The notes under the pieces: generated by a model
What the model was told of the DNA's origin: nothing
Databases searched by the model: none
Seen by the model: only the letters and a program-made list of their open reading frames with translations
Made by a program: the position numbers and the translations under genes
Part shown: positions 1-48,139 of the stretch, piece by piece
Numbering within the stretch: position 1 is the first letter of the stretch
How the letters are laid out: the number at the start of each line of letters is the position of its first letter
From: Clostridia bacterium
GTDB lineage: Bacteria > Bacillota > Clostridia > Christensenellales > UBA1242
Direction: 5' to 3'
NCBI GenBank assembly: GCA_045614835.1
Contig: JAZLDP010000004.1
Span: 1 to 48,139 of the forward strand
Length of the DNA stretch: 48,139 nt

Positions 1-18
1 CCCCCATATCATATCAAA
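1..18. repeat. terminal identity (assembly overlap or edge of a terminal redundancy)
   Basis: nt 1-18 CCCCCATATCATATCAAA are identical to nt 48122-48139, which implies a closed unit of 48,121 bp. Confidence 0.95.
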
Positions 19-29
19 TCCCCCCTCCT
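16..29 (-). repeat. AAATCCCCCCTCCT box (partial S element)
   Basis: near-identical to 48023-48035 (AAATCCCCCTCCT); the minus strand reads AGGAGGGGGGATTT. Confidence 0.8.
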
Positions 30-60
30 TTATACCCCTAGTCACAGAAAGTCATTAACA

Positions 61-72
61 AAAAAGAAGGTA
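61..72 (+). repeat. 12-nt exact repeat AAAAAGAAGGTA, copy 2 of 3
   Basis: identical 12-mers at 48074-48085, 61-72 and 193-204, all in the same orientation. Confidence 0.9.
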
Positions 73-98
73 AGGTATTAATTTCTGAAAAAAGGGGT

Positions 99-124
99 CA
101 AATTTCGCCTGTAATCAATTTTTT
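99..124 (-). repeat. S element copy (dispersed ~30-nt element)
   Basis: plus strand CAAATTTCGCCTGTAATCAATTTT; the minus-strand reading resembles AAAACGATTACAGGGCAATTT seen at 12849-12881 and 45664-45691. Confidence 0.6.
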
Positions 125-159
125 TCAAAAAACCGAGAACTAATTAGGGTAAGGGGGTT

Positions 160-185
160 AAAACGATTGTGAGGGAAATTTGGGG
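160..185 (+). repeat. S element copy, inverted relative to the others
   Basis: AAAACGATTGTGAGGGAAATTTGGGG on the plus strand; can pair imperfectly with 99-124 and 48023-48044. Confidence 0.6.
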
Positions 186-192
186 TTCAAGA

Positions 193-204
193 AAAAAGAA
201 GGTA
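193..204 (+). repeat. 12-nt exact repeat AAAAAGAAGGTA, copy 3 of 3
   Basis: see 61-72. Confidence 0.9.
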
Positions 205-277
205 AATGTTGTGGTAATAAAAAAGACCCTTAACTAGAAAAAGTCAAGAGTCAATTTAATAGAAAAAAATTATGATA

Positions 278-335
278 GGAGAACCAGAGCAGGGAAAGAT
301 AAGGATTAAGATATAGGGGTTTGCAGAGGTTCTCC
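278..335. repeat. 8-bp perfect inverted repeat GGAGAACC / GGTTCTCC with a 42-nt spacer
   Basis: arms at 278-285 and 328-335; G+C-rich arms in an AT-rich genome. Confidence 0.7.
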
Positions 336-434
336 CGAAAAAAAGAATGTCACGAATAGAGAAAATGGGGGTATTTATATTTACGGAGTGAGTTTAAAAA
401 TATAAAAAAATTTCTTTGGCTATTCGCAGTTATA

Positions 435-464
435 ATTATACTACAATAAAAAATACAATGTCAA
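435..464 (-). promoter_or_regulatory. sigma70/sigmaA-type promoter (TTGACA-18-TATAAT) pointing into the gene-free region
   Basis: the minus strand reads TAA(stop of CDS 475..6918)-aaaaaatctc-TTGACA-ttgtattttttattgtag-TATAAT; -35 at 459-464, -10 at 435-440. Confidence 0.6.
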
Positions 465-474
465 GAGATTTTTT

Positions 475-3400
475 TTAGAAAAGAGATTCAAACAATTTTT
501 GCTTATTACTTTTAGACATTGGTAAGCTTTGAATATAAGCTTTAGCCTCAGACTTTTTCATACCTTTACAGTCAAAATAAGTGAAGAAAAAGTCATCATA
601 AGTTAAGGAAGAATTTCCTACTAAATTTGAAGCTTTTTCGAATAACTTAGTTGAGTGGAATTTAAGAGCAGTTTCCGCTCCAAAAGTAAGATATAGTCCG
701 TAGTAGTAATCATCATCGATAGAGTCTTCGGATAATTGAAGTTGGTTAAGATTACTTCCTAAAGCATCTACATTTTCATAAGCAGTTTTATACATATTAT
801 TTATTAATAATTGTATTGTTTTTAATTGTTGGTCTTTTTCGTTTTTAGAAAGTGAAGTGTCCTCCTCGATTTTTCTTTGTTCATCGTATAACTCAGATAT
901 TTTAGATTTAACTTTATTCATATATTTCACTTGAAGAGTAGCAACAGCATCTCCATCAGATTTTAAATATTGAAGCTTAGTTAATTTTTTACTAAAATCT
1001 TGATAATATTTAGTTTTATAAACTGGGTCAACGGTTAAATTAGATGAAACAAATGTTAAAGCATTAGTTTTACCATCTGAATTTGTTGCGGGGATAAGAA
1101 TATCTCCGATTACGCCTGAATATTGGTCAATAAGATAATCTATTTTTTTAGGAGAGTAATTAAATACCTTTCCCAAAGCTTTAGATATAGCTGAAGTAGA
1201 TTCATCATATCTGTCTGATGGTCTAATATTATCATATTTTGATGATTCTATTTGACCTCCATACCAAGTGGTATTAGTTTTTACATCATTTATTGGTGAT
1301 AATATAGTTCTAAAATCATTAACTGGTGATACAGCTTGAGAAACAGTTTCTCCATATCCTTCAAATGCTGTTTTATCGCCTTTTAACAAGTAATCAGCTG
1401 ATTTAGTTAAAGCACTTGATAATACAGTTATAACTCTTCCCTTAGGTATTTTAACGAATTTATCTCCAATTTTAATCAAATAGTTATTATCTCTATAATA
1501 ATCAGATAATCCTTGATATTCATCATCATCATAATAAACTATGTAATTAAATAACGAAGGAGTTAATCCTATTAATATAGCTCTAGCTAATAAAGATGCT
1601 AATTCTTTTAATGTTTTTCTAGAGAAAATAGTTCTGTATAATTTGACAAAACCTTGAACTTGGGCATTTAAGAAAGGCATTACAGTAGCATTTAAAGCTT
1701 TAGTAGCTTTTCCTGAACGACCAAAGTTAACAGTTATTTCTTGAGCATCATAAAAAGCTTCTTCATAAGATTTTCCATTTTCAAGAGATGAAATAAACTC
1801 AGCAATTCTTACAGATTGTTCAACAATCATATTAGCTCTAGCTATTTTATTTTTAACCTTTGATAATGCGTTTTTAGGATTTAATATATTAGGCTTTGAT
1901 AAAGGTTTATTAACGATAATTCCGTTATTAAAATCAAAGAAACTTGAATATAAACCGCCCATAGAACAATATCTTTGCCAAATTTCTCCATTTTTTAATA
2001 TTTCTTTAAAAGCTTTAGGCATATTTTTACTTAAAGATTTTATTCCGTTTTTAGAATACAATAACGCATCTTGAATATCTCTTGAAAAGTTTCGAATTAT
2101 GAAAAATGGGTTAAATTCAGTAGTAAATGCTTTAAATAATTTATTAGCTTTATTAATTGGCTTTAATATTAAATTATTTGAATAATCATTAACGCTTGAC
2201 AATGTGTTAAATCCTTCTAAAATTTCATTTGTTACTTCCATTGAAATTCGTTCTCCATTTTTATAGAAAGATACAACATTACCCTTTTCTCCTAAGTCTT
2301 CCTCAGTGTATTCATCAACAGTTTTTCTTATTTTAATTTGCTCTACGATTCTAACATCTTGATTTGAATCTTTATATTTAGAATTCATTTTTGCATCATA
2401 AATATCTTTAGCCATTTCATTTACTGCAATATTCTTATAAACACGCTTTAATTGGCTTGCAAATTGCTCGTGTAAAGGCTTTATTAATATATCACTACCT
2501 TTTGCTTTTTTAACTCCTGTAGAAACGTTTTTAGCACTACCAGCTACAGGTTTGCTTAATAATGTTGATTGGATTTCTCTTTCAGTAGGAACATAATGAG
2601 GATATATACTAGCCATTTCACGATATTGATTTACATCAATTAATCCTGCTTCTAATCTTAACCTGTTTAAAGCATCAGCAAATTGCCATACATCTTTAGC
2701 GTGTTCTTTAAATTCTGGATATTTTTTATCATATTCAGATATTATTTCTAAGCTATCTTTTGCAGTGACATCATTTCCAAATACAGGTTTCGGTTCTCTA
2801 AACACTTCTTTAAATTCATTAAATTGTTTTTCAGTCATAAAGCTTTTAAATTCTTCAATAGATAATGATTCTTGTTTAGAGTCGCTTATCTTTTTAATCA
2901 TTTTTGCTTTTTTATAATCGGTTAAAAAGTTTAATTTTTGAATATCATTAGCTGTAACTTTTTTGAATAAATTCATTCTATCTACATTATGGTTATGTAG
3001 TAAGTAATCATAGTATTCAGTTCTTTTTTGTTCAGTATCCATCCAATTAAAAATTTCATCGTAAGATTTTGATAAAACTTTATCGCCTTTTAAATTTCTT
3101 ATTCCGTTTTGTAAAGAATAATCAGCTCTATTTTTAAATCCTCTTAATAAATTAGCTTTAACTTCATAATTGTCTTTATTTTCAGTATATAACTTAATTA
3201 TGTTATTAACTCCAGCCATAGTATCGATTAAAGCAATTTTTGCTTGCTCAGTTCCCTTTTTAAAAGCATTGATTTTATTTTGATTTATTTGAGTAGTTAC
3301 CGTTTTTACTTTAGATAAAGTAGGACTTTTTACAGAATATCTTACATTTGATTTTTTGCTTTCAACAAACTTTAATAGCTTTTCTTCATTTTTTTTGTTT

Positions 3401-6400
3401 ATTGGAATTAATTGCTCTTTAAAAACAGGAACGTTTAACGATGTTGTTTTTGTGTTGTTAAATATTTGACCTTTTAATGTATTTGGAATTGTTTTTTCTG
3501 GATTGTATTTATCATAAGTTTCATAATAAGGGTCAATTAAAATTTGGACTTGAGTGTATCCCTCTTTCATTAAAGCATACATTCTATGTCTTCCTTCGTG
3601 TCCTTTTATTTTGCCTGATTGCATATCAATAACTAAATAAATAGAATCTCCTAATCGCATTGGCTTTGTTTTTAATTCTTCTAAATCTAATTTTCTTGTT
3701 TCATTTTTAAATTTTTCTTTATAAGAAGTAGGAACTGTTAATTCTAAAAATTCTTGTGGAGAAATGTAATAAGAAAAATATGTAGCGTAATCTTCATTAA
3801 ATTTTGTTGAACTTATATCTATAAATGATGACAATCTTTTTTCAGTAAAAGAAACTGTTTTTCCACTTTCTCTTAATTGTTTTAAATTATTATAACTGTT
3901 TTGATTTCTAGATAAAAATTCAGGACTTCTAAATCCTTTATCCTTATTTCTTTGATAAGAAGTTAAATTTTTATCTGATTTTTTCCTGTAATCTTCAATT
4001 ATTTTTTCCTCTATTTTAGCATCATTAATATTATTATAATTTAATTTTTCTATTACAAAATTTTCAAACTCTCTAAAACTATTTTCGTAAACTTTATCAT
4101 TATCAAATTTAACTAAATCTTTATAAGCTTGTTTAAAAGATTTTTCATCAATAATACTTTCTTTTAACATTTTTATTCCATATATTTCTTCATAATAATC
4201 AGTATTTTTATCTGAATCTTTTTTTATAGAGTATTTAGTTTTAAAAAAACTCATTTGATATTCTTTAGCTTCATCGTAACTATCTTTATCAAAAAATTTT
4301 GTTTCGACTTTTTTGTTTGTATTTACCATAAAAGCTACTTTAGGCATATTATGATTTTTAGCAATGTTATCGTGGTCATACTCCATATTATAATCCATTA
4401 ATGAAGCTGTTTTAAAATCAAAAATTAAATTATACATTTTTTGCAAATCTTGATTTACAGAAGCATAACAATCTAATGTTTTGGCTTTTTCTTTAACTAT
4501 TTGTGATATATTTGATAAAAATCCTCTTTTTCTACCACAATTAAAAACGCTTATTAAATCTCCATCATTAGTAATAGCAAAACCACTTAATCCATCATCG
4601 CTTAAATAACAAATTGAATCTTTATAATCATCGTGTAAATCTACTAATTCTCCATTTTCAGTATAATTTCTTGCTATTTCAAAAATATCGTGAAATAAAT
4701 CTCCATCAATATTTTCATATAAATTAAAATCTTTTAAATGTAATATCCTATTAGAGCTGGAGTTATAGCCTCTACTGTCCAACCTTCTTTTAAAAATTTC
4801 GGAAAGTCTTCGTTGTAATCTTTCATTATTCTTTGCGTAGATTCTTTGCTCACTACTTTTAGCAAATTCTTCTCTACTTTCTTCTTGAAGTCTTCTAAAT
4901 TCATTTTCTTCTCCTTTTAAACTTAATTTTTCTTTTTTGTTATTATCAGATTTAGCACTTTCGCTTTCTTTTAATAAACTTGTGAATATATTAAAACTTT
5001 CATTTATTGCTTTTTTGTATTCTTTTAATAACTTTTTATTACCTTTAAATTTGTCTAAATTCTCTTTTCTTTCTTTGAAAAAATCAACTAGCTTTTCTAA
5101 AGTATTTCTATTGTCTCCAACTAATTTTCTAGCTAAAGATTTATCTGAAAGCATATCTCCAAAAACATCAGCAAACATTTCTTGTTTAATATATTCATCT
5201 TGCTTTTCAACAGACATTTTCTTAAATGCATCTAATCCTTTTTCATTTGAGTTTAAATATAAATTCTTTTTAGCATCAAACTCTTTTTTAAACTCTTCAT
5301 TATTATTTTGGCTTTCAAAATAATTAGCAAAAACAAGTTCATATAATTTTTTTCCTTCAGCTGTATGAGTTAATTCGTGACCCGTTGTTTTAGCATATGC
5401 TTGCTTCCATAATTCTTCATTATTTAATGAATTACTTAAAGTTATAACATTACCTTTTACATATCCATTAACTGATTTTCTATTTGTGAAATTTAAACCA
5501 AAATTAGATGAGGTAATTTTATTTAAATTTCTAATCATTTCGCTAGCATAATCTTGCTTAGCCTTTGTTTCAGCATCAGCATTTAAATAACTTTTTTTGA
5601 ATGAGCCATCTTTGTTATATTTGTAATTTTGAGCAGTTCTATTAATATATTTTTTACGCTCTTCAACATCCATTGCTTTAACTTTTTCACTAATACTAGA
5701 CTCTAAATTGCTTAATCTACTAGATATTTTTTCTTTTTTTGATTCTTTAAGATTTTTATCTCTTATTTCGCTTTGTAATCTAGAAACTTCGGAAAGTTCA
5801 TTTTGTTCTAAAATTTCATTTATAGTTGTTCCTTTTTTAGATAATTCTTTTTCTATTTCAGAAGAAAATTCAGTTGTTTTAGAGTTTATTTCATTTGCTA
5901 ATTCATTAGCTTGTTCTAAATTGCCTTCTTCAACTTGTTTAATCATTTCATCTTGTAATTCAACTACATTTGAAGCTACTCGGCTTCCTTTAGATGTTAA
6001 AGCTACATTACCACCCATAATTACAGCACTACATAAAGCACCATTTAAACCAGCTTGTAAAACATTACCAACAAATTCATCGCTTTTATATTCTTCTAAT
6101 GCATCATCTTTATAAATAGATTTCATTAAAGGTTGTAATGATTCACTAACCATTTCTTCTACGCCTTCACCAGCCATATTTACTAATACTTTTGTAGCTG
6201 TACTTTTAGCCATTTTCATACTTAAATTAGGCATTAATTTAGTAATTTGTCCTTTTCCAAGACCACCTAATCCACCACTTAACATTTCAATAGCTGTTTC
6301 AACAGCTCCGTTAATAGTTCCGTATAATATTGCCTCATCTTTTGTTGCACCTTCTTGTAAAGCTTGTTCAGCACCACTTCCTCCAGCACTTAAACCAAAA

Positions 6401-6918
6401 GCAACAGTTCCAGCAGTTCCTCCAGTAGCAACATTCAATGCTATCGATGGTAGCATTTGACCAACGTTTACTAAAACATCGCTAACAATAGAATCTTCTG
6501 AATAAAAAGAATCTTTATGAGCAGATGTTTTAACATCTCCTAATAATTCTTTTGTCCAATCTTTTTCAACAAAATCTGTAATTGTATCTCCTTTGTCTAA
6601 TTTAGAAATTAATATACCACCAGCATCAATTATACCTTCAACTCCTTTTGAAGCACCGTATAACACATCAGCTCCAGCTGAAGCAACAGTTTTTATTATT
6701 TTTGTGAATACATCAGCATCTTCATCAATAATTTGACCTTCTTCATTTGTTATATCTGGTAAAATGTTTTCGTATTGCTGTTTTTGATTATATGTAGAAA
6801 TGGGGTTAGCTTGATTACTAACCCCTTTATTATCTAAAATAGTAGGTTCTTGTCTTTTAGATTGATATTTTTCTAACAAAGAATTGTCTTTTTTATATTT
6901 TTCTAAAATACTAGCCAT
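475..6918 (-). CDS. giant multidomain polyvalent virion protein (probable internal/ejected protein)
   Basis: 2147-aa uninterrupted ORF with an AGGAGG SD. Gly/Ala-rich hydrophobic tape-measure-like segments at aa ~70-310. Zincin motif HELTH at aa 514-518 (nt 5365-5379). GNAT-like block including GFAITNDGDLISVFN at aa ~725-865. ParB/Srx-like GHEGRHR at aa 1106-1112 (nt 3583-3603). About 950-aa C-terminal module of unknown fold. Last gene of the strand. Confidence 0.6.
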   Translation of the reverse strand: MASILEKYKKDNSLLEKYQSKRQEPTILDNKGVSNQANPISTYNQKQQYENILPDITNEEGQIIDEDADVFTKIIKTVASAGADVLYGASKGVEGIIDAGGILISKLDKGDTITDFVEKDWTKELLGDVKTSAHKDSFYSEDSIVSDVLVNVGQMLPSIALNVATGGTAGTVAFGLSAGGSGAEQALQEGATKDEAILYGTINGAVETAIEMLSGGLGGLGKGQITKLMPNLSMKMAKSTATKVLVNMAGEGVEEMVSESLQPLMKSIYKDDALEEYKSDEFVGNVLQAGLNGALCSAVIMGGNVALTSKGSRVASNVVELQDEMIKQVEEGNLEQANELANEINSKTTEFSSEIEKELSKKGTTINEILEQNELSEVSRLQSEIRDKNLKESKKEKISSRLSNLESSISEKVKAMDVEERKKYINRTAQNYKYNKDGSFKKSYLNADAETKAKQDYASEMIRNLNKITSSNFGLNFTNRKSVNGYVKGNVITLSNSLNNEELWKQAYAKTTGHELTHTAEGKKLYELVFANYFESQNNNEEFKKEFDAKKNLYLNSNEKGLDAFKKMSVEKQDEYIKQEMFADVFGDMLSDKSLARKLVGDNRNTLEKLVDFFKERKENLDKFKGNKKLLKEYKKAINESFNIFTSLLKESESAKSDNNKKEKLSLKGEENEFRRLQEESREEFAKSSEQRIYAKNNERLQRRLSEIFKRRLDSRGYNSSSNRILHLKDFNLYENIDGDLFHDIFEIARNYTENGELVDLHDDYKDSICYLSDDGLSGFAITNDGDLISVFNCGRKRGFLSNISQIVKEKAKTLDCYASVNQDLQKMYNLIFDFKTASLMDYNMEYDHDNIAKNHNMPKVAFMVNTNKKVETKFFDKDSYDEAKEYQMSFFKTKYSIKKDSDKNTDYYEEIYGIKMLKESIIDEKSFKQAYKDLVKFDNDKVYENSFREFENFVIEKLNYNNINDAKIEEKIIEDYRKKSDKNLTSYQRNKDKGFRSPEFLSRNQNSYNNLKQLRESGKTVSFTEKRLSSFIDISSTKFNEDYATYFSYYISPQEFLELTVPTSYKEKFKNETRKLDLEELKTKPMRLGDSIYLVIDMQSGKIKGHEGRHRMYALMKEGYTQVQILIDPYYETYDKYNPEKTIPNTLKGQIFNNTKTTSLNVPVFKEQLIPINKKNEEKLLKFVESKKSNVRYSVKSPTLSKVKTVTTQINQNKINAFKKGTEQAKIALIDTMAGVNNIIKLYTENKDNYEVKANLLRGFKNRADYSLQNGIRNLKGDKVLSKSYDEIFNWMDTEQKRTEYYDYLLHNHNVDRMNLFKKVTANDIQKLNFLTDYKKAKMIKKISDSKQESLSIEEFKSFMTEKQFNEFKEVFREPKPVFGNDVTAKDSLEIISEYDKKYPEFKEHAKDVWQFADALNRLRLEAGLIDVNQYREMASIYPHYVPTEREIQSTLLSKPVAGSAKNVSTGVKKAKGSDILIKPLHEQFASQLKRVYKNIAVNEMAKDIYDAKMNSKYKDSNQDVRIVEQIKIRKTVDEYTEEDLGEKGNVVSFYKNGERISMEVTNEILEGFNTLSSVNDYSNNLILKPINKANKLFKAFTTEFNPFFIIRNFSRDIQDALLYSKNGIKSLSKNMPKAFKEILKNGEIWQRYCSMGGLYSSFFDFNNGIIVNKPLSKPNILNPKNALSKVKNKIARANMIVEQSVRIAEFISSLENGKSYEEAFYDAQEITVNFGRSGKATKALNATVMPFLNAQVQGFVKLYRTIFSRKTLKELASLLARAILIGLTPSLFNYIVYYDDDEYQGLSDYYRDNNYLIKIGDKFVKIPKGRVITVLSSALTKSADYLLKGDKTAFEGYGETVSQAVSPVNDFRTILSPINDVKTNTTWYGGQIESSKYDNIRPSDRYDESTSAISKALGKVFNYSPKKIDYLIDQYSGVIGDILIPATNSDGKTNALTFVSSNLTVDPVYKTKYYQDFSKKLTKLQYLKSDGDAVATLQVKYMNKVKSKISELYDEQRKIEEDTSLSKNEKDQQLKTIQLLINNMYKTAYENVDALGSNLNQLQLSEDSIDDDYYYGLYLTFGAETALKFHSTKLFEKASNLVGNSSLTYDDFFFTYFDCKGMKKSEAKAYIQSLPMSKSNKQKLFESLF

Positions 6919-6927
6919 AAATTCCTC

Positions 6928-8085
6928 CTATTTTTTCAACGTTTTCTCTTCAGAAAATCCGTATAAAATATTATATTTTCCTCCCTTTGTTGTGTATCCC
7001 TGAGGAATATAAACATTGCTTAACACATTTCCAGCTTTTGCTTTATCTTTATCGACTTTATACAATTTATTATTATATACATAATAAATATTATCGTATT
7101 TTTTATCTTTTTTACCGTAATTTAATTGAACAAATGAACCATTTGAAATTTTACCTGATTTCAAATCATTTAAGATTTTTTCAACATATTCTGTTTGTTC
7201 TTTTCCTTGTTTAACATTTAACTTTGTTGATAAATCAGTAGCAGATGTGTAAGCATCAATAGAAATAGGATTCTTATCATTTGAATAAGCATTTATTTCT
7301 CCAGTTACAGCTATGTCATTTATTTCATTTTCTAATGTATTATATGTTGATTCATTTAAAACATTCTTATAACCCTTTAATATAGTTTCTAATTGTTCTC
7401 TACTGTTTTGACCAATTTCCATTGCTTCATTAATCTTATTAGCAACTTCAGCTTCATATAATTCTTGCTCTTTATAATATAAAGCATTATTTAATTCTGT
7501 ATTTTCTACATTTCCATACATTTTCTTAATTCTATCTAAATCTTGGAAATTAGATACATTATTTAACGCAGAAATATAATTTGATACTGTTTCTTTTTCT
7601 TGTTCTTTCATTTGAGCTTGGAAATTAGTATCTAATTCTTGTTGAGCTTGTAATCTTTCTGATTCTATATCGGTCATACCTTTAGAATATGCAGAACTTA
7701 AATTAGCTATATTTTGCCCATATTGACTAGCTATAGCATTAGCAGAAGTTTCGCTAGTTCCAACTTGCGATAAACCTTGAGATGCTAGTTGAGTTCCTAA
7801 ATATTTTTGGGCATATTGTTTGTTTAAACTTTGTTGCTCTAAAGCTTTTTGATAATCAGATGTCAACTGATTTGCTTTATTCATTGATGATTGATATAAA
7901 TTTACAGTTGATTGATTGTATGCATCTTGTGGATTATATGCGTTTTTTGTATTTTGTAATTGAACAACACCAGATTGAATAGATGCTATTTGTTGATTAT
8001 AATAATCAGCTACTTGTTTAGCATTGCTAGCACCTGTTCCTCCGTTTCTGTATTGGTCAACAATCTCTTTAGGACTGTAATTCAT
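6928..8085 (-). CDS. hypothetical virion-module protein, Q/N/S-rich with a coiled-coil centre
   Basis: 385-aa ORF; ATG 8085 preceded by AAAAGGAGGAAAC; composition strongly Q/N/S biased. Confidence 0.8.
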   Translation of the reverse strand: MNYSPKEIVDQYRNGGTGASNAKQVADYYNQQIASIQSGVVQLQNTKNAYNPQDAYNQSTVNLYQSSMNKANQLTSDYQKALEQQSLNKQYAQKYLGTQLASQGLSQVGTSETSANAIASQYGQNIANLSSAYSKGMTDIESERLQAQQELDTNFQAQMKEQEKETVSNYISALNNVSNFQDLDRIKKMYGNVENTELNNALYYKEQELYEAEVANKINEAMEIGQNSREQLETILKGYKNVLNESTYNTLENEINDIAVTGEINAYSNDKNPISIDAYTSATDLSTKLNVKQGKEQTEYVEKILNDLKSGKISNGSFVQLNYGKKDKKYDNIYYVYNNKLYKVDKDKAKAGNVLSNVYIPQGYTTKGGKYNILYGFSEEKTLKK

Positions 8086-8989
8086 TTTTTGTTTCCTCCT
8101 TTTTTAATTGAGAATTTTCTAATATTTTTTTGCTTTCATAATATGGAATTTTATTTACAAATTTATCTATAATTACCAAAACCCTTTTAATTTTTTCTCT
8201 TATCGTTTTTGTTACAAATTCATAAGCATTTAAATATTCAATAAATCCTAAAGCTAAATAAATAGCAACTTGTAAACCTGCCCATATCATTCCGCTTTTA
8301 GAAATTGCTCCCTCTTTTAAAATATAATATCCAAATATAAATCCTACTAACAGTCCAAGTAAAATATTTTCTACTGATGCTTTCTTTTGAAACTTTTTAG
8401 TAGAAGCTTTTAATAAACTTTCTTCATCACTTGAACTATCGTATGCGTTAGTAATAAGTTTAGATGTATATTGAAATACTTTCATTTTTCTAGCTTTTTT
8501 ACATATTTTATATTTTTCCATTTCTCTTTTATTAAGTTCTTTATCGTTCTTAATTTTTTTTGGCTTTACACAATATTTTTCAGATTTAAATTCATCATAA
8601 GAAATAGCATTTTTTACTAAGTATATTTTTTGTTTGTTTTTTAATCTTTCATCGTTTTCATCTTTGCAAAACAAATCAATATACTCTATTTTTTTAGATA
8701 TTTTTTCTATTGATGAACCATAATTATTACAAGTATTAATAAATGCTGGGTTTTCAAAACCATTATTTATTCCTTTTTTTCTGAAAATCGTTTTAATAGT
8801 AATACTTACAGTAAATGCTATTGCACCATCAGCAAATATTTCAGCTATAGTTTTACCACTTTCGTGGACTTCTAGCATACCTTTAAATATATAAACTGCA
8901 CAAACCAAAAATAAAGCAAAATTCATAATATTCGCTTTAATAAAATTGGTAAACTTTTCTGTTTTTGTTAATTCATAATTATCTCTCAT
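8069..8989 (-). CDS. membrane protein (N-terminal and C-terminal TM helices, Lys-rich middle)
   Basis: 306-aa ORF; hydrophobic stretches FALFLVCAVYIF, GAIAFTVSITI, ILLGLLVGFIFGYYIL and WAGLQVAIYLALGFI. Confidence 0.75.
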   Translation of the reverse strand: MRDNYELTKTEKFTNFIKANIMNFALFLVCAVYIFKGMLEVHESGKTIAEIFADGAIAFTVSITIKTIFRKKGINNGFENPAFINTCNNYGSSIEKISKKIEYIDLFCKDENDERLKNKQKIYLVKNAISYDEFKSEKYCVKPKKIKNDKELNKREMEKYKICKKARKMKVFQYTSKLITNAYDSSSDEESLLKASTKKFQKKASVENILLGLLVGFIFGYYILKEGAISKSGMIWAGLQVAIYLALGFIEYLNAYEFVTKTIREKIKRVLVIIDKFVNKIPYYESKKILENSQLKKEETKNELQS

Positions 8990-8995
8990 TTTTTA

Positions 8996-9439
8996 TTATC
9001 CTCTTCCGTTTATGTTTATAGCTTCAACTATTTTGTCTGTCATAGAAGCCATAGAATTAGTTTGAGGTAAAGCATTAATTTCGTTTTTATATTTTTCTGT
9101 CCATATTCCAATAAATTTAGCCATACACATACCAGCTACAGCACACCAGCTTATTATATATAAATCTTCCATTACTGTTCTTAATAATGTTACTATGATA
9201 GCAAATATTATAAATCCACCTAAACCTTTTAATATTCCACTTTGTTTGGTAAATATTAAAACCATAAATATCATTGCAATAATGAAACCAAACATATTAC
9301 TTATACAAGTGGTTCTTTCTCCAAATAGTTTATCCCAGTTAATAACCATATAAATTATTATTGGAACTATTCCTAAAAACCCTTGTAAAAAGCTAAATAA
9401 ATAAAACTTAATTCTTGGATTTTTTGTCATAATTTTCAA
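8996..9439 (-). CDS. small polytopic membrane protein (about 4 TM), holin-like candidate
   Basis: 147-aa ORF from TTG 9439. An alternative ATG at 9430 is equally plausible, with the AAAGGAG box 4 nt or 13 nt upstream respectively. Four hydrophobic helices. Confidence 0.6.
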   Translation of the reverse strand: MKIMTKNPRIKFYLFSFLQGFLGIVPIIIYMVINWDKLFGERTTCISNMFGFIIAMIFMVLIFTKQSGILKGLGGFIIFAIIVTLLRTVMEDLYIISWCAVAGMCMAKFIGIWTEKYKNEINALPQTNSMASMTDKIVEAININGRG

Positions 9440-10103
9440 ACTTCTCCTTTAATACTGCAGTTAATCCGTTTTTTACTAAATTAGCATCGTTTAATAATGC
9501 AGTTTTTAATATATCCATCATTAATTTTTGCTTTTCTTCAAGGCTTATAACTTTATCATTAACAGTTTGATTTAAAACTTCAACTACTTTTGTTACTTGA
9601 TTTTTAAGATTTCTAATTTCTTCTTGTGAAGCTCCAGATTGTTTTAAGTTTTCTTCGTATTGTTTTTCCATTGTATTTAAAAATTGAATTACGAAATTTA
9701 ATATTTCTTGTGATTTATCTGCTTGTTCTTTTGTTAATGTGCCTTGTTCTTCACCTTTAGTAATTAAATCTTTTACTTTATTGATGGCTCTTCTTACATA
9801 AAAAAACAATACAGCTAAAGCTATTACAGTTCCACCTAAACTAGATAATAATGTATCCCAATTTGCTTCTAAAAATCCTTTTTTAGATTCATCTCCTAAA
9901 ATTTCTAAAATTGCATCTTTAATTTGCTCTTCAGTAAAAGATAAATTGTTATCTGGTTCTTCATTTTCATCAACGATTATTTCCTCCTCTTCGTTAACGA
10001 TTATTTCCTCTTCTTGATTTTCTACAGTTTCATCTGCATTTACTACTAATGGACAAAATGCAAACGAAATAATTAAAGCTAACACTAAAACTAATTTTTT
10101 CAT
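9408..10103 (-). CDS. secreted or membrane-anchored protein with signal peptide, acidic duplication, one TM and a coiled-coil tail
   Basis: 231-aa ORF with an AAGGAGAGGAAG SD; N-terminus MKKLVLVLALIISFAFCPLVVNA; duplicated EEEIIV(N/D)E; TM GGTVIALAVLFFYV. Confidence 0.8.
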   Translation of the reverse strand: MKKLVLVLALIISFAFCPLVVNADETVENQEEEIIVNEEEEIIVDENEEPDNNLSFTEEQIKDAILEILGDESKKGFLEANWDTLLSSLGGTVIALAVLFFYVRRAINKVKDLITKGEEQGTLTKEQADKSQEILNFVIQFLNTMEKQYEENLKQSGASQEEIRNLKNQVTKVVEVLNQTVNDKVISLEEKQKLMMDILKTALLNDANLVKNGLTAVLKEKFENYDKKSKN

Positions 10104-10141
10104 TGTCTTCCTCTCCTTATATTTAAGTATTTTATACCTCT

Positions 10142-10170
10142 ATTTTATAACAATATTTATCTATTTTCAA
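10142..10170 (-). promoter_or_regulatory. sigma70-type promoter (TTGAAA-17-TAAAAT, or extended -10 TGtTATAAA)
   Basis: the minus strand reads TTGAAA-atagataaatattgtta-TAAAAT, directly after terminator 10180-10209 and 39 nt (10104-10141 inclusive is 38 nt) upstream of ATG 10103. Confidence 0.6.
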
Positions 10171-10179
10171 TAATTATTT

Positions 10180-10209
10180 AAAAAAGCACTAGAAAATATT
10201 TCCTAGTGC
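10180..10209 (-). terminator. rho-independent terminator
   Basis: the minus strand reads GCACTAG-gaaatatttt-CTAGTGC followed by TTTTTT; sits just after the stop of CDS 10222..10584. Confidence 0.65.
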
Positions 10210-10221
10210 CAAGCTAAAAAA

Positions 10222-10584
10222 TTAAACAATCCAAAAATCTGTTATTATTTCGTTGCTACAATCCCATATATCTTCTATTGTTCCAAAGATAGAAACAGAT
10301 AAATGTCCATCCATACGAAGTAATAATATATTATTAGGAAAGTCTTCAGCAACTTCTTTAGCTGTTCTTCCATTACCAATATAATGAGGTAAACAAAAAT
10401 CATAATCTAAAAGCTTTTCGTAGCATCTTACTGATAAATCATCGCATTTAAATATCTCTCCGTTAATATGCAAATGTTTCATAACATCATAGTATGTTAT
10501 TCCCATTGCATTAGATATTGCTCTTATTACGCAATCTGGAATGTGATAACCGTTTGGATTAGCGTTATAATACCTATAAGGCAT
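10222..10584 (-). CDS. Tae4-like / NlpC-P60-superfamily Cys-His cell-wall amidase candidate (possible lysin)
   Basis: 120-aa ORF. PDCVIRAISNAMG (Cys box), MDGHLSVSIFG (His box), IWDCSNE and C-terminal FWIV resemble, from memory, the Cys/His/Asp arrangement of type VI amidase effector 4 proteins. Confidence 0.4.
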   Translation of the reverse strand: MPYRYYNANPNGYHIPDCVIRAISNAMGITYYDVMKHLHINGEIFKCDDLSVRCYEKLLDYDFCLPHYIGNGRTAKEVAEDFPNNILLLRMDGHLSVSIFGTIEDIWDCSNEIITDFWIV

Positions 10585-10586
10585 AA

Positions 10587-11252
10587 TTAATCTTTTTTAC
10601 CACCTTTTACAACTTCGCAATAATATGCTAATAACTTATCAGTTCCTTTATATTCAGAATCTTTATCCTCTAACCATTGTTTTGCTAATATCATATACGC
10701 TTGAGGAGAGCTTAAAAAATCAGCTTTAAAATCGCTCATAAGCATTAAGTATGTATAATAAAAGAGTTCTTCATCATAATCATTAAAGCTAACTCCCATT
10801 TGTTTTGCTTGTTTAATAACTTCTTCTTCTGGCATATTAAATAAAGCTTTTTGTTTTAATTTATGACTCCATTCCTTTAATTTATGCATATATTCTTTTT
10901 CTTTTTCTTTTAAATTACCGTTTGAGTAATCTCTTATAGCATTAGAATATCCATCGTTATAACCATCATTATAATCAAATGGTTTCATCATATTTGAAGA
11001 ATTAGGCATATATCTTGGATATTGTCCATATTGTTGACCCATACCAAAGTTGTGGCTATCCATTGATTGGTAATCGTTTCGGCTATCGTATCCACTATCA
11101 TATTTTGCATAATCATTTCCGTAATCGCCCATATCTCTCCCTCTTCCTCTTCGGTTGTCATTAGAATCTACATAACCACCTTTAGAACCGTAAGGGTTTC
11201 TGTAATCATTTTGAGAAGACTCAGTTAATTTCTTTTGTAAGTATTTATTCAT
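10587..11252 (-). CDS. hypothetical protein with a ~110-aa D/Y/G/N/R-rich low-complexity N-terminus and a helical C-terminal domain
   Basis: 221-aa ORF with an AAGGGGG SD; the N-terminal half is repetitive (GYVDSNDNRRGRGRDMGDYGNDYAKYDSGYDSRNDY...DYNDGYNDGYSN). Confidence 0.8.
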   Translation of the reverse strand: MNKYLQKKLTESSQNDYRNPYGSKGGYVDSNDNRRGRGRDMGDYGNDYAKYDSGYDSRNDYQSMDSHNFGMGQQYGQYPRYMPNSSNMMKPFDYNDGYNDGYSNAIRDYSNGNLKEKEKEYMHKLKEWSHKLKQKALFNMPEEEVIKQAKQMGVSFNDYDEELFYYTYLMLMSDFKADFLSSPQAYMILAKQWLEDKDSEYKGTDKLLAYYCEVVKGGKKD

Positions 11253-11255
11253 AAA

Positions 11256-11699
11256 CTAAACCCCCTTAAAAACATTTAATATTACATTTGTAACAGTAGA
11301 AGCCACACCTACATTAGCAATGCTTAATGTTTCAGCTACATTTGTAACACTATTTAAAACTAAATCTTTATCGGCTAATACATAATAATCTAATGTTACT
11401 GTATGGAATTCTGTTGTAGCAGTTGCAACAGATTCAGTTACAGTTGCACCAGCAATACCTACACCGTTTTCGAATAATTGAAATGTAACATCCCCAGTGG
11501 CTGGAGCAGTAAATGTAATAGTAGCTGTCACCTTATAAATGCCAGATTGTTGAATAATTAAGTCTGTGTTATTGCTTTCAAAAGCTCTTAATCCACAAGA
11601 ACCTTTCTTATCAAATCTACGGTAAACACTACCAAAATTAATAAAATCGCCTACAGCTAAAGCTTGGCTTGTTGTGTTTTTTAAACCAATTAAATACAT
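11256..11699 (-). CDS. BclA C-terminal / C1q-TNF-like jelly-roll protein (fibre-tip or head-fibre candidate)
   Basis: The start is trimmed to ATG 11699 (SD AAGGAGAAAC) because the 22 upstream codons of the track ORF overlap terminator 11733-11770. The beta-rich pattern SGIYKVTATITFTAPATGDVTFQLFENG...LSIANVGVASTVTNVILNV resembles exosporium BclA C-terminal domains. Confidence 0.45.
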   Translation of the reverse strand: MYLIGLKNTTSQALAVGDFINFGSVYRRFDKKGSCGLRAFESNNTDLIIQQSGIYKVTATITFTAPATGDVTFQLFENGVGIAGATVTESVATATTEFHTVTLDYYVLADKDLVLNSVTNVAETLSIANVGVASTVTNVILNVFKGV

Positions 11700-11732
11700 A
11701 TAATGTTTCTCCTTCTTGAAAAAATTGATTTT

Positions 11733-11770
11733 AAAAAAAAGGGCAATGGAGATTATTTCTCTCAATGCCC
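11733..11770 (-). terminator. rho-independent terminator
   Basis: the minus strand reads GGGCATTGAGAG-aaataa-TCTCCATTGCCC (about 10 bp, one mismatch, one bulge) followed by TTTTTTTT. Confidence 0.55.
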
Positions 11771-11818
11771 TAAGGATATTTTAATCTCCTATGTTAATGA
11801 TAGTTAATCACTTATTAA

Positions 11819-12475
11819 TTAAAGAATTGATACACCGTTATTAGTGTAGCAACAATTTGGGTTAGGTACGATATAAGCAGGTTTTGGACAAGCAGGTGCT
11901 AAAGCATTAATGATATATGCAGATTGAGCATCATTAGAAATTCTTCCCTTTAATGCAACATTCTCAGCTCTTAAAGCTTCAATCTTATCGCTTGTGTAAA
12001 TGTCAACTAAACGTTGATTTCCAGCATTAATAGCAGTTATGATATCACAAGTTTGCTTTTCATTGGCATATCTTACATCAGAAATTGCACTCTTTAATTC
12101 ACAGCAACAATTAGCTAAGTTATAACCAGCTTGAGCAAACCCTCTTTCTGTAGCATTAGCACTTTGTAAAATAGCTGTGTTTAATCCGCTAAATCCTTGA
12201 TTGATGAAATTTTGCATTGTAGCTTGACCTAAAATGATTGAATTTAAATCACTCATAATTTCTGATGTGCTAAAGCCACTAGCTAAATCTTGAGTTGTAG
12301 CATATCCGCCTCTTTGACCGTTTCCACCGAATCCCCAGCCACCATTACCAAACAATGAAGCAACGATTAGAAGACCAATTAAGCCTCCCCATTCGCCTCC
12401 CCACATTCCGTTGTTGTTGTATCCGTTAGTATCTCTACCAACAGCATAACCTTCAGCAAATGAATTTGTTTGCAT
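11819..12475 (-). CDS. Gly/Trp-rich membrane-anchored protein with a Cys-rich C-terminal domain
   Basis: 218-aa ORF with an AAAGGAG SD; GMWGGEWGGLIGLLIVASLFGNGGWGFGGNGQRGG; later NCCCELK, QTCD, APACPKP and NPNCCY. Confidence 0.8.
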   Translation of the reverse strand: MQTNSFAEGYAVGRDTNGYNNNGMWGGEWGGLIGLLIVASLFGNGGWGFGGNGQRGGYATTQDLASGFSTSEIMSDLNSIILGQATMQNFINQGFSGLNTAILQSANATERGFAQAGYNLANCCCELKSAISDVRYANEKQTCDIITAINAGNQRLVDIYTSDKIEALRAENVALKGRISNDAQSAYIINALAPACPKPAYIVPNPNCCYTNNGVSIL

Positions 12476-12588
12476 AGATAAAATCTCCTTTCATTAGATA
12501 AAATTTATTTATATTAAAAACACTTTTATTTAAACTTCGCTAATTGCTATCTAGAATTAATTAGCTCTTATTTAAAACTAAAGTATTG

Positions 12589-12831
12589 TTAATATCTCTG
12601 ATTAGCAACGTTAATCATTTGGTCAAAAACATTGCTTACTCTATCTATTGGAATATTATTTTGTCTTGCGTATTGAATAACAAAATCTTTGGGACTTAAA
12701 CCACTTGTCATCATTTGATTGTAAGTTACTTGTAAATTAGGATTTTGTTGTAAAATATAATTTATAGCATTTTGTGGAGTAGCATAACTATTTATTATGC
12801 CTCTTAATTGATTCATAACTTTTCCATTCAT
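12589..12831 (-). CDS. hypothetical protein
   Basis: 80-aa ORF; ATG 12831 preceded by GAAGGAG. Confidence 0.75.
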   Translation of the reverse strand: MNGKVMNQLRGIINSYATPQNAINYILQQNPNLQVTYNQMMTSGLSPKDFVIQYARQNNIPIDRVSNVFDQMINVANQRY

Positions 12832-12833
12832 AA

Positions 12834-13262
12834 TTAATTAACTCCTTCAAAATTGCCCGAATTTTGCCCTGTAATCGTTTTTTCGATTTTTTCGGTTAAA
12901 TTGTTAAGCCTTGAACTAAAGCTGTTTACAAACGAATTTAATTCTTCTTTAGTAGCATACATTTCTTCCTTAATATGTCCTTGTTCATCATACTCAACAG
13001 CTTTAATTTTAAATGTTTTCAAACTAGGCTTGCCTAAATTATCAGCACTCTTTACATAAAGCGTGTTACTATCATCATCAATTAAATAGTAAGTTTGATT
13101 AGGATTTACTATGAAAGCTTTTGCTCCTTCAATTCCGTTTACAAAAGTTAATGGTAAATACTTTTGTGTTGGTTGTTGAACTGGTTGTTGGTATATCGGT
13201 TGTTGATAACTTCCGTAACCTCCTCCATAAGGATTTTGATAATTTTGATAACTGTAATTCAT
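12834..13262 (-). CDS. hypothetical protein with a Y/Q/G/P-rich N-terminus, beta-rich core and coiled-coil tail
   Basis: 142-aa ORF with an AAGGAGG SD; N-terminus MNYSYQNYQNPYGGGYGSYQQPIYQQPVQQPTQ. Confidence 0.8.
   Translation of the reverse strand: MNYSYQNYQNPYGGGYGSYQQPIYQQPVQQPTQKYLPLTFVNGIEGAKAFIVNPNQTYYLIDDDSNTLYVKSADNLGKPSLKTFKIKAVEYDEQGHIKEEMYATKEELNSFVNSFSSRLNNLTEKIEKTITGQNSGNFEGVN
12849..12881 (-). repeat. S element copy embedded in the 3' end of CDS 12834..13262
   Basis: the minus strand reads AAAACGATTACAGGGCAAAATTCGGGCAATTTT and runs into GAAGGAG-TTAATTAATT-ATG of the next gene; aligns with 45664-45691. Confidence 0.7.
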
Positions 13263-13288
13263 AATCTTAAATTGCCTCCTTAAAAAGA

Positions 13289-13456
13289 TTATTTTTCAAA
13301 TTCGATGATATATTCAATAAGGCTTTTTAAATCGCCTTGTATATCCTTTTTATTAAGCATATCATTGTAAATCTTCTTAGCATTATCTTCACTGATGTTA
13401 TATTTTAAAAATAAATATTCAATAATTACTTGTTCCATATCGAGATTATATGACAT
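13289..13456 (-). CDS. hypothetical small helical protein
   Basis: 55 aa from ATG 13456 (the track ORF starts at TTG 13480); no convincing SD for any candidate start. Confidence 0.4.
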   Translation of the reverse strand: MSYNLDMEQVIIEYLFLKYNISEDNAKKIYNDMLNKKDIQGDLKSLIEYIIEFEK

Positions 13457-13492
13457 AACTTTTACTACAGTTATACTCAAATTTATGACAAT

Positions 13493-13522
13493 AAAAAAAA
13501 TGAACCGTTATTTAAACGGCTC
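13493..13522 (-). terminator. rho-independent terminator overlapping the stop of CDS 13508..14716
   Basis: the minus strand reads GAGCCGTT-taaat-AACGGTTC (8 bp including one G-U) followed by ATTTTTTTT. Confidence 0.55.
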
Positions 13523-14716
13523 ATCTTTTAATACTTGTTTAATTTTTTGTTTACTTCGATAAATAGATTGATTTGCTGTTTGATAATCGATATATTCAAT
13601 ATCAGCTATCTCTTGTAAAGTTTTACGCTCAATATATTTTAAAACCATTCTATTAGTGGCTTGCTCAGTTAAGCCAGCTATATCACATAGTTTTATTAAA
13701 TCTTCTTTAAGCATACCTTTTCTTAGTGTGATTCCATCATAATTAGTATAGTTCATATAACAATACATTACATACATCATATAAGCAACTAAGCAACCTA
13801 TAAGAATATTACATAATACTGAAATGTATAAAGGTAACGATAATCTTGTAGCAGTAACAAAAATTAAAACAGCTAATGTGGTACATACTAACACGCTATC
13901 TGAATGATAACTTTTACCGTAAACCTGTCTCATAAATACAAACGAAATAAAAATCAGCAAATACTCTAAAATAACATTATTTACAAAATAGCATATCGTA
14001 CCTACTAAGAATAACTGAGTTATAGATAGCATTACAATAAATATTTTGTAACCAAGTTCAACCTCTACTTTTTGAACATTTTCTTGATTTTGTTGTACAT
14101 TTTCTTTAAAGCTGTTTCGCTTGGAAAGAAAAACCAACTTGGTCTTCCATCGTTCATACAATGACACTCCTTTCTTTAATTCTCTTAACAATGTTAATGT
14201 TAATAATATGTAATAATCTATTTGTAAAATAGATTCTACTCTAAAATCTACGTTTCTAATATCAGTGTTTATATTTTTATAAAACATAGTTAATAACTGA
14301 TATATAGAAACAATAATAGATACTACCACACAATCAAACAAAATTTCTTTTAAAGTTAATTTTGAAAAGCATCGTATAATGATTACATAAATTGAAAAAT
14401 CAACAATTAAGAAATAAGGTGATTTTAAATTAAAAGTTATTAAATAATCAAATATATTTAATAATATTATTACCAATAACTCTTTTAGTTTAACAAATCT
14501 TTTTAATATAATCAATGACATAAATATGCCATTTAAAATAAATAAAGATAAATTAATAACTACACGAAATGTATAATTTAAACTTACCACTTTATCGGGT
14601 ATTTCAAACTCTTTAAAACCTAGAAACTTTAATAAAGAACAAAGTATAACGGTGAACCAAAAGAGCTGAATAAGTCTGTCGTAAACAAACTCTTTATTGA
14701 TTTTCTTTATATTCAC
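13508..14716 (-). CDS. polytopic membrane protein (about 10 TM) fused to a C-terminal sigma-70 region-4-type HTH
   Basis: 402-aa ORF, GTG start with an AGAGGAAG SD. Hydrophobic helices run through aa ~15-320. The C-terminus LTEQATNRMVLKYIERKTLQEIADIEYIDYQTANQSIYRSKQKIKQVL fits the sigma r4 / ECF-LuxR HTH pattern. Confidence 0.55.
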   Translation of the reverse strand: MNIKKINKEFVYDRLIQLFWFTVILCSLLKFLGFKEFEIPDKVVSLNYTFRVVINLSLFILNGIFMSLIILKRFVKLKELLVIILLNIFDYLITFNLKSPYFLIVDFSIYVIIIRCFSKLTLKEILFDCVVVSIIVSIYQLLTMFYKNINTDIRNVDFRVESILQIDYYILLTLTLLRELKKGVSLYERWKTKLVFLSKRNSFKENVQQNQENVQKVEVELGYKIFIVMLSITQLFLVGTICYFVNNVILEYLLIFISFVFMRQVYGKSYHSDSVLVCTTLAVLIFVTATRLSLPLYISVLCNILIGCLVAYMMYVMYCYMNYTNYDGITLRKGMLKEDLIKLCDIAGLTEQATNRMVLKYIERKTLQEIADIEYIDYQTANQSIYRSKQKIKQVLKDEPFK

Positions 14717-15125
14717 TTGCTTCTTCCTCTACTTCTTTATAATATTTAGGCAAATCAACTCTAGGAGTATTATTGTAACTGTAATCAATTCCTAAATATA
14801 TTTTATTTCCCATTTCAAAACCATCGTGAATTCTAACAAACTTTTTGCCTGTGTATAAGTTTTCTTTATTTAAGCATATATCAAAAGCTTCTTCATTTAC
14901 AACACCAGCTATTATTACATTATTTTTAACGATAATTTCACATTTAAGCCCATCATCAATTTCAATAAACATTTCAGGCGTTTCATTATCTTTTAACGTA
15001 TAACAAACACCTAATTTTTCTGCATCGGTAATGCGTTGAAGCTGATACCCTGTATTACAAGGCATCAACTCCAATGCTTTTTCATTAGTCAAACCTGCAT
15101 ATAAAGTTTTATTAATTATAATCAT
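14694..15125 (-). CDS. hypothetical protein
   Basis: 143-aa ORF with an AAAGGAAA SD. Confidence 0.8.
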   Translation of the reverse strand: MIIINKTLYAGLTNEKALELMPCNTGYQLQRITDAEKLGVCYTLKDNETPEMFIEIDDGLKCEIIVKNNVIIAGVVNEEAFDICLNKENLYTGKKFVRIHDGFEMGNKIYLGIDYSYNNTPRVDLPKYYKEVEEEASEYKENQ

Positions 15126-15143
15126 AATTTTCCTTTCTTTATT

Positions 15144-18100
15144 TTATTCTATACGAACTTTAAATTGTAGTGAGTCGTTTCCACTATTAGAACCAGCATC
15201 TTTTATAAATTTGATGTAAATAAAGCGTTCTCCAGCTGGTATTACTCCATAATCTACTGTTTGAACATTTGTACTTGATAGCCATTTAAATGACTTAAAT
15301 ATATTACTACTATCTTCACTACTACTAGAAGTTAATGTTGTATCTACATTTGATAAAATACCATAGTCATAAGAACTTTCTCCTGAACTAATACAATCTA
15401 AATATAGGTTTTGAACTCCATTTGCGGTAAACGATAATTTACATAATGAGAATGAGTTATTTACTCCTTGATTTGTAGATTCGTAATAACCACTATCGTT
15501 TAAAGTAAACCCATATGTTACTCCATCTATTGCCTCTACTGAATAAGTGTATTCAGGTATTGTAACAAGAACTGCTACACTAAACGTTTGTGTAAAAGTT
15601 TCTTCTCCGCCAGTCATATTAATAGTGATATTTGTTGTTCCTGCCCCTACCGCTGTAATAGTTACAACATCTCCACTAATTGAAGCTTCACAAATGCTTG
15701 TATCATCTGAAACCACTGTAAACGTTGGATTATCTCCAAAATAAGTTAACGTTATGTTTTTGGTATTTATCATATTTAATACTAATGTTTGATTACTTAT
15801 TTCTAACAATCCATAATCATCAGTTGTAATAATGTCGGCATAAGTTGACCAGTTTGTTGCTGAACGATATTTTTTCCACGCTTCAATTGTTGGCACTTTG
15901 ATTTCTTTTAAGTAGATATTAACTCCAAATGTTTTGCTTGCAATAGTTGGTGGCGTTTCACTTTCCATTATAATAGTAGCTTCGTAGCCACCAGATTTAC
16001 CTATTCCAAGTGCAAAGTTTCCTATGTTTTTTACACTTTCTGGAATTGTTATGCTTGTTAACTGAACACAATCATCAAATGCATAATCACGTATTTCTAT
16101 CAAAGAAGACGAAAGATTAATTTCAGTTAATACACTGCAACCCTCAAATGCTTGTTTTTCTATTCGCCAAATACTATTTGGCATTTCTACACTTGTTAAT
16201 TGCTTACAATTTGAAAATGTATCTTTTTCAATTCTTTCAAAACCATTAGGAATTTTAAAGTTTATTATAGAACTGTTAGCATATTGATTTTCTGCAATTG
16301 CGTTGTATATTCCTTCTTGATAATCAACGCTTTCTAAATAAGGAAAAGCAAGTAAGTTTTCAGCCATTAGCATTCCAACAGCTCTAGCATAACTATTGCT
16401 TAATTCTGTATATTCCTTTAGTAAAACTTTAACTGTGTATTTTCCAGTAGAGCTATAAGGAGTTGATTTAACGAGTTTTATATAAGAAGATGTGTAAGCA
16501 GTAGAAAAAGTTTCAACATTTCCATCACCCCAATTAACTTCAAAAGAACCTATAATTCCTTTTGTTGTAATAGCTGGTTGTAAATAAGTCGGGTCAGTTA
16601 AATCAAATGCAAATATTGTTGGTTTGTTGCTAGAAAATATTGCTGTTAAAACAATATTACTATTAATATTAGTTAATGGTTTATCCCAACCGTTAAATGT
16701 ATAAGTATATTCATCTCCTAAATCTTTAACAGGTGTAGAACCATTATATACAGCAGTTCCGCCATTATCTACATAGCTTGTTTGTAATACTGTTCCATCC
16801 CAATTTTGGAATATAACTTCCCAAAAATTAGTAATTGCAAATACTGGTGCAAAAGTTGTATCTTCATAAATTGGCGTGTTTATACTTGGACTCCAATTAG
16901 AAAACCCATATTTTTCTTGTAAAACATAATCTGTTGGTTTAGTTGGTGTATTTCCTACATAAGTAGCAACTTCTCCCTTTTTAACAGTTGTTTGATATAA
17001 AATATTTCCTTCATAATCAACGAATGTTGCAGTATATGTAATACTAATTTCATCAGCTGTAATTACTAAACCAGCTCCAAAATAACTAATCCATTTATTA
17101 TAATCACCTTCAGAAATTACTCCTTCAATATGAATTTTACCAGTTAAAACTGCTTTTTCATAATTACTACCATCAACACTTAATCCTAGTTTAGACATTA
17201 ACGTATTTAAAACGAATTGTTGAGAATTTGCAAATGTCCAATCAACGTTAGTAATTCTTACTCTTTCTACATAATCTATACTATTTATTAAAAATCTTCT
17301 ACTTATTGAATTATCAATATTTTCTAATCTTAATGTAGTTAAGTTCGTATAATTATCAACTGTAAGCTCTGTTAAACTTGGTTGATTTGTAACAATTAAA
17401 CTTGATACATTTGGTAATCTCATATTAGTTAAGTTACCACCACTTGCTAATGTAACACCCCTAATTCCACTTCCGCTTGCATATATTTTCTTAATATTTA
17501 AGCATTTGCTTAAATCTAAAGTAGTTTTTAAATTAGGACAGTTACTAACATCAATTTCTTCTAATAAAGAGTTGTTACCAATTTGTAAATCTGTTAAGTT
17601 AGTATTTGAATAACCACTGATTTGACTACCAATAATCAACTTATTTAATTTCGTTGCTTTACTAAAGTCCATTGTTCTTGCATATTTATTACTTAAATCA
17701 CCTATATCAAGTATATTACTTGCACCATAAATAATTGTTTCAGTATTATTGAACGTTAATCCTTCAGGGCTTTCAATTAAAGTAGTTTCGTTTGCTTTAC
17801 TTCTTTCTTTAACTACGCTAGAACCAAATTTTACAGTAGAATACATATCAATATAAGGCTTAATATTAAAGTTTCCGCTTGGTTCTACACCTTCGTATAA
17901 TTCTGGTGTATATAATCTCATTGTTATAAAGTCATTTTCATAATCACTAGCTTCATATTTACTATCTAAATATTTAAATCTATTATTTAACCACCATTGC
18001 AAATGATTTAATCTATTACCTTGTGCTACATAAAGATATGTTGAATCGTTTTGCTCAATTAAAGGCTTAATGTATTTAAAATCAGCATCTGTATTATACA

Positions 18101-21100
18101 TATTAGCACTTATTTTATCAATTTGTTCTTCTTGTAAAACACTTAACATACTATCATAAGTAATTTGCTTTCTTAACTCTTTATAATAATCTTTAATATC
18201 ATCAGCAAATGCTTCACCAAAATTATTCCATAATAAAGAATTATTACCATTATAAACAGCTACATTTTCTACTTCATCTGTTTGCTCTAAACCATATTCA
18301 AATTGTAATCCACCTTCGTTGTTTAAACCATAAGTAGTATCAATATCATACCATCTAGGATACCAAATAACTCCATCAACAGTGTCTAAAAACATATTCT
18401 TAGCTCTACTATCTACTGCTAACATAATATCCATCATTACATAATAGAATAAGCAGAAGTCTTTATTAAAATATTGCTCAAATTCATTCTTAAACTTTTC
18501 AATATCATCTTTAGTAGAATAAACCCAACTAACTACTCTTTCTAAATTAGTGTAATTAGTATATTTATCAGGGTATCTTGCTTCAAAGTCATCACTTACT
18601 GCACCTGTAAAATCATCAGTTAAAAAATTACATCTATCGCTTGTATTGTTCTTAAACTCCCAGCTTTCACTTGTTTGAGTATTTAATCCTATAGTAGCAT
18701 TATTTCCTTTATCGTTATTAAAGTTATAAACACCATAATATTCTAATTCACTACTTTCATCTTTTCTAACAAACATTAAAATAGGGAAACCATTAATAGA
18801 ATTTCTAACTCCATTATCATCTGTTTGTGTAGGGAATTTAGGACTATATTCATTTACTATTTTAGCATTACCTGTATTATGGCTGTGAGATGATTCCATA
18901 TAATCAGCTTTGAATGTATAAACATTTTCAGCTATTCCACCTTCATAAAATACAAAAACAACAGGGAATTTTCCTTTATAGTTTTTTCTAGGGAAATATT
19001 GTGATGATGTTCCTTGTATATCCCATACTACATCAAAATATTCAAAATCATAAGAACTGTTTCTAGGATTTGAATATTTTACAGATACATTAGTTTTATC
19101 TCCTTTGACAGATGGCATTCTACCAGTAACAATCATTGTAGGTATTAAGTTTTTAACTTTTTCAAAACTTACTTGACCATAATCATTTAGTATATCATTT
19201 TTAGTATATTCAGTTAATAATTCAGCAAAACTTAAATCAGATAAATAATTATTTAAATTTTCTTTATCAGTTAAAGCACTATTATATATTCTTATTGAAT
19301 AAATATCTATTCCAGCATTTTCAGAACCAATAACAATATTTACTGGAGTAGTTTGTGTAAAGTTGTCATTTGCTGGATATAAAGTTGTACCACTTAATAT
19401 ACCATTAATAAATGTTTTAATTAATCTTTGTTCACTAGATGTTTGAACTACAAAAGCAACCTTTAATTTCTCATCTTCTTTAAACTTAGTAACAATTTCA
19501 CTTTGTTCTGATTTTAAAACACATTTATTTGCATAAATCTTAATACCTTTATTTCCACTCCAACAAGTCAACACTTCAGCATTAATATTAACTAAATCTT
19601 TTGTTGCAAATTCAACTTCTATTGTTTTTCCATAACTTAAAAAGTCGGTAGCAAAGATTTGATAAGGTATTTCAACTTTAGCTTTACCATTTAATCTTAA
19701 AACGTTATATCCATTGTTATCTAATAACCAACCATTAGTATTCCAGTTAAAATTAGTTAATGTTGCTTTAATATCTTTATAAGACCAATTTTCTTTATTA
19801 GAATCAGAATTTGTTCTATTTTTAGCATTTAAATATAAATGTAAATTGTTAGTAACTGCTTCAACATTAATTTGTGCTTCATTAACTAAAACATCAAATT
19901 CTAATGACTTTTCGTTATCTAATCCTTCGTTAGCAACAATTTTAAACGTTACGTTGCCTTTAGGATAGTTAGTAGTGTTCCAATATTGTCTAGTTCTATC
20001 AATTATTAATTCATTAACTTTATCATCATTAATATATAATTTAACATCACTTGTTTCTGATAATGGATTATATACTAAATAATCAATACTAATTAATTCA
20101 CCTTGAGTAACTTCTTCAACACCAAATTTAGAACTTATTAATATTTCATCGTTATCAGCTTCATAAACTATTATGTTGTAATTAAGCTCATTTGATTTTA
20201 TTGTGTTTTCATCAACAACAGCACTCATAGTAACTTTTAATTTATGAACGCCGTGTTTTAAATCCTTAATTATTTGTTGTTGGCTAGTTCCTGTTTCTAG
20301 AATTTTTTGAGTTGCATATTCTTCATCATCTACATAAAAAGTAACTAATTTTTCAACAGCACCGTAAGGTATAAATCTAAAATCTATATCACCAGTATAT
20401 GCTCTATTATCGTTAAATGTGCTTGTTAATCTTAAAGAAATAGCATCTATTTGATAAATAAGACTTCCTGTAGAACCAACTAAATCTGTTAAAACAATTC
20501 TTATAGTGTTAACTCCTTGCCTCAAATAATCAGTAATATCTATTTCATTATCTCCTTCTGTTATATTAACTGATTTTTTTAACGTTTCGTTTGCATAAAC
20601 TTGTAATGTTCCTTCATTTGAAACGCTAAAATTAACGTTATATTTTAAAACTACTTTTGTATTTAATGCTACTGTTTGTTGTAATGGAGAAATTGTTTTT
20701 AAATAAACAATACCTGAACCTCCACCACCACCTCCAGTGCCACCTCCACCACCTGAAGCAATTAACCAAGAATTTAATTCAAAATCAAAAGTATAATCGT
20801 ATCCAGCAGTGAATCTTTTGAATAATTTGTTAGTAGTATCTACAATAACTAATTCAGCACCAAATTCAGTAGTTGTAATAGAATATTTTCCATCACCTAA
20901 ATCTGTGTAAATATTAATTAAGTTTTTAGGGTCTAATATTTCTGGTATATATTTTATTCCTAAACTGTTAAAATAATAATCTTTTAAATCATTAGTTAAA
21001 CTTTGTAAATCTTTAATGTTTTGTTCGTTTACATCATTTTTAGATTTCAATGAATCCAAACTATTTAAAATATACTCTGTAGTTGGTGCATCATTTACAA

Positions 21101-21287
21101 AAATATTGATTTCATCAATTATTCTATTAATTTCTTCAATAGTCTTAAAAGTCGGAGTTGTTAATGCCTCTACTATTTTTTGAGGTGATAATCCTTTTTC
21201 GCTTGGATTTCTACCTACTGTTAAAACTGATTCTTTTTTTAATAATCTAATTACATCATCAGATATTTTTTTAATTTTATCCGCCAT
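15144..21287 (-). CDS. giant multidomain tail fibre / adhesin (LamG-like, CotH-like, two LRR types, InlB-B-type repeats, Big_2-like Ig)
   Basis: 2047-aa ORF whose start overlaps the upstream stop (TAATG). Gly run GGGGGTGGGGGGSG at aa 179-192 (nt 20712-20753). LamG/concanavalin-like block at aa ~490-680. CotH-like block at aa ~720-1110 (IQGTSSQYFPRKNYKGKF ... WYPRWYDIDTTYG; nt ~17958-19130). LRR block at aa ~1180-1330. Two repeats YTATFVDYEGN... and WEVIFQNWDGT.... BspA-type LRR FSNCKQLTSVEMPNSIWRIEKQAFEGCSVLTEI. Ig-like VTITAVGAGTTNITI. Confidence 0.7.
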   Translation of the reverse strand: MADKIKKISDDVIRLLKKESVLTVGRNPSEKGLSPQKIVEALTTPTFKTIEEINRIIDEINIFVNDAPTTEYILNSLDSLKSKNDVNEQNIKDLQSLTNDLKDYYFNSLGIKYIPEILDPKNLINIYTDLGDGKYSITTTEFGAELVIVDTTNKLFKRFTAGYDYTFDFELNSWLIASGGGGGTGGGGGGSGIVYLKTISPLQQTVALNTKVVLKYNVNFSVSNEGTLQVYANETLKKSVNITEGDNEIDITDYLRQGVNTIRIVLTDLVGSTGSLIYQIDAISLRLTSTFNDNRAYTGDIDFRFIPYGAVEKLVTFYVDDEEYATQKILETGTSQQQIIKDLKHGVHKLKVTMSAVVDENTIKSNELNYNIIVYEADNDEILISSKFGVEEVTQGELISIDYLVYNPLSETSDVKLYINDDKVNELIIDRTRQYWNTTNYPKGNVTFKIVANEGLDNEKSLEFDVLVNEAQINVEAVTNNLHLYLNAKNRTNSDSNKENWSYKDIKATLTNFNWNTNGWLLDNNGYNVLRLNGKAKVEIPYQIFATDFLSYGKTIEVEFATKDLVNINAEVLTCWSGNKGIKIYANKCVLKSEQSEIVTKFKEDEKLKVAFVVQTSSEQRLIKTFINGILSGTTLYPANDNFTQTTPVNIVIGSENAGIDIYSIRIYNSALTDKENLNNYLSDLSFAELLTEYTKNDILNDYGQVSFEKVKNLIPTMIVTGRMPSVKGDKTNVSVKYSNPRNSSYDFEYFDVVWDIQGTSSQYFPRKNYKGKFPVVFVFYEGGIAENVYTFKADYMESSHSHNTGNAKIVNEYSPKFPTQTDDNGVRNSINGFPILMFVRKDESSELEYYGVYNFNNDKGNNATIGLNTQTSESWEFKNNTSDRCNFLTDDFTGAVSDDFEARYPDKYTNYTNLERVVSWVYSTKDDIEKFKNEFEQYFNKDFCLFYYVMMDIMLAVDSRAKNMFLDTVDGVIWYPRWYDIDTTYGLNNEGGLQFEYGLEQTDEVENVAVYNGNNSLLWNNFGEAFADDIKDYYKELRKQITYDSMLSVLQEEQIDKISANMYNTDADFKYIKPLIEQNDSTYLYVAQGNRLNHLQWWLNNRFKYLDSKYEASDYENDFITMRLYTPELYEGVEPSGNFNIKPYIDMYSTVKFGSSVVKERSKANETTLIESPEGLTFNNTETIIYGASNILDIGDLSNKYARTMDFSKATKLNKLIIGSQISGYSNTNLTDLQIGNNSLLEEIDVSNCPNLKTTLDLSKCLNIKKIYASGSGIRGVTLASGGNLTNMRLPNVSSLIVTNQPSLTELTVDNYTNLTTLRLENIDNSISRRFLINSIDYVERVRITNVDWTFANSQQFVLNTLMSKLGLSVDGSNYEKAVLTGKIHIEGVISEGDYNKWISYFGAGLVITADEISITYTATFVDYEGNILYQTTVKKGEVATYVGNTPTKPTDYVLQEKYGFSNWSPSINTPIYEDTTFAPVFAITNFWEVIFQNWDGTVLQTSYVDNGGTAVYNGSTPVKDLGDEYTYTFNGWDKPLTNINSNIVLTAIFSSNKPTIFAFDLTDPTYLQPAITTKGIIGSFEVNWGDGNVETFSTAYTSSYIKLVKSTPYSSTGKYTVKVLLKEYTELSNSYARAVGMLMAENLLAFPYLESVDYQEGIYNAIAENQYANSSIINFKIPNGFERIEKDTFSNCKQLTSVEMPNSIWRIEKQAFEGCSVLTEINLSSSLIEIRDYAFDDCVQLTSITIPESVKNIGNFALGIGKSGGYEATIIMESETPPTIASKTFGVNIYLKEIKVPTIEAWKKYRSATNWSTYADIITTDDYGLLEISNQTLVLNMINTKNITLTYFGDNPTFTVVSDDTSICEASISGDVVTITAVGAGTTNITINMTGGEETFTQTFSVAVLVTIPEYTYSVEAIDGVTYGFTLNDSGYYESTNQGVNNSFSLCKLSFTANGVQNLYLDCISSGESSYDYGILSNVDTTLTSSSSEDSSNIFKSFKWLSSTNVQTVDYGVIPAGERFIYIKFIKDAGSNSGNDSLQFKVRIE

Positions 21288-24235
21288 TAATTTACTCCTT
21301 TCGCTCTTTTAGTAATTGTGTAATTTAAATTTATAGCACTTATCACACAATCTTTATCGTTATCACTAACAAAAAAGAATTGAATACAATTAAAATTTTT
21401 AACTTTATGCTTTTGAGAAAAAGTTTTTGTTATATTACTTAATTCTACGCTAAAGCTATCAAAAGATAAATCGCTCCAATAATTATAAACATCCGTTCCT
21501 TCAACTACAAAATTAATAACATCTGTTGTATCGTTGCTAGTTATTCTAGTTTTATATCCAATATTAACTTTTCCATCAGCTATAGGTTCAAACAAAGTAG
21601 TAATATAATAAATAGTTTTCTTATAATCTATTGAACCTAAATACATTACTGGAGTGTACCAATAACTTAAAACACCTTTATCAATTTTAACAAATGTTTT
21701 ATTATTTTGAGGAACTAAATACTTTGTATCAATAATAAGATAATTGTAATTACCTTCTAAATCTGTTGATACTCCTTTTAAATAAATATTATCATTTTTC
21801 ACAATAATTTTGTTAGTAATAATTTGTTTTACAATAGCTTTTATATTACCATTGTAGTAATTTTTTGTTGATTTGTCAACAAGTTTAAAACCGTATTCTT
21901 CATTTAAATCATCTTCTATAAATAAGTTATGTTTTGCATCATTATTATCAATAACTATTACATCTTTTTCGTAATAATATCTAAATCTATCAAGATAAAA
22001 ATCTGGGTCATTTACTAAATATAAATCACTATTTTCTATATGATTAATGTGATTTGCTTCAATAACTATTTGATGTAAATTAGTTCCAGTGCTAAATAAT
22101 AAAACATCATCATTTTTATATAATCCATCAGTTAAATTAATTGTTGAATCATCATTTACTGAAAATTCAATACTGTTATATGTTATATCTGAAAATGATT
22201 CTTTAACAAATTTACATAACTTTCCGTTTTTAGTTCCAAACCATAAATTATAATTAGCATCAACGTACCATATTTGAGCATCAATACCATTTAAAACAAA
22301 CCATTCGTAAGAAAAAGTATCTCTTAAATCATTATCATTATAGTTTTTATATCTACTGTCAGCAACATAAACTTTTTCTTCTTCACCACCAACATATAAA
22401 AAATATTTTCCATCATATACAACGGCGTTGCAGTTAGTTAATTCTTCTTTTGTTAACTTAGCATCAATAACTTTACTACGTTGTTTAGAATATCTTTCAT
22501 TAGTTTTTAAGTTAGAACTTAATTCAATTCCAAATATTCCGTTCATAGATGCCATTAATTTGTCCCCTAATAGGTTTTTAGTAGAAAAAGGACTAATACA
22601 ACCCTCCCCTATTGCACTCGCAAACTGAGGGAAAATAACGGTTTTAGCTTGAGTAGTTCCATCTTGTAAATAAATAGGTAAACCAGATAAATCTGTAGCA
22701 TTTGAAATCTCCGCAGACCTTACATAAAAATTACTTTCATTATTTGAGAATTCTTTATGAACTCCTAAAACTCCATCTTCTAATAAAGAATAACCAGTTA
22801 TTTTTGTATCAGAAGAACCTAACATAGCATATCCTAATTCTCCCCAATAAGTTAAATTTTCATATGTTGTAAGCTCGCCTTGTTGTTCACTAAAAGTTAT
22901 ACTTGTATGAAAATCGTAATGAGGCATATTCGGATTACCACTTACAAACAATGTATCTATTTCATTTAAAGTTAATATTTCTCCAAAAGTACATTGTTCT
23001 ATCCATTCCCATTTTCTATTATTAATATACTCTTTAGGAACAAATGTTACTTCAACATTAGGATTACCTATTAAAGTAGGCGTTAAATCTATATTGTTAA
23101 AAGTTATGGTAGATGTTTCATAATTTACAGTGTAATAATCACTATTTATTATAGAGTTTGTTTCAATGTTTTTAACTGTTACAGGAATAGCTGGATATAA
23201 ACTTGAAACACTTAAATTATATGAAGATTCTTTTTTGTTCCAAATTTTAGTTATTGTTGTTCTTACGGCTGTTTTAAATCCGTAAATAACCGTTAAATTT
23301 ATTCCATCGATTGTATGGACAATTTTAACCCTTAAAGCAGAAATAAATGTTTCAAACACATCAAGACCGCTTCCACCAGTTTCATTTAAAAAAGTAGAAA
23401 GGGTATAAGTTCTATCCTCATTGCTTAACTTTAATAATCTAGAAACATAAGTTCCATCATCGGTTTCAAATGATAATTCTATATGTGTGTATTGACCTGT
23501 TAATTCAGCATAAATACCTTTGTTATATGTATTGGCAAACTCTGTTTCATTTTCAACTACAGAGCTATTATTATACAATACATCTAAAGCTTTAAAACTT
23601 TCTACAGTATTTTCTCCAATAATTTTAACTTTTCTTCTAGAACTTAACAAATTAATCTCATCTAAAGTTGAATATGACCCATCTGATTTCAAATTAGTTC
23701 TTACTATAGGAATGTATGTATCATCTTCATCTCTAACGTGTCTTATTTCCCAATTTCCATTAAAATAACCATACACAATTAAAGTTCCACAGAAAATATA
23801 TAATCTATCATTTCTAATAATTCCATATGATTTTTGATTTTTAATTTCTCCTAAACTAACGCTATAATTTGTTTGAAAATCGGTAAATCCAATATTTACA
23901 GGCTCATAACGGCTTTCTGCTATATTTTCATTGATATAAGCTCTATAAATTTTATTACCGCTATGAACGATTGTATGAACTGTTTTTTTACCATTTTCTC
24001 CTAAAAAAGTTACAAATTGCCACATTCCATTAATTTTATCTGGGAATTTTAACATTTCTTCAAATCCATATCTTTTATGAATGTTACCATCTCTATACAA
24101 AAAGTTTCTCATATCTGTAGCTCTGTTTTCAGATACATTAATAACTGAGTTAGAATAATCAACGCCCTTAAAACCACTTAATGTCTTAACATACATTTTA
24201 TTAGAATTAAGACTAGGATTTTTAAATTGAACCAT
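21287..24235 (-). CDS. large tail protein (nozzle / tubular-B-like by position)
   Basis: 982-aa ORF with a GGAGG SD; lies between the adaptor-sized gene and the fibre, as in T7-type gene order; no motif recognised. Confidence 0.45.
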   Translation of the reverse strand: MVQFKNPSLNSNKMYVKTLSGFKGVDYSNSVINVSENRATDMRNFLYRDGNIHKRYGFEEMLKFPDKINGMWQFVTFLGENGKKTVHTIVHSGNKIYRAYINENIAESRYEPVNIGFTDFQTNYSVSLGEIKNQKSYGIIRNDRLYIFCGTLIVYGYFNGNWEIRHVRDEDDTYIPIVRTNLKSDGSYSTLDEINLLSSRRKVKIIGENTVESFKALDVLYNNSSVVENETEFANTYNKGIYAELTGQYTHIELSFETDDGTYVSRLLKLSNEDRTYTLSTFLNETGGSGLDVFETFISALRVKIVHTIDGINLTVIYGFKTAVRTTITKIWNKKESSYNLSVSSLYPAIPVTVKNIETNSIINSDYYTVNYETSTITFNNIDLTPTLIGNPNVEVTFVPKEYINNRKWEWIEQCTFGEILTLNEIDTLFVSGNPNMPHYDFHTSITFSEQQGELTTYENLTYWGELGYAMLGSSDTKITGYSLLEDGVLGVHKEFSNNESNFYVRSAEISNATDLSGLPIYLQDGTTQAKTVIFPQFASAIGEGCISPFSTKNLLGDKLMASMNGIFGIELSSNLKTNERYSKQRSKVIDAKLTKEELTNCNAVVYDGKYFLYVGGEEEKVYVADSRYKNYNDNDLRDTFSYEWFVLNGIDAQIWYVDANYNLWFGTKNGKLCKFVKESFSDITYNSIEFSVNDDSTINLTDGLYKNDDVLLFSTGTNLHQIVIEANHINHIENSDLYLVNDPDFYLDRFRYYYEKDVIVIDNNDAKHNLFIEDDLNEEYGFKLVDKSTKNYYNGNIKAIVKQIITNKIIVKNDNIYLKGVSTDLEGNYNYLIIDTKYLVPQNNKTFVKIDKGVLSYWYTPVMYLGSIDYKKTIYYITTLFEPIADGKVNIGYKTRITSNDTTDVINFVVEGTDVYNYWSDLSFDSFSVELSNITKTFSQKHKVKNFNCIQFFFVSDNDKDCVISAINLNYTITKRAKGVN

Positions 24236-24241
24236 AATTAT

Positions 24242-24859
24242 TTACCTCCACCAATCATCAAAAATATCTATTATGTTTTTTGAATTAAGTGCATCAATAG
24301 GATTAGGTAAATCATTAGCATAACTTTCAAACATATTTCTAGCTAATAATGCCATATTAGCGTTGTCCTCCTCGTATAAATCTCCTTTTACAAAATAAGG
24401 AATAATAGATGTTATGTAATCTGGTAATGGTATTTCCATTTCATCACTATCTGAATAAGATAATTTTAATGGTGCTTTTTTATAATATAAATAATAAACA
24501 TAATTTTCATTTAAATTTGGCAAGCATACAGTGTTAAATGGTAAATATAACACGTTTGTAACTGGATTTAAATCAAATGAGTTTAATTTATATTTATAAA
24601 TATTAATTAGCTCAATGTAATCATCATCCAATGCTATCGTTATAACATTTTCTCCGTTTTTACTTGAATCTATTGATTTAAAACCAAAGGGTAACTTATT
24701 TAATTGATTGAGTCTGATAATAGCTCTATTAATTGATTCAATAATATTATTTGTTCTATCTTGATATGTTTCATCATCTGAAACGATAGATGTATCAATT
24801 TGTTCGTTATTATCAAACATTAGCTTTATACAAGCACTTATTAATTCTCCTTTTGTCAT
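24242..24859 (-). CDS. head-tail adaptor / tubular-A-like protein (by position and size)
   Basis: 205-aa ORF; first gene after the post-capsid terminator. Confidence 0.35.
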   Translation of the reverse strand: MTKGELISACIKLMFDNNEQIDTSIVSDDETYQDRTNNIIESINRAIIRLNQLNKLPFGFKSIDSSKNGENVITIALDDDYIELINIYKYKLNSFDLNPVTNVLYLPFNTVCLPNLNENYVYYLYYKKAPLKLSYSDSDEMEIPLPDYITSIIPYFVKGDLYEEDNANMALLARNMFESYANDLPNPIDALNSKNIIDIFDDWWR

Positions 24860-24873
24860 TTTTTATTCCTTTC

Positions 24874-24912
24874 CTAAAAAAAGTGGAAAGTGGATAAAAC
24901 CACCCTCCACTT
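24874..24912 (-). terminator. strong rho-independent terminator after the capsid genes
   Basis: the minus strand reads AAGTGGAGGGTGG-ttttat-CCACTTTCCACTT (13 bp including two G-U) followed by TTTTTTT. Confidence 0.75.
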
Positions 24913-24928
24913 AATTATTTTATTTCTT

Positions 24929-25264
24929 TTAAGGTAAAACAATAGCTGTTACTGTTCCAACAAATGTACCAGCAAAAACAACTTTTCCTTTATTTGCTCC
25001 AGTAAGATTTTTATAATTCATACTATCTAAAGCAATATAGTATGTACCTGCACTCTTATCGCCTAATTCTAAATCATTTGCTCTACCGTTTCCTTTTACT
25101 GTAACTGTTCCAGCAGTAGTAACTTTAATTTCAAATAAATATTTTTCATCATTTGATTCGTTCATAGCTAATGCAACAGTTGCACCAGTAGCTTTTGAAG
25201 CTCCAGTTTGAGCTGAATATAATTGATTAAATCTTAATAACTTTGTTTCGTTTTCGTAAGCCAT
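24929..25264 (-). CDS. small beta-rich capsid-associated protein (decoration or head-fibre candidate)
   Basis: 111-aa ORF with an AAGGAGAAAC SD; directly after the capsid gene and directly before a strong terminator. Confidence 0.4.
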   Translation of the reverse strand: MAYENETKLLRFNQLYSAQTGASKATGATVALAMNESNDEKYLFEIKVTTAGTVTVKGNGRANDLELGDKSAGTYYIALDSMNYKNLTGANKGKVVFAGTFVGTVTAIVLP

Positions 25265-25286
25265 AATCTAGTTTCTCCTTCCTTTA

Positions 25287-26174
25287 TTATGCATAAACAA
25301 CTTTTTGAGCTAATACTTCTTTTTCTCTTAAAATAGTAGCATCATATAATGTGAAACCTTTAACAGCATCACTAAATGCTTTTTCTGGAGAATAAGCTTT
25401 AATTTCAGTTAATGGATTAGCAAATCCAACAGCTCTACGAGTTCTGATAAAAATAAATTCATTAGTTCCATCAGCCTTATAACATCCAGTTGATTTCTTA
25501 ATGATGATGTCATTATAACGACCAACTTTTCTTCCAGCTAATAATTCAGAGTTATCTGTATCTAAATCACGGTAAGCTTGTTTTAAAACTTTCCAGAATT
25601 TAGGAGAAACTTCCATTACTAATTGTGTATTATCAGTAACTTCATTATCATTCATCTTTAATACTAAATCATCAATAAATTCTAATACGTTATCTTTATT
25701 GATTGTTTGAGATGCACTGTATTGAATACCTTTTTCAGTAGCCATAATTTTAGCAATGTATCTGTCAATCTTGTCAGCAATACCCTTTGAAGCTTCTTCA
25801 CGGTATTGGTTAGCCATATTTCTATCCATTTGATGCTTATCAATATCACCAATTCCATAATGGAAGTAGTTGATTTGATTAATTTGGATAACCTTAGAAG
25901 CATTTTCAATTTCTTCAAAATCACCAATGTTCTTTTGGATTACATCTTTACCAGTTCCAGTGCTAGCATTTGGTGCTTTAGTTCCATCAGTACCATCCTT
26001 TACTAAATCATAAATAGTTGGTTTTCCAGCCATTAAGAAACGAACTGAATCACCTCTACGTTTAACTTCGCCTTCATATTCTCTTGAACAGTCTTGTGCG
26101 AATACTAAGTTTCTTTCCAAGTCTTTTAAAAAGTTAGCAACTTCTACTCTTGGAATAAATGTTTCATAAGCCAT
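25287..26174 (-). CDS. major capsid protein
   Basis: 295-aa ORF with an AAGGAG SD; canonical position after the scaffold; size fits a compact HK97-fold coat protein. Confidence 0.65.
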   Translation of the reverse strand: MAYETFIPRVEVANFLKDLERNLVFAQDCSREYEGEVKRRGDSVRFLMAGKPTIYDLVKDGTDGTKAPNASTGTGKDVIQKNIGDFEEIENASKVIQINQINYFHYGIGDIDKHQMDRNMANQYREEASKGIADKIDRYIAKIMATEKGIQYSASQTINKDNVLEFIDDLVLKMNDNEVTDNTQLVMEVSPKFWKVLKQAYRDLDTDNSELLAGRKVGRYNDIIIKKSTGCYKADGTNEFIFIRTRRAVGFANPLTEIKAYSPEKAFSDAVKGFTLYDATILREKEVLAQKVVYA

Positions 26175-26216
26175 AGTTAGTTTTCTCCTTCTTTAAATAT
26201 TTGCAATTTAATTATA

Positions 26217-27056
26217 TTATTTTGAACGCCAATAATCAATAGATTTATTTATTTTTTCTAAATTTTTTCTAATTTGAGCATCAGACATATTATTTATTTC
26301 TTCTAAAGTATAATATTCTTTTTCACTAGAAGAAGTGCTAGACCCTTTCATACTACCTACGCTTGATTGCTTAACAGCTTTTTCCATTAAGTTTTCATCA
26401 TCTGATTTTTGTTTAATATAATTTTTATAATTTAAATATCTTGTAAACAAATCTGAAATAGGTTGCTTTCCTAATTGGTCGCCACAATAAGCAATAAAAT
26501 CATTATCTTCAACAACTTTATTTAAATCATAGTCTTTACCAAATTTATTTTGAAAATCAATAGCATCTTTTTCAATAAATTCTTTTTGAGAAAGTTCTTG
26601 TTGTTTAGCTTTTAAAGCTTCTCTTTCTTTTTGCTTTTTGAATTTACGATAATCAACTTCTGGTTCTTCGCTACCGTTATTTTTTAACTCAATCATATCA
26701 AGCAATTCTTGAACATCTAAATCATCTTCAATTTTTTCTCCTGTAAATGGATTTAAACCGTTATATGATTTGATTAATGCTTCTTTGCTTCCTTCAAATT
26801 TAGCTTTTTCTATTGCATCTTTTTTGGCTTTTTCTTCTAAACGCATTTGCTTATAATATGCGTTTTGCTCTTTAGTTTGTTTCTTTTCAGATGTTTTTTC
26901 TGGCACTTTAGTTTCTTCTTCAGTATCAGTAAAACCATCATCAACTTCGTTGTTTTCATCAGTTACTTCATCTTCATCAACTTCATCAACAACCTCATCA
27001 TCCTTTTCTTCATTTTCTGCGAAAAATTGAATGTCTAACTTAATTAAATCTTCCAT
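26217..27056 (-). CDS. scaffolding protein
   Basis: Start trimmed to ATG 27056 (SD AAAGGAAC); the track ORF begins at GTG 27071. Acidic N-terminus and long charged helical regions. Lies between portal and capsid. Confidence 0.55.
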   Translation of the reverse strand: MEDLIKLDIQFFAENEEKDDEVVDEVDEDEVTDENNEVDDGFTDTEEETKVPEKTSEKKQTKEQNAYYKQMRLEEKAKKDAIEKAKFEGSKEALIKSYNGLNPFTGEKIEDDLDVQELLDMIELKNNGSEEPEVDYRKFKKQKEREALKAKQQELSQKEFIEKDAIDFQNKFGKDYDLNKVVEDNDFIAYCGDQLGKQPISDLFTRYLNYKNYIKQKSDDENLMEKAVKQSSVGSMKGSSTSSSEKEYYTLEEINNMSDAQIRKNLEKINKSIDYWRSK

Positions 27057-27091
27057 TTTAGTTCCTTTCACACGCTATGGATTGCGATAAT

Positions 27092-27146
27092 TGGTTTAGC
27101 AGTTTTCCTTCAGAATTTTTGTGGTTTAGCAGTTTTCCTTCAGAAT
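27092..27146. repeat. 25-nt direct repeat x2 (period 30) in the portal-scaffold intergenic region
   Basis: TGGTTTAGCAGTTTTCCTTCAGAAT at 27092-27116 and 27122-27146, separated by TTTTG. Confidence 0.9.
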
Positions 27147-27173
27147 GTATTTTTATTTTAATAAATACCTAAA

Positions 27174-29201
27174 TTATTTTGTTTCGTTTTGCTTTTTAGC
27201 AAACTCTTTTTCATTATTTTGTTGATTCAATAAATAATCTCTTACAGCGTTAATTTTATCACTGTATTCTTTTTGCATCATCTTCATTCTGCTTTGGTTT
27301 TCATTTAAAGAACCTAATAATTGCTTGTTAGTTGTTTCTAATTGTTTAACGTAATTTGAAACTTCTTGTAATTCTTGATTTAATTTAGCATTTTCTTGTT
27401 GTAATTGAATTACCAACTCTTGCTCTCTTTTTTCAATTTCTTCAAGCATTTCACCTTTATTTGGCATACCCGTTGCAGGATATAACTTAATATATAATTT
27501 TTGGTCAATTAAACCAGTAGTTAATAAGTTATTTAACATATACATTGTTTGAGCTTCATTAAACCTTGTTCCTTGACCTATTTCAACAATTAAAGAAAAA
27601 TCGGTATCTTTAAAATCTTCGCTTGAAAACTCATCAGTTAATAAATTATTAAATTTTCTAGGTGTATAATTAATACCTAATTGCATAGCTTTATTAAACT
27701 CTTCTTCATCAGCTCTTTGTAACTCATCTCTTAATTTATCACTTATTTCAAATGAATATGTTGTTTTTTTGAAGTAATAATGTTTTTGAAATTGTTCAAT
27801 AATTCTAGCAACATTTTTTAAATTGTCCCAATATTTTTGTCTGTCAGTATCAATAGACCTATCGCTATTATCAGTTAATAAAGAAATAGCTACTCCACTC
27901 ATTTCTTTAGAAATCATATCACTGGTTAAAACTTCATTTGAATTTGTAACTTCCCTAATGATATTCATCAATGATGGTGCTAATTGTAATGCTCCTTCTG
28001 TAAAAGGTTGAACTTGTAAATATTTTATTCCATCGCCACTTCCAGCTGGTGTATAATCAACTAAATATTGGTCTATACTATTATCTGGAACTTGACCTTT
28101 TAGAGCATCCTTTTTTACAACCATTTTTGGAATACCTTGTTTTTGTGCTGACATAATAGCATAAGTATTTAAATAATTAATTGCCTTTTGAACTTCTTTA
28201 ATTCCTTCGATTTCGCTAATACCGTAAATGCTTCCTTCTCTCTCTTTAAAAGAACCTACTACAATAGGATAAAAAATACATTTTCTTTTTAAAGAGTTAC
28301 CATTCTTTTCGCTATTAGGAAATGATATTCTTTTACCATCAGCCAAAATTTCATTTTCACTTTTTCCATCAAATTCAATAGATTCTTTTTTAGCTAAATC
28401 ATTTTCTTTTAACTTTTTATAAGTTATTCTAGGATTCCAAGCTTTTGGAGAATCATTTAACACTACAACTTTAGTAGCATTTTGATAATATACCTCATCA
28501 TCTATTCTAAAGTATTTAGTATATACTGTTACCAAATCATTATCTCCATCAATACTATCCTCTCCATAATAATTTAGAGTTTCAGTATCTGGAGTAATTA
28601 GTTTTCTTTTCTTTTTATCATCACAAGCATCTCTAACGCTTTTAACACTTTCCCTATGCTCTATAATAATATATTCTTGTTTTTGAACATTTTTTTCTGA
28701 TGGGTCTGCAAAATAAACTTTTAGTGGGTCTATTACTTCTCCACTAATCGCTCCAGTAAATCCACCATATTGACCTATTGCTTTTGAATCCCAATAATAA
28801 TGAATAACATAAGTTCCTTTCACAATACCACTTTTAACAGCTTCATAATCTATTCTGTCTTGGTGCATATTATTCAAATTAAAATCTAAAAAGGAATTAA
28901 ATTTTTCAGTAGAAATATCATCTTTATCTGTTCTAAAACGCATTTTATAAGTTTTAGCTAAAATATTTGTTATTTTGCTATTACAAATTTTATTACATAC
29001 GTTAATTGTTATTCTAGGGATATGTTTAACATCTTTACTGATTTTGTCTGACCATTGTTTACCTTCATAAAAATCATTACATAAAGGAATAATTTTTGTT
29101 AATCCCATTCTCGCTAAATACTCTTTTCCTCTTTGAGCTTCTTGATATATTTGAGTGGTAATTTCTTGCTCTTCAACTGTTAAATTATCTTGTTTAGACA
29201 T
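27174..29201 (-). CDS. portal protein
   Basis: 675-aa ORF with a GGGAGG SD; lies between TerL and the scaffold; long C-terminal coiled coil (EQELVIQLQQENAKLNQELQEV...) like barrel-bearing portals. Confidence 0.7.
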   Translation of the reverse strand: MSKQDNLTVEEQEITTQIYQEAQRGKEYLARMGLTKIIPLCNDFYEGKQWSDKISKDVKHIPRITINVCNKICNSKITNILAKTYKMRFRTDKDDISTEKFNSFLDFNLNNMHQDRIDYEAVKSGIVKGTYVIHYYWDSKAIGQYGGFTGAISGEVIDPLKVYFADPSEKNVQKQEYIIIEHRESVKSVRDACDDKKKRKLITPDTETLNYYGEDSIDGDNDLVTVYTKYFRIDDEVYYQNATKVVVLNDSPKAWNPRITYKKLKENDLAKKESIEFDGKSENEILADGKRISFPNSEKNGNSLKRKCIFYPIVVGSFKEREGSIYGISEIEGIKEVQKAINYLNTYAIMSAQKQGIPKMVVKKDALKGQVPDNSIDQYLVDYTPAGSGDGIKYLQVQPFTEGALQLAPSLMNIIREVTNSNEVLTSDMISKEMSGVAISLLTDNSDRSIDTDRQKYWDNLKNVARIIEQFQKHYYFKKTTYSFEISDKLRDELQRADEEEFNKAMQLGINYTPRKFNNLLTDEFSSEDFKDTDFSLIVEIGQGTRFNEAQTMYMLNNLLTTGLIDQKLYIKLYPATGMPNKGEMLEEIEKREQELVIQLQQENAKLNQELQEVSNYVKQLETTNKQLLGSLNENQSRMKMMQKEYSDKINAVRDYLLNQQNNEKEFAKKQNETK

Positions 29202-29367
29202 AATCTACCTCCCTGTCCATTAGATATAAAGCTTTTTCTTGTTCTTGTTTTGATTTTAAATCAAGTTCTTCTTTTAATTCTAACTCTAACTCTTTTATTT
29301 TATTCTCTAACTCTTGTTTACTTTTAATAAGAGATTCGTATTTCTTTTTACTAATAATTTTTACCAT
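29194..29367 (-). CDS. small coiled-coil protein (57 aa), missed by the >=60-aa ORF track
   Basis: its ATG overlaps the TerL stop (GAATGGTAA) and its stop overlaps the portal start (TATGTCTAA); sequence MVKIISKKKYESLIKSKQELENKIKELELELKEELDLKSKQEQEKALYLMDREVDYV. Confidence 0.5.
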   Translation of the reverse strand: MVKIISKKKYESLIKSKQELENKIKELELELKEELDLKSKQEQEKALYLMDREVDYV

Positions 29368-31025
29368 TCTAAAAACCCACTTTCTTCATCGTTATTATTA
29401 CTTATTTTGAAAAAGTTGTTAAAAGCTTCTTCTACTTCATTTGTTTTATTATGTTTAACCAAATCAACCGTAAAATCTTGTTGGTCTCGAATATAGTATG
29501 TAATAGCCATTCCCATTACCAAGTCATCGTGATAACCATTCATAGCTTCTATTTTACCGCCATTAGATTGATTTCTAACAATCGTTAACATTTCATTTAA
29601 TGTATCTAAATCATTAAAGCAAGTTACATCTTCACGAACAATTCTAATTAAATCAGCTAAGATTATAGGTCTAGTTTTAGTAGTAGTCCTAAATCCATAA
29701 CTTTTTAATATTCTATTGGTAAATGTATCTTCTTGTATTCTTATGTATAAATTTGGATATTCTAAACGCTGTAGCTCTTTAATTGGAAATGTAGAAAAGT
29801 TTACTTCAAGACCTATTAGAGCTGTATTGTAATACATTCCTAAACAATACATTTGCTGTGCGTATAAATCTTCATCAGTAAGCATTTTTAGAGTTGCTAC
29901 TTGATTTCCAGTTGAATTATCTATCATTTGACCAGTAAAAAAGTCGCTTCCATCTCCAGCTGTATCTCCGCCTAAAACATACGGATGACCTTCTTTAGGT
30001 TTAATAAATAATTTTATACATCCTTTATTATCGTTAATCCATCTAATATTTGATATTGTTAATCCATCATAATCGTAATCAAAATAACCTTGAGTGTATT
30101 TTGTTTCTTTTATATCGTTAATTCTTTTTATGATTTTTTCTTTATCAAAAACGCTTGTTCCTGTTGAGATAAACGCATTTTCAGGGCAATCAGGATATTC
30201 TTGGTTGAAATATTCTTCATCTCCATCACACTTATTCGCAATAGTCCATCTTCTCCAAGCTAATTGTTCTAAAGTTAAATTATACCTTTGCTTAATTTCT
30301 TTTTCTTTATCAGTTAATGTAAATCCCCAGTAAGGCATTTGATATTCTTTCATTTCATACCAAGCAAAAAATACTGGAACATAGTCACTTTTACCAGCAA
30401 CTGCATTGTCCCACATTTCTTTAAACTCTTCATAACCATTTGCTGTTGATTCAATAATTACTATAGATTTAGCATTGTCTGGAACTGATTGTAACAAACC
30501 TCTTAAAGTATTTCTTTTGTTTCCTTCCCAAAAGGCGTATTCAGAAATATGTAAAACATTGTAAGTATCTGAACGACCTACACCACTAGAACCAGCTGTC
30601 ATACATTTTATTTTGCTTCCTAAACCTTGTTTGTCTTTAGTATCAAATATTAATTCTTTTGAGTTACTTGCTAACAATACTGGCTTAGGGTCTGGCATAT
30701 TATAATAAAAGTTTTTTGACATATTAAACAAGTTGTTTGTGGCTGTATCACTATGGGTAATAATACCAGATTTAATATTAAATCCAGTTACAGTTGTTTT
30801 AAAAATTAATCCTTCTGTATAAGTTGAAAACCCCATTTGTCGAGCTTTTAAAATTATAATTCTTACAGGTTTATTTTCAGCTTGCAATTTTTCTACAATA
30901 GAATTAAGTTTTAATTGAGGCTCATTCATTTTAAAATCTACTAAATCATTGTTTTTAGTAATTATTTTTAAAAAGTTTTCAAAGAAATACTTATTGTCTA
31001 TTTTAAATGTTTTATTATTGTTCAC
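29361..31025 (-). CDS. terL: terminase large subunit
   Basis: ILKARQMGFSTYTEG ATPase-type box, VLHISEYAFW Walker-B-like and GGDTAGDGSD nuclease-domain acidic box. Start set at GTG 31025 (AGAGG 6 nt upstream) because the track TTG 31031 abuts the SD. Confidence 0.85.
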   Translation of the reverse strand: MNNNKTFKIDNKYFFENFLKIITKNNDLVDFKMNEPQLKLNSIVEKLQAENKPVRIIILKARQMGFSTYTEGLIFKTTVTGFNIKSGIITHSDTATNNLFNMSKNFYYNMPDPKPVLLASNSKELIFDTKDKQGLGSKIKCMTAGSSGVGRSDTYNVLHISEYAFWEGNKRNTLRGLLQSVPDNAKSIVIIESTANGYEEFKEMWDNAVAGKSDYVPVFFAWYEMKEYQMPYWGFTLTDKEKEIKQRYNLTLEQLAWRRWTIANKCDGDEEYFNQEYPDCPENAFISTGTSVFDKEKIIKRINDIKETKYTQGYFDYDYDGLTISNIRWINDNKGCIKLFIKPKEGHPYVLGGDTAGDGSDFFTGQMIDNSTGNQVATLKMLTDEDLYAQQMYCLGMYYNTALIGLEVNFSTFPIKELQRLEYPNLYIRIQEDTFTNRILKSYGFRTTTKTRPIILADLIRIVREDVTCFNDLDTLNEMLTIVRNQSNGGKIEAMNGYHDDLVMGMAITYYIRDQQDFTVDLVKHNKTNEVEEAFNNFFKISNNNDEESGFLEW

Positions 31026-31467
31026 ATTCAACCTCTATAGCTGTAGTTTGCCCAGTCATTTTAGCTATTATATCTTCCCAACTACCTACATTTACATTAG
31101 TAGTTTGTTCTTTCTTTTGAGAAGGTTCATAACCAGCATATTTAGCCATACTCTCTACTATTTTTAATTTATCTGTTGGATTTGTTTCTTTATCTAATAA
31201 AACTCTCATAAGCTCCATATACATCGCTTCAATACCCTTTACTTTTTGAAAAGATTTTACACCGCCCTTTTCATTGCAAGAAACATCGTAAACTAAATAA
31301 TCTTTGTTAAACATTTTTTCAATAGTATTTTTAACAATATTATGATTCTCTCTTGTTAGTTTAGCTTTTTCAATATTAGCTTTTTTTTGTTCTGGAGTTT
31401 GATTTGCTCTGTATTCTTCTAAAGCTTTTTGCCCTCTTTTTGTTCTTTCTTCTAACGAAACTGGCAT
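31015..31467 (-). CDS. terminase small subunit candidate
   Basis: 150-aa basic/helical ORF with an AGGAGG SD; first gene after the 31.5-kb promoter; overlaps TerL. Confidence 0.4.
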   Translation of the reverse strand: MPVSLEERTKRGQKALEEYRANQTPEQKKANIEKAKLTRENHNIVKNTIEKMFNKDYLVYDVSCNEKGGVKSFQKVKGIEAMYMELMRVLLDKETNPTDKLKIVESMAKYAGYEPSQKKEQTTNVNVGSWEDIIAKMTGQTTAIEVECEQ

Positions 31468-31480
31468 ATTCGACCTCCTA

Positions 31481-31523
31481 TAAAAATAAAAATCCTATCT
31501 TGATTATATCAATTAAGATAGGA
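31481..31523 (-). terminator. rho-independent terminator closing the middle region
   Basis: the minus strand reads TCCTATCTTAATT-gatat-AATCAAGATAGGA (12 of 13 bp) followed by TTTTTATTTTTAT. Confidence 0.65.
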
Positions 31524-31532
31524 AATTGTCAA
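31503..31532 (-). promoter_or_regulatory. sigma70-type promoter (TTGACA-18-TATAAT) embedded in the terminator hairpin
   Basis: -35 at 31527-31532; -10 at 31503-31508, which covers the loop and start of the right arm of hairpin 31493-31523. Confidence 0.6.
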
Positions 31533-31547
31533 TAATATTTTATAATT

Positions 31548-31943
31548 TTATACTTCATTCACATCAATTTCTCCGTTAACATTTACATATTGACCTTGTT
31601 TATTTTGATAATAAACACTTTTAGCAGAAATATAAACAAAATCTCTTAGTTTTCTGGTTGAATAATCTGTGTATCTTTTATTAATTAAAGAACCACAAAC
31701 TATTATTAGCGTTCCTCTTTTTAAAGTTTTAGCCATATAGTTAGCTAATTTATTATAAGCTTTTATTCTAAACATCATACAGTTTTTTACAAAAACTATT
31801 GGTCTATCTTTTGAAGGTTTTGGCTGTATAGGTGGAGTATATAAAGTAAAATATACATAATCGCATTTGTTTTCTTCATCATATTTTAAATATAAATCTG
31901 TAGCACAATAACCTTGAACTTCTACCTGATTAAAATATCTCAT
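31548..31943 (-). CDS. second SSB-like OB-fold protein, no acidic tail
   Basis: The pattern NQVEVQGY...FRIKAYNKLANYMAKTLKRGTLIIVCGSLINKRYTD fits an SSB OB-fold. Start set at ATG 31943, 4 nt after the upstream stop; the track ORF starts at TTG 31976. Confidence 0.45.
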   Translation of the reverse strand: MRYFNQVEVQGYCATDLYLKYDEENKCDYVYFTLYTPPIQPKPSKDRPIVFVKNCMMFRIKAYNKLANYMAKTLKRGTLIIVCGSLINKRYTDYSTRKLRDFVYISAKSVYYQNKQGQYVNVNGEIDVNEV

Positions 31944-31947
31944 ATAT

Positions 31948-32211
31948 TTACAGCATCCTTTCTTTAGTCCTTTCAATTTTTTCTTGAATTTTTAAGTTTA
32001 AGTCATAATTGCTAATTTTAAATAAGTATTGCATTTGACAAAGCATAATATAAACATCAGCTAATTCTTCGGTAATGTTTTCTATATTAGTTTTGTCCCT
32101 TAAATGCTTACATAATTCCTTTTGCAATTCGCTTAATTCTTCAATAGCAACTATAACTTGCTTATCACCATATTTTTCAATCAACAATTCAAATATTTCA
32201 TTATTGCTCAT
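31948..32211 (-). CDS. MazG-like nucleotide pyrophosphohydrolase (small all-alpha type)
   Basis: 87 aa; EELSELQKEL and EELADVYIML match the paired EExxE / ExxD metal-binding helices. Confidence 0.6.
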   Translation of the reverse strand: MSNNEIFELLIEKYGDKQVIVAIEELSELQKELCKHLRDKTNIENITEELADVYIMLCQMQYLFKISNYDLNLKIQEKIERTKERML

Positions 32212-32539
32212 ATTTTTTGTTCCTCTTTACTTTCTTTAAGTTATTTTTAATCATATATTTTCTTAATGTAAATGTTGATACATTTAGTATTGAATGAACT
32301 TGCTTTAATGTTAGGTTTTTATCGTTCAACAATTTTTCAATATAATCTTTATCAATGCTATCTAGTATAGGTTTAGGACCTTTTCCTTTTTGAAACTTTT
32401 CACTATGACCTATTTCTCTTAATCTGTTTCTTATAGTTTTACTGCTTACAAAATATTTTTCTGCAATTTCATTTAGAGTTTTTTTATCTATAAAAAACAT
32501 TTTTTCTATTTCTTTAATAGGCAATTCAATTCTTTTCAT
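32201..32539 (-). CDS. putative DNA-binding protein with two HTH-like segments
   Basis: 112 aa; LNEIAEKYFVSSKTIRNRLREIG and LKQVHSILNVSTFTLRKYMIKN. Confidence 0.45.
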   Translation of the reverse strand: MKRIELPIKEIEKMFFIDKKTLNEIAEKYFVSSKTIRNRLREIGHSEKFQKGKGPKPILDSIDKDYIEKLLNDKNLTLKQVHSILNVSTFTLRKYMIKNNLKKVKRNKKYEQ

Positions 32540-33049
32540 TTATTCTCCTTTGCAACTAAACATTTCAGCACATTTTCCATTTCTATAAACACACAAAGGA
32601 ACTAACACATCTTTCATATATGGAGCTACTTCAATTACTTTATTACAAATTTCTTTCATCACTGCTCTAGTTTCTTTACTTGCTTGTTTGCATAAACGTT
32701 TATGCGACATAAATATTAATTCTTGAGCATTAACACTTAGTATATGACTTACCATTTGTCCTTGTGGCAATTCATTTCTATCAACACCTGTTCTATCAGT
32801 TCTTTGAGTTTGAACATAATGATTCACTCCAATATGGTGGCGAACAAAATGAACACTTACCCAATATGGAATTTCCATTTTTATTCCAAACCATAATTCC
32901 CTAATCGGACTATGTTCAGATTCTACTAAACGTTTAATCCATTCTTCATTCGGCAATTTAGTTGTAGTCTTTCCAACAGTATTTAAAGTGCATTGTTTAC
33001 ACCACAACAAATCTTTTTCACTTGGATATTTTAACAATTCTACTTTCAT
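32540..33049 (-). CDS. divergent ThyX-like (FAD-dependent thymidylate synthase fold) protein
   Basis: Start trimmed to ATG 33049 (SD AAGGAG). ESEHSPIRELWFGIKMEIPYWVSVHFVRHHIGVNHYVQTQR parallels the ThyX H-SP-lE ... RHRxxS...SxR region, but reads RHH and is about 50 aa shorter than typical ThyX. Confidence 0.45.
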   Translation of the reverse strand: MKVELLKYPSEKDLLWCKQCTLNTVGKTTTKLPNEEWIKRLVESEHSPIRELWFGIKMEIPYWVSVHFVRHHIGVNHYVQTQRTDRTGVDRNELPQGQMVSHILSVNAQELIFMSHKRLCKQASKETRAVMKEICNKVIEVAPYMKDVLVPLCVYRNGKCAEMFSCKGE

Positions 33050-33050
33050 A

Positions 33051-33371
33051 TTAATTAAACTCCTTATCTTCAATTACTATTTCAGTATAAACAAAATTAT
33101 TTTCACTAACAGACATTATTCTTTCAGTGTAATGTTCTCCATCGTAAAATTTAACAATGCAAGCATATTTAATATGCTCTTGTGCATTTGGCAATTCTTC
33201 AATAGTGTAAGTATATACTTTACTGTCATATATTTCAACCAATTCTTCAATGATTAGATTTTTATTTATTATTTCTTTTCTTTCTCTTTCAACAGTAATT
33301 AAATTATTTATAGACAAAAAACCTAAAACAACTGCCATAAATATAACTAATCTATATAAGCCTTTACTCAT
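33051..33371 (-). CDS. hypothetical membrane-anchored protein
   Basis: 106 aa; N-terminal TM LYRLVIFMAVVLGFLSI. Confidence 0.75.
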   Translation of the reverse strand: MSKGLYRLVIFMAVVLGFLSINNLITVERERKEIINKNLIIEELVEIYDSKVYTYTIEELPNAQEHIKYACIVKFYDGEHYTERIMSVSENNFVYTEIVIEDKEFN

Positions 33372-33693
33372 CTTTTTTCTCCCATACTTTTATATAATCA
33401 CCTTTTGAATTAGGTTTGTAGATGGCAAGAATAGTTTTATATTCTCCATATAACATATAAACCTTGTTAAGTTTACAATGTAAAATTTGTTTTTCAAACG
33501 GTAACTGAATTTTAATTAAATCTTTTTCCCAATCTATAAAATCATAAACCTTTTCACTTTGTTCTTTAATATAACCTAAACAAGTTTTATGTTCGTTGTT
33601 TTTGTGCAACCATTTACTTCCTTGATATTCATTTTCATAAACATCTTCTTTTTCACTATCAATTATTCTATTATCTTCTAATAAGTAAAACAT
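33364..33693 (-). CDS. hypothetical protein
   Basis: 109-aa ORF; TAATG overlap with the upstream gene; AAGGAGAAG SD. Confidence 0.8.
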   Translation of the reverse strand: MFYLLEDNRIIDSEKEDVYENEYQGSKWLHKNNEHKTCLGYIKEQSEKVYDFIDWEKDLIKIQLPFEKQILHCKLNKVYMLYGEYKTILAIYKPNSKGDYIKVWEKKDE

Positions 33694-34415
33694 TATTTAT
33701 TCTTCTCCTTATTGTTCAAATAATCAGCATATTTTTGAGCTTCTTCTTTACTATAAAAATATGTTTCATAATACGTTTTTTTTGAATCAAGTTTACTAAT
33801 ATCAAATTTTTCTAAAATTTGTGTTCTTTCACCTTTTATAATTTTTCCATTATCAAATTCAAGATAATTAAAATCGTAATAAGCATCTGAATTTCTATTA
33901 TCTATTGATAAAACAAATTTAAAACCATATCCACTGCGATAATTTGATAACCATATATCACAATCTTTTATAATAAATTTTCTTTTTTCTTCAGAACATT
34001 TGCAAGCGACTGTATATTCTCTACCACCATTATCTTTTAATAAAACGTTTCTTTCATTATCACAATACTCACATTTTGGTTGTTTTTCCCATAAAACTTT
34101 TAAAGTGTATAATTTTCTTGTTTCAAACATAATTTTTGCAAACTCTTCGAATGGTATTCTTAATAAATCTTTTTTAAGTTTTTCGCATTTGTTTAGATAT
34201 TCAACATCTAAATTACGCATTTTTCTATTGTATTCATCTTTTAATTTATCTAAATCTTTAACTTGTATTTTTAATTCTTTGTTTTCTTTTTCTAAACGTT
34301 CAAGCTTTTCTTTAATTTCTTGCTTTAAACCTTTTTTAATACTTTCTTTAAACTCTTCTATTTGAGCATCAAACTCATTATAATCATCAAAAAAATTATC
34401 ATTATAATATTCCAT
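33693..34415 (-). CDS. hypothetical protein, coiled-coil N-terminus plus Cys-cluster (zinc-ribbon-like) middle
   Basis: 240 aa with an AAGGAGGAG SD; CEYCDNERNVLLKDNGGREYTVACKC. Confidence 0.8.
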   Translation of the reverse strand: MEYYNDNFFDDYNEFDAQIEEFKESIKKGLKQEIKEKLERLEKENKELKIQVKDLDKLKDEYNRKMRNLDVEYLNKCEKLKKDLLRIPFEEFAKIMFETRKLYTLKVLWEKQPKCEYCDNERNVLLKDNGGREYTVACKCSEEKRKFIIKDCDIWLSNYRSGYGFKFVLSIDNRNSDAYYDFNYLEFDNGKIIKGERTQILEKFDISKLDSKKTYYETYFYSKEEAQKYADYLNNKEKNK

Positions 34416-34429
34416 CTTCTAACTCCTCC

Positions 34430-34654
34430 TTAAATCATTATTTCATCATAAACATAATCTAAAAACTTTATATTGTTTTTCTTTAAAAGTTGAGATAGAG
34501 TAAGCATTTCATTTTTAACATTACCCCACTCATTTACAATTAATTTTGCTTTTCTAAAATCGTCTAAATTATCAAAAACAAACGTATTTAATTCTTCCCT
34601 ATAATATATATCTTTAATTTCTAAAATATAAATTTTTTCGACTTTATTTTCCAT
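34430..34654 (-). CDS. hypothetical protein
   Basis: 74-aa ORF with an AAGGAGGAG SD. Confidence 0.75.
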   Translation of the reverse strand: MENKVEKIYILEIKDIYYREELNTFVFDNLDDFRKAKLIVNEWGNVKNEMLTLSQLLKKNNIKFLDYVYDEIMI

Positions 34655-34853
34655 TACTCCTCCTTAATTCTTGCATTATTTTTCTAAATTCTTTTGCACT
34701 TTCAGTTTTTTGAATAAGTATTTTAGCTTTTTCAATATATTTTTCAGCAATTAATTTAGATAATCTTTTGATTTTTTCTCTAATTTCTTCTTTGTCATAA
34801 TCATTATTTATGCATCCTAAAATATCTACTATTTCAAATAAAATTGATTCCAT
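34644..34853 (-). CDS. hypothetical protein
   Basis: 69-aa ORF with a GGAGG SD. Confidence 0.75.
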   Translation of the reverse strand: MESILFEIVDILGCINNDYDKEEIREKIKRLSKLIAEKYIEKAKILIQKTESAKEFRKIMQELRRSNGK

Positions 34854-34854
34854 A

Positions 34855-35019
34855 TTATTTATACCTCCACATACTAACTAAAATTATTAAAATAAATATA
34901 AAAATACAATATATAGTTGCTAATAACTTATTATTTGTTTGTTGTAATGAACTTTTCAAATAACGAAAAATTAAAAAAATAATAATTAATAAATCAAATA
35001 TAATTATTGTTTTTAACAT
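34855..35019 (-). CDS. small two-TM membrane protein (54 aa), missed by the ORF track
   Basis: its ATG overlaps the upstream stop (ATGTTAA); sequence MLKTIIIFDLLIIIFLIFRYLKSSLQQTNNKLLATIYCIFIFILIILVSMWRYK; fills an otherwise empty 159-nt gap. Confidence 0.5.
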   Translation of the reverse strand: MLKTIIIFDLLIIIFLIFRYLKSSLQQTNNKLLATIYCIFIFILIILVSMWRYK

Positions 35020-35405
35020 CGCCGATTCTCCAATAATGGCTCTATTTCTTTATAACTTGATGTCATAACTCTATCAAATTGCCAAGAATTATTTTTAAAC
35101 TTATAAACAGCTTTTATATAATGAATTCTGTTTCCATAAACGTAAAAATAATCAGGTTTTGCTACTTCAAAATAATAAACTAAAGTATCTTCATTTATTA
35201 ATTCTTGTGTAATAAATTTAAGTTCAATTCCTGATGTTAACCACATATCAAGCATATAGCTTTTGCTTTCTTCTTTAATTTCGCCAATTGTTTTAGTTTC
35301 GTTGTATCTTTTTAGTTTAACTGAATGAAAACAACCAATAATTAAAGTTGTATAAAGAATAAAATTAATTAAAATTAATAAAATTATTTTTAACTTATTT
35401 TTCAT
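35013..35405 (-). CDS. hypothetical membrane-anchored protein
   Basis: 130 aa; N-terminal TM KIILLILINFILYTTLIIGCF. Confidence 0.8.
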   Translation of the reverse strand: MKNKLKIILLILINFILYTTLIIGCFHSVKLKRYNETKTIGEIKEESKSYMLDMWLTSGIELKFITQELINEDTLVYYFEVAKPDYFYVYGNRIHYIKAVYKFKNNSWQFDRVMTSSYKEIEPLLENRRC

Positions 35406-35754
35406 CTTTTGCCTCCAACAATTCAGGGTTTTCGTAAATGTTACCTATGACTTCAATTCCACAATCTAAATTAGATAACATTACTAAATCTTCTAAATCT
35501 TTAATAACTTCAACTTTGTCAAATTCATAATAGCCAAACATTTGTTCTCCACCATAAATATTAACAACATCTCCTACAAAAATTATTTTATCGTATATTT
35601 TCAAACCAAGCATTAGTTCTATTTTATCAAATCTATGCCAACCGACATAATTATCTTCGTGAAACTCAACTTCATTACTAGAAAAATCAATAGAACAAAC
35701 CTTATGCATTGTTCTTTTTTCATAAAACCAAGCTCTAAACTCTATTTCTCTCAT
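35395..35754 (-). CDS. YopX family protein
   Basis: MREIEFRAW... and C-terminal VIGNIYENPELLE are the classic YopX signatures. Confidence 0.85.
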   Translation of the reverse strand: MREIEFRAWFYEKRTMHKVCSIDFSSNEVEFHEDNYVGWHRFDKIELMLGLKIYDKIIFVGDVVNIYGGEQMFGYYEFDKVEVIKDLEDLVMLSNLDCGIEVIGNIYENPELLEAKDEK

Positions 35755-35763
35755 ATTTTTCTC

Positions 35764-36333
35764 CTAACCTGCATAGCAAATAACAACTTGCTTTTCAAAA
35801 TCTATTGTTTTATGAATGTGTGCTAAATTAAACGCTTGCCATTCGTAAAGCCAACCTATTTCAATTCCTTTTTCATCTTTTTTAAACTTATAATTATTTA
35901 AAAAATATATTTTTTGTTCTAAATCTCGTAAAAGTTCAAATAATTTTGTTTTCTTTTCTTTTGTTAATTTATTTAAACCATAATTATCTTCATCGTGTTT
36001 AAAAGTTTCAAACAAACTTTCAAAGTATTTTTTAGCTTTTTGTAAATAAACATTTGCTAAAGTAAAGAAAATATCTTGAGAACAAATAAACATTTCAACA
36101 TCTGCATCTTGAACTAAATCTTCTTTTTCTTTGTAAAGTTCAGTATAAACATCTTTAGTATTATCAAAATATAATTTACCTAAATCAAAAGAATAATCAC
36201 AATTATCTTCAATTTCCATATATTTTTTAAATTCTTCTTTATAATCAAATTTATCTTCTCTAACATATACTTTATTTCTTAATTCTTCTAATTTTTCTTT
36301 ATCAATAATTGCTATATTATGTCTATATCCCAT
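35764..36333 (-). CDS. hypothetical protein
   Basis: 189-aa ORF with an AAGGAGGGG SD. Confidence 0.8.
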   Translation of the reverse strand: MGYRHNIAIIDKEKLEELRNKVYVREDKFDYKEEFKKYMEIEDNCDYSFDLGKLYFDNTKDVYTELYKEKEDLVQDADVEMFICSQDIFFTLANVYLQKAKKYFESLFETFKHDEDNYGLNKLTKEKKTKLFELLRDLEQKIYFLNNYKFKKDEKGIEIGWLYEWQAFNLAHIHKTIDFEKQVVICYAG

Positions 36334-36335
36334 AT

Positions 36336-36956
36336 TTACCCCTCCTTATAAGCATACCCCCAAGATTGAAATGCTCTTCTAATTCTTAATTTAGGGCATT
36401 CATCAACAGGGCAATATCCATCATCACCTAAAATAGAATTATCTACTGCATAAATACAATTATAATTATTACAAGGTTCATAATCTTGAATTACTTGATA
36501 ATTGTTTCTATAAAACTCATTCAACTCTATAGGCTCATCAAATATTTCTAAATTGTCTATGTGCCAACCAAGTAAATCTTTACCATTTGAGTATTCTTTG
36601 ATTTGTTTTGTATTTAAACAAGTTCCATAAAACATATGTCTTAAATCTTCAAGCATATAAATATCAAATCCATCAAATCTTTCAACTTTATTCAAAGTAA
36701 ACTTTGCAACTATTTTGCCATTTCCTATGTAATTATGGTTTGGAGAATAAACGCTATCTTTACCACCATTATCTAAATATGTTTTGTTGTCATTTCTTCC
36801 AACCATTAAAAAAGGTTTTGCTTTAACACAATAAATATAAACATCAACAGGCAAATCACATTTAGGCATTGATTTCCTAATTTCTATTGTTTTTTCTCTG
36901 TTTAAAATCTTTTCAACCCATTCAGGTTTAATGCTAATTATTATACTTTTTTTCAT
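36336..36956 (-). CDS. ASCH (PUA-like) domain protein with a Cys-rich C-terminal extension
   Basis: SIKPEWVEKILNREKTIEIRK is the typical ASCH N-terminal strand-helix; the C-terminus has CNNYNC...CPVDEC. Confidence 0.6.
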   Translation of the reverse strand: MKKSIIISIKPEWVEKILNREKTIEIRKSMPKCDLPVDVYIYCVKAKPFLMVGRNDNKTYLDNGGKDSVYSPNHNYIGNGKIVAKFTLNKVERFDGFDIYMLEDLRHMFYGTCLNTKQIKEYSNGKDLLGWHIDNLEIFDEPIELNEFYRNNYQVIQDYEPCNNYNCIYAVDNSILGDDGYCPVDECPKLRIRRAFQSWGYAYKEG

Positions 36957-37225
36957 CTCTTATCTCCAACGCTTTTTCGTTTTTTCTTTTTTTCTTCTGT
37001 AGAAATGTTTTGATTATAATAAGGACAATTTCCATTAATATGAACAGCAGAACAAGAAGAATATGCTTTAGCTACAATTTCTTTTATTTCTATAGGTATT
37101 TCTTTATCTACAAGTTCTTTTAATGTTTCTATATAACCAATATACTTATCTAACATTCTTGTTCCATCTAATTCACTATGAACAAATATAGCTAATTCTT
37201 GTATTGCTTCTTGCTTTTTATTCAT
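36953..37225 (-). CDS. hypothetical protein
   Basis: 90-aa ORF; overlaps both neighbours. Confidence 0.75.
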   Translation of the reverse strand: MNKKQEAIQELAIFVHSELDGTRMLDKYIGYIETLKELVDKEIPIEIKEIVAKAYSSCSAVHINGNCPYYNQNISTEEKKKKRKSVGDKR

Positions 37226-37394
37226 CTTGTGCCTCCAATTTTTCTAACTTTTCTTTTAATCTTTCAATGGTTTCTTGTATTGCTTTAAGCACTTTATCAT
37301 CTTCTGAACAAATATCTTTTAATCTATCATACATATCTTCATACATTTTAATCTTAACTTTTAATTCTTTAATTTGATATTCTTTAGTTGGCAT
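37218..37394 (-). CDS. small coiled-coil protein (58 aa), missed by the ORF track
   Basis: ATG 37394 preceded by GGAGGTAAAAA; its stop overlaps the next start (GATGAATAA); sequence MPTKEYQIKELKVKIKMYEDMYDRLKDICSEDDKVLKAIQETIERLKEKLEKLEAQDE. Confidence 0.55.
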   Translation of the reverse strand: MPTKEYQIKELKVKIKMYEDMYDRLKDICSEDDKVLKAIQETIERLKEKLEKLEAQDE

Positions 37395-37397
37395 TTT

Positions 37398-37646
37398 TTA
37401 CCTCCATTTTTTATCATTTAGTTTATTAATACTTTTCTTTTTATCTTTAATCCAAGATATATCATCGTTAACTATTTTAAATTTTTTAATATATTTTAAG
37501 TCAGTAGTTGTAAATGCGTATGGTTCTAAATTATTACGATAATTATCTACATAACTTACAGTCTTTAATTCAAAATTAATTTGAGAAACTTCCCACCAAC
37601 TTTTAGCTTTTTTTGATTTTAATTTACAAATTAATAACATCTTCAT
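37398..37646 (-). CDS. hypothetical protein
   Basis: 82-aa ORF with a GAGGTAG SD. Confidence 0.7.
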   Translation of the reverse strand: MKMLLICKLKSKKAKSWWEVSQINFELKTVSYVDNYRNNLEPYAFTTTDLKYIKKFKIVNDDISWIKDKKKSINKLNDKKWR

Positions 37647-37974
37647 CTACCTCGATTTCTGCTTCTAGGTGGAAGTGTAGTTTTTTAATTTCATCTTTTG
37701 CTGATTCTATTAAATCATATAAATCAAAATCAATTATAATAGGTTGAAAATTTTTCGGCTTTTCTATTTGAATAACTAAACAGTGTTCTTTTTCATCCGA
37801 CCATTTATCACGCAGAAAAACTACTTTTTGATTTTTTATTTTTTTAAATTCATTCCAATTAAATCTTAAATCATACATTTTCCCTTTAAATAAAATCTCA
37901 TCTGGAAATGTTGACACTATTAATATATTAGTTCCGCCCATAATATAACCATTAGTTAGTTTTTTTAATTTCAT
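37624..37974 (-). CDS. hypothetical protein
   Basis: 116-aa ORF with an AAAGGAGAG SD. Confidence 0.8.
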   Translation of the reverse strand: MKLKKLTNGYIMGGTNILIVSTFPDEILFKGKMYDLRFNWNEFKKIKNQKVVFLRDKWSDEKEHCLVIQIEKPKNFQPIIIDFDLYDLIESAKDEIKKLHFHLEAEIEVDEDVINL

Positions 37975-38038
37975 CTTTCTCTCCTTTCAACCACCAAGTT
38001 TTTTGGTAGTCTTTAAGTTCTATATTTTTTGTGTAATA

Positions 38039-38338
38039 TTATAACGTTCCAACAATATATTTTTTTGGAATGAAATTACCAAACCACTTATTTCCAATAC
38101 TTTTATATATGCTTGATATTGAGCCAACAACTGTTTCATCTCTTATTTTGTATTCAACAATATTGTCATCACTCATACCTTTAAACACTACTTCCAAAGA
38201 GCAACCTAGTTCTTGTTCTAGGTCTTCTAGTTTACCTAGTTTTTGAACAACATTATAGTCTGCTTCACTATCAAACATAATTGTATTTGCTTCTCTATGA
38301 TAATATTCACCATTAAATTTCTTTGTTAATCTACTCAC
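38039..38338 (-). CDS. hypothetical protein
   Basis: 99-aa ORF; GTG start with GGGAGG 6 nt upstream. Confidence 0.75.
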   Translation of the reverse strand: MSRLTKKFNGEYYHREANTIMFDSEADYNVVQKLGKLEDLEQELGCSLEVVFKGMSDDNIVEYKIRDETVVGSISSIYKSIGNKWFGNFIPKKYIVGTL

Positions 38339-38672
38339 ATTCTACCTCCCTTAAGATTTCTTCAAAGTTATAATTTCTATATGGTATTTCTTTATTTTTT
38401 TGTTTATAGATTGTTTTAATTGCTTCTACACAATCTTTACACTCAACCATATATTTACCATCACACTCATCACAAATTCGCATATAGCCACAACAAAAAG
38501 TTCCGTGTAAATGACCTTTTTCCAACCATTGCTCTATACACCATTTTCTAAATGCATTAGTCCATTTTCTTTTTTCTCCTGGTGAAATATAGTTAGGATT
38601 GTCTTCTAAACTATATATATTAAATAAACGCTCCTTAGTTATTTTCATCTTTTTGTCGTTATTCATAATCAT
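38331..38672 (-). CDS. hypothetical Cys-rich protein
   Basis: 113 aa; CCGYMRICDECDGKYMVECKDC cluster. Confidence 0.8.
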   Translation of the reverse strand: MIMNNDKKMKITKERLFNIYSLEDNPNYISPGEKRKWTNAFRKWCIEQWLEKGHLHGTFCCGYMRICDECDGKYMVECKDCVEAIKTIYKQKNKEIPYRNYNFEEILREVECE

Positions 38673-38887
38673 TAATTTCCTCTTTGTTCATCTAAAATCA
38701 TATCAGCGTATTCAGTAGTATCTTCAATTCTTTCGCTATTGATTACTTCACCCTCAACAGTATCAATATCACTATCTTCTTTTAAAACTTCTTTTTCTGC
38801 TAATCTAACAGCTTCTTCACCATTATCAGCAAATATTTCAACTCTTTTTGTTCCAGAAAAATAAACATCTATATAGTATTTTTTCAT
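38672..38887 (-). CDS. hypothetical protein
   Basis: 71-aa ORF with an AAGGTGGTG SD. Confidence 0.75.
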   Translation of the reverse strand: MKKYYIDVYFSGTKRVEIFADNGEEAVRLAEKEVLKEDSDIDTVEGEVINSERIEDTTEYADMILDEQRGN

Positions 38888-38902
38888 ATTATTTTCACCA
38901 CC

Positions 38903-39175
38903 TTATTCTTCTGAATAACTAAAGCTCAATATATTAGTTAACTTTAAAATTAAATTTTCTAATCCTATTTTAACCAAAGCGTTAAACTTAATTTTATCTT
39001 CGCTTTTAGCATCAATCAATGATTCTCTAATAGCATACGCAAAGTTAGGGAATTCTAAAACATCTTCATCTTTTAAATAACATTTAATTAAATGCTCAAT
39101 AGCATCAAATCCATCTTCATCATATAACTCTTTTAATGTGTATTTAATAAATTCAAAAGTTTCTTTTGCATCCAT
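38903..39175 (-). CDS. hypothetical protein
   Basis: 90-aa ORF. Confidence 0.75.
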   Translation of the reverse strand: MDAKETFEFIKYTLKELYDEDGFDAIEHLIKCYLKDEDVLEFPNFAYAIRESLIDAKSEDKIKFNALVKIGLENLILKLTNILSFSYSEE

Positions 39176-39178
39176 ATT

Positions 39179-39538
39179 TTATTTTTTCACTCCTTTTACC
39201 CACTCTTTAAAATGTTTTAAAGATTTAATTTTAATAATTTCTTTTTGATATTTTTTAGCAAACATTTTTTCTTTTATTTTAAACACAGGCGTTTCCATAC
39301 CTTTAGCATCAATAATGTATTCATTGTCATCAATAAATAATTTAAAATCAGCAATGTAATGAATAGCTCTGTATGTCTTTCCGTTAAGTTTAAAACTTTC
39401 TTGTAATAAATATTTAGGTTGTAATTCAAATTTTAATTCATTAAAAACCATTTCAGTATAAATATTATATTCTAATTTTGAATCAAACTTAATTCCATCA
39501 GCACTAACTATCTTGTTTTTGTATTTGTATCGATTCAT
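39179..39538 (-). CDS. DUF1064-type protein (endonuclease-fold family common in Firmicutes phages)
   Basis: YKYKNKIVSADGIKFDSKLEYNIYTE ... YIADFKLF ... IIDAKG matches the DUF1064 pattern. Confidence 0.7.
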   Translation of the reverse strand: MNRYKYKNKIVSADGIKFDSKLEYNIYTEMVFNELKFELQPKYLLQESFKLNGKTYRAIHYIADFKLFIDDNEYIIDAKGMETPVFKIKEKMFAKKYQKEIIKIKSLKHFKEWVKGVKK

Positions 39539-39809
39539 TTAATAATTTTTTCATCCCTTCTATGTAATAATCATAAAACTTATAAACCATTTTTTGAAAT
39601 TGTTTAAACGTTACATCTTTGTAAAAACTACCCATAAAAAAACCATTTTCATCCGTAATTTCTTGATTTCTTTCTACATAAAAATTAACACCGCAAATCG
39701 TAAAAGGATAACCCTTTCTTTTTTCGACCTCAAAATCCTTTTTATATCTTATAAATTCAACTTTTTTGTTTCCTTTAACAAATCTTCTATAAAAATCATT
39801 TTTATTCAT
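39504..39809 (-). CDS. hypothetical protein
   Basis: start trimmed to ATG 39809 (GGAGGAA SD); the track ORF begins at TTG 39824. Confidence 0.75.
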   Translation of the reverse strand: MNKNDFYRRFVKGNKKVEFIRYKKDFEVEKRKGYPFTICGVNFYVERNQEITDENGFFMGSFYKDVTFKQFQKMVYKFYDYYIEGMKKLLNESIQIQKQDS

Positions 39810-40581
39810 ATTCGTTTCCTCCAAATATTTTCATAGCCTCATCAATAGCCTCATCAATTTCAGTATTAGATAGAGTATTTTCGGACAATTTTCTATCATT
39901 AAGCTTCTCATCTAAATCTTTCAAGTAATCATCATACCAACTAGGTAATTTAGCTTGTTTTTTTGTGTTTAAATTTCCCTTAGTTCTCTCCCAAGTTCTT
40001 ACACAAGCTTTCCAATCTTTCATAGAGTTTTTACCAACTTTCCAACCTTTAGATTCGTAGAAATCAAAAAACATATTAGCATCTACATTATTGTTTCTTT
40101 CTTTACAATAATCTCGTATTTCTTCTATTGTAGGTTTTTTAAACCTATTATCTTTCTCTTTCTCTATATCTTTCTCTTTCTCTATAGGACATTGTCCACT
40201 TTTGTCCTCTAATTGTCCTCTTTGCTTTCTTTTAACCTCTGCCCATCCCGTTTCAGAACCAATCATTTTTTCTACTTGCCTCATAAAAATAGTTCCATCA
40301 TCTAATACTTCCATCATTTTTAATTGAGAAAATACTTTTACAGCACTTCTTACAATATCGATATTAGTTCGGGTAATTGTTGCTAGCATTTCATCGTTGT
40401 AAGGTATTTCATCACTAAATCTTAAACAACCCTCGTGAGAAATGCTTTCACATAAAAGTTTTAAATAAAATAAAATGTAATCTTTACCATTAGGCATTGA
40501 TTCTACTATCTCTATATCGTGAGATTTAAAAAAATTCTTATCTAATTTTAACCAAAAATATTTTTTGTTTTTATTTGACAT
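39802..40581 (-). CDS. phage replisome organizer (N-terminal replisome-organizer domain plus DnaD-like C-terminal domain)
   Basis: Start trimmed to ATG 40581 (SD AAGGAG). YFWLKLDKNFFKSHDIEIVESMPNGKDYILFYLKLL and IEEIRDYCKERNNNVDANMFFDFYESKGWKVGKNSMKDWKACVRTWE are typical of this family. Confidence 0.75.
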   Translation of the reverse strand: MSNKNKKYFWLKLDKNFFKSHDIEIVESMPNGKDYILFYLKLLCESISHEGCLRFSDEIPYNDEMLATITRTNIDIVRSAVKVFSQLKMMEVLDDGTIFMRQVEKMIGSETGWAEVKRKQRGQLEDKSGQCPIEKEKDIEKEKDNRFKKPTIEEIRDYCKERNNNVDANMFFDFYESKGWKVGKNSMKDWKACVRTWERTKGNLNTKKQAKLPSWYDDYLKDLDEKLNDRKLSENTLSNTEIDEAIDEAMKIFGGNEYE

Positions 40582-40601
40582 ATTACACTCCTTCTTTGTC
40601 T

Positions 40602-40660
40602 TAATAAAACTAAAACCACCATACTTTAGGTTAATGCAGTAACCCTTATATATGGTGGTT
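40602..40660 (-). terminator. long hairpin plus U-run just upstream of the replisome-organizer SD (attenuator-like or ori element)
   Basis: AACCACCATA (40614-40623) and TATGGTGGTT (40651-40660) form perfect 10-bp arms, with an inner GGTTA/TAACC pairing. On the minus strand the hairpin is followed by TTTAGTTTTATT. Confidence 0.35.
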
Positions 40661-40663
40661 GAT

Positions 40664-40728
40664 AATTGGTAGTATTTATTTTTTTGCTTTTCTACCAAGT
40701 ATTGTAGTATCTGCATATACTACCAATT
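40664..40728. repeat. 12-bp perfect inverted repeat AATTGGTAGTAT / ATACTACCAATT enclosing further GTAGTAT-type copies
   Basis: arms at 40664-40675 and 40717-40728; internal CTACCAAGTATTGTAGTAT. Confidence 0.85.
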
Positions 40729-40772
40729 ATTCAGTTTTAGTTTTTGCAAGGTAGCTACTCCTCACACTCATT

Positions 40773-40801
40773 ATTATACATTATTGCTTTTACAAAGTCA
40801 A
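40773..40801 (-). promoter_or_regulatory. sigma70-type promoter (TTGACT-17-TATAAT)
   Basis: begins 2 nt after the SSB stop codon; -35 at 40796-40801, -10 at 40773-40778. Confidence 0.6.
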
Positions 40802-40803
40802 CA

Positions 40804-41235
40804 TTAAAATGGAAAATCATCATTTTTTATATCAAAAGGAGAATCATTCGCATCAAATTGTCTTACAACTTTGTCTTCTTCTATTGTTCTTCCACCCATA
40901 AAATCTGATGGAGTTTCTTCGATTAAATTAGTAGAGCCAAACGTTTCGCACTTTTCAACCAAAACAAATAAATTATTTTTTTTCGTTCCGTTAGATGATG
41001 TATAGTTTTCTTGGTCTAAATGACCGCAAATCATAATTTTATCTCCTTTTTTAAGATAAGGATAAAATAGTTTTTCAGCTAAACTACCAAAAACTTTAAA
41101 AGGAATAAAAATAGTTTTATTTTTTGCTACAAGAGGATTACAAGCAATTACATTATTAACATAACTTATTTTCCCATCGTTAGAAACCAGCTTAACATCG
41201 TAAACTATTCTTCCAGTAAGCACAACGTTTGTCAT
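40804..41235 (-). CDS. ssb: single-stranded DNA-binding protein
   Basis: 143 aa; N-terminal MTNVVLTGRIV OB-fold start; C-terminal acidic tip DIKNDDFPF. Confidence 0.75.
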   Translation of the reverse strand: MTNVVLTGRIVYDVKLVSNDGKISYVNNVIACNPLVAKNKTIFIPFKVFGSLAEKLFYPYLKKGDKIMICGHLDQENYTSSNGTKKNNLFVLVEKCETFGSTNLIEETPSDFMGGRTIEEDKVVRQFDANDSPFDIKNDDFPF

Positions 41236-41237
41236 AT

Positions 41238-42131
41238 TTAAAATTCTCCATCAAAAACATTGTCTTTTTCGACTTCTTTTTCAGGTTTTGGAGCATCTTT
41301 TTTGACATTTTCAACTAAAGATTGCTCTTGAACAGATTGAGCTACAGGTTCTTCAATAGGGAAAACCTCATTAGGAGTTGTTAACCCATCTTTAAGAGCG
41401 TTGTATATTTTAACTAATTGAGACATTTGATTTTTGCTAAAAGCTTGTCTTTTCATACCAAAATATTTTTCTATTCTTTCAATACTTATTCCAAAATTTT
41501 GTCTTAAAGCTTCAATTCCTCTTGTAATAGTTCCTTGAACATCTGTTTTGCTATTGATAGTTTCGTTACACCATTCTCTAGCTTGCTCAACTAAATCTCT
41601 AGGAATTACGTTTTCTAAACATTTTCTAACTCTTCTAGATGCTTGATTTGCTTCAAGTTCGTAAATATCTCTAGGATTAGTTAAGATTTCATTACCACTT
41701 TTCTTTTCTCTTGTATGAGGAACATTAAACTTAATTTCAGTATAAATGTTATTTTCTAAATCCCACGCAAATGCTTTACATAAAGATGTATGATTTTCTT
41801 CATCTCTATATAAAACATCATAACCGCTTTGAATATTACCATAGCATTGAGCTACTACCTCTAGTAATTTGATGCTTGGACCTACTACCTTTGTGTTTCC
41901 TCTTGGAAATTCATACTCTGCAATTTCTGCTAAACTTTTTCTTTCGCAACTTGCTTGCAGTTTTCTTTCTACATCCACAATACTTCTGTTAAATTGTTTT
42001 GCCATAACGACTCTAGCTTGCACTTCAGCCATTTCTCTAGTCATTTCGCTTGCTTGAATCACATTATTTGTTCCAAATTGGCTGTTAGCCTCTTGTAAAT
42101 TGTTTGCTTGTCTTGCTAATTGATTATTCAT
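41238..42131 (-). CDS. single-strand annealing protein (RecT/Redbeta-like recombinase, by context)
   Basis: Start trimmed to ATG 42131 (AAGGAG 9 nt upstream); the track ORF starts at ATG 42155 with a weak SD. Sits between the YqaJ-like exonuclease / DUF1351-like gene and SSB. Confidence 0.5.
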   Translation of the reverse strand: MNNQLARQANNLQEANSQFGTNNVIQASEMTREMAEVQARVVMAKQFNRSIVDVERKLQASCERKSLAEIAEYEFPRGNTKVVGPSIKLLEVVAQCYGNIQSGYDVLYRDEENHTSLCKAFAWDLENNIYTEIKFNVPHTREKKSGNEILTNPRDIYELEANQASRRVRKCLENVIPRDLVEQAREWCNETINSKTDVQGTITRGIEALRQNFGISIERIEKYFGMKRQAFSKNQMSQLVKIYNALKDGLTTPNEVFPIEEPVAQSVQEQSLVENVKKDAPKPEKEVEKDNVFDGEF

Positions 42132-42459
42132 CTTTCTTTTCTCCTTCTTCTTCATTATCTTCTTTTAATTCAAGTAAGTTTTTAAAATATTCATATTCTT
42201 CTTCTTTGCCATACCCATTATAAACAGTTAACATTCCAAATTCAATTTCCTCCATATCATCATAAGAGTCTCTTCGTATTTTAGGATTCCATTTTTCTTT
42301 TAATTTGTTAACCAATTCATAGTATTTATTTTTCCAAAATTCTATATTTTCATCTTGACATTTTTCTAAATCTTCATACATTGATAATTGCTTTTTTAAA
42401 TCTTCATTTTCTTCTTTTAACTTAAGTAATTCTTCAACTACATATTCATCAGCTCTCAT
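42124..42459 (-). CDS. hypothetical acidic coiled-coil protein
   Basis: 111-aa ORF with a TAGGAGG SD. Confidence 0.8.
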   Translation of the reverse strand: MRADEYVVEELLKLKEENEDLKKQLSMYEDLEKCQDENIEFWKNKYYELVNKLKEKWNPKIRRDSYDDMEEIEFGMLTVYNGYGKEEEYEYFKNLLELKEDNEEEGEKKDE

Positions 42460-42461
42460 TA

Positions 42462-43214
42462 TTACGATAACCTCCTATATTGATATTTATTAGATTTTAA
42501 AAAGTTTGACAAATCTTTAATTTGTTCTTTAGTTCCTTCAACCTCAAAACTTAATTTAAAAGTTTCTTTACTTTCGTTAATTTCGGGTTTTACGCTTGAA
42601 ATTTGCTCTCTAATGCGTTTTTCATTGTTAAACGCCTCAATAGTTCCTTTAATATCTAAAGTCGTTAAATACTTAGATTTTAGATTCGCAAAATCTTCAT
42701 CACTTCCGTTTGAAATAGTTTCAATAACCTTAACACACTCATCTATTTCAGATAACAATTTTTGAATATCGTTTAATATGTCAGATTTTGAGTATGTTTT
42801 ATTTAACCATTTTTCGTTCCAAATTTTATCTAAAGGAATTTCACTTTTTAATTGTTCGTATTCCTCGACAATTTCATTTTTCTTTTTAATTTTTCTTTGT
42901 TCTTCAAAATCCCTTAATTGAGCATCAATTTTGCCATTAACTGTATCAACCATAAGCATTAAATCTTTTACTTGATTTTCAAACTCTTTATAAGGTTCTA
43001 AATAAAGGTTTTTAATCTCTATCTTTCTATCGTTCATTGCCTTAATAACGTTGTTAAGTTTTGAGCGTATAGCTTTATATTTTGGAAGCTCATCTTCTGT
43101 TACAACTAAATTGTCATATTGAACTAATTGCCTTTCTAACTCCGCTTTTAATTCAATGTAATTAAAATTAATTTCACCTTTTTTACAAGTATCAATTTGA
43201 AATTCTAAACTCAT
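42462..43214 (-). CDS. DUF1351-like protein
   Basis: 250 aa; INFNYIELKAELERQLVQYDNLVVTEDELPKYKAIRSKLNNVIKAMNDRKIEIK resembles DUF1351 proteins that accompany RecT in Firmicutes phages. Confidence 0.45.
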   Translation of the reverse strand: MSLEFQIDTCKKGEINFNYIELKAELERQLVQYDNLVVTEDELPKYKAIRSKLNNVIKAMNDRKIEIKNLYLEPYKEFENQVKDLMLMVDTVNGKIDAQLRDFEEQRKIKKKNEIVEEYEQLKSEIPLDKIWNEKWLNKTYSKSDILNDIQKLLSEIDECVKVIETISNGSDEDFANLKSKYLTTLDIKGTIEAFNNEKRIREQISSVKPEINESKETFKLSFEVEGTKEQIKDLSNFLKSNKYQYRRLS

Positions 43215-43228
43215 TTTATCACTCCTCC

Positions 43229-43903
43229 TTATAAGTTTATTATTAATGGTGGTTCTTTTTTATTTTCCACCATACTCCAAAATTCATCTTCTTTTTGTTC
43301 TAAAAATGCTAAATCATTTAATTTATCTTTTTTCAAAAAACAAAAAGTTTTAATAACAGAGCAATCTTTAAACGTAAGCTCTGCGTTTATTATGACAAAA
43401 TCATAATCAGTAACAAGTAAATAATGTAAAACTTGAACAAAGTAACTCATAGGTATTGTTGTTTTCCATTCATTAGAATTAGGTAGGTATCTTGTTTTGC
43501 CCTCATATATACCTTTCATTCCTTTTTTTAAAGGCGTGTATATATGGTCACTACCTAAAAACTCAAAGTCTTTTAATACCTCTATTTCTCCATCTAAACT
43601 TGCTCTTAAATAATTTTTGTCATTTCTGACCAAAACATCATCACTTGTTGTTACTTGAAAAGTTCCTATAAACTTTGCTTGAAATAAATCTCTCAATGGT
43701 TTCTCGGCGTTCTTGCCATATTCGACAAACTCATTAGAATCTTCACATTTTTTTTGAATCAAACCGCATTTTTCTTTATATAAATCCAAATTAGTTTTCC
43801 AATTAGAAAATCCTAATATAATTGGTGCATCGCTACCACCTATGCCTTTTTGTCTTAATTTTAACCATTCTTCATAATTTTCGTAAGGAATTCTCGTAAA
43901 CAT
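43229..43903 (-). CDS. YqaJ-like viral recombinase exonuclease
   Basis: WLKLRQKGIGGSDAPIILG is the hallmark YqaJ N-terminal motif. Confidence 0.8.
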   Translation of the reverse strand: MFTRIPYENYEEWLKLRQKGIGGSDAPIILGFSNWKTNLDLYKEKCGLIQKKCEDSNEFVEYGKNAEKPLRDLFQAKFIGTFQVTTSDDVLVRNDKNYLRASLDGEIEVLKDFEFLGSDHIYTPLKKGMKGIYEGKTRYLPNSNEWKTTIPMSYFVQVLHYLLVTDYDFVIINAELTFKDCSVIKTFCFLKKDKLNDLAFLEQKEDEFWSMVENKKEPPLIINL

Positions 43904-44103
43904 TATCTGAAAAACTCTCCAATTTCAACGTTAAATTTTTGGCATATTAAACTTAACTCATCAAAAGTGAAGGATGTTTTCCCATTAAGTTTATTATTTA
44001 AGGATTGTCTTGTTATATTCAACTCTTTAGCGAAATCTTCTTGTTTTATTTCGTTAATTATTAAATAAGATTTTACCTTTAAGCCAATGCTTTTTTTACT
44101 CAT
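43903..44103 (-). CDS. XRE-family HTH transcriptional regulator (Cro/Aca-like)
   Basis: 66 aa; IKQEDFAKELNITRQSLNNKLNGKTSFTFDEL. Confidence 0.75.
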   Translation of the reverse strand: MSKKSIGLKVKSYLIINEIKQEDFAKELNITRQSLNNKLNGKTSFTFDELSLICQKFNVEIGEFFR

Positions 44104-44485
44104 TATTGACCTCCTTTCTAAACTTGTTTTCTAACACTTTTTTGCTTGCAATTAAAGGTTTTAAACGCTTTTTCATAATTGCCATTCTTGATTTGAATTC
44201 ATTGATAGTATGGTCAATTTTTTCCAACACATCATCCACATCTTCTTCAGTGACTTCAGATGTATTAACTATTTGATAACCTTTACCGCTTGAATCTGTC
44301 AATACAGGATAAAACAATGAAATTAATCTTATTTCATCTCGTGTGTTTGAATCTCCAAGTCCTGTAATCGCACTTGCCTCTTTCCTACTAATTCTTCTTT
44401 CTTTCATAGCATTTAATAAATTTTTATTAAATGTTATTTTTTCAAAATCTCCCTTGCCTTGTCTAACGAATTTTAAATTACTCAT
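44096..44485 (-). CDS. hypothetical protein
   Basis: 129-aa ORF; its start overlaps the stop of the 59-aa ORF. Confidence 0.8.
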   Translation of the reverse strand: MSNLKFVRQGKGDFEKITFNKNLLNAMKERRISRKEASAITGLGDSNTRDEIRLISLFYPVLTDSSGKGYQIVNTSEVTEEDVDDVLEKIDHTINEFKSRMAIMKKRLKPLIASKKVLENKFRKEVNNE

Positions 44486-44657
44486 CTTTGCTCACCCCTT
44501 TTAATCTTAACTTAATTACATTAGATATTTCTTCATACATTAACTTATATATCTCACGATATTTACCGCTTGATTTATAATACTCAGATATTGCCAAACT
44601 TCTCTGAGCATACAACTCTTCTAAAGTCATTTCATCATACGATTTTAACTTTGCCAT
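44478..44657 (-). CDS. small helical protein (59 aa), missed by the ORF track
   Basis: ATG 44657 preceded by GGGAGGAG; first ORF after consensus promoter 44686-44714; sequence MAKLKSYDEMTLEELYAQRSLAISEYYKSSGKYREIYKLMYEEISNVIKLRLKGVSKDE. Confidence 0.6.
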   Translation of the reverse strand: MAKLKSYDEMTLEELYAQRSLAISEYYKSSGKYREIYKLMYEEISNVIKLRLKGVSKDE

Positions 44658-44685
44658 AACACGAAAACTCCTCCCTACGAATACA

Positions 44686-44714
44686 ATTATATATTTAAAT
44701 TATTTAAATGTCAA
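44686..44714 (-). promoter_or_regulatory. perfect-consensus sigma70 promoter (TTGACA-17-TATAAT) with a palindromic spacer
   Basis: the minus strand reads TTGACA-TTTAAATAATTTAAATA-TATAAT; -35 at 44709-44714, -10 at 44686-44691; the spacer contains the palindrome TTTAAATAATTTAAA. Confidence 0.7.
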
Positions 44715-44737
44715 GAGTTTTTTATAAAAAGTCAAAA

Positions 44738-44977
44738 TTAATTTTCATTTGATTCGTTTAACCTTTTAAACAAGGGAGTCAAGTCAATGCTTAACTCCTT
44801 ATCTCTAGCCTCTAAAAAGTTTAAAATGCTTTCTCTTATTGCCTCAGTTTTATTGAGCTTACTTTCTAAATAATCAATTATTTTTTTGTCGTTTTCAACG
44901 TTAGGATTTAGCCTAATCACATATGATTTGCATTTTTTAATATAGTTCTTTGTTGCTCTTTTTTTGCTTTCTTTCAT
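44738..44977 (-). CDS. hypothetical protein, possibly ribbon-helix-helix
   Basis: 79 aa; basic N-terminus, strand-like KSYVIRLNP, then two helices (IIDYLESKL, TEAIRESILNFL). Confidence 0.35.
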   Translation of the reverse strand: MKESKKRATKNYIKKCKSYVIRLNPNVENDKKIIDYLESKLNKTEAIRESILNFLEARDKELSIDLTPLFKRLNESNEN

Positions 44978-44988
44978 AATCTTAAAAC

Positions 44989-45408
44989 CTAATACCTTTC
45001 TTCTTGTTTTACTTTTCTATAACTCATATGATTTATAAAAGATGTTTTTCGAAGTGTTTGATTTTCAAAAAACTCTAAAACCCAAGCAGAATCATATAAT
45101 TTATTAATATCTTCATCACTTAAACTTTCTAAATATTCACTATCAGTATATTTAGTAATAAACAAATTACCATATAACATAGGTTCGTTGTAATAATCAA
45201 TCGCACTGATTCGCGGATTCTCTTTTAATAAAGCCTCATCATCACAAACAATAGTGTATAATTCGTTTGCAATGTATCGATTAACGATATCTATATATTC
45301 AACATTCAATAATTTATAATATTCTTCCAATTTTTGAGGTATTTCAACCACCTCAACTTTGCCATTTTCAACATCAATTAATAACCCTTTAACCATTCTT
45401 TTTGCCAT
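44989..45408 (-). CDS. DUF3846-like protein
   Basis: 139 aa; VKGLLIDVENGKVEVVEIPQKLEEYYKLLNVEYIDIV...CDDEALLKENP...LYGNLFI resembles the DUF3846 pattern. Confidence 0.45.
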   Translation of the reverse strand: MAKRMVKGLLIDVENGKVEVVEIPQKLEEYYKLLNVEYIDIVNRYIANELYTIVCDDEALLKENPRISAIDYYNEPMLYGNLFITKYTDSEYLESLSDEDINKLYDSAWVLEFFENQTLRKTSFINHMSYRKVKQEERY

Positions 45409-45409
45409 C

Positions 45410-45649
45410 TTAAACCTCCTCCGCTAAAGCAATTTCTTTTGCCATATTAGACTTTAAAAACTCAGCCATTGTGTCATTTTCAACTTCAATTTCTTTAAGT
45501 GCCTCAACTATATCTTGCAAACCAAAACCCCATAACCCATAATTATATCTTTTAACCTTACCATTATTTAAATTAACCAAAATCAAATATTCCATATTAG
45601 AATCATCTAAAATTAATAAACCACATTTACAATATTTAAACTTATACAT
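45410..45649 (-). CDS. hypothetical protein
   Basis: 79-aa ORF; preceded by an S element whose AGGGGG may serve as a distant SD. Confidence 0.7.
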   Translation of the reverse strand: MYKFKYCKCGLLILDDSNMEYLILVNLNNGKVKRYNYGLWGFGLQDIVEALKEIEVENDTMAEFLKSNMAKEIALAEEV

Positions 45650-45663
45650 ATTTTAACTTTTAA

Positions 45664-45691
45664 CCCCCTAAATTGCCCGTGTAATCGTTTT
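45664..45691 (-). repeat. S element copy (intergenic)
   Basis: the minus strand reads AAAACGATTACACGGGCAATTTAGGGGG; aligns with 12849-12881 through to the following ATG. Confidence 0.7.
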
Positions 45692-45737
45692 AATTATTTT
45701 TTACTGATAAATTATCAATAAAGTTTTCTGAAACGTT

Positions 45738-45775
45738 GATAGTCGAATATGGCATTTAAACCATACTCAACTATC
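45738..45775. repeat. 15-bp-arm inverted repeat built from two M motifs
   Basis: GATAGTCGAATATGG (45738-45752) and CCATACTCAACTATC (45761-45775); as minus-strand RNA all 15 positions pair, including two G-U. Confidence 0.8.
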
Positions 45776-45808
45776 GCACTTTTTGACATTTCAATTTTCT
45801 TCTTTAGT

Positions 45809-46357
45809 TTATTCTTCATCGTATGGCACATTGCATTTAATATCAGTTAAAACATACTTCCAAGATGTTCCATAGTGAGTCACGCCCCAAATATACATAT
45901 CAAGTTCTTCATTATAGAAAACAATTTCATTGATTTCTTTTAAAATCTCCGCTCCGTTGGCTGATACAATATAATATTGATATATATCTTGGTTATATGA
46001 ATTTTCCGCTTCTTCTTCAAGCTCATTTATTTGTTCTTCAATATCATATATTTTTTGTTGCAATTCTTCAATTTTTTCTTCAATTCCTTCTTCAATAAAA
46101 ACATCTAATTCTTCGCTTAATTCTTCAATTTCATCTTTTAATTCTTCGATAGTATCCGCATTGTCAATGAATCCGCTTTCTTGCTCCCAATACCCTATAT
46201 CATAAGTTTTTTTCATTATATCATTGTTTAACACTGCATCAAAAGCCTTTGCAAGTGTGGCATAATCAACATATCCCTTTTCTTGTCCGTATTCGCTAAT
46301 CTCATTTCCGTAAAAATATTTCCCGTGTACTTTGTAAACTTCTTTTTTAATAGTCAT
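45809..46357 (-). CDS. hypothetical early protein with an extremely acidic coiled-coil centre
   Basis: 182 aa with an AAGGAGCG SD; DTIEELKDEIEELSEELDVFIEEGIEEKIEELQQKIYDIEEQINELEEEAE. Confidence 0.8.
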   Translation of the reverse strand: MTIKKEVYKVHGKYFYGNEISEYGQEKGYVDYATLAKAFDAVLNNDIMKKTYDIGYWEQESGFIDNADTIEELKDEIEELSEELDVFIEEGIEEKIEELQQKIYDIEEQINELEEEAENSYNQDIYQYYIVSANGAEILKEINEIVFYNEELDMYIWGVTHYGTSWKYVLTDIKCNVPYDEE

Positions 46358-46360
46358 AAT
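46332..46360 (+). promoter_or_regulatory. possible plus-strand promoter (TTGTAA-17-CATAAT)
   Basis: -35 at 46332-46337; -10 at 46355-46360, overlapping the ATG of minus-strand CDS 45809..46357. This match quality can arise by chance in AT-rich DNA. Confidence 0.3.
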
Positions 46361-46366
46361 TTTTTT

Positions 46367-46473
46367 CGCTCCTTAATATATTATATTTTTTTCTCTGCTC
46401 TGCATTTGTGCGGACTTGCAACCGCTTCAGTTTTGAAGTTGCATTAGAGAGGGGATTTTTTCCCCTTTTTTTC
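46367..46473 (+). ncRNA. candidate ~105-nt plus-strand antisense sRNA
   Basis: bounded by the candidate promoter and a plus-strand-only intrinsic terminator; contains hairpin TGCAAC-CGC-TTCA-gttt-TGAA-G-TTGCA; complementary to the SD and 5' UTR of CDS 45809..46357. Confidence 0.3.
46450..46473 (+). terminator. intrinsic terminator that is functional-looking only on the plus strand
   Basis: AGGGGA-ttttt-TCCCCT followed by a T7 run on the plus strand; on the minus strand the hairpin is preceded by A7 but followed by CTCTAATGC. Confidence 0.5.
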
Positions 46474-46480
46474 TTATTAA

Positions 46481-46837
46481 TTAATCTTCAAAGATTTCAC
46501 TTCTTAATTGTTCTATTTCTGCATTTGTAAATAATCGGCTTACTTTGTCGGCTTGCTTTTTACAAGCAGTATATATTTTATATGCTTCGCTGTCTGATAC
46601 ATCATAACCAAATTCAAAGCAAAAATCTTCGAAATTTCTTGCGTTATTGTAAGCATCTGCATCAATTAATAAACTTTCAATTATTTCTTCTTTTGTGCTT
46701 GAGTTCTTAAAGTTGTCGTGAAATGTAAATCCGCATCTGTGCCCTTTATACGTTAGAGTTATTCGGTAAGCATCACCGCTTGTCATTTGGCTCTTTCCTA
46801 AGTTTGTTTTTGTAAGTTTAATTTGATTTAATAACAT
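46481..46837 (-). CDS. hypothetical early protein
   Basis: 118-aa ORF with a GGGAGG SD. Confidence 0.8.
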   Translation of the reverse strand: MLLNQIKLTKTNLGKSQMTSGDAYRITLTYKGHRCGFTFHDNFKNSSTKEEIIESLLIDADAYNNARNFEDFCFEFGYDVSDSEAYKIYTACKKQADKVSRLFTNAEIEQLRSEIFED

Positions 46838-46959
46838 ATTTTAAATACCTCCCATAATGTTATTGTTTAATGCTAGATTTTAAGCACTAATTAAAAAGTA
46901 TTAATTTTATAATTTATATCTTAATACCTTTTAATTAAGGCTTAAAGCCTTAAAATGTT

Positions 46960-47211
46960 TTATTCTTCATCAAATAATTCTTCGTGATATTCTTCGACCA
47001 TTTGCATTAACTCAACTTCTGCATTTTTTGAGTAATCTCTTAATAGATAAATTGCTTCTTGTAAAAGAGCTTTTATTTCTTCTTGTCTTAATTGGTAAAC
47101 TTGCCCCGCATCAAATAATGCAATACTTAAAGATGGATAAGTTGCTTCGCCTCTCATTTTTTCAGCTCTTGCTTTTTCTTGTCTTGCTGTTTGAAATAAT
47201 TCTTTTAACAT
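46960..47211 (-). CDS. hypothetical early protein (first gene of the strand)
   Basis: 83-aa helical ORF with an AAAGGGG SD. Confidence 0.8.
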   Translation of the reverse strand: MLKELFQTARQEKARAEKMRGEATYPSLSIALFDAGQVYQLRQEEIKALLQEAIYLLRDYSKNAEVELMQMVEEYHEELFDEE

Positions 47212-47256
47212 ATTTTTTAACCCCTTTGTTTTTCTTTCTACCCCTTAGGCACTTTC

Positions 47257-47286
47257 ATTATATCAGTTATATGCTATCATATACAA
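47257..47286 (-). promoter_or_regulatory. early sigma70-type promoter (TTGTAT-18-TATAAT)
   Basis: -35 at 47281-47286 and -10 at 47257-47262, with the -10 ending 45 nt upstream of ATG 47211; the spacer contains TATATG-ATAG-CATATA. Confidence 0.5.
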
Positions 47287-47333
47287 TACTTTTTTTAAAA
47301 ATATTTCAAAAATATTTAACTTTTTTCTTATTT

Positions 47334-47346
47334 TGACATATTCAAC
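47334..47346 (+). repeat. M motif copy (TGACATATTCAAC)
   Basis: 12 of 13 identical to 47740-47752 and 47817-47829. Confidence 0.7.
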
Positions 47347-47366
47347 TCACTAAAAATCACTAAAAA
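47347..47366. repeat. tandem 10-nt repeat TCACTAAAAA x2
   Basis: exact copies at 47347-47356 and 47357-47366. Confidence 0.9.
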
Positions 47367-47460
47367 ATGCTCCTTTTTTACTATATTATTTCCTACCTAA
47401 AATTGTCTATTTAAAGGTAAAATCTTAGTATTTATTATGTTAATCATTTAACTATTGTTT

Positions 47461-47479
47461 TTTATACTTTTTTATACTT
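47461..47479. repeat. tandem TTTATACTT x2, period 10
   Basis: 47461-47469 and 47471-47479. Confidence 0.85.
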
Positions 47480-47483
47480 AATC

Positions 47484-47519
47484 ATAACACTATATTTATT
47501 ATTAATCTTTTAGTGTTAT
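47484..47519. repeat. 9-bp perfect inverted repeat ATAACACTA / TAGTGTTAT
   Basis: arms at 47484-47492 and 47511-47519. Confidence 0.85.
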
Positions 47520-47530
47520 TATTAATCTTT
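47496..47530. repeat. 15-nt direct repeat TTATTATTAATCTTT x2, period 20
   Basis: 47496-47510 and 47516-47530. Both contain the 8-mer ATTAATCT, which recurs at 47672-47679 and 47702-47709. Confidence 0.9.
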
Positions 47531-47715
47531 ATACTATGATTATTTATAAATATAGTACTATACTTTAATATATTTTTATATTTAATTGTTAGAAAAATAC
47601 TAAATTATAATTTATGTATATACTTAATTTAATCTAGATTTAAATAGTATTATACTTAAATATAATATAGTATTAATCTAATATAGTATACTATTATTAT
47701 GATTAATCTAGTATA

Positions 47716-47725
47716 TGTGTGTGTG
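47716..47725. repeat. (TG)5 microsatellite at the AT-rich / GC-richer boundary
   Basis: TGTGTGTGTG. Confidence 0.9.
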
Positions 47726-47739
47726 ATTCGTTGTTATTG

Positions 47740-47784
47740 TGTCATATTCAACCATTAAGCACCTAGCACAAGCCTAATATGACA
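47740..47784. repeat. M-motif inverted pair (TGTCATATT ... AATATGACA)
   Basis: 9-bp perfect arms at 47740-47748 and 47776-47784, with a 27-nt spacer. Confidence 0.85.
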
Positions 47785-47816
47785 TAAAAGCCCTAAAGCC
47801 CTTAATCGTTTAGCCT

Positions 47817-47904
47817 TGTCATATTCAACGCTACTACAACGATATCAAGTCGAAAGTGGCAAACCCCTTAACGCCTCTTGCTTGGTCGTTGGTTCAATAT
47901 GGCA
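47817..47904. repeat. M-motif inverted pair (TGTCATATTCAAC ... GTTCAATATGGCA)
   Basis: 47817-47829 versus 47892-47904; 11 of 13 complementary. Confidence 0.7.
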
Positions 47905-47941
47905 TTAATACCCATTGACTAGCCAAAAGCCGACCACAAGC
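47880..47941. other. long imperfect hairpin (about 21 bp in four helical segments)
   Basis: GCTTGGTCG pairs with CGACCACAAGC (2-nt bulge), TTGGTT with AGCCAA, CAAT with ATTG, and GG with CC. Confidence 0.5.
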
Positions 47942-48022
47942 CCAATTTAAGCCCTTAAATAACCATCTGAAATCACGTATTCAAAGGTAAAGTCTTGGAA
48001 TACATCGTTTTGACTACCCACG

Positions 48023-48044
48023 AAATCCCCCTCCTATGCGTTTT
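48023..48044 (-). repeat. S element copy
   Basis: plus strand AAATCCCCCTCCTATGCGTTTT; the minus strand reads AAAACGCATAGGAGGGGGATTT; 16 of 22 complementary to 160-181. Confidence 0.6.
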
Positions 48045-48073
48045 CGCGATAAGATTGGAAAGGGTTTTGAGGG

Positions 48074-48085
48074 AAAAAGAAGGTA
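48074..48085 (+). repeat. 12-nt exact repeat AAAAAGAAGGTA, copy 1 of 3
   Basis: see 61-72. Confidence 0.9.
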
Positions 48086-48092
48086 TTGCCTA

Positions 48093-48126
48093 CCCCCTAG
48101 CCCCCCGATAGCGAACGCACACCCCC
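48093..48126. other. cluster of C5-C6 tracts (G tracts on the minus strand) continuing into nt 20-38
   Basis: C5 at 48093-97, C6 at 48101-06, C5 at 48122-26 (= nt 1-5), C6 at 20-25 and C4 at 35-38. Confidence 0.8.
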
Positions 48127-48139
48127 ATATCATATCAAA
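48122..48139. repeat. terminal identity, partner of nt 1-18
   Basis: identical 18-mer. Confidence 0.95.

Follow-up and report, generated by a model that had tools for sequence, protein, structure and literature searches.

The one large gene-free tract of a 48.1-kb phage contig appears to consist of two parts, a small-RNA gene followed by a set of conserved cis elements, and not of one giant RNA. This is the reading we prefer, and we hold it with about as much confidence as doubt. Sequence comparison indicates that the minus-strand promoter at 464-435 is real and conserved. It very probably makes a non-coding, structured minus-strand RNA, and its product is most likely a short, terminated small RNA of ~210 nt. 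The blocks that follow the terminator are conserved more strongly than the small RNA itself, and we infer that they act at the DNA level.

The contig has a single gene-free tract at its junction

The window, that is the whole stretch of DNA that was analysed (48,139 nt), is a phage contig from a Clostridia bacterium assembly (GCA_045614835.1, contig JAZLDP010000004.1). Its termini share an 18-nt overlap (positions 1-18 = 48122-48139), so the contig closes into a circle. On this circle the gene-free tract runs from 474 to 1 and on from 48121 to 47212. It comprises 1,384 nt and is the sole large gap of the contig; other sense-strand gaps reach 159 nt at most, and the median gap is 18 nt. The longest ORF in the tract has 50 aa, and no ORF common to the tract and its relatives was found. 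A coding reading of the tract was rejected, since this junction-spanning 50-aa ORF and all others vary in both frame and sequence among the relatives. The initial annotation, which had described an ORF-free tract of ~1.38 kb in a genome with otherwise short intergenic gaps, is borne out on both points.

The same annotation had called the tract G+C-enriched, with G far exceeding C on the plus strand. This holds for 1-474, where G+C is 32.3% compared to 27.3% for the genome, and for the plus strand of 61-474, where G makes up 21.7% and C 8.9%. The richest stretch, however, lies outside 1-474, at 47701-48121 (42% G+C, and as much as 51-52% close to the junction). In that stretch the plus strand has more C than G, the skew reversing near position 50. 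Two other repeat families reported for 1-474 were seen by eye only. ARAGORN, run on the whole contig, found no tRNA or tmRNA gene.

The comparison set consisted of the contig and the related phage contigs L001, L002 and L007; three of the four are ~90% identical. L001, L002 and L007 are from the samples SRR29277958, SRR29277937 and ERR9559716, respectively. A search of GenBank phage DNA with 1-6000, 1-480 and 47200-48139 gave no match. An IMG/VR scan for proteins of close relatives, using the C-terminus of the last gene and an early gene, returned nothing, and exact-pattern scans of the conserved blocks in viral, JGI metagenome and GTDB genome contigs gave 0 matches and hence neither further homologues nor a hint of the host. 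Distant homologues of the 2147-aa protein that precedes the tract (L003-L006) are without the tract and have integrase or other genes at that place. In L003 and L005, an integrase and a repressor come directly after, or close downstream of, the polyvalent-protein gene. A homologue search with the C-terminal 764 aa recovered only relatives of at most 44% identity, whose C-termini are different.

A conserved promoter and terminator delimit a structured ~210-nt unit

The first part of the tract contains the following features:

435..464, minus strand: sigma-70-type promoter (TTGACA at 464-459, 18-nt spacer, TATAAT at 440-435), predicted start near 428
219..428, minus strand: candidate small RNA of ~210 nt that begins at the predicted start and includes the whole terminator U-tract, with strand-specific folding
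352..427, minus strand: 5' domain, a stem (427-420/359-352) around an AU hairpin (406-398/382-374) whose loop exposes CUCACUCC (392-385)
278..336, minus strand: hairpin B, a GC-rich stem of 9 bp that closes a C-rich loop of 41 nt
219..252, minus strand: intrinsic terminator, a stem-loop (252-225) and then U6 (224-219), ~205 nt after the predicted start

The upstream gene (475..6918, 2147 aa) ends with a stop codon at 477-475, which leaves a 10-nt gap to the -35 hexamer. A consensus promoter had been claimed at precisely this distance, and it is confirmed: the minus-strand hexamers match the consensus at 12/12 positions and are invariant in L001, L002 and L007. The L007 spacer agrees at only ~8/18 positions, and the L007 protein adjoining the promoter is 66% identical. 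As judged from these comparisons, the promoter hexamers are under selection. Perfect matches to TTGACA-N16-18-TATAAT occur three times in the contig, compared to 0.17 expected, and all three (464-435, 31532-31503 and 44714-44686) are on the gene-sense strand.

An intrinsic terminator occupies the equivalent position in L007 and in L001/L002, the hairpins folding at -14.6 kcal/mol in the contig, -12.7 kcal/mol in L001/L002 and -16.4 kcal/mol in L007. Between the contig and L007, three of the nine stem positions are changed on both sides and three more on one side, and all stem positions still pair despite these changes. This compensation was taken by hand from the folds and sequences, because MAFFT left the terminator stems out of register. 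It points to terminator pairing that is under selection. Since the promoter lies upstream and not downstream of the terminator, a short product fits better than a promoter for early genes.

The sense strand of 219..428 has a minimum free energy of -43.1 kcal/mol compared to -23.2 +/- 3.2 kcal/mol for shuffled sequences (z -6.3), and the antisense strand has a z of -1.2. The counterpart in L007 gives a z of -4.3 for the sense and -1.1 for the antisense strand, and that in L001 a z of -6.6 for the sense strand. In 120-nt sliding windows, excess folding is restricted to 434->215. The unit has 1-5 nt indels among the relatives, across which no conserved ORF was found within it. In the 5' domain, UCACUCC is equally far from the promoter in L007 and in the contig, and the 5' end of the L007 RNA is likewise sequestered, via a different partner sequence. 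Hairpin B, whose stem is the inverted repeat of 8 bp that had been noted initially and is confirmed here (GGAGAACC at 278-285 with GGTTCTCC at 328-335), folds at -16.5 kcal/mol (z -4.65). L001 and L002 have identical stems and a variable loop, and in L007 the hairpin is not recognisable. Because L007 lacks hairpin B and uses another partner for its 5' stem, only the overall architecture is conserved; the small-RNA body is 57% identical to L007. The unit thus has the general properties of a small-RNA gene, namely a conserved promoter of its own, a compensated terminator at a conserved distance and a non-coding, strand-specific structure.

Conserved blocks follow the terminator

Beyond the terminator, comparison of the four phages revealed a series of short conserved blocks:

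193..203, minus strand: ACCTTCTTTTT copy 1, direct repeat
143..181, minus strand: 39-nt block AAATTTCCCTCACAATCGTTTTAACCCCCTTACCCTAAT, nearly identical in L007 and unique in the genome
98..116, minus strand: block GATTACAGGCGAAATTTGA, 18/19 positions matching L007, unique in the genome
61..71, minus strand: ACCTTCTTTTT copy 2, direct repeat
1..20, on into 48120-48121, minus strand: block GATTTGATATGATATGGGGGTG, with 1-18 duplicated at the contig's other end
48074..48084, minus strand: ACCTTCTTTTT copy 3, direct repeat
48063-48045, minus strand: block CCTTTCCAATCTTATCGCG, from the L007 comparison
48012-47997, minus strand: block CAAAACGATGTATTCC, from the L007 comparison
47994-47976, minus strand: block GACTTTACCTTTGAATACG, from the L007 comparison; conservation with L007 stops here

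The three copies of ACCTTCTTTTT compare to 0.19 expected in the contig, are confined to the tract and all lie on the minus strand. They are kept in all four phages, with a start-to-start spacing of 132-139 nt and then of 108-111 nt. Likewise kept in all four is ATTTGATAT-N5-TGGGGGTG, 51-54 nt past copy 2 and 57 nt before copy 3. The relatives carry the end-overlap block once, and their sequence is continuous through the site. The strongly conserved unique blocks span ~430 nt downstream of the terminator, and no paralogous copies of the core blocks were found in the AT-rich modules or elsewhere in the genome. Overall, the blocks past the terminator are ~75% identical to L007, whose proteins are 53-66% identical. 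Being conserved above the neighbouring proteins and unique in the genome, they would mark an essential cis function. They are also conserved above the small-RNA body, so the main function of the tract may sit there, with the promoter serving it via read-through.

RNA structure, in contrast to the first ~210 nt, is inconspicuous here. The remaining ~1.17 kb past the terminator show no excess folding on either strand, and the z of sense sliding windows goes from about +1.8 (in the window spanning the terminator) down to -1.8. RNAalifold gave -30 kcal/mol over 440 columns with a weak covariation term of -2.5, covariation being low-powered because there are just four sequences, three of them ~90% identical. 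A weak terminator-like hairpin at 48098-48078 (at ACCTTCTTTTT copy 3) was discounted, since it is not kept in L007.

An exchangeable AT-rich module separates the blocks from the early genes

Two further features lie between the blocks and the first gene (ATG at 47211):

47334..47904, minus strand: module-specific part, with GTTGAATATGACA at 47829-47817, 47752-47740 and 47346-47334 and an inverted partial copy at 47892-47904
47257..47286, minus strand: probable early proximal promoter TTGTAT-18-TATAAT, read from the sequence

The module includes a stretch of very high AT content (10-16% G+C) that contains tandem repeats. It is common to L002 only; L001 and L007 have another module. Genome-wide there are 21 GTTGAATATGACA-like sites compared to 2.5 expected, an excess that is mostly due to codon usage because in-frame matches read V-E-N/Y; the tract copies alone are meaningful. 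The proximal early promoter is kept in L002 and fell under the -35 threshold of the promoter scan. L001 and L007 have their own strong promoter, TTGACT-17-TATAAT, beside the early genes.

A model for the tract

In the reading that we prefer, the host-type consensus promoter at 464-435 would start a transcript near 428 that folds into the 5' stem-loop domain and a second hairpin and ends at the terminator (252-225 plus U6), yielding a pyrimidine-rich RNA of ~210 nt. Because the late operon would end at this terminator as well, the layout is that of a 3'-end small RNA transcribed from a promoter of its own. We infer that such an RNA would act in trans by base pairing. The C/U-rich segments that it leaves unpaired are similar to the anti-Shine-Dalgarno tail of 16S rRNA and might pair with the ribosome-binding regions of phage or host mRNAs; the candidates are the loop CUCACUCC, the linker CAUAAUUUUUUUC, which is rich in U, and the C-runs. 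Pairing of the loop with the start region of gene 44989..45408 was predicted at -19.3 kcal/mol, a value reached by 1% of shuffles, and no equivalent best target of the loop was found in L001 or L002. The linker has a 14-nt match to the start region of gene 45809..46357, which is AT-rich (E ~0.09). Target prediction for the small RNA was not reproducible across the relatives. The ~430 nt of blocks, including the three ACCTTCTTTTT copies, would be cis elements, most likely DNA sites recognised by a protein at or near the genome end or a packaging cut, and would be followed by an exchangeable AT-rich module for early control.

Among known small RNAs, the RsaE/RoxS model (RF01820) scored 28.8 bits in the contig and 32.6 bits in L002. 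What the candidate has in common with it is a hairpin, a terminator and an unpaired linker rich in pyrimidines. Moreover, the clade of the window has C-rich motifs, which are the seed type of Firmicutes small RNAs directed against Shine-Dalgarno sequences; these C-runs become CUCC/UCC in L007. Membership was nevertheless rejected, because the scores are far under the gathering score of 79 bits, the model does not match L007 and the linker CCUAUCAUAAUUUUUUUCUAUUAAAUUG is without a C-run or CCCC motifs. The layout also recalls that of DapZ-type 3'-end small RNAs, which have an internal promoter and share the terminator of their operon. Here, too, the promoter is found right where the upstream coding sequence ends, the terminator is shared and the proposed seeds are unpaired. 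DapZ-type RNAs, however, are enterobacterial and Hfq-dependent, whereas our candidate is a predicted phage RNA.

Virulent phages make many small ncRNAs, and in PAK_P3 species of ~210 nt and ~120 nt are found in the 3'UTR of an upstream gene (PMC10914365). PAK_P3 ncRNA1 and ncRNA2 have no start site of their own and are processed from a 3'UTR (PMC10914365). Together with the 5'UTR RNAs of phiKZ, they are ~90-210 nt long, structured, abundant and located in non-coding stretches, and the ncRNAs of virulent phages are often bounded by terminators and conserved within a genus, like our candidate (PMC10914365). All of these were detected by transcriptomics, whereas ours is only predicted and has its own consensus promoter.

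Alternative explanations

One alternative, which we regard as unlikely, is an early leader with an attenuator. The promoter at 464-435 would then be the main early promoter and the structured RNA with its terminator a regulated stop, either antiterminated or leaky, from which a read-through leader of ~1.2 kb containing the blocks would extend into the first early gene; this presupposes a circular or concatemeric genome. The promoter does face the early genes, no coding sequence separating it from them, and it is far stronger than the proximal TTGTAT-18-TATAAT. Moreover, the blocks past the terminator are highly conserved, all repeats are sense-oriented and there is a precedent in HK022 put, where a structured RNA just past a strong promoter modifies RNA polymerase. 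However, the terminator is canonical and kept by compensation, and the leader would need read-through. No sequence competing with the 5' arm of the terminator was seen on reading the small-RNA sequence, the leader portion is without excess structure, and L001 and L007 have a strong early promoter of their own. Finally, the core stays constant while the downstream early module is swapped, and so it is not tied to particular early genes.

A related proposal of the initial annotation was a T7-style strong early promoter followed by a very long untranslated leader with the genome terminus inside it. T7 has strong host promoters at its left end, and its phiOR, after the last gene, reads across the concatemer junction. 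The tract resembles it in having a strong promoter after the last gene that is aimed over a non-coding, repeat-bearing region at the early genes. In a T7-style leader, transcription would continue without a break until it reaches the early genes, whereas here a canonical, conserved terminator intervenes ~205 nt downstream and would have to be read through; terminase and gene content are not T7-like either.

Equally improbable in our estimate is that the whole tract is a DNA element at which the genome ends, is packaged or starts to replicate. Proteins would then bind the blocks and the three ACCTTCTTTTT copies; the small terminase subunit, with a candidate gene at 31015-31467, might for instance occupy sites flanking a cut at GATTTGATAT..GGGGG. 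The promoter would drive transcription across or towards the site, the short RNA having no function of its own. The sole sign of a genome end lies inside the tract, downstream of the promoter: the 18-nt end overlap falls exactly on a block that is conserved in all four phages and centred between two copies of the repeat. This coincidence is a hint of a DNA end or a site of packaging. In addition, the blocks are unique in the genome, an RNA-structure signal is absent there, and an extremely AT-rich repeat region comes next. Precedents exist in the junction-crossing promoter of T7 and in SPP1 pac, where terminase boxes flank the cut on both sides. As in SPP1 pac and lambda cosB, several spaced short boxes surround a unique centre, into which the contig ends fall. 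SPP1 pac and lambda cosB, however, adjoin the terminase genes, whereas here the gene for the large terminase subunit (29361-31031) is separated from the tract by ~17 kb of the circular map. The subunit is closest to T4-like terminases; a Pfam search assigned the terminase to no family and revealed no HNH nuclease in the vicinity. A T4-like terminase encoded at this distance does not favour a classical cos site, and the assemblies of L001, L002 and L007 run straight through the site. Nor would a DNA site account for what the first 210 nt show at the RNA level, namely folding specific to one strand and a terminator with compensated stem changes.

It is less likely still that the whole conserved core of ~640 nt, that is the small RNA, the pyrimidine-rich blocks with three UACCUUCUUUUU copies and a G-run segment, forms one new phage non-coding module in the slot that lysogeny genes occupy in related temperate phages. 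UACCUUCUUUUU agrees with the 16S rRNA 3' tail CACCUCCUUUCU at 9/12 positions, all mismatches being C to U. Transcribed in part by read-through, such a core might titrate or cover ribosome-binding sites with several mimics of the anti-Shine-Dalgarno sequence; or else it might form an RNA-DNA hybrid from which replication is primed at the adjoining AT-rich region. The integrase and repressor at or near the equivalent position in L003 and L005 might also suggest a decayed remnant of a lysogeny module, in which promoter and hairpins are accidental. This is very improbable, since the tract has no similarity to the integrases, repressors or flanking DNA of L003 and L005, is conserved as much as, or more than, the adjoining coding DNA, and shows selection on its promoter hexamers and terminator pairing.

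Rfam 15 was searched with the whole contig at the gathering score and gave nothing. At E<=10, no GOLLD, ROOL or OLE match was found in 1-600, 47100-48139 or the gaps of L002 and L007. For the part past the terminator, 47100-48139 had no match of any kind at this threshold, and the two contiguous junction homologues had chance-level matches only (E 3-6). A phi29 pRNA was rejected, as Rfam gave no match to it at E<=10 and the genome is that of a 48-kb tailed phage with a large-terminase-type packaging enzyme. GOLLD and ROOL RNAs, which are often near tRNA islands, are like the tract phage-borne, non-coding and above the genome average in G+C (PMC12286853). The tract differs from them in that it matches none of their models, lacks extended structure and tRNA neighbours and has a terminator ~205 nt in. 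Past this terminator, the relatives keep only short blocks and repeats with weak covariation, and there is a possible terminus inside the tract, a pattern that the initial annotation had named as speaking against its proposed long RNA. Of that proposal, the conserved promoter and, very probably, a structured non-coding RNA stand and the long extent does not. A very large RNA of the GOLLD, ROOL or OLE kind over most of the 1.38 kb, suggested though it might be by the size of the tract, its strong promoter, its strong conservation and a G+C content that is raised for an AT-rich phage, is scarcely credible given these results and a z of only -1.8 for the fold of 690 nt as a whole.

Implications

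Our analysis removes a false lead in that the tract is not a new GOLLD- or ROOL-like giant RNA. Gene-based annotation misses the cis function of the blocks, which might be to mark the end of the genome, to direct packaging or to start replication. If expressed, the ~210-nt RNA would come from a clean small-RNA gene, as yet unclassified, of a gut-type phage lineage that is uncultivated and low in G+C. With its consensus promoter, compensated terminator and unpaired segments resembling an anti-Shine-Dalgarno sequence, it would then provide a tractable case for studying regulatory RNAs in virulent phages of Firmicutes-like hosts, of which few examples have been characterised.

A gene-free tract in a circularly closing phage contig

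The window (48,139 nt) is a tailed phage of 27% G+C, and all its sizeable ORFs are on the minus strand. Among its products are the major head protein, the portal and the large subunit of the terminase. Both ends share an identical 18 nt (CCCCCATATCATATCAAA), giving closure to a 48,121-nt circle. The last gene (475..6918) encodes a 2147-aa polyvalent protein with an LPD38 domain, a member of a family described previously (PMC5512222). No DNA-level similarity to the window was found among GenBank phages. Relatives were reached via homologues of the last gene and the preceding gene, which led to three contigs with the same arrangement (L001, L002 and L007), the plus strand of whose loci corresponds to the minus strand of the window. 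Proteins of L001 and L002 are ~92-94% identical to those of the window; L007 is clearly less related, its 385-aa protein being 53% identical to that of the window and the last 768 aa of its polyvalent protein 66%. All three contigs run uninterrupted across the window's junction with a single copy of the 18-mer, which validates the circular join. Scans of IMG/VR, JGI metagenomes and GTDB genomes with the conserved blocks described below found no further homologues. The polyvalent proteins of the four phages range from 2138 to 2866 aa and differ in their domains, the conserved portion being the C-terminal 768 aa; an ART-PolyVal (ADP-ribosyltransferase) domain found in relatives was undetected in the window's copy.

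The tract between the last gene and the first early gene spans 1,384 nt (474..1 plus 48121..47212) and its longest ORF has 50 aa, in agreement with the initial annotation, which had described it as ORF-free. Elsewhere on the sense strand the widest gap measures 159 nt, with a median of 18 nt. The reported rise in G+C holds for 1-474 (32%, with plus-strand G far above C), but the richest part lies across the junction, at 47701-48121 (42%, with a maximum of 51-52%), and the skew there has the opposite sign. The 8-bp inverted repeat was confirmed, and the ACCTTCTTTTT repeat is significant, with three copies, all within the tract, versus 0.19 expected. Thus, the sequence features first noted are real. 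More distant polyvalent-protein phages lack the tract and carry an integrase or other genes at its position; in two of them an integrase lies near the end of the polyvalent gene (L003, 11355-12575; L005, 9506-10639, with a repressor too). The window's clade lacks an integrase, and its tract holds no remnant of such a gene.

The promoter after the last gene

The consensus promoter claimed to follow the last gene is indeed there, 10 nt past the stop codon. Perfect TTGACA-N16-18-TATAAT sequences occur three times in the genome versus 0.17 expected, all on the gene-sense strand:

464-435, minus strand: TTGACA-18 nt-TATAAT, after the last gene
31503-31532, minus strand: TTGACA-N17/18-TATAAT, immediately ahead of the genes presumed to encode the small and large terminase subunits
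44686-44714, minus strand: TTGACA-N17/18-TATAAT, within the early region

Early and late units alike seem to be served by consensus host promoters in this phage. In L007 both hexamers are the same as in the window, with an added TG extension, and the 18-nt spacer agrees at only ~8 positions. Invariant hexamers with a diverged spacer are a signature of selection on promoter function, and the 464-435 promoter qualifies as functional by comparative criteria. Two SSB-family genes (31548-31976 and 40804-41235) lie one in the replication module and the other immediately ahead of the late promoter. A 177-aa ORF (32540-33073) has a ThyX match confined to the C-terminal part of ThyX.

A candidate small RNA of about 210 nt

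The promoter is followed, ~205 nt after the -10 box, by an intrinsic terminator:

252-225, minus strand: stem-loop followed by six U

A terminator hairpin is found at the equivalent place in L007, and likewise in L001 and L002; all these hairpins are stable (-14.6, -12.7 and -16.4 kcal/mol for the window, L001/L002 and L007, respectively). Between the window and L007, three of the nine stem positions are changed on both sides and three more on one, and all still pair. From start to terminator the sense strand folds far better than dinucleotide shuffles (z of -6.3 in the window, -6.6 in L001 and -4.3 in L007), whereas the complementary strand reaches only -1.2 (window) and -1.1 (L007). In 120-nt windows sliding over the whole tract, z is consistently below -2 only at 434->215 on the sense strand. 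No ORF is conserved in this stretch across the relatives, and small indels are frequent.

In the predicted RNA the 5' end is held in a stem, and an AU hairpin carries CUCACUCC in its loop. Hairpin B, the inverted repeat of the initial annotation, comes next, its GC-clamped stem enclosing a large loop rich in C; an unpaired, U-rich linker then leads to the terminator. The window's clade and L007 have only the architecture of this unit in common: the sequestered 5' end, the terminator, part of the linker, and UCACUCC, whose distance from the start is unchanged. No hairpin B was found in L007.

Conserved blocks past the terminator

Beyond the terminator, ~430 nt (214->~47950) align with L007 at 66-75% identity, comparable to or above adjacent protein-coding DNA; the body of the small RNA reaches 57%. 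The alignment with L007 and the repeat copies define the following elements:

181-143, minus strand: 39-nt conserved block
116-98, minus strand: conserved block GATTACAGGCGAAATTTGA
20-1 and 48121-48120, minus strand: conserved block GATTTGATAT..TGGGGGTG
up to 47976, minus strand: three more conserved blocks
193-203, 61-71 and 48074-48084, minus strand: direct copies of ACCTTCTTTTT

The spacings of the ACCTTCTTTTT copies (132-139 nt and 108-111 nt) are kept in all four phages. Every conserved block is unique within the genome, so these are not general operator sites. The 18-nt overlap (1-18 = 48122-48139) falls almost exactly on one block conserved in all four phages, midway between two ACCTTCTTTTT copies (51-54 nt and 57 nt) and flanked by C5 and C6 runs. 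Common k-mer assemblers are not known to leave an 18-nt overlap on a circle, and it is too short for the usual k-mer artefact. A filled-in 5'-protruding cohesive end would give such an overlap, and the DNA may physically end or be cut at this place; alternatively, the overlap could reflect an assembly break at the C5/C6 runs.

We favour the reading that the blocks are DNA-level cis elements at or near a genome end or packaging cut. The main rival is an attenuated early leader. If the promoter were meant for the early genes, it would be expected to follow the terminator of the late operon; here it lies upstream, which favours a short RNA as the product. A classical cos site is disfavoured, as the large terminase subunit has T4-like terminases as its closest relatives and is encoded ~17 kb away, and the site is spanned by three other assemblies.

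The long structured RNA that had been proposed is rejected. Folding of the 690 nt between the start and the point where conservation ceases gives a z of -1.8, sense-strand windows past the terminator range from about +1.8 to -1.8, and the RNAalifold consensus of the four sequences is feeble (-30 kcal/mol for 440 columns, covariation term -2.5). Rfam searches returned no match at the gathering score, and GOLLD, ROOL, OLE and phi29 pRNA were absent even at E<=10. At that threshold hairpin B plus the terminator gave a sub-threshold RsaE/RoxS match (28.8-32.6 bits versus 79) that was absent in L007, window positions 47100-48139 gave none, and the remaining matches, in the corresponding part of L002 and L007, were at chance level (E 3-6). 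Moreover, GOLLD and ROOL are typically located near tRNA islands (PMC12286853), whereas the window has no tRNA genes.

An exchangeable early module at the far end

Past ~47950 the tract is modular, with one version common to the window and L002 and another to L001 and L007 (window 47212-47900, L001 18110-18870, L007 13560-14186, and L002). The early side is mosaic: late genes of L001 are ~92% identical to those of the window, yet its module is common with the distant L007. The exchange boundary is the end of the conserved core. In the window and L002, GTTGAATATGACA copies are followed by a tandem-repeat region of 10-16% G+C and a TTGTAT-18-TATAAT promoter:

47334-47904: three direct GTTGAATATGACA copies plus inverted partial copies, in L002 too
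47347-47715: 10-16% G+C, separates the conserved core from the first gene; its tandem repeats have periods of 10, 21 and 24

Since they are replaced in L001 and L007, the GTTGAATATGACA copies may be operators for a module-specific early regulator. Each direct copy overlaps a mini-ORF of 3-6 codons (ATG..TAA). The stretch of 10-16% G+C could serve for unwinding or as an early-promoter array. Hairpins also occur in other intergenic gaps (24881-24912, 13495-13529 and 10185-10210, minus; 46446-46471): a few strong ones of the intrinsic-terminator type on the sense strand, and a GGGGA6TCCCC hairpin that separates the second early gene from the third.

A possible mode of action

That the order of promoter, 210 nt and terminator is kept in both clades argues that a short RNA is the product. 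It would start from the 464-435 promoter and end at the terminator, and its pyrimidine-rich, anti-Shine-Dalgarno-like unpaired parts would mask ribosome-binding sites by base pairing. Many small RNAs of low-G+C bacteria act in this way with such segments. UCACUCC in the loop (385-392) resembles UCACCUCC of the 16S rRNA tail, and UACCUUCUUUUU of the tract repeats matches the 16S rRNA 3' tail CACCUCCUUUCU at 9/12 positions, all mismatches being C to U; both likenesses are post hoc. In the window, pairing of the loop is predicted at -19.3 kcal/mol (1% of shuffles) with the region around the start of gene 44989..45408, and the corresponding region of gene 45809..46357 matches the linker perfectly over 14 nt; neither pairing came out as the best hit when L001 and L002 were examined. 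We favour a trans-acting base-pairing RNA.

Small RNAs of similar size are documented in virulent phages such as PAK_P3 by transcriptomics (PMC10914365), whereas the RNA of the window is predicted from sequence. The unit makes a good candidate small-RNA gene of a phage, new and unclassified, and this candidate adjoins a non-coding core which, by comparison of the four phages, is unusually conserved.

Follow-up and report, generated by a model that had tools for sequence, protein, structure and literature searches.

Membrane-integrated one-component regulators such as ToxR, CadC and BcrR possess a cytoplasmic DNA-binding domain that is tethered to the membrane, and their targets are often direct repeats at the promoter adjoining the regulator's own gene. 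In these proteins an N-terminal OmpR-type winged helix or XRE helix-turn-helix (HTH) domain is combined with one or a few transmembrane (TM) helices, and none is known to have a peptidase core. A second set of systems, comprised of the pro-sigma-K/SpoIVFB, pro-sigma-E/SpoIIGA and BlaR1/BlaI pairs, couples a membrane-embedded protease to a sigma factor or HTH protein whose activity is governed by cleavage at the membrane. The proteases SpoIVFB, SpoIIGA and BlaR1 are metallo or aspartic enzymes, and in all three pairs the substrate is a separate polypeptide, which in the sporulation pairs is a complete sigma factor.

A third relevant system is AgrB, a cysteine peptidase of MEROPS family C75, which to our knowledge is known solely as the enzyme that makes the autoinducing peptide (AIP) of quorum sensing, as in staphylococci. 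Its residues R70, H77 and C84, which lie on the cytoplasmic side, are needed for proteolysis, whereas mutants in K129-131 retain peptidase activity but do not produce AIP; as of 2023 there was no high-resolution structure of AgrB (PMC10196373). Phages are also known to carry genes of this kind: the agr3 locus of the C. difficile phage phiCDHM1 has agrD, agrB and agrC beside endolysin and lysis genes, and similar agr genes are found in the Paenibacillus phages Davies, Emery and Abouo (PMC3901668).

Here we describe a phage gene in which the catalytic part of AgrB is combined with an additional membrane domain and with a HTH domain related to region 4 of sigma-70 factors. The window refers throughout to the whole stretch of 48,139 nucleotides that was analysed, and the coordinates of all features are collected in Table 1.

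Table 1. Features of the fusion gene and its surroundings (window coordinates; N-domain, N-terminal domain; AF2, AlphaFold2 model)
Feature	Position	Strand	Remarks
Whole fusion gene, 402 aa	13508..14716	-	6-TM N-domain, cytoplasmic linker, 4-TM AgrB-type core, sigma-region-4-like HTH
Shine-Dalgarno AGAGGA	14725..14730	-	8 nt 5' of GTG start at 14714..14716; sequence reading
N-terminal 6-TM domain, aa 1-182	14171..14716	-	Without any known family
Lys/Arg-rich linker, aa 183-220 (elsewhere 182-220)	14057..14170	-	Predicted cytoplasmic; low AF2 confidence
AgrB-type catalytic core, aa 221-323, TM7-10	13748..14056	-	Aligned to positions 12-122 of the 185-position Pfam AgrB profile
His271 codon	13904..13906	-	Equivalent to S. 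aureus AgrB His77; His in 188/189 aligned relatives
Cys278 codon	13883..13885	-	Equivalent to S. aureus AgrB Cys84, catalytic nucleophile; Cys in 189/189 aligned relatives
TM10-HTH tether, aa 324-336	13709..13747	-	Consensus GIT-I/L-x-K/R-G-M
Sigma-70 region-4-like four-helix HTH, aa 337-398	13523..13708	-	Predicted cytoplasmic; basic recognition helix
Intrinsic-terminator-like 15-pair hairpin and T-run	13495..13529	-	Spans fusion-gene stop codon
Candidate operator, 3x TGT[CA][AG]TA	13484..13490, 13463..13469, 13449..13455	-	Within 13445..13490
Candidate promoter, TATAAT box	13445..13450	-	Just past terminator, before next gene block
Downstream block	10222..13480	-	Co-occurs with fusion gene
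Block ORFs			63-aa ORF; Q/Y-rich 142-aa protein; 80-aa protein; 169-aa BclA_C-like protein; 218-aa protein (Gly-rich TM, CCC, coiled coil); R/D/Y-rich 221-aa protein; 120-aa protein

The open reading frame is a genuine gene and not a chance ORF: it has 61 homologues (E 1e-58 to 1e-244), nearly all of 390-405 aa, and its family encompasses 637 representative clusters at 50% identity (E<=1e-3). An earlier reading of this DNA from the letters alone (the sequence-only reading) had given it a GTG start, a position after the tail fibre gene and a terminator overlapping its stop codon; all three were recovered, the start being preceded at 8 nt by the AGAGGA ribosome-binding site, and the predicted N-terminus is in line with those of the homologues in the alignment. 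The ORF overlaps by 23 nt an upstream ORF, which encodes 143 aa in the window and is unconserved, with a sole match in one related locus (L003).

Hydropathy and the AF2 model identify 10 TM helices, at approximately aa 10-31, 48-70, 77-96, 101-117, 124-146, 160-181, 221-244, 248-265, 274-293 and 299-321, in agreement with the polytopic protein of about ten TM helices proposed earlier. The accompanying description of the first ~320 aa as a hydrophobic stretch was right as to the helices but not as to continuity, as a linker of ~40 aa divides the 6-TM from the 4-TM module. Across 126 full-length relatives, Lys and Arg residues are concentrated in the loops predicted to lie inside (16.6, versus 2.7 in those predicted outside), which places the HTH in the cytoplasm. 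An N-in/C-in topology with 10 TM helices is strongly supported by these predictions, and the C-terminus, whose side of the membrane the sequence-only reading had proposed to check, is accordingly predicted to be cytoplasmic.

The identity of the second membrane module emerges from profile comparisons. The Pfam AgrB profile (PF04647) matches aa 213-320 with 30.4 bits (E 2.9e-7), exceeding the curated cut-off of 23 bits, and is also matched by 29 of 30 relatives (best E 3.8e-10); hhalign comparisons with annotated AgrBs returned E 8e-5 when the entire protein was used and, for the core domain alone, E 1e-5 with a probability of 82%. In the hhalign register R263, H271 and C278 align with R70, H77 and C84 of the S. 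aureus protein (WP_001105707.1). The first of these positions is Arg or Lys in 169 of the 189 aligned relatives, and the His and Cys, seven residues apart, lie with this upstream residue at the cytoplasmic end of TM2/TM3 of the AgrB-type core, in a loop predicted to be cytoplasmic, near which the AF2 model is of low confidence. The complete six-TM AgrB architecture is absent: profile positions 123-185 are unmatched, and the alignment stops at the YAPADT motif of AgrB, after which the HTH follows. Taken together, the alignments strongly support homology of TM7-10 to the catalytic two-thirds of AgrB, the HTH standing in place of the last third. The invariance of the His/Cys dyad speaks for catalysis, beyond mere pore formation or anchoring. 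A family-profile sequence search of the PDB turned up weak HTH matches and nothing for AgrB, and a Foldseek search of the PDB with the model of the fusion protein gave matches confined to the HTH.

The HTH itself shows sub-threshold similarity to Pfam Sigma70_r4_2 (E 0.016) and, at the region-4 end of the profile, to NCBIfam sigma70-ECF (E 1.6e-4, below threshold), and it also matches sigma factors in PHROG. Among 30 relatives the equivalent domain matches Sigma70_r4 in 9 and r4_2 in 6 (best E 3.9e-7). The AF2 model of this tail (pLDDT 82-91) is superposed by Foldseek on region 4 of SigR, SigD and SigE, with target-normalised TM scores of 0.72-0.78 and rmsd of 1.3-2.5 Å. Hence, the C-terminal region-4 HTH recognised by the sequence-only reading finds support both in profile matches and in a predicted fold like that of ECF sigma region 4. 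Sigma region 2 is unmatched in the protein, everything before aa 325 being membrane helices or linker, and no region-2 partner was found among the other window ORFs scanned; as it is devoid of region 2, the fusion protein is not a sigma factor. In one relative (P0200) a coiled coil of ~70 aa is inserted within the tether between TM10 and the HTH.

The N-terminal domain is marked by a conserved outside loop, GYKEFEIP, and by conserved intramembrane polar residues (N62, E128, Q140 and D167). We considered it as a duplicated or permuted part of AgrB and as a CPBP/MroQ-like protease, and hhalign rejected both ideas (E 0.25-0.37). It is encoded as a separate gene, adjoining its partner gene, in the loci L012 and L014. 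Of 206 relatives, 128 have all three parts, 35 the core and HTH only, 13 the N-domain only, and 13 the N-domain and core in the absence of the HTH. This modularity strongly supports the N-domain as a novel, separable partner of the AgrB-type core.

The family is drawn nearly entirely from metagenomes, mostly from uncultured gut phage contigs, and the AgrB-HTH fusion is widespread across gut phages and unstudied, no description of it being found in the literature searched. Its genes are placed at fibre/lysis junctions, a frequent site of accessory genes, and in L012/L014, L017 and L019 they directly follow holin-like genes or an endolysin. At least one copy (L018) is on a Firmicute chromosome, next to spoIIID, a neighbourhood that hints at a link with sporulation. 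Searches of 50,697 phage records with the protein (tblastn) and the fibre gene (megablast) gave no match, an IMG/VR scan did not find relatives, and no characterised phage relative emerged, the closest TerL being that of Roseobacter phage CRP-7 at 35% identity. A distant member is nevertheless already present in public databases, namely A0A8S5R960, a protein of 429 aa that was automatically named after one domain as 'Accessory gene regulator B [virus sp. cti5L29]'; Foldseek aligns the two structures over their full length (E 1.8e-9, TM about 0.5 across 442 columns) at just 16% identity.

The region immediately past the gene offers candidates for the DNA targets of the HTH. Terminator-like sites number 2 in 3 kb against 0.5 expected, and an equivalent hairpin and T-run follow the gene in related phage loci, though weaker in L003 and L004. 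In most of these loci the hairpin is succeeded by short repeats, usually a -10-like box, and then the co-occurring block; the three-repeat cluster of the window is the sole one in its 48 kb. The repeats pair with subtypes of the recognition helix: 1) QS-x-YRS-K/R with TGTC(A/T)ATA in the window, L001 and L021; 2) SIKSS-x-RRSRK with (A)TGCAC in L005, L015 and L022; 3) S-x-D/E-N/S-V/I-x-K with TTTACA(C/A) in L003, L004, L016, L023 and, loosely, L020. Proteins within a group are only 43-65% identical, and the variation of the helix is subtype-specific, as would be expected of sequence-specific binders. Phylogeny confounds this pairing of repeats with helix subtypes, TTTACA could simply be the -35 element of host sigma-A, and the motifs downstream differ between L012 and L014 although their recognition helices are almost the same. 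When exact direct repeats were tested for without bias, significance was reached in just 4 of 13 loci, with a combined p of ~0.03 for loci that are related and non-independent, and genome-wide direct repeats gave AT-rich matches at chance level only.

The downstream block is itself a recurrent companion of the fusion gene. Two of its genes (c and f) accompany it in 8 of 10 loci, among them L019, where the strand is the opposite one, and the co-occurrence holds at protein identities down to ~22-27% and despite rearrangement. No block is found near the HTH-less L017 and the chromosomal L018, and these two members show that the core can function independently of the HTH or the block. The block products resemble spore-coat or exosporium proteins in composition.

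Our favoured, though tentative, interpretation is that the fusion protein is a membrane-integrated regulator of the downstream block, on a single polypeptide, with a peptidase as its input module. The gene would be the final one of the fibre/late transcription unit; its product would enter the membrane, and the HTH would bind the short repeats directly past its own terminator and so control the promoter of the accessory block that follows (window 13480..10222). For a factor tethered to the membrane these sites would be easy to reach, because the target adjoins its own gene. That the HTH binds DNA at the candidate repeats is plausible without being probable, supported indirectly by repeats beside the gene that differ by subtype. 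The input would come from the peptidase core and the N-domain, the core either processing a membrane-associated peptide or protein, or cutting the HTH off its tether. By analogy, the protein may be likened to ToxR, CadC and BcrR in its cytoplasmic DNA-binding domain tethered to the membrane, but its HTH is C-terminal and sigma-region-4-like. In contrast to the membrane protease pairs, it has a Cys/His active site and a domain limited to region 4, both on one polypeptide whose cleavage is hypothetical.

The sequence-only reading had entertained two ideas that bear on this input: a sensor-like membrane domain responding to envelope state or superinfection, and a sequestered sigma fragment freed by proteolysis. 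The former receives no backing from any result, and the helices beside the HTH prove to be an AgrB cysteine-peptidase core that retains Arg, His and Cys. The latter becomes more concrete, since the protease core shares a polypeptide with the HTH; yet the tether and linker are devoid of an AgrD-like Pro/acidic cleavage or recognition motif, which argues against self-cleavage in the style of AgrD. Free-standing homologues of the HTH, considered as a sign of release, proved to be contig-end fragments or chimeras. We regard proteolytic release of the HTH as unlikely. An elaborate version, in which the 6-TM domain senses an outside cue, the AgrB-type core translates it into cleavage on the inner face of the membrane, and the freed or activated sigma-region-4-like domain switches on the block, would amount to a self-contained signalling device, and we consider it improbable. 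It could operate on one polypeptide, or on two in the split forms, with the N-domain loop as a sensor of an extracellular cue or peptide; if true, gut phages would possess either a regulated-proteolysis switch of a new class or a communication system derived from agr.

Alternatively, the protein might act in peptide signalling, with the AgrB-type core maturing or destroying a signal of the cyclic-peptide type whose precursor is encoded elsewhere, be it the AgrD of the host or a phage peptide that escaped recognition. In that event the phage would produce, imitate or block agr-type quorum sensing, the HTH having a secondary part in feedback or localisation. The AgrB family is characterised for AgrD processing alone, its catalytic residues are retained here, phages carrying agr genes are already known, and the fibre/lysis junctions at which the family resides commonly host accessory genes. 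AgrB and the fusion protein are both polytopic and from low-GC Gram-positive systems, and TM1-4 of AgrB are homologous to TM7-10 here, with Arg70/His77/Cys84 in register at the cytoplasmic membrane face. However, canonical AgrBs are single-domain proteins of ~190-215 aa in our comparison, and the fusion protein lacks the K129-131 loop and TM5-6, and with them the region of AgrB tied to AIP formation after cleavage, while gaining the 6-TM N-domain and the HTH. Nor does its gene adjoin agrD, agrC or agrA. A scan of 2408 six-frame segments of at least 20 aa, from the window, L001, L003, L004 and L005, found no AgrD-like ORF (best HMM E 0.21, zero motif matches), although the HMM was built from 5 sequences and is weak, and AgrD peptides are so divergent that absence is unproven. 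Small neighbouring ORFs were discarded as AgrD candidates, the upstream one being unconserved and the downstream ones of 49-80 aa occurring in some loci only, with no BLAST or Pfam relatives. Pfam or PHROG scans of ~55 ORFs of the window gave no match to an AgrC histidine kinase (HATPase) or to AgrA (LytTR). With none of AgrD, AgrC and AgrA found, the locus is not an agr circuit. The agr cassettes of phages share with this family the presence of a phage-borne AgrB-family gene, but their AgrB is an ordinary one (of 197 aa in phiCDHM1), accompanied by a pre-peptide, AgrD, and a kinase resembling AgrC, and they are recent host acquisitions (PMC3901668), whereas the present family is a distinct, partnerless three-module fusion diversified over hundreds of clusters. 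On balance, a role in peptide signalling seems a minor possibility.

It is doubtful, too, that the protein has a non-regulatory membrane role, for example in the timing of lysis, the remodelling of membranes or the exclusion of superinfecting phages. On this view the HTH would serve only to anchor phage or host DNA at the membrane, in the manner of p16.7 of phi29, whose DNA-binding domain is homeodomain-like, or would bind RNA polymerase or an anti-sigma factor in place of a promoter. Such a role would accommodate the genes that directly follow holin-like genes or an endolysin, the members that dispense with the HTH, the lack of a recognisable lysin among the window ORFs scanned, and the weak PDB sequence matches to homeodomains. 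Against it, the dyad suggests an enzyme, the recognition helix varies by subtype as in sequence-specific binders, and holin families of Pfam and PHROG are unmatched. Least persuasive, and in our view distinctly improbable, is a maturation peptidase that trims a membrane-anchored protein encoded in the block, for instance the 218-aa protein: the recurrent company of genes c and f and the make-up of this candidate (a Gly-rich TM segment at the N-terminus and, at the C-terminus, a conserved PAYVVPNPNCCY-x(3-12) tail, a Cys-containing motif that offers a loose parallel to AgrD with its membrane-binding N-terminus and lost C-terminal tail) favour it, but the tail motif is unlike the recognition tail of AgrD, L017 and L018 have no block around them, and the co-occurrence may reflect shared descent only.

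In this architecture the catalytic core of AgrB has found a second use, beside a membrane domain that is new and a domain for DNA binding, in a family of hundreds of sequence clusters that supplies natural truncated, fused and split variants of AgrB. If the peptidase controls the HTH, this would be a new route by which phages couple membrane events to transcription. Among Clostridia, quorum sensing is reported to promote sporulation in C. difficile (Agr1) and the production of toxin in C. perfringens. If the enzyme instead acts on AgrD-type peptides of the host, the family would represent widespread phage interference with quorum sensing.

The window is a tailed-phage genome of 27% GC with every gene on one strand, coding for a DnaD-like replisome organiser, SSB, a RecE-like exonuclease, TerL, portal and major head protein. 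The fusion gene lies after the fibre genes, among them that of a 2047-aa LRR_5 fibre protein, and before a block of small genes belonging to PHROG families of unknown function; this position agrees with the sequence-only reading. The GTG start and the terminator overlapping the stop codon that the same reading had proposed are borne out by the ORF call, with a Shine-Dalgarno-like AGAGGA 8 nt 5' of the GTG, and by a hairpin with T-run. The gene and the ORF before it share 23 nt. A word-indexed search recovered 61 homologues (E 1e-58 to 1e-244), all from metagenome assemblies and nearly all of 390-405 aa, and a profile search run exhaustively over 1.84 billion representatives yielded 637 clusters at E<=1e-3, of which 236 reached E<=1e-10. 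By these sequence comparisons the ORF is a genuine conserved gene.

Features of the window and of related loci (prefix L)
Feature	Location	Strand	Description
Fusion gene	13508..14716	minus	402 aa, GTG start
Hairpin, then T-run	13529..13495	minus	15 pairs; spans fusion-gene stop codon
Three repeat copies	13490..13449		TATAAT at 13450..13445
63-aa ORF	13289..13480	minus	First ORF after candidate promoter
Block of small genes	10222..13262	minus	With fusion gene also in L001, L003, L004, L005, L012, L014, L019, L020
Block: Q/Y-rich protein			142 aa; phrog_21718
Block: 80-aa protein			
Block: 218-aa protein			Gly-rich TM segment, CCC motif, coiled coil, PAYVVPNPNCCY tail; phrog_16490
Block: BclA_C-like protein			169 aa
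Block: R/D/Y/G-rich protein			221 aa
Block: 120-aa protein			phrog_3754
2147-aa protein	475..6918	minus	Pfam LPD38 (large polyvalent protein associated domain 38), E 9e-35
Two SSB-family genes; 177-aa ORF matching ThyX (Thy1) at C-terminal end only; 112-aa protein with two HTH motifs	31548..33073 and 40804..41235	minus	Locations given jointly
Split fusion	L012 6319..7588; L014 6321..7573		Two adjacent genes: N-domain-like, then core-plus-HTH
P0219, full-length chromosomal member	L018 7001..8221		MAG GCA_947627975.1; His, Cys and HTH intact

Hydropathy and an AlphaFold2 model (mean pLDDT 75, pTM 0.64) agree on ten membrane helices, with a linker of ~40 aa, rich in Lys/Arg, between the first six (aa 10-181) and the last four (aa 221-321), so that the near-continuous hydrophobic ~320 aa described earlier hold as ten helices but not as a single block. 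Across 126 full-length relatives, counted with the ten helices as boundaries and the C-terminal domain excluded, predicted cytoplasmic loops carry a mean of 16.6 Lys+Arg versus 2.7 in predicted outward loops. By this bias the protein is N-in/C-in and its HTH cytoplasmic, as the sequence-only reading requires.

Part of this membrane region, termed 'sensor-like' in the sequence-only reading, is an AgrB core that had been overlooked. Residues 213-320 match Pfam AgrB (PF04647) over profile positions 12-122 of 185 with 30.4 bits against a curated cut-off of 23 (E 2.9e-7), and 29 of 30 relatives match the profile. As references we aligned AgrBs annotated in plasmid sequences (S. aureus, Clostridium and Latilactobacillus); an annotated autoinducer-peptide gene adjoins agrB in four of the six and lies nearby, on the opposite strand, in a fifth. 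In profile-profile comparison the phage family matches these at E 8e-5, and the 4-TM module alone at E 1e-5 (probability 82%), onto S. aureus AgrB residues 15-121, in a register that places R263, H271 and C278 on R70, H77 and C84. AgrB proteolysis needs R70, G75, H77 and C84, which sit where helices 2 and 3 end on the cytoplasmic side (PMC10196373). Among 206 retrieved family members, 189 of them aligned at His271/Cys278, the histidine is kept in 188/189 and the cysteine in 189/189. The family alignment reaches no further than the YAPADT motif of AgrB; the HTH stands in place of the K-rich loop and TM5-6, which the family lacks. By these alignments the core is homologous to AgrB, retaining the predicted catalytic residues and having lost the distal third. 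Since it has the profile and the catalytic residues, and lacks the full six-TM architecture and the agr partners, we file the protein as an AgrB-family derivative rather than an AgrB orthologue.

The 6-TM N-domain has no Pfam match. On the Clostridium estertheticum plasmids (L007, L008), agrB is flanked by a gene for a CPBP-family intramembrane protease, which echoes the MroQ/AgrB partnership in S. aureus (PMC10196373), and for this reason CPBP was included in the comparisons; profile-profile searches detected no relation of the N-domain to CPBP protease, AgrB or the 4-TM module. Across the family it keeps an outside loop, GYKEFEIP, and intramembrane polar residues, with D167 retained in 159 of 168 sequences.

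The tail gives a sub-threshold match to Pfam Sigma70_r4_2 (E 0.016), and aligns with the region-4 end of the NCBIfam sigma70-ECF and SigW models (E 1.6e-4 to 5e-4) and with PHROG sigma-factor families; nine of 30 relatives match Sigma70_r4 and six r4_2, with a best E of 3.9e-7. Its model (pLDDT 82-91) superposes on solved region 4 of SigR, SigD, SigE, SigC and SigF (target-normalised TM-score 0.72-0.78, rmsd 1.3-2.5 A, 57-66 residues), and the family consensus has the typical region-4 pattern with a Lys/Arg-rich recognition helix. The region-4-type HTH claimed from sequence is thus supported by profiles and modelled fold alike. As region 2 is absent, the domain is a sigma-region-4-like HTH and the fusion protein is not a sigma factor. 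Elsewhere in the window, a 112-aa protein carries two HTH motifs, one DeoR-type and the other a Sigma70_r4 match that narrowly misses the threshold. A 150-aa ORF immediately precedes TerL, and the gene of the 112-aa protein sits ~730 nt upstream of that ORF.

All three modules occur together in 128 of the 206 members; 35 have core and HTH only (about 180-200 aa), 13 the N-domain only, and 13 N-domain and core without HTH. A complete N-plus-core protein of 325 aa in L017 has a true stop codon and scores above the Pfam AgrB threshold. In the split pairs, a polytopic membrane protein of 204-205 aa, which has the N-domain motif ...ID-x-Y... yet falls beneath HMM detection, is encoded immediately 5' of the core-plus-HTH gene (190-195 aa). 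From these partial forms it follows that N-domain and peptidase core are the conserved unit, to which the HTH is a frequent add-on.

An AgrD HMM built from five annotated peptides found no AgrD among 2408 segments from six-frame translation of the window plus four related loci (best E 0.21), and motif scans of these were empty. The window ORFs scanned include no histidine kinase, LytTR regulator or sigma region-2 protein. The place of the 63-aa ORF is occupied by 49-80-aa ORFs in L003, L005, L019 and L022, though not in L001 and L004; neither the 63-aa ORF nor these counterparts have a family match or resemble AgrD. With no agr partner found in these scans, the fusion gene is not an agr cassette, unlike the phiCDHM1-type phage cassettes, which are ordinary host-derived agrB/agrD/agrC sets (PMC3901668). 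A main rival to a regulatory role is that the protein is a peptide-signal enzyme whose substrate is a host AgrD.

A second main rival is that the protein is the peptidase that matures one of the block proteins. Gene order around the fusion gene is repeated in related contigs of 44-81 kb, and in BLAST comparisons block genes accompany it in eight of ten loci, distant members of 22-27% identity included; in L019 they lie on the opposite strand. The composition of the block recalls spore-coat or exosporium proteins. The LPD38 protein, which has further matches among giant PHROG families of unknown function and whose position in related loci is taken by very large proteins (1293 to 7822 aa), may be a virion-delivered polyvalent protein. 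The chromosomal member P0219 has spoIID, an M23 peptidase gene and spoIIID to one side of it, csp, hpf and secA to the other, and no phage genes within 7 kb.

The third main rival is a role in lysis, exclusion or DNA anchoring. In L019, genes for a Dp1-type holin and an Amidase_2 endolysin stand immediately before the family gene, and in L017 and in L012/L014 (144-159 aa, 5' of the split pair) small holin-like membrane proteins precede it. About 55 window ORFs scanned include no recognised endolysin or clear holin. The family's sole match among GTDB species genomes comes from a 55-kb contig that was binned into an Anaeroplasmataceae MAG, and gut metagenomes, often bovine, contain the sequence. 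For the window and L005, a wall-less gut Mollicute may be the host. More distant relatives in other phages (L019) do carry a holin and an Amidase_2.

In the phage loci read, the family gene ends in a hairpin with T-run (weaker in L003 and L004), and in most of them short repeats lie within about 60 nt 3' of it and a TATAAT-like box precedes the next gene. The repeat type varies by recognition-helix subtype: 1) QS-x-YRS-K/R with TGTC(A/T)ATA (window, L001/L002, L021); 2) SIKSS-x-RRSRK with (A)TGCAC (L005, L015, L022); 3) S-x-D/E-N/S-V/I-x-K with TTTACA(C/A) (L003, L004, L016, L023, loosely L020); and 4) the L024 helix with TTTGTC. The window's three-motif cluster is unique within 48 kb. Helix subtype also tracks overall relatedness (identity 43-65% within groups, 36-50% between), and L012 and L014 have a common recognition helix but different downstream motifs. 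A motif-independent test, which took the longest exact direct repeat whose copies are 9-14 nt apart and set it against every window of that locus, was significant in only 4/13 loci, with a combined p of about 0.03 over non-independent loci. As a candidate target of the HTH, the repeats and TATAAT-like box are a lead rather than a result.

On the regulatory reading, the protein would be the last product of the late/fibre unit and insert in the membrane, where its HTH might act on the promoter immediately 3' of its own gene; such a target would be easy to reach for a membrane-tethered factor. Input would come from the peptidase core and N-domain, by peptide or protein processing or by clipping of the HTH. 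The tether between TM10 and HTH (GIT-I/L-x-K/R-G-M-S/T-K/E-E-E/D-L) is without a Pro/acidic motif of the AgrD-tail kind, and one relative has a ~70-aa coiled coil inserted in it; both features speak against a fixed cis-cleavage geometry. The nearest functional analogies may be the membrane-integrated regulators ToxR and CadC, and possibly protease-plus-sigma pairs such as SpoIVFB with pro-sigma-K. A distant full-length structural relative carries the automatic name 'Accessory gene regulator B [virus sp. cti5L29]' in UniProt/BFVD, and no AgrB-core–HTH fusion is described in the literature searched. This fusion is a widespread, unstudied variant.

Follow-up and report, generated by a model that had tools for sequence, protein, structure and literature searches.

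The window analysed here is the whole of a 48,139-bp contig (C4) in an assembly of 1.74 Mb and 201 contigs, and is a complete tailed-phage genome. PHROGs and Pfam calls include the large terminase, portal, major head protein, HNH endonuclease (32201-32539, adjoining the terminase genes), SSB, replisome organiser, RusA-type resolvase and YqaJ exonuclease. All 58 of the ORFs treated as genes lie on the minus strand, and the background GC content is 27% (G and C 14% each). No integrase or CI-type repressor was found by the PHROGs or Pfam scans, which makes an immunity function unlikely; the phage looks non-temperate and virulent, and its host looks to be a low-GC, gut-type bacterium with a small genome. 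The closest named phages are the Bacillus phages Page, Pascal and Pony, with a portal identity of just 23-24%.

The first and last 18 nt of the contig are identical (a direct repeat at 1-18 and 48122-48139), so the non-coding DNA of both ends forms one block of ~1.4 kb (1,384 nt; 47212-48139 plus 19-474), with the last late gene (475-6918) on one side and the first early gene (46960-47211) on the other. Near-consensus sigma-70 promoters are present at 464-435 (12/12), 44714-44686 (12/12) and 40801-40773 (11/12). A likely early promoter upstream of the first early gene (Table 1) was read by eye, and misses the -35 criterion of the promoter scan.

The non-coding block and the adjacent early genes contain repeated copies of an asymmetric 13-nt motif, M (TGTCATATTCAAC), which the earlier note described as three inverted pairs plus one solo copy. 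Every copy that it listed is present, those at 47740-47752 and 47817-47829 being exact and the others carrying one or two mismatches, but the list was incomplete: 11 more sites lie in early genes, together with a degenerate inverted copy at 47849-47861 (Table 1). Most copies are in fact single and inside early genes, which does not bear out the description as pairs plus a solo copy. A simple de novo k-mer ranking of the sequence was dominated by acidic-codon repeats.

Table 1. Copies of M, hairpins, the likely early promoter and the inferred candidate binders, in descending order of position
Feature	Sequence	Position	Strand	Remarks
Imperfect hairpin H2		47880..47941	-	24 pairs in the minimum-energy fold of 47876-47945
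Inverted copy	TGCCATATTGAAC	47892..47904	-	2 mismatches; 3' arm of hairpin H2
Degenerate inverted copy	TGCCACTTTCGAC	47849..47861	-	exactly 19 nt from copy A; PWM score 13.5
Copy A, exact	TGTCATATTCAAC	47817..47829	+	
Degenerate inverted copy	TGTCATATTAGGC	47772..47784	-	exactly 19 nt from copy B; outer 9 nt a perfect complement of copy B
Copy B, exact	TGTCATATTCAAC	47740..47752	+	sense strand reads GTTGAATATGACA
Copy C	TGACATATTCAAC	47334..47346	+	1 mismatch; 47 nt upstream of the early-promoter -35
Likely early promoter	TTGTAT, 18 nt, TG-A-TATAAT	47257..47286	-	extended -10; upstream of gene 46960-47211
Site	TGGCATAATCAAC	46258..46270	+	inside gene 45809-46357
Intergenic hairpin H1		45738..45775	-	sense RNA: 16-bp stem, 6-nt loop
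H1 3' arm	TGCCATATTCGAC	45742..45754	-	2 mismatches; 5' arm complementary via two G-U pairs
Site	TGTCATTTTCAAC	45472..45484	+	1 mismatch; inside gene 45410-45649
Site	TGCCATTTTCAAC	45360..45372	+	inside gene 44989-45408 (DUF3846)
79-aa RHH-like protein, candidate binder		44738..44977	-	RHH-type families at scores 0.84-0.86, below the 0.9 line
Site	TGTCGTTTTCAAC	44887..44899	+	inside RHH-like gene 44738-44977
129-aa early protein, candidate binder		44096..44485	-	possible HTH, then a long C-terminal helix; weak HTH_11 / winged-helix leads
XRE-type HTH protein, 66 aa, candidate binder		43903..44103	-	Pfam HTH_26 9.3e-10, HTH_3 4.7e-9
Site	TGTTATATTCAAC	44011..44023	+	1 mismatch; inside XRE gene 43903-44103
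Site	TGGCATATTAAAC	43940..43952	+	inside XRE gene 43903-44103
Site	TGCCATATTCGAC	43714..43726	+	inside YqaJ exonuclease gene; 13-mer identical to the H1 arm, opposite strand
Inverted site	TGTCATAATAAAC	43385..43397	-	inside YqaJ gene
Site	TGTCATATTGAAC	43112..43124	+	1 mismatch; inside DUF1351 gene
Inverted site	TGACATATTAAAC	42771..42783	-	inside DUF1351 gene
Site	TGACATTTTCAAC	41303..41315	+	near 3' end of gene 41238-42155
Match	TGTCATATTTAAA	41230..41242	+	overlaps SSB start codon; may be start-codon context only

At up to two mismatches the contig contains 21 matches to M, compared with 2.63 +/- 1.64 (maximum 8) in 100 dinucleotide shuffles and with a mean of 2.75 (maximum 11) for 1000 letter-permuted motifs. 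The genome-wide search and shuffle comparison proposed as a check in the earlier note thus places M far above chance. The other 200 contigs of the assembly have 3.0 matches per 48 kb at the same threshold, and at up to one mismatch there are seven matches in the 48,139-bp contig versus seven in the remaining 1,689,450 bp. A degenerate form of the motif (TGNCATATTSRAC), composed after the site list had been seen, has eight matches assembly-wide, all eight on the phage contig. The 1,384-nt non-coding block contains four matches against 0.05 expected (control maximum 2), and the non-coding DNA contains two exact copies and one 12-of-13 copy against 0.003 expected at up to one mismatch.

Because many matches fall in genes of an AT-rich phage with one coding strand, codons were also shuffled within each gene (2000 shuffles), genes starting at 40804 or above being counted as early. 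The early coding sequence (5,943 nt) has nine forward matches against 0.53 expected, a number reached by none of the 2000 shuffles, and two reverse matches against 0.06 expected, reached by three of them (P=0.0015), giving 11 sites in total versus 0.56-0.59 expected. The late coding sequence (38,823 nt) is at chance level, with two forward matches (2.6 expected) and one reverse match (0.44 expected). The excess is limited to 41.2-47.9 kb, which, read along transcription, is the first ~7 kb of the genome, and the remainder is background. This zone holds 17 sites at up to two mismatches, with 11 of the 17 within coding sequences; by location, four lie in the non-coding block, one in the intergenic hairpin and 11 inside early genes. 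At 31462 and 41230 the match runs across a real start codon and may be no more than ordinary initiation context; in view of these two overlaps and of the chance level in late genes, the true set therefore comprises ~16-20 sites between 41.2 and 47.9 kb. The counts show M to be real, specific to the phage contig and restricted to its early region.

Alignment of the 17 sites places the information within the 13 positions only, with uninformative flanks, and yields the consensus TGNCATWTTMRAC, which is not a palindrome. Each position was scored at sites with at most one mismatch in the other 12. Position 2 is G in 7/8, position 4 is C in 6/7 and position 13 is C in 7/8, a retention that is notable against a background with 14% of each of these two bases. 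Any base is accepted at position 3 (A4 C4 G3 T6), the central position 7 is A in six and T in five of 11 sites, position 10 prefers C over A over G, and position 11 prefers A over G. The coding sites occupy three reading-frame contexts, with unrelated flanks and in unrelated proteins, implying a constraint on the nucleotides and not on the peptide; eight of the 11 sense-oriented coding sites share the frame GTT GAA xAT GxC Axx. Most coding copies sit 36-177 nt into their genes, and the spacing between copies of M is 31-700 nt. Thirteen of the 17 sites in the early and non-coding zone point along transcription. Within coding sequence the ratio is nine forward to two reverse, which does not exceed the 0.53 to 0.06 predicted from codon usage alone; in non-coding DNA the orientations are balanced when degenerate copies are counted (forward 47334, 47740 and 47817; reverse 47892, 47849, 47772 and 45742).

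Paired arrangements occur among the copies outside the genes. The pairing proposed for 47740-47752 and 47776-47784 holds, the latter stretch (AATATGACA) being a perfect 9-nt complement of 47740-47748 across a 27-nt loop. The units 47740/47784 and 47817/47861 both have their AAC ends facing, with exactly 19 nt between and 32 bp centre to centre, and spacers that are just 8/19 identical (counted by hand). The inverted arm of the 47817-47861 unit has one mismatch to the degenerate consensus, versus three mismatches and one G-T to its partner, and the 47772-47784 arm carries two A-to-G changes from the consensus, both of which leave it paired to copy B, as G-U, in the sense strand. In the 45.7-kb hairpin pair, by contrast, the TG ends face each other with about 4-6 nt between, so that one dimer geometry does not account for both arrangements. 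Copies C and B lie within a 22-nt direct repeat (47325-47346 and 47731-47752, 19/22 identical), and are separated by an extremely AT-rich block (47347-47739; 393 nt, strand unassigned) of nested imperfect palindromes, in which 47589-47681 is self-complementary (81% over 96 columns).

Both of the hairpins reported previously fold. H1, which is followed by CAACGTTTCAG, has a folding energy of -23.7 kcal/mol (z -6.8) as sense RNA and -14.3 kcal/mol (z -4.6) as antisense RNA. The corresponding values for H2 are -20.7 kcal/mol (z -1.84) and -18.7 kcal/mol (z -2.40), the copy-B stem has a z of -2.0 on the sense strand, and the 271-nt region 47720-47990 barely beats its shuffles (z -1.52 sense, -1.86 antisense). 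The earlier suggestion of RNA stem-loops is thus well supported for 45738-45775, but not for the hairpins within 47735-47945, with their sense-strand z of -1.8 to -2.0.

The copies of M are tentatively read, with rather less than even confidence, as dispersed asymmetric sites for a phage-encoded DNA-binding protein that acts on the early region, analogous to the operators of the P1 C1 repressor or to mycobacteriophage stoperators. Protein readout of double-stranded DNA fits M better than base pairing does, because of the central A/T variation, the weak folds of the leader, the enrichment of reverse copies in genes, and the 47861 arm, which fits the consensus better than it fits its partner. 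Interchange of A and T in an AT core, together with a free position 3, is typical of protein-DNA readout, whereas in a base-paired duplex it would give central mismatches, and the enrichment of both orientations in early coding DNA is not predicted by a signal carried by sense RNA only. Of the operators for a dimeric protein envisaged in the earlier note, the protein-binding DNA sites are therefore favoured (central A/T, free position 3, kept G/C, both orientations), but the dimer is not, given the two different geometries.

The alternatives differ in which of these features they explain. An RNA-level element on the sense transcripts is possible but on balance unlikely; the inverted copies (H1, H2 and the 47740/47784 stem) would then be stem-loops for processing, stability or attenuation, and an RNA-binding protein, a ribonuclease or an antisense RNA would act at the single GUUGAAUAUGNCA copies carried by early mRNAs. 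H1 is much more stable as sense than as antisense RNA, and both of its arm mismatches become G-U pairs in the sense strand; this suits an RNA role of the H1 copy and is counter-evidence to protein binding there. H1 may work as an RNA hairpin, either in addition to protein binding or in its place. The A-to-G changes of the 47772-47784 arm, which preserve G-U pairing with copy B, point the same way, as do the position of all early and non-coding copies in DNA that is transcribed, or transcribable, in the sense direction, and the end of the enriched zone where the new strong promoter 40801-40773 begins. However, transitions give G-U on a given strand in one of two cases, so that four to six such pairs weigh little, and a T at the centre of 5/11 sites would be a mismatch amid any 13-nt duplex. 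Reverse-oriented copies are enriched in coding DNA too, the folds of H2, of the copy-B stem and of 47720-47990 stand little above their shuffles, 47200-48139 has no Rfam match at E up to 5, and the scan found no promoter or terminator to define an RNA with copies A and B. Recognition sites tied to a physical genome end are less probable: the 18-nt repeat would be a filled-in cohesive end or short terminal repeat, and the five copies of M 220-400 bp from the end would be bound by the small terminase subunit, or by an injected protein handling the first-entering DNA. In lambda, the R sites of cosB are short asymmetric small-terminase sites, present in several copies and both orientations near the cohesive end, and the same mix of orientations is seen here, in copies no more than a few hundred bp from a putative end. 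The 18 nt are identical at 1-18 and 48122-48139, a length that is not known as a usual assembler overlap, all sites lie in the 7 kb closest to that end, and an HNH endonuclease gene adjoins the terminase genes, as it does in many cos phages. Against this, a cos or pac site would not be expected to include eleven sites scattered over 6 kb of early genes and as far as 6.9 kb off, the terminase genes lie ~16.7 kb away instead of alongside, and the contig termini are assembly ends, which may differ from the true ends.

Sites of a phage nicking or cutting enzyme, or recombination hot spots, such as T5-like single-strand interruptions at the consensus or exchange of early modules, are very unlikely. 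Homing-type HNH enzymes use long, asymmetric, degenerate sites, M is of this kind, and the phage encodes an HNH protein; moreover, the early region is mosaic, with one relative's contig having a portal that is 99% identical and a recombination protein that is 65% identical. This support is indirect, though, and the sites lie inside genes and not at module borders, and in both orientations. It is more improbable still that M serves transcription initiation, either as the promoter of a phage RNA polymerase or sigma factor that has escaped recognition or as an activator box at middle promoters. The 13/17 copies that run along transcription and the phage specificity of M would suit such a role, but the orientation bias is what codon usage predicts, most copies are inside genes and not upstream of them, no conserved -10-like element follows them, and neither the search of 58 ORFs against PHROGs nor that of 21 against Pfam gave an RNA polymerase or sigma domain; the phage, besides, already has consensus sigma-70 promoters, and none of the three strong ones overlaps a copy of M. 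The view of the earlier note that the copies are not simple promoters agrees with the 16 sense-oriented copies, which have no -10-like element at constant spacing. Scarcely credible, and already disfavoured, is the absence of any function, with M arising by chance or from the composition of AT-rich coding sequence plus start-codon context. The shared frame of the sense coding sites is built from common codons, real start codons underlie two of the matches, and TGNCATATTCAAC outnumbers its reversed control about threefold in 400 related genomes (an estimate from the table of counts). Such an artefact does not account for the 11 sites in early genes when codon shuffles give 0.56-0.59, for the exact and near-exact copies in non-coding DNA, or for G/C positions kept against the background composition.

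Several established element classes were also rejected. The sigma-70 promoter fails because there is no -10 at fixed distance, and promoter scans use a copy of M as the -35 only in weak 9-of-12 matches. No Rfam family matches at the gathering score in the whole window, and the terminator scan finds no intrinsic terminator on the minus strand at H1, H2 or the copy-B stem. N4-type hairpin promoters have a 5-7 bp stem and a 3-nt loop near the genome end, and accompany a virion RNA polymerase gene; the stems here are 9-16 bp with loops of 4-27 nt, and the PHROGs and Pfam scans found no polymerase domain in the 2147-aa, 2047-aa and 982-aa proteins. Iteron origins of the lambda O or SPP1 gene 38 type resemble the present case in having repeated sites, partly in coding sequence, beside an AT-rich block, but iterons are tight tandem arrays, unlike the widely spaced copies of M. 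M is probably not an origin iteron; the replisome-organiser gene has tandem repeats of its own (2 x 18 nt at 40149-40184, with more at 40003-40050, 40288-40317 and 39833-39856), which differ in sequence, and none of them is a copy of M. A host motif is rejected since M is sparse in the other contigs and TGNCATATTCAAC reaches no more than four copies in any of 400 host-family genomes, and Chi since M is too long and essentially absent from the other contigs. The LexA (Cheo) box, Spo0A box, CcpA cre, CtsR, Rex, sigma-54, DnaA box and IHF sites were rejected by inspection only.

Close relatives of the phage were found in Logan assemblies only, as protein matches, with portals 99, 88 and 82% identical and with matches to the 129-aa early protein at 89-94% identity. 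A blastn search of 45600-48139 against 50,697 phage records gave no match, and single-protein scans of IMG/VR with the 118-aa early protein, the C-terminal 699 aa of the 2147-aa protein and the 305-aa recombination protein gave no confirmed relative. An alignment-based scan returned 79 IMG/VR loci, and a genome-contig scan two distant loci at 38-41% identity; in the best four of those loci (L017, L019, L027 and L097) the common part is the YqaJ / DUF1351 / 305-aa module only. Across 81 such loci (including L096-L097; 1,289,741 bp) M has no exact match, six at up to one mismatch and 87 at up to two, which is background. The non-coding DNA gave only short AT-rich matches in the 400 host-family genomes, each falling at query positions 39-488 among the matches listed. 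TGNCATATTCAAC is present in 188/400 of these genomes, none with more than four copies, and forms no cluster among the matches listed. The pair pattern TGTCATATTCAACN{10,40}AATATGACA has no match in IMG/VR, and the 41 stretches that match CATATTCAACN{50,80}TGNCATATTCAAC in JGI metagenomes are unrelated tandem repeats and repeat-protein genes, in which tblastn with 58 phage proteins found no match. Beyond Logan, the collections searched yielded only distant module-sharing phages without the motif. A full-text literature search for variants of the 13-mer returned no phage or bacterial paper, as far as titles indicate.

Returning to dispersed protein-binding sites, the M sites would be occupied by a monomer-type binder or by one that uses independent half-sites, which would meet single sites inside early genes and paired arrangements in the leader. 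The early region would be handled as one block, and the likeliest action would be to shut down or modulate early transcription, through operators near early promoters or through roadblocks inside early genes. The enriched zone runs from the leader to the SSB start and stops just before the strong promoter 40801-40773, suggesting a tie to early transcription units. Three small early proteins might supply the binder (Table 1): the XRE HTH protein, which has a PDB sequence match to the N-terminal region of PezA (4.3e-6); the 129-aa HTH-like protein, with a low-confidence AlphaFold model (mean pLDDT 62.3); and the 79-aa RHH-like protein, which has no Pfam match, and for which a representative search gave seven matches, the small-protein ones being 38-50% identical.

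Two known systems offer the nearest comparison. P1 operators are found both single and as overlapping inverted pairs. The P1 C1 repressor has 22 dispersed asymmetric operators with a 17-bp consensus, and M shares with them asymmetry, a high copy number and dispersal over the genome (PMC8546580). The two differ in site length and sequence, the P1 operators control promoters of a temperate plasmid-prophage, whereas the sites here are mostly intragenic and in the early region only, and no C1 homologue was found in this phage. The stoperators of Cluster A mycobacteriophages (L5 gp71 type) are 13-nt asymmetric sites in ~twenty dispersed copies, some near promoters and most away from them, as are the copies of M; however, they lie in short intergenic spaces genome-wide, in temperate phages, with an orientation that follows transcription (PMC9283540). 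Here the sites are mostly inside coding sequence (11/17) and occur in the early 6.7 kb only. The orientation rule that defines stoperators is not demonstrable, because the 9:2 bias is no larger than codon usage predicts, and this is counter-evidence to the analogy. None of the three candidate proteins gave a PDB sequence match to a Cluster A-type two-domain immunity repressor. Membership in the stoperator or P1 C1 operator family is not supported, since the sites are mostly intragenic, the orientation rule is not demonstrable, and neither a homologous repressor nor temperate functions were found.

A bolder version of the protein-binding reading, which is more doubtful than the reading itself and on present evidence unlikely, is that a virulent-looking phage marks its first-transcribed (perhaps first-entering) 6.7 kb with ~20 asymmetric 13-bp sites, mostly in the coding sequence of nearly every early gene, so that a single phage protein might switch the whole region off or on, for instance as a block to elongating RNA polymerase. 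Such a stoperator-like system, outside the temperate actinophages, would serve an early-to-middle switch and not immunity.

If one phage protein does bind these sites, the phage would provide a compact and experimentally tractable case of region-wide control through sites embedded in coding sequence, one in which the 13-bp site is defined and the candidate binders are few. The ‘many asymmetric operators’ design of P1 and the Cluster A mycobacteriophages would then extend to a phage that is apparently not temperate and infects a low-GC, gut-type host, in a lineage that has no cultured relative. If M is instead an RNA signal or an end-recognition signal, it would still delimit the early unit of this phage.

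Directly after the last late gene, the - strand carries a perfect sigma-70 promoter (TTGACA 464-459, 18 nt, TATAAT 440-435), followed downstream by a strong intrinsic terminator with a T run at 252-225. The ~205-nt stretch between the two has a predicted fold of -43.1 kcal/mol (z -5.45) that leaves C-rich stretches unpaired, and an Rfam match to RsaE/RoxS at 222-334 is weak and below threshold (28.8 bits, E 0.009; gathering score 79). On these sequence features, 219-464 is a candidate phage small RNA.

This candidate lies in the non-coding block joined across the contig ends, between the last late and first early genes. For the direct repeat CCCCCATATCATATCAAA that is identical at both ends there are three possible origins: overlap left by assembly of a circular molecule, a short terminal repeat, and a cohesive end that has been filled in. 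The block also contains three copies of the 12-mer AAAAAGAAGGTA, which reads as TACCTTCTTTTT on the sense strand (the - strand), and the segment at its third copy (48078-48098) was scored as terminator-like. A glycine-rich ORF near the contig end, with AAAGGAGGGGGG lying 7 nt 5' of its ATG when reached across the circular junction, may or may not be a gene. On the early-gene side, a 22-nt direct repeat containing copies C and B of the phage-specific 13-nt M motif flanks an extremely AT-rich block on both sides, and this block may serve to unwind or bend the DNA, or may hold a cluster of promoters. Within 47788-47958 there are four copies of the decamer AAGCCCTTAA, which is related to the TTAAGGCTTAAAGCCTTAA hairpin, and the latter adjoins a further AT-rich palindrome in the intergenic gap that follows the first early gene.

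Features of the phage contig (coordinates in nt)
Feature	Position	Strand	Details
18-nt direct repeat	1-18 and 48122-48139		at contig ends
12-mer	61-72, 193-204, 48074-48085	+	in non-coding block
Glycine-rich ORF	48014-48133	-	39 codons; Shine-Dalgarno sequence across contig junction, ~20-31
Candidate small RNA	219-464	-	promoter, terminator, fold, weak Rfam match
Giant protein	475-6918	-	2147 aa; LPD38 'large polyvalent protein' domain
Giant protein	15144-21287	-	2047 aa; BspA-type leucine-rich repeats
Tandem direct repeats	39833-40317 overall		in replisome-organiser gene (39802-40716)
Consensus promoter	40773-40801	-	TTGACT-17-TATAAT, 11/12; early intergenic gap
Consensus promoter	44686-44714	-	TTGACA-17-TATAAT, 12/12; early intergenic gap
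AT-rich palindrome	46879-46953 region		69 columns, 81%
AT-rich block	47347-47739		393 nt; nested imperfect palindromes, e.g. 47589-47681, 47473-47572

Because two early intergenic gaps contain consensus promoters, 44657 and 40716 are suggested to be the starts of separate transcription units. The replisome-organiser gene contains two exact 18-nt repeats (40149-40184), with others at 40003-40050, 40288-40317 and 39833-39856, and these look like an iteron-type origin inside an initiator gene.

Phage-like genes distantly related to those of this phage are present on five other contigs of the same bin (C87, C69, C78, C187 and C134), none of them enriched in M-motif copies. The portal genes on C187 and C134 are 32% and 25% identical to its portal, C87 carries homologues of tail- or lysis-region genes, and C69 matches the replisome-organiser gene with 80% DNA identity across 155 nt. 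Closer relatives were found as proteins only, in the Logan matches P0002, P0121 and P0244, for all three of which the longest contig is given as 44,044 bp; this is probably one and the same Logan contig. In this set the portal is 99% and the 129-aa early protein 89% identical to the counterparts here, whereas the 305-aa recombination protein is only 65% identical. If the three proteins do share one contig, it would follow that close relatives are mosaic in their early region.
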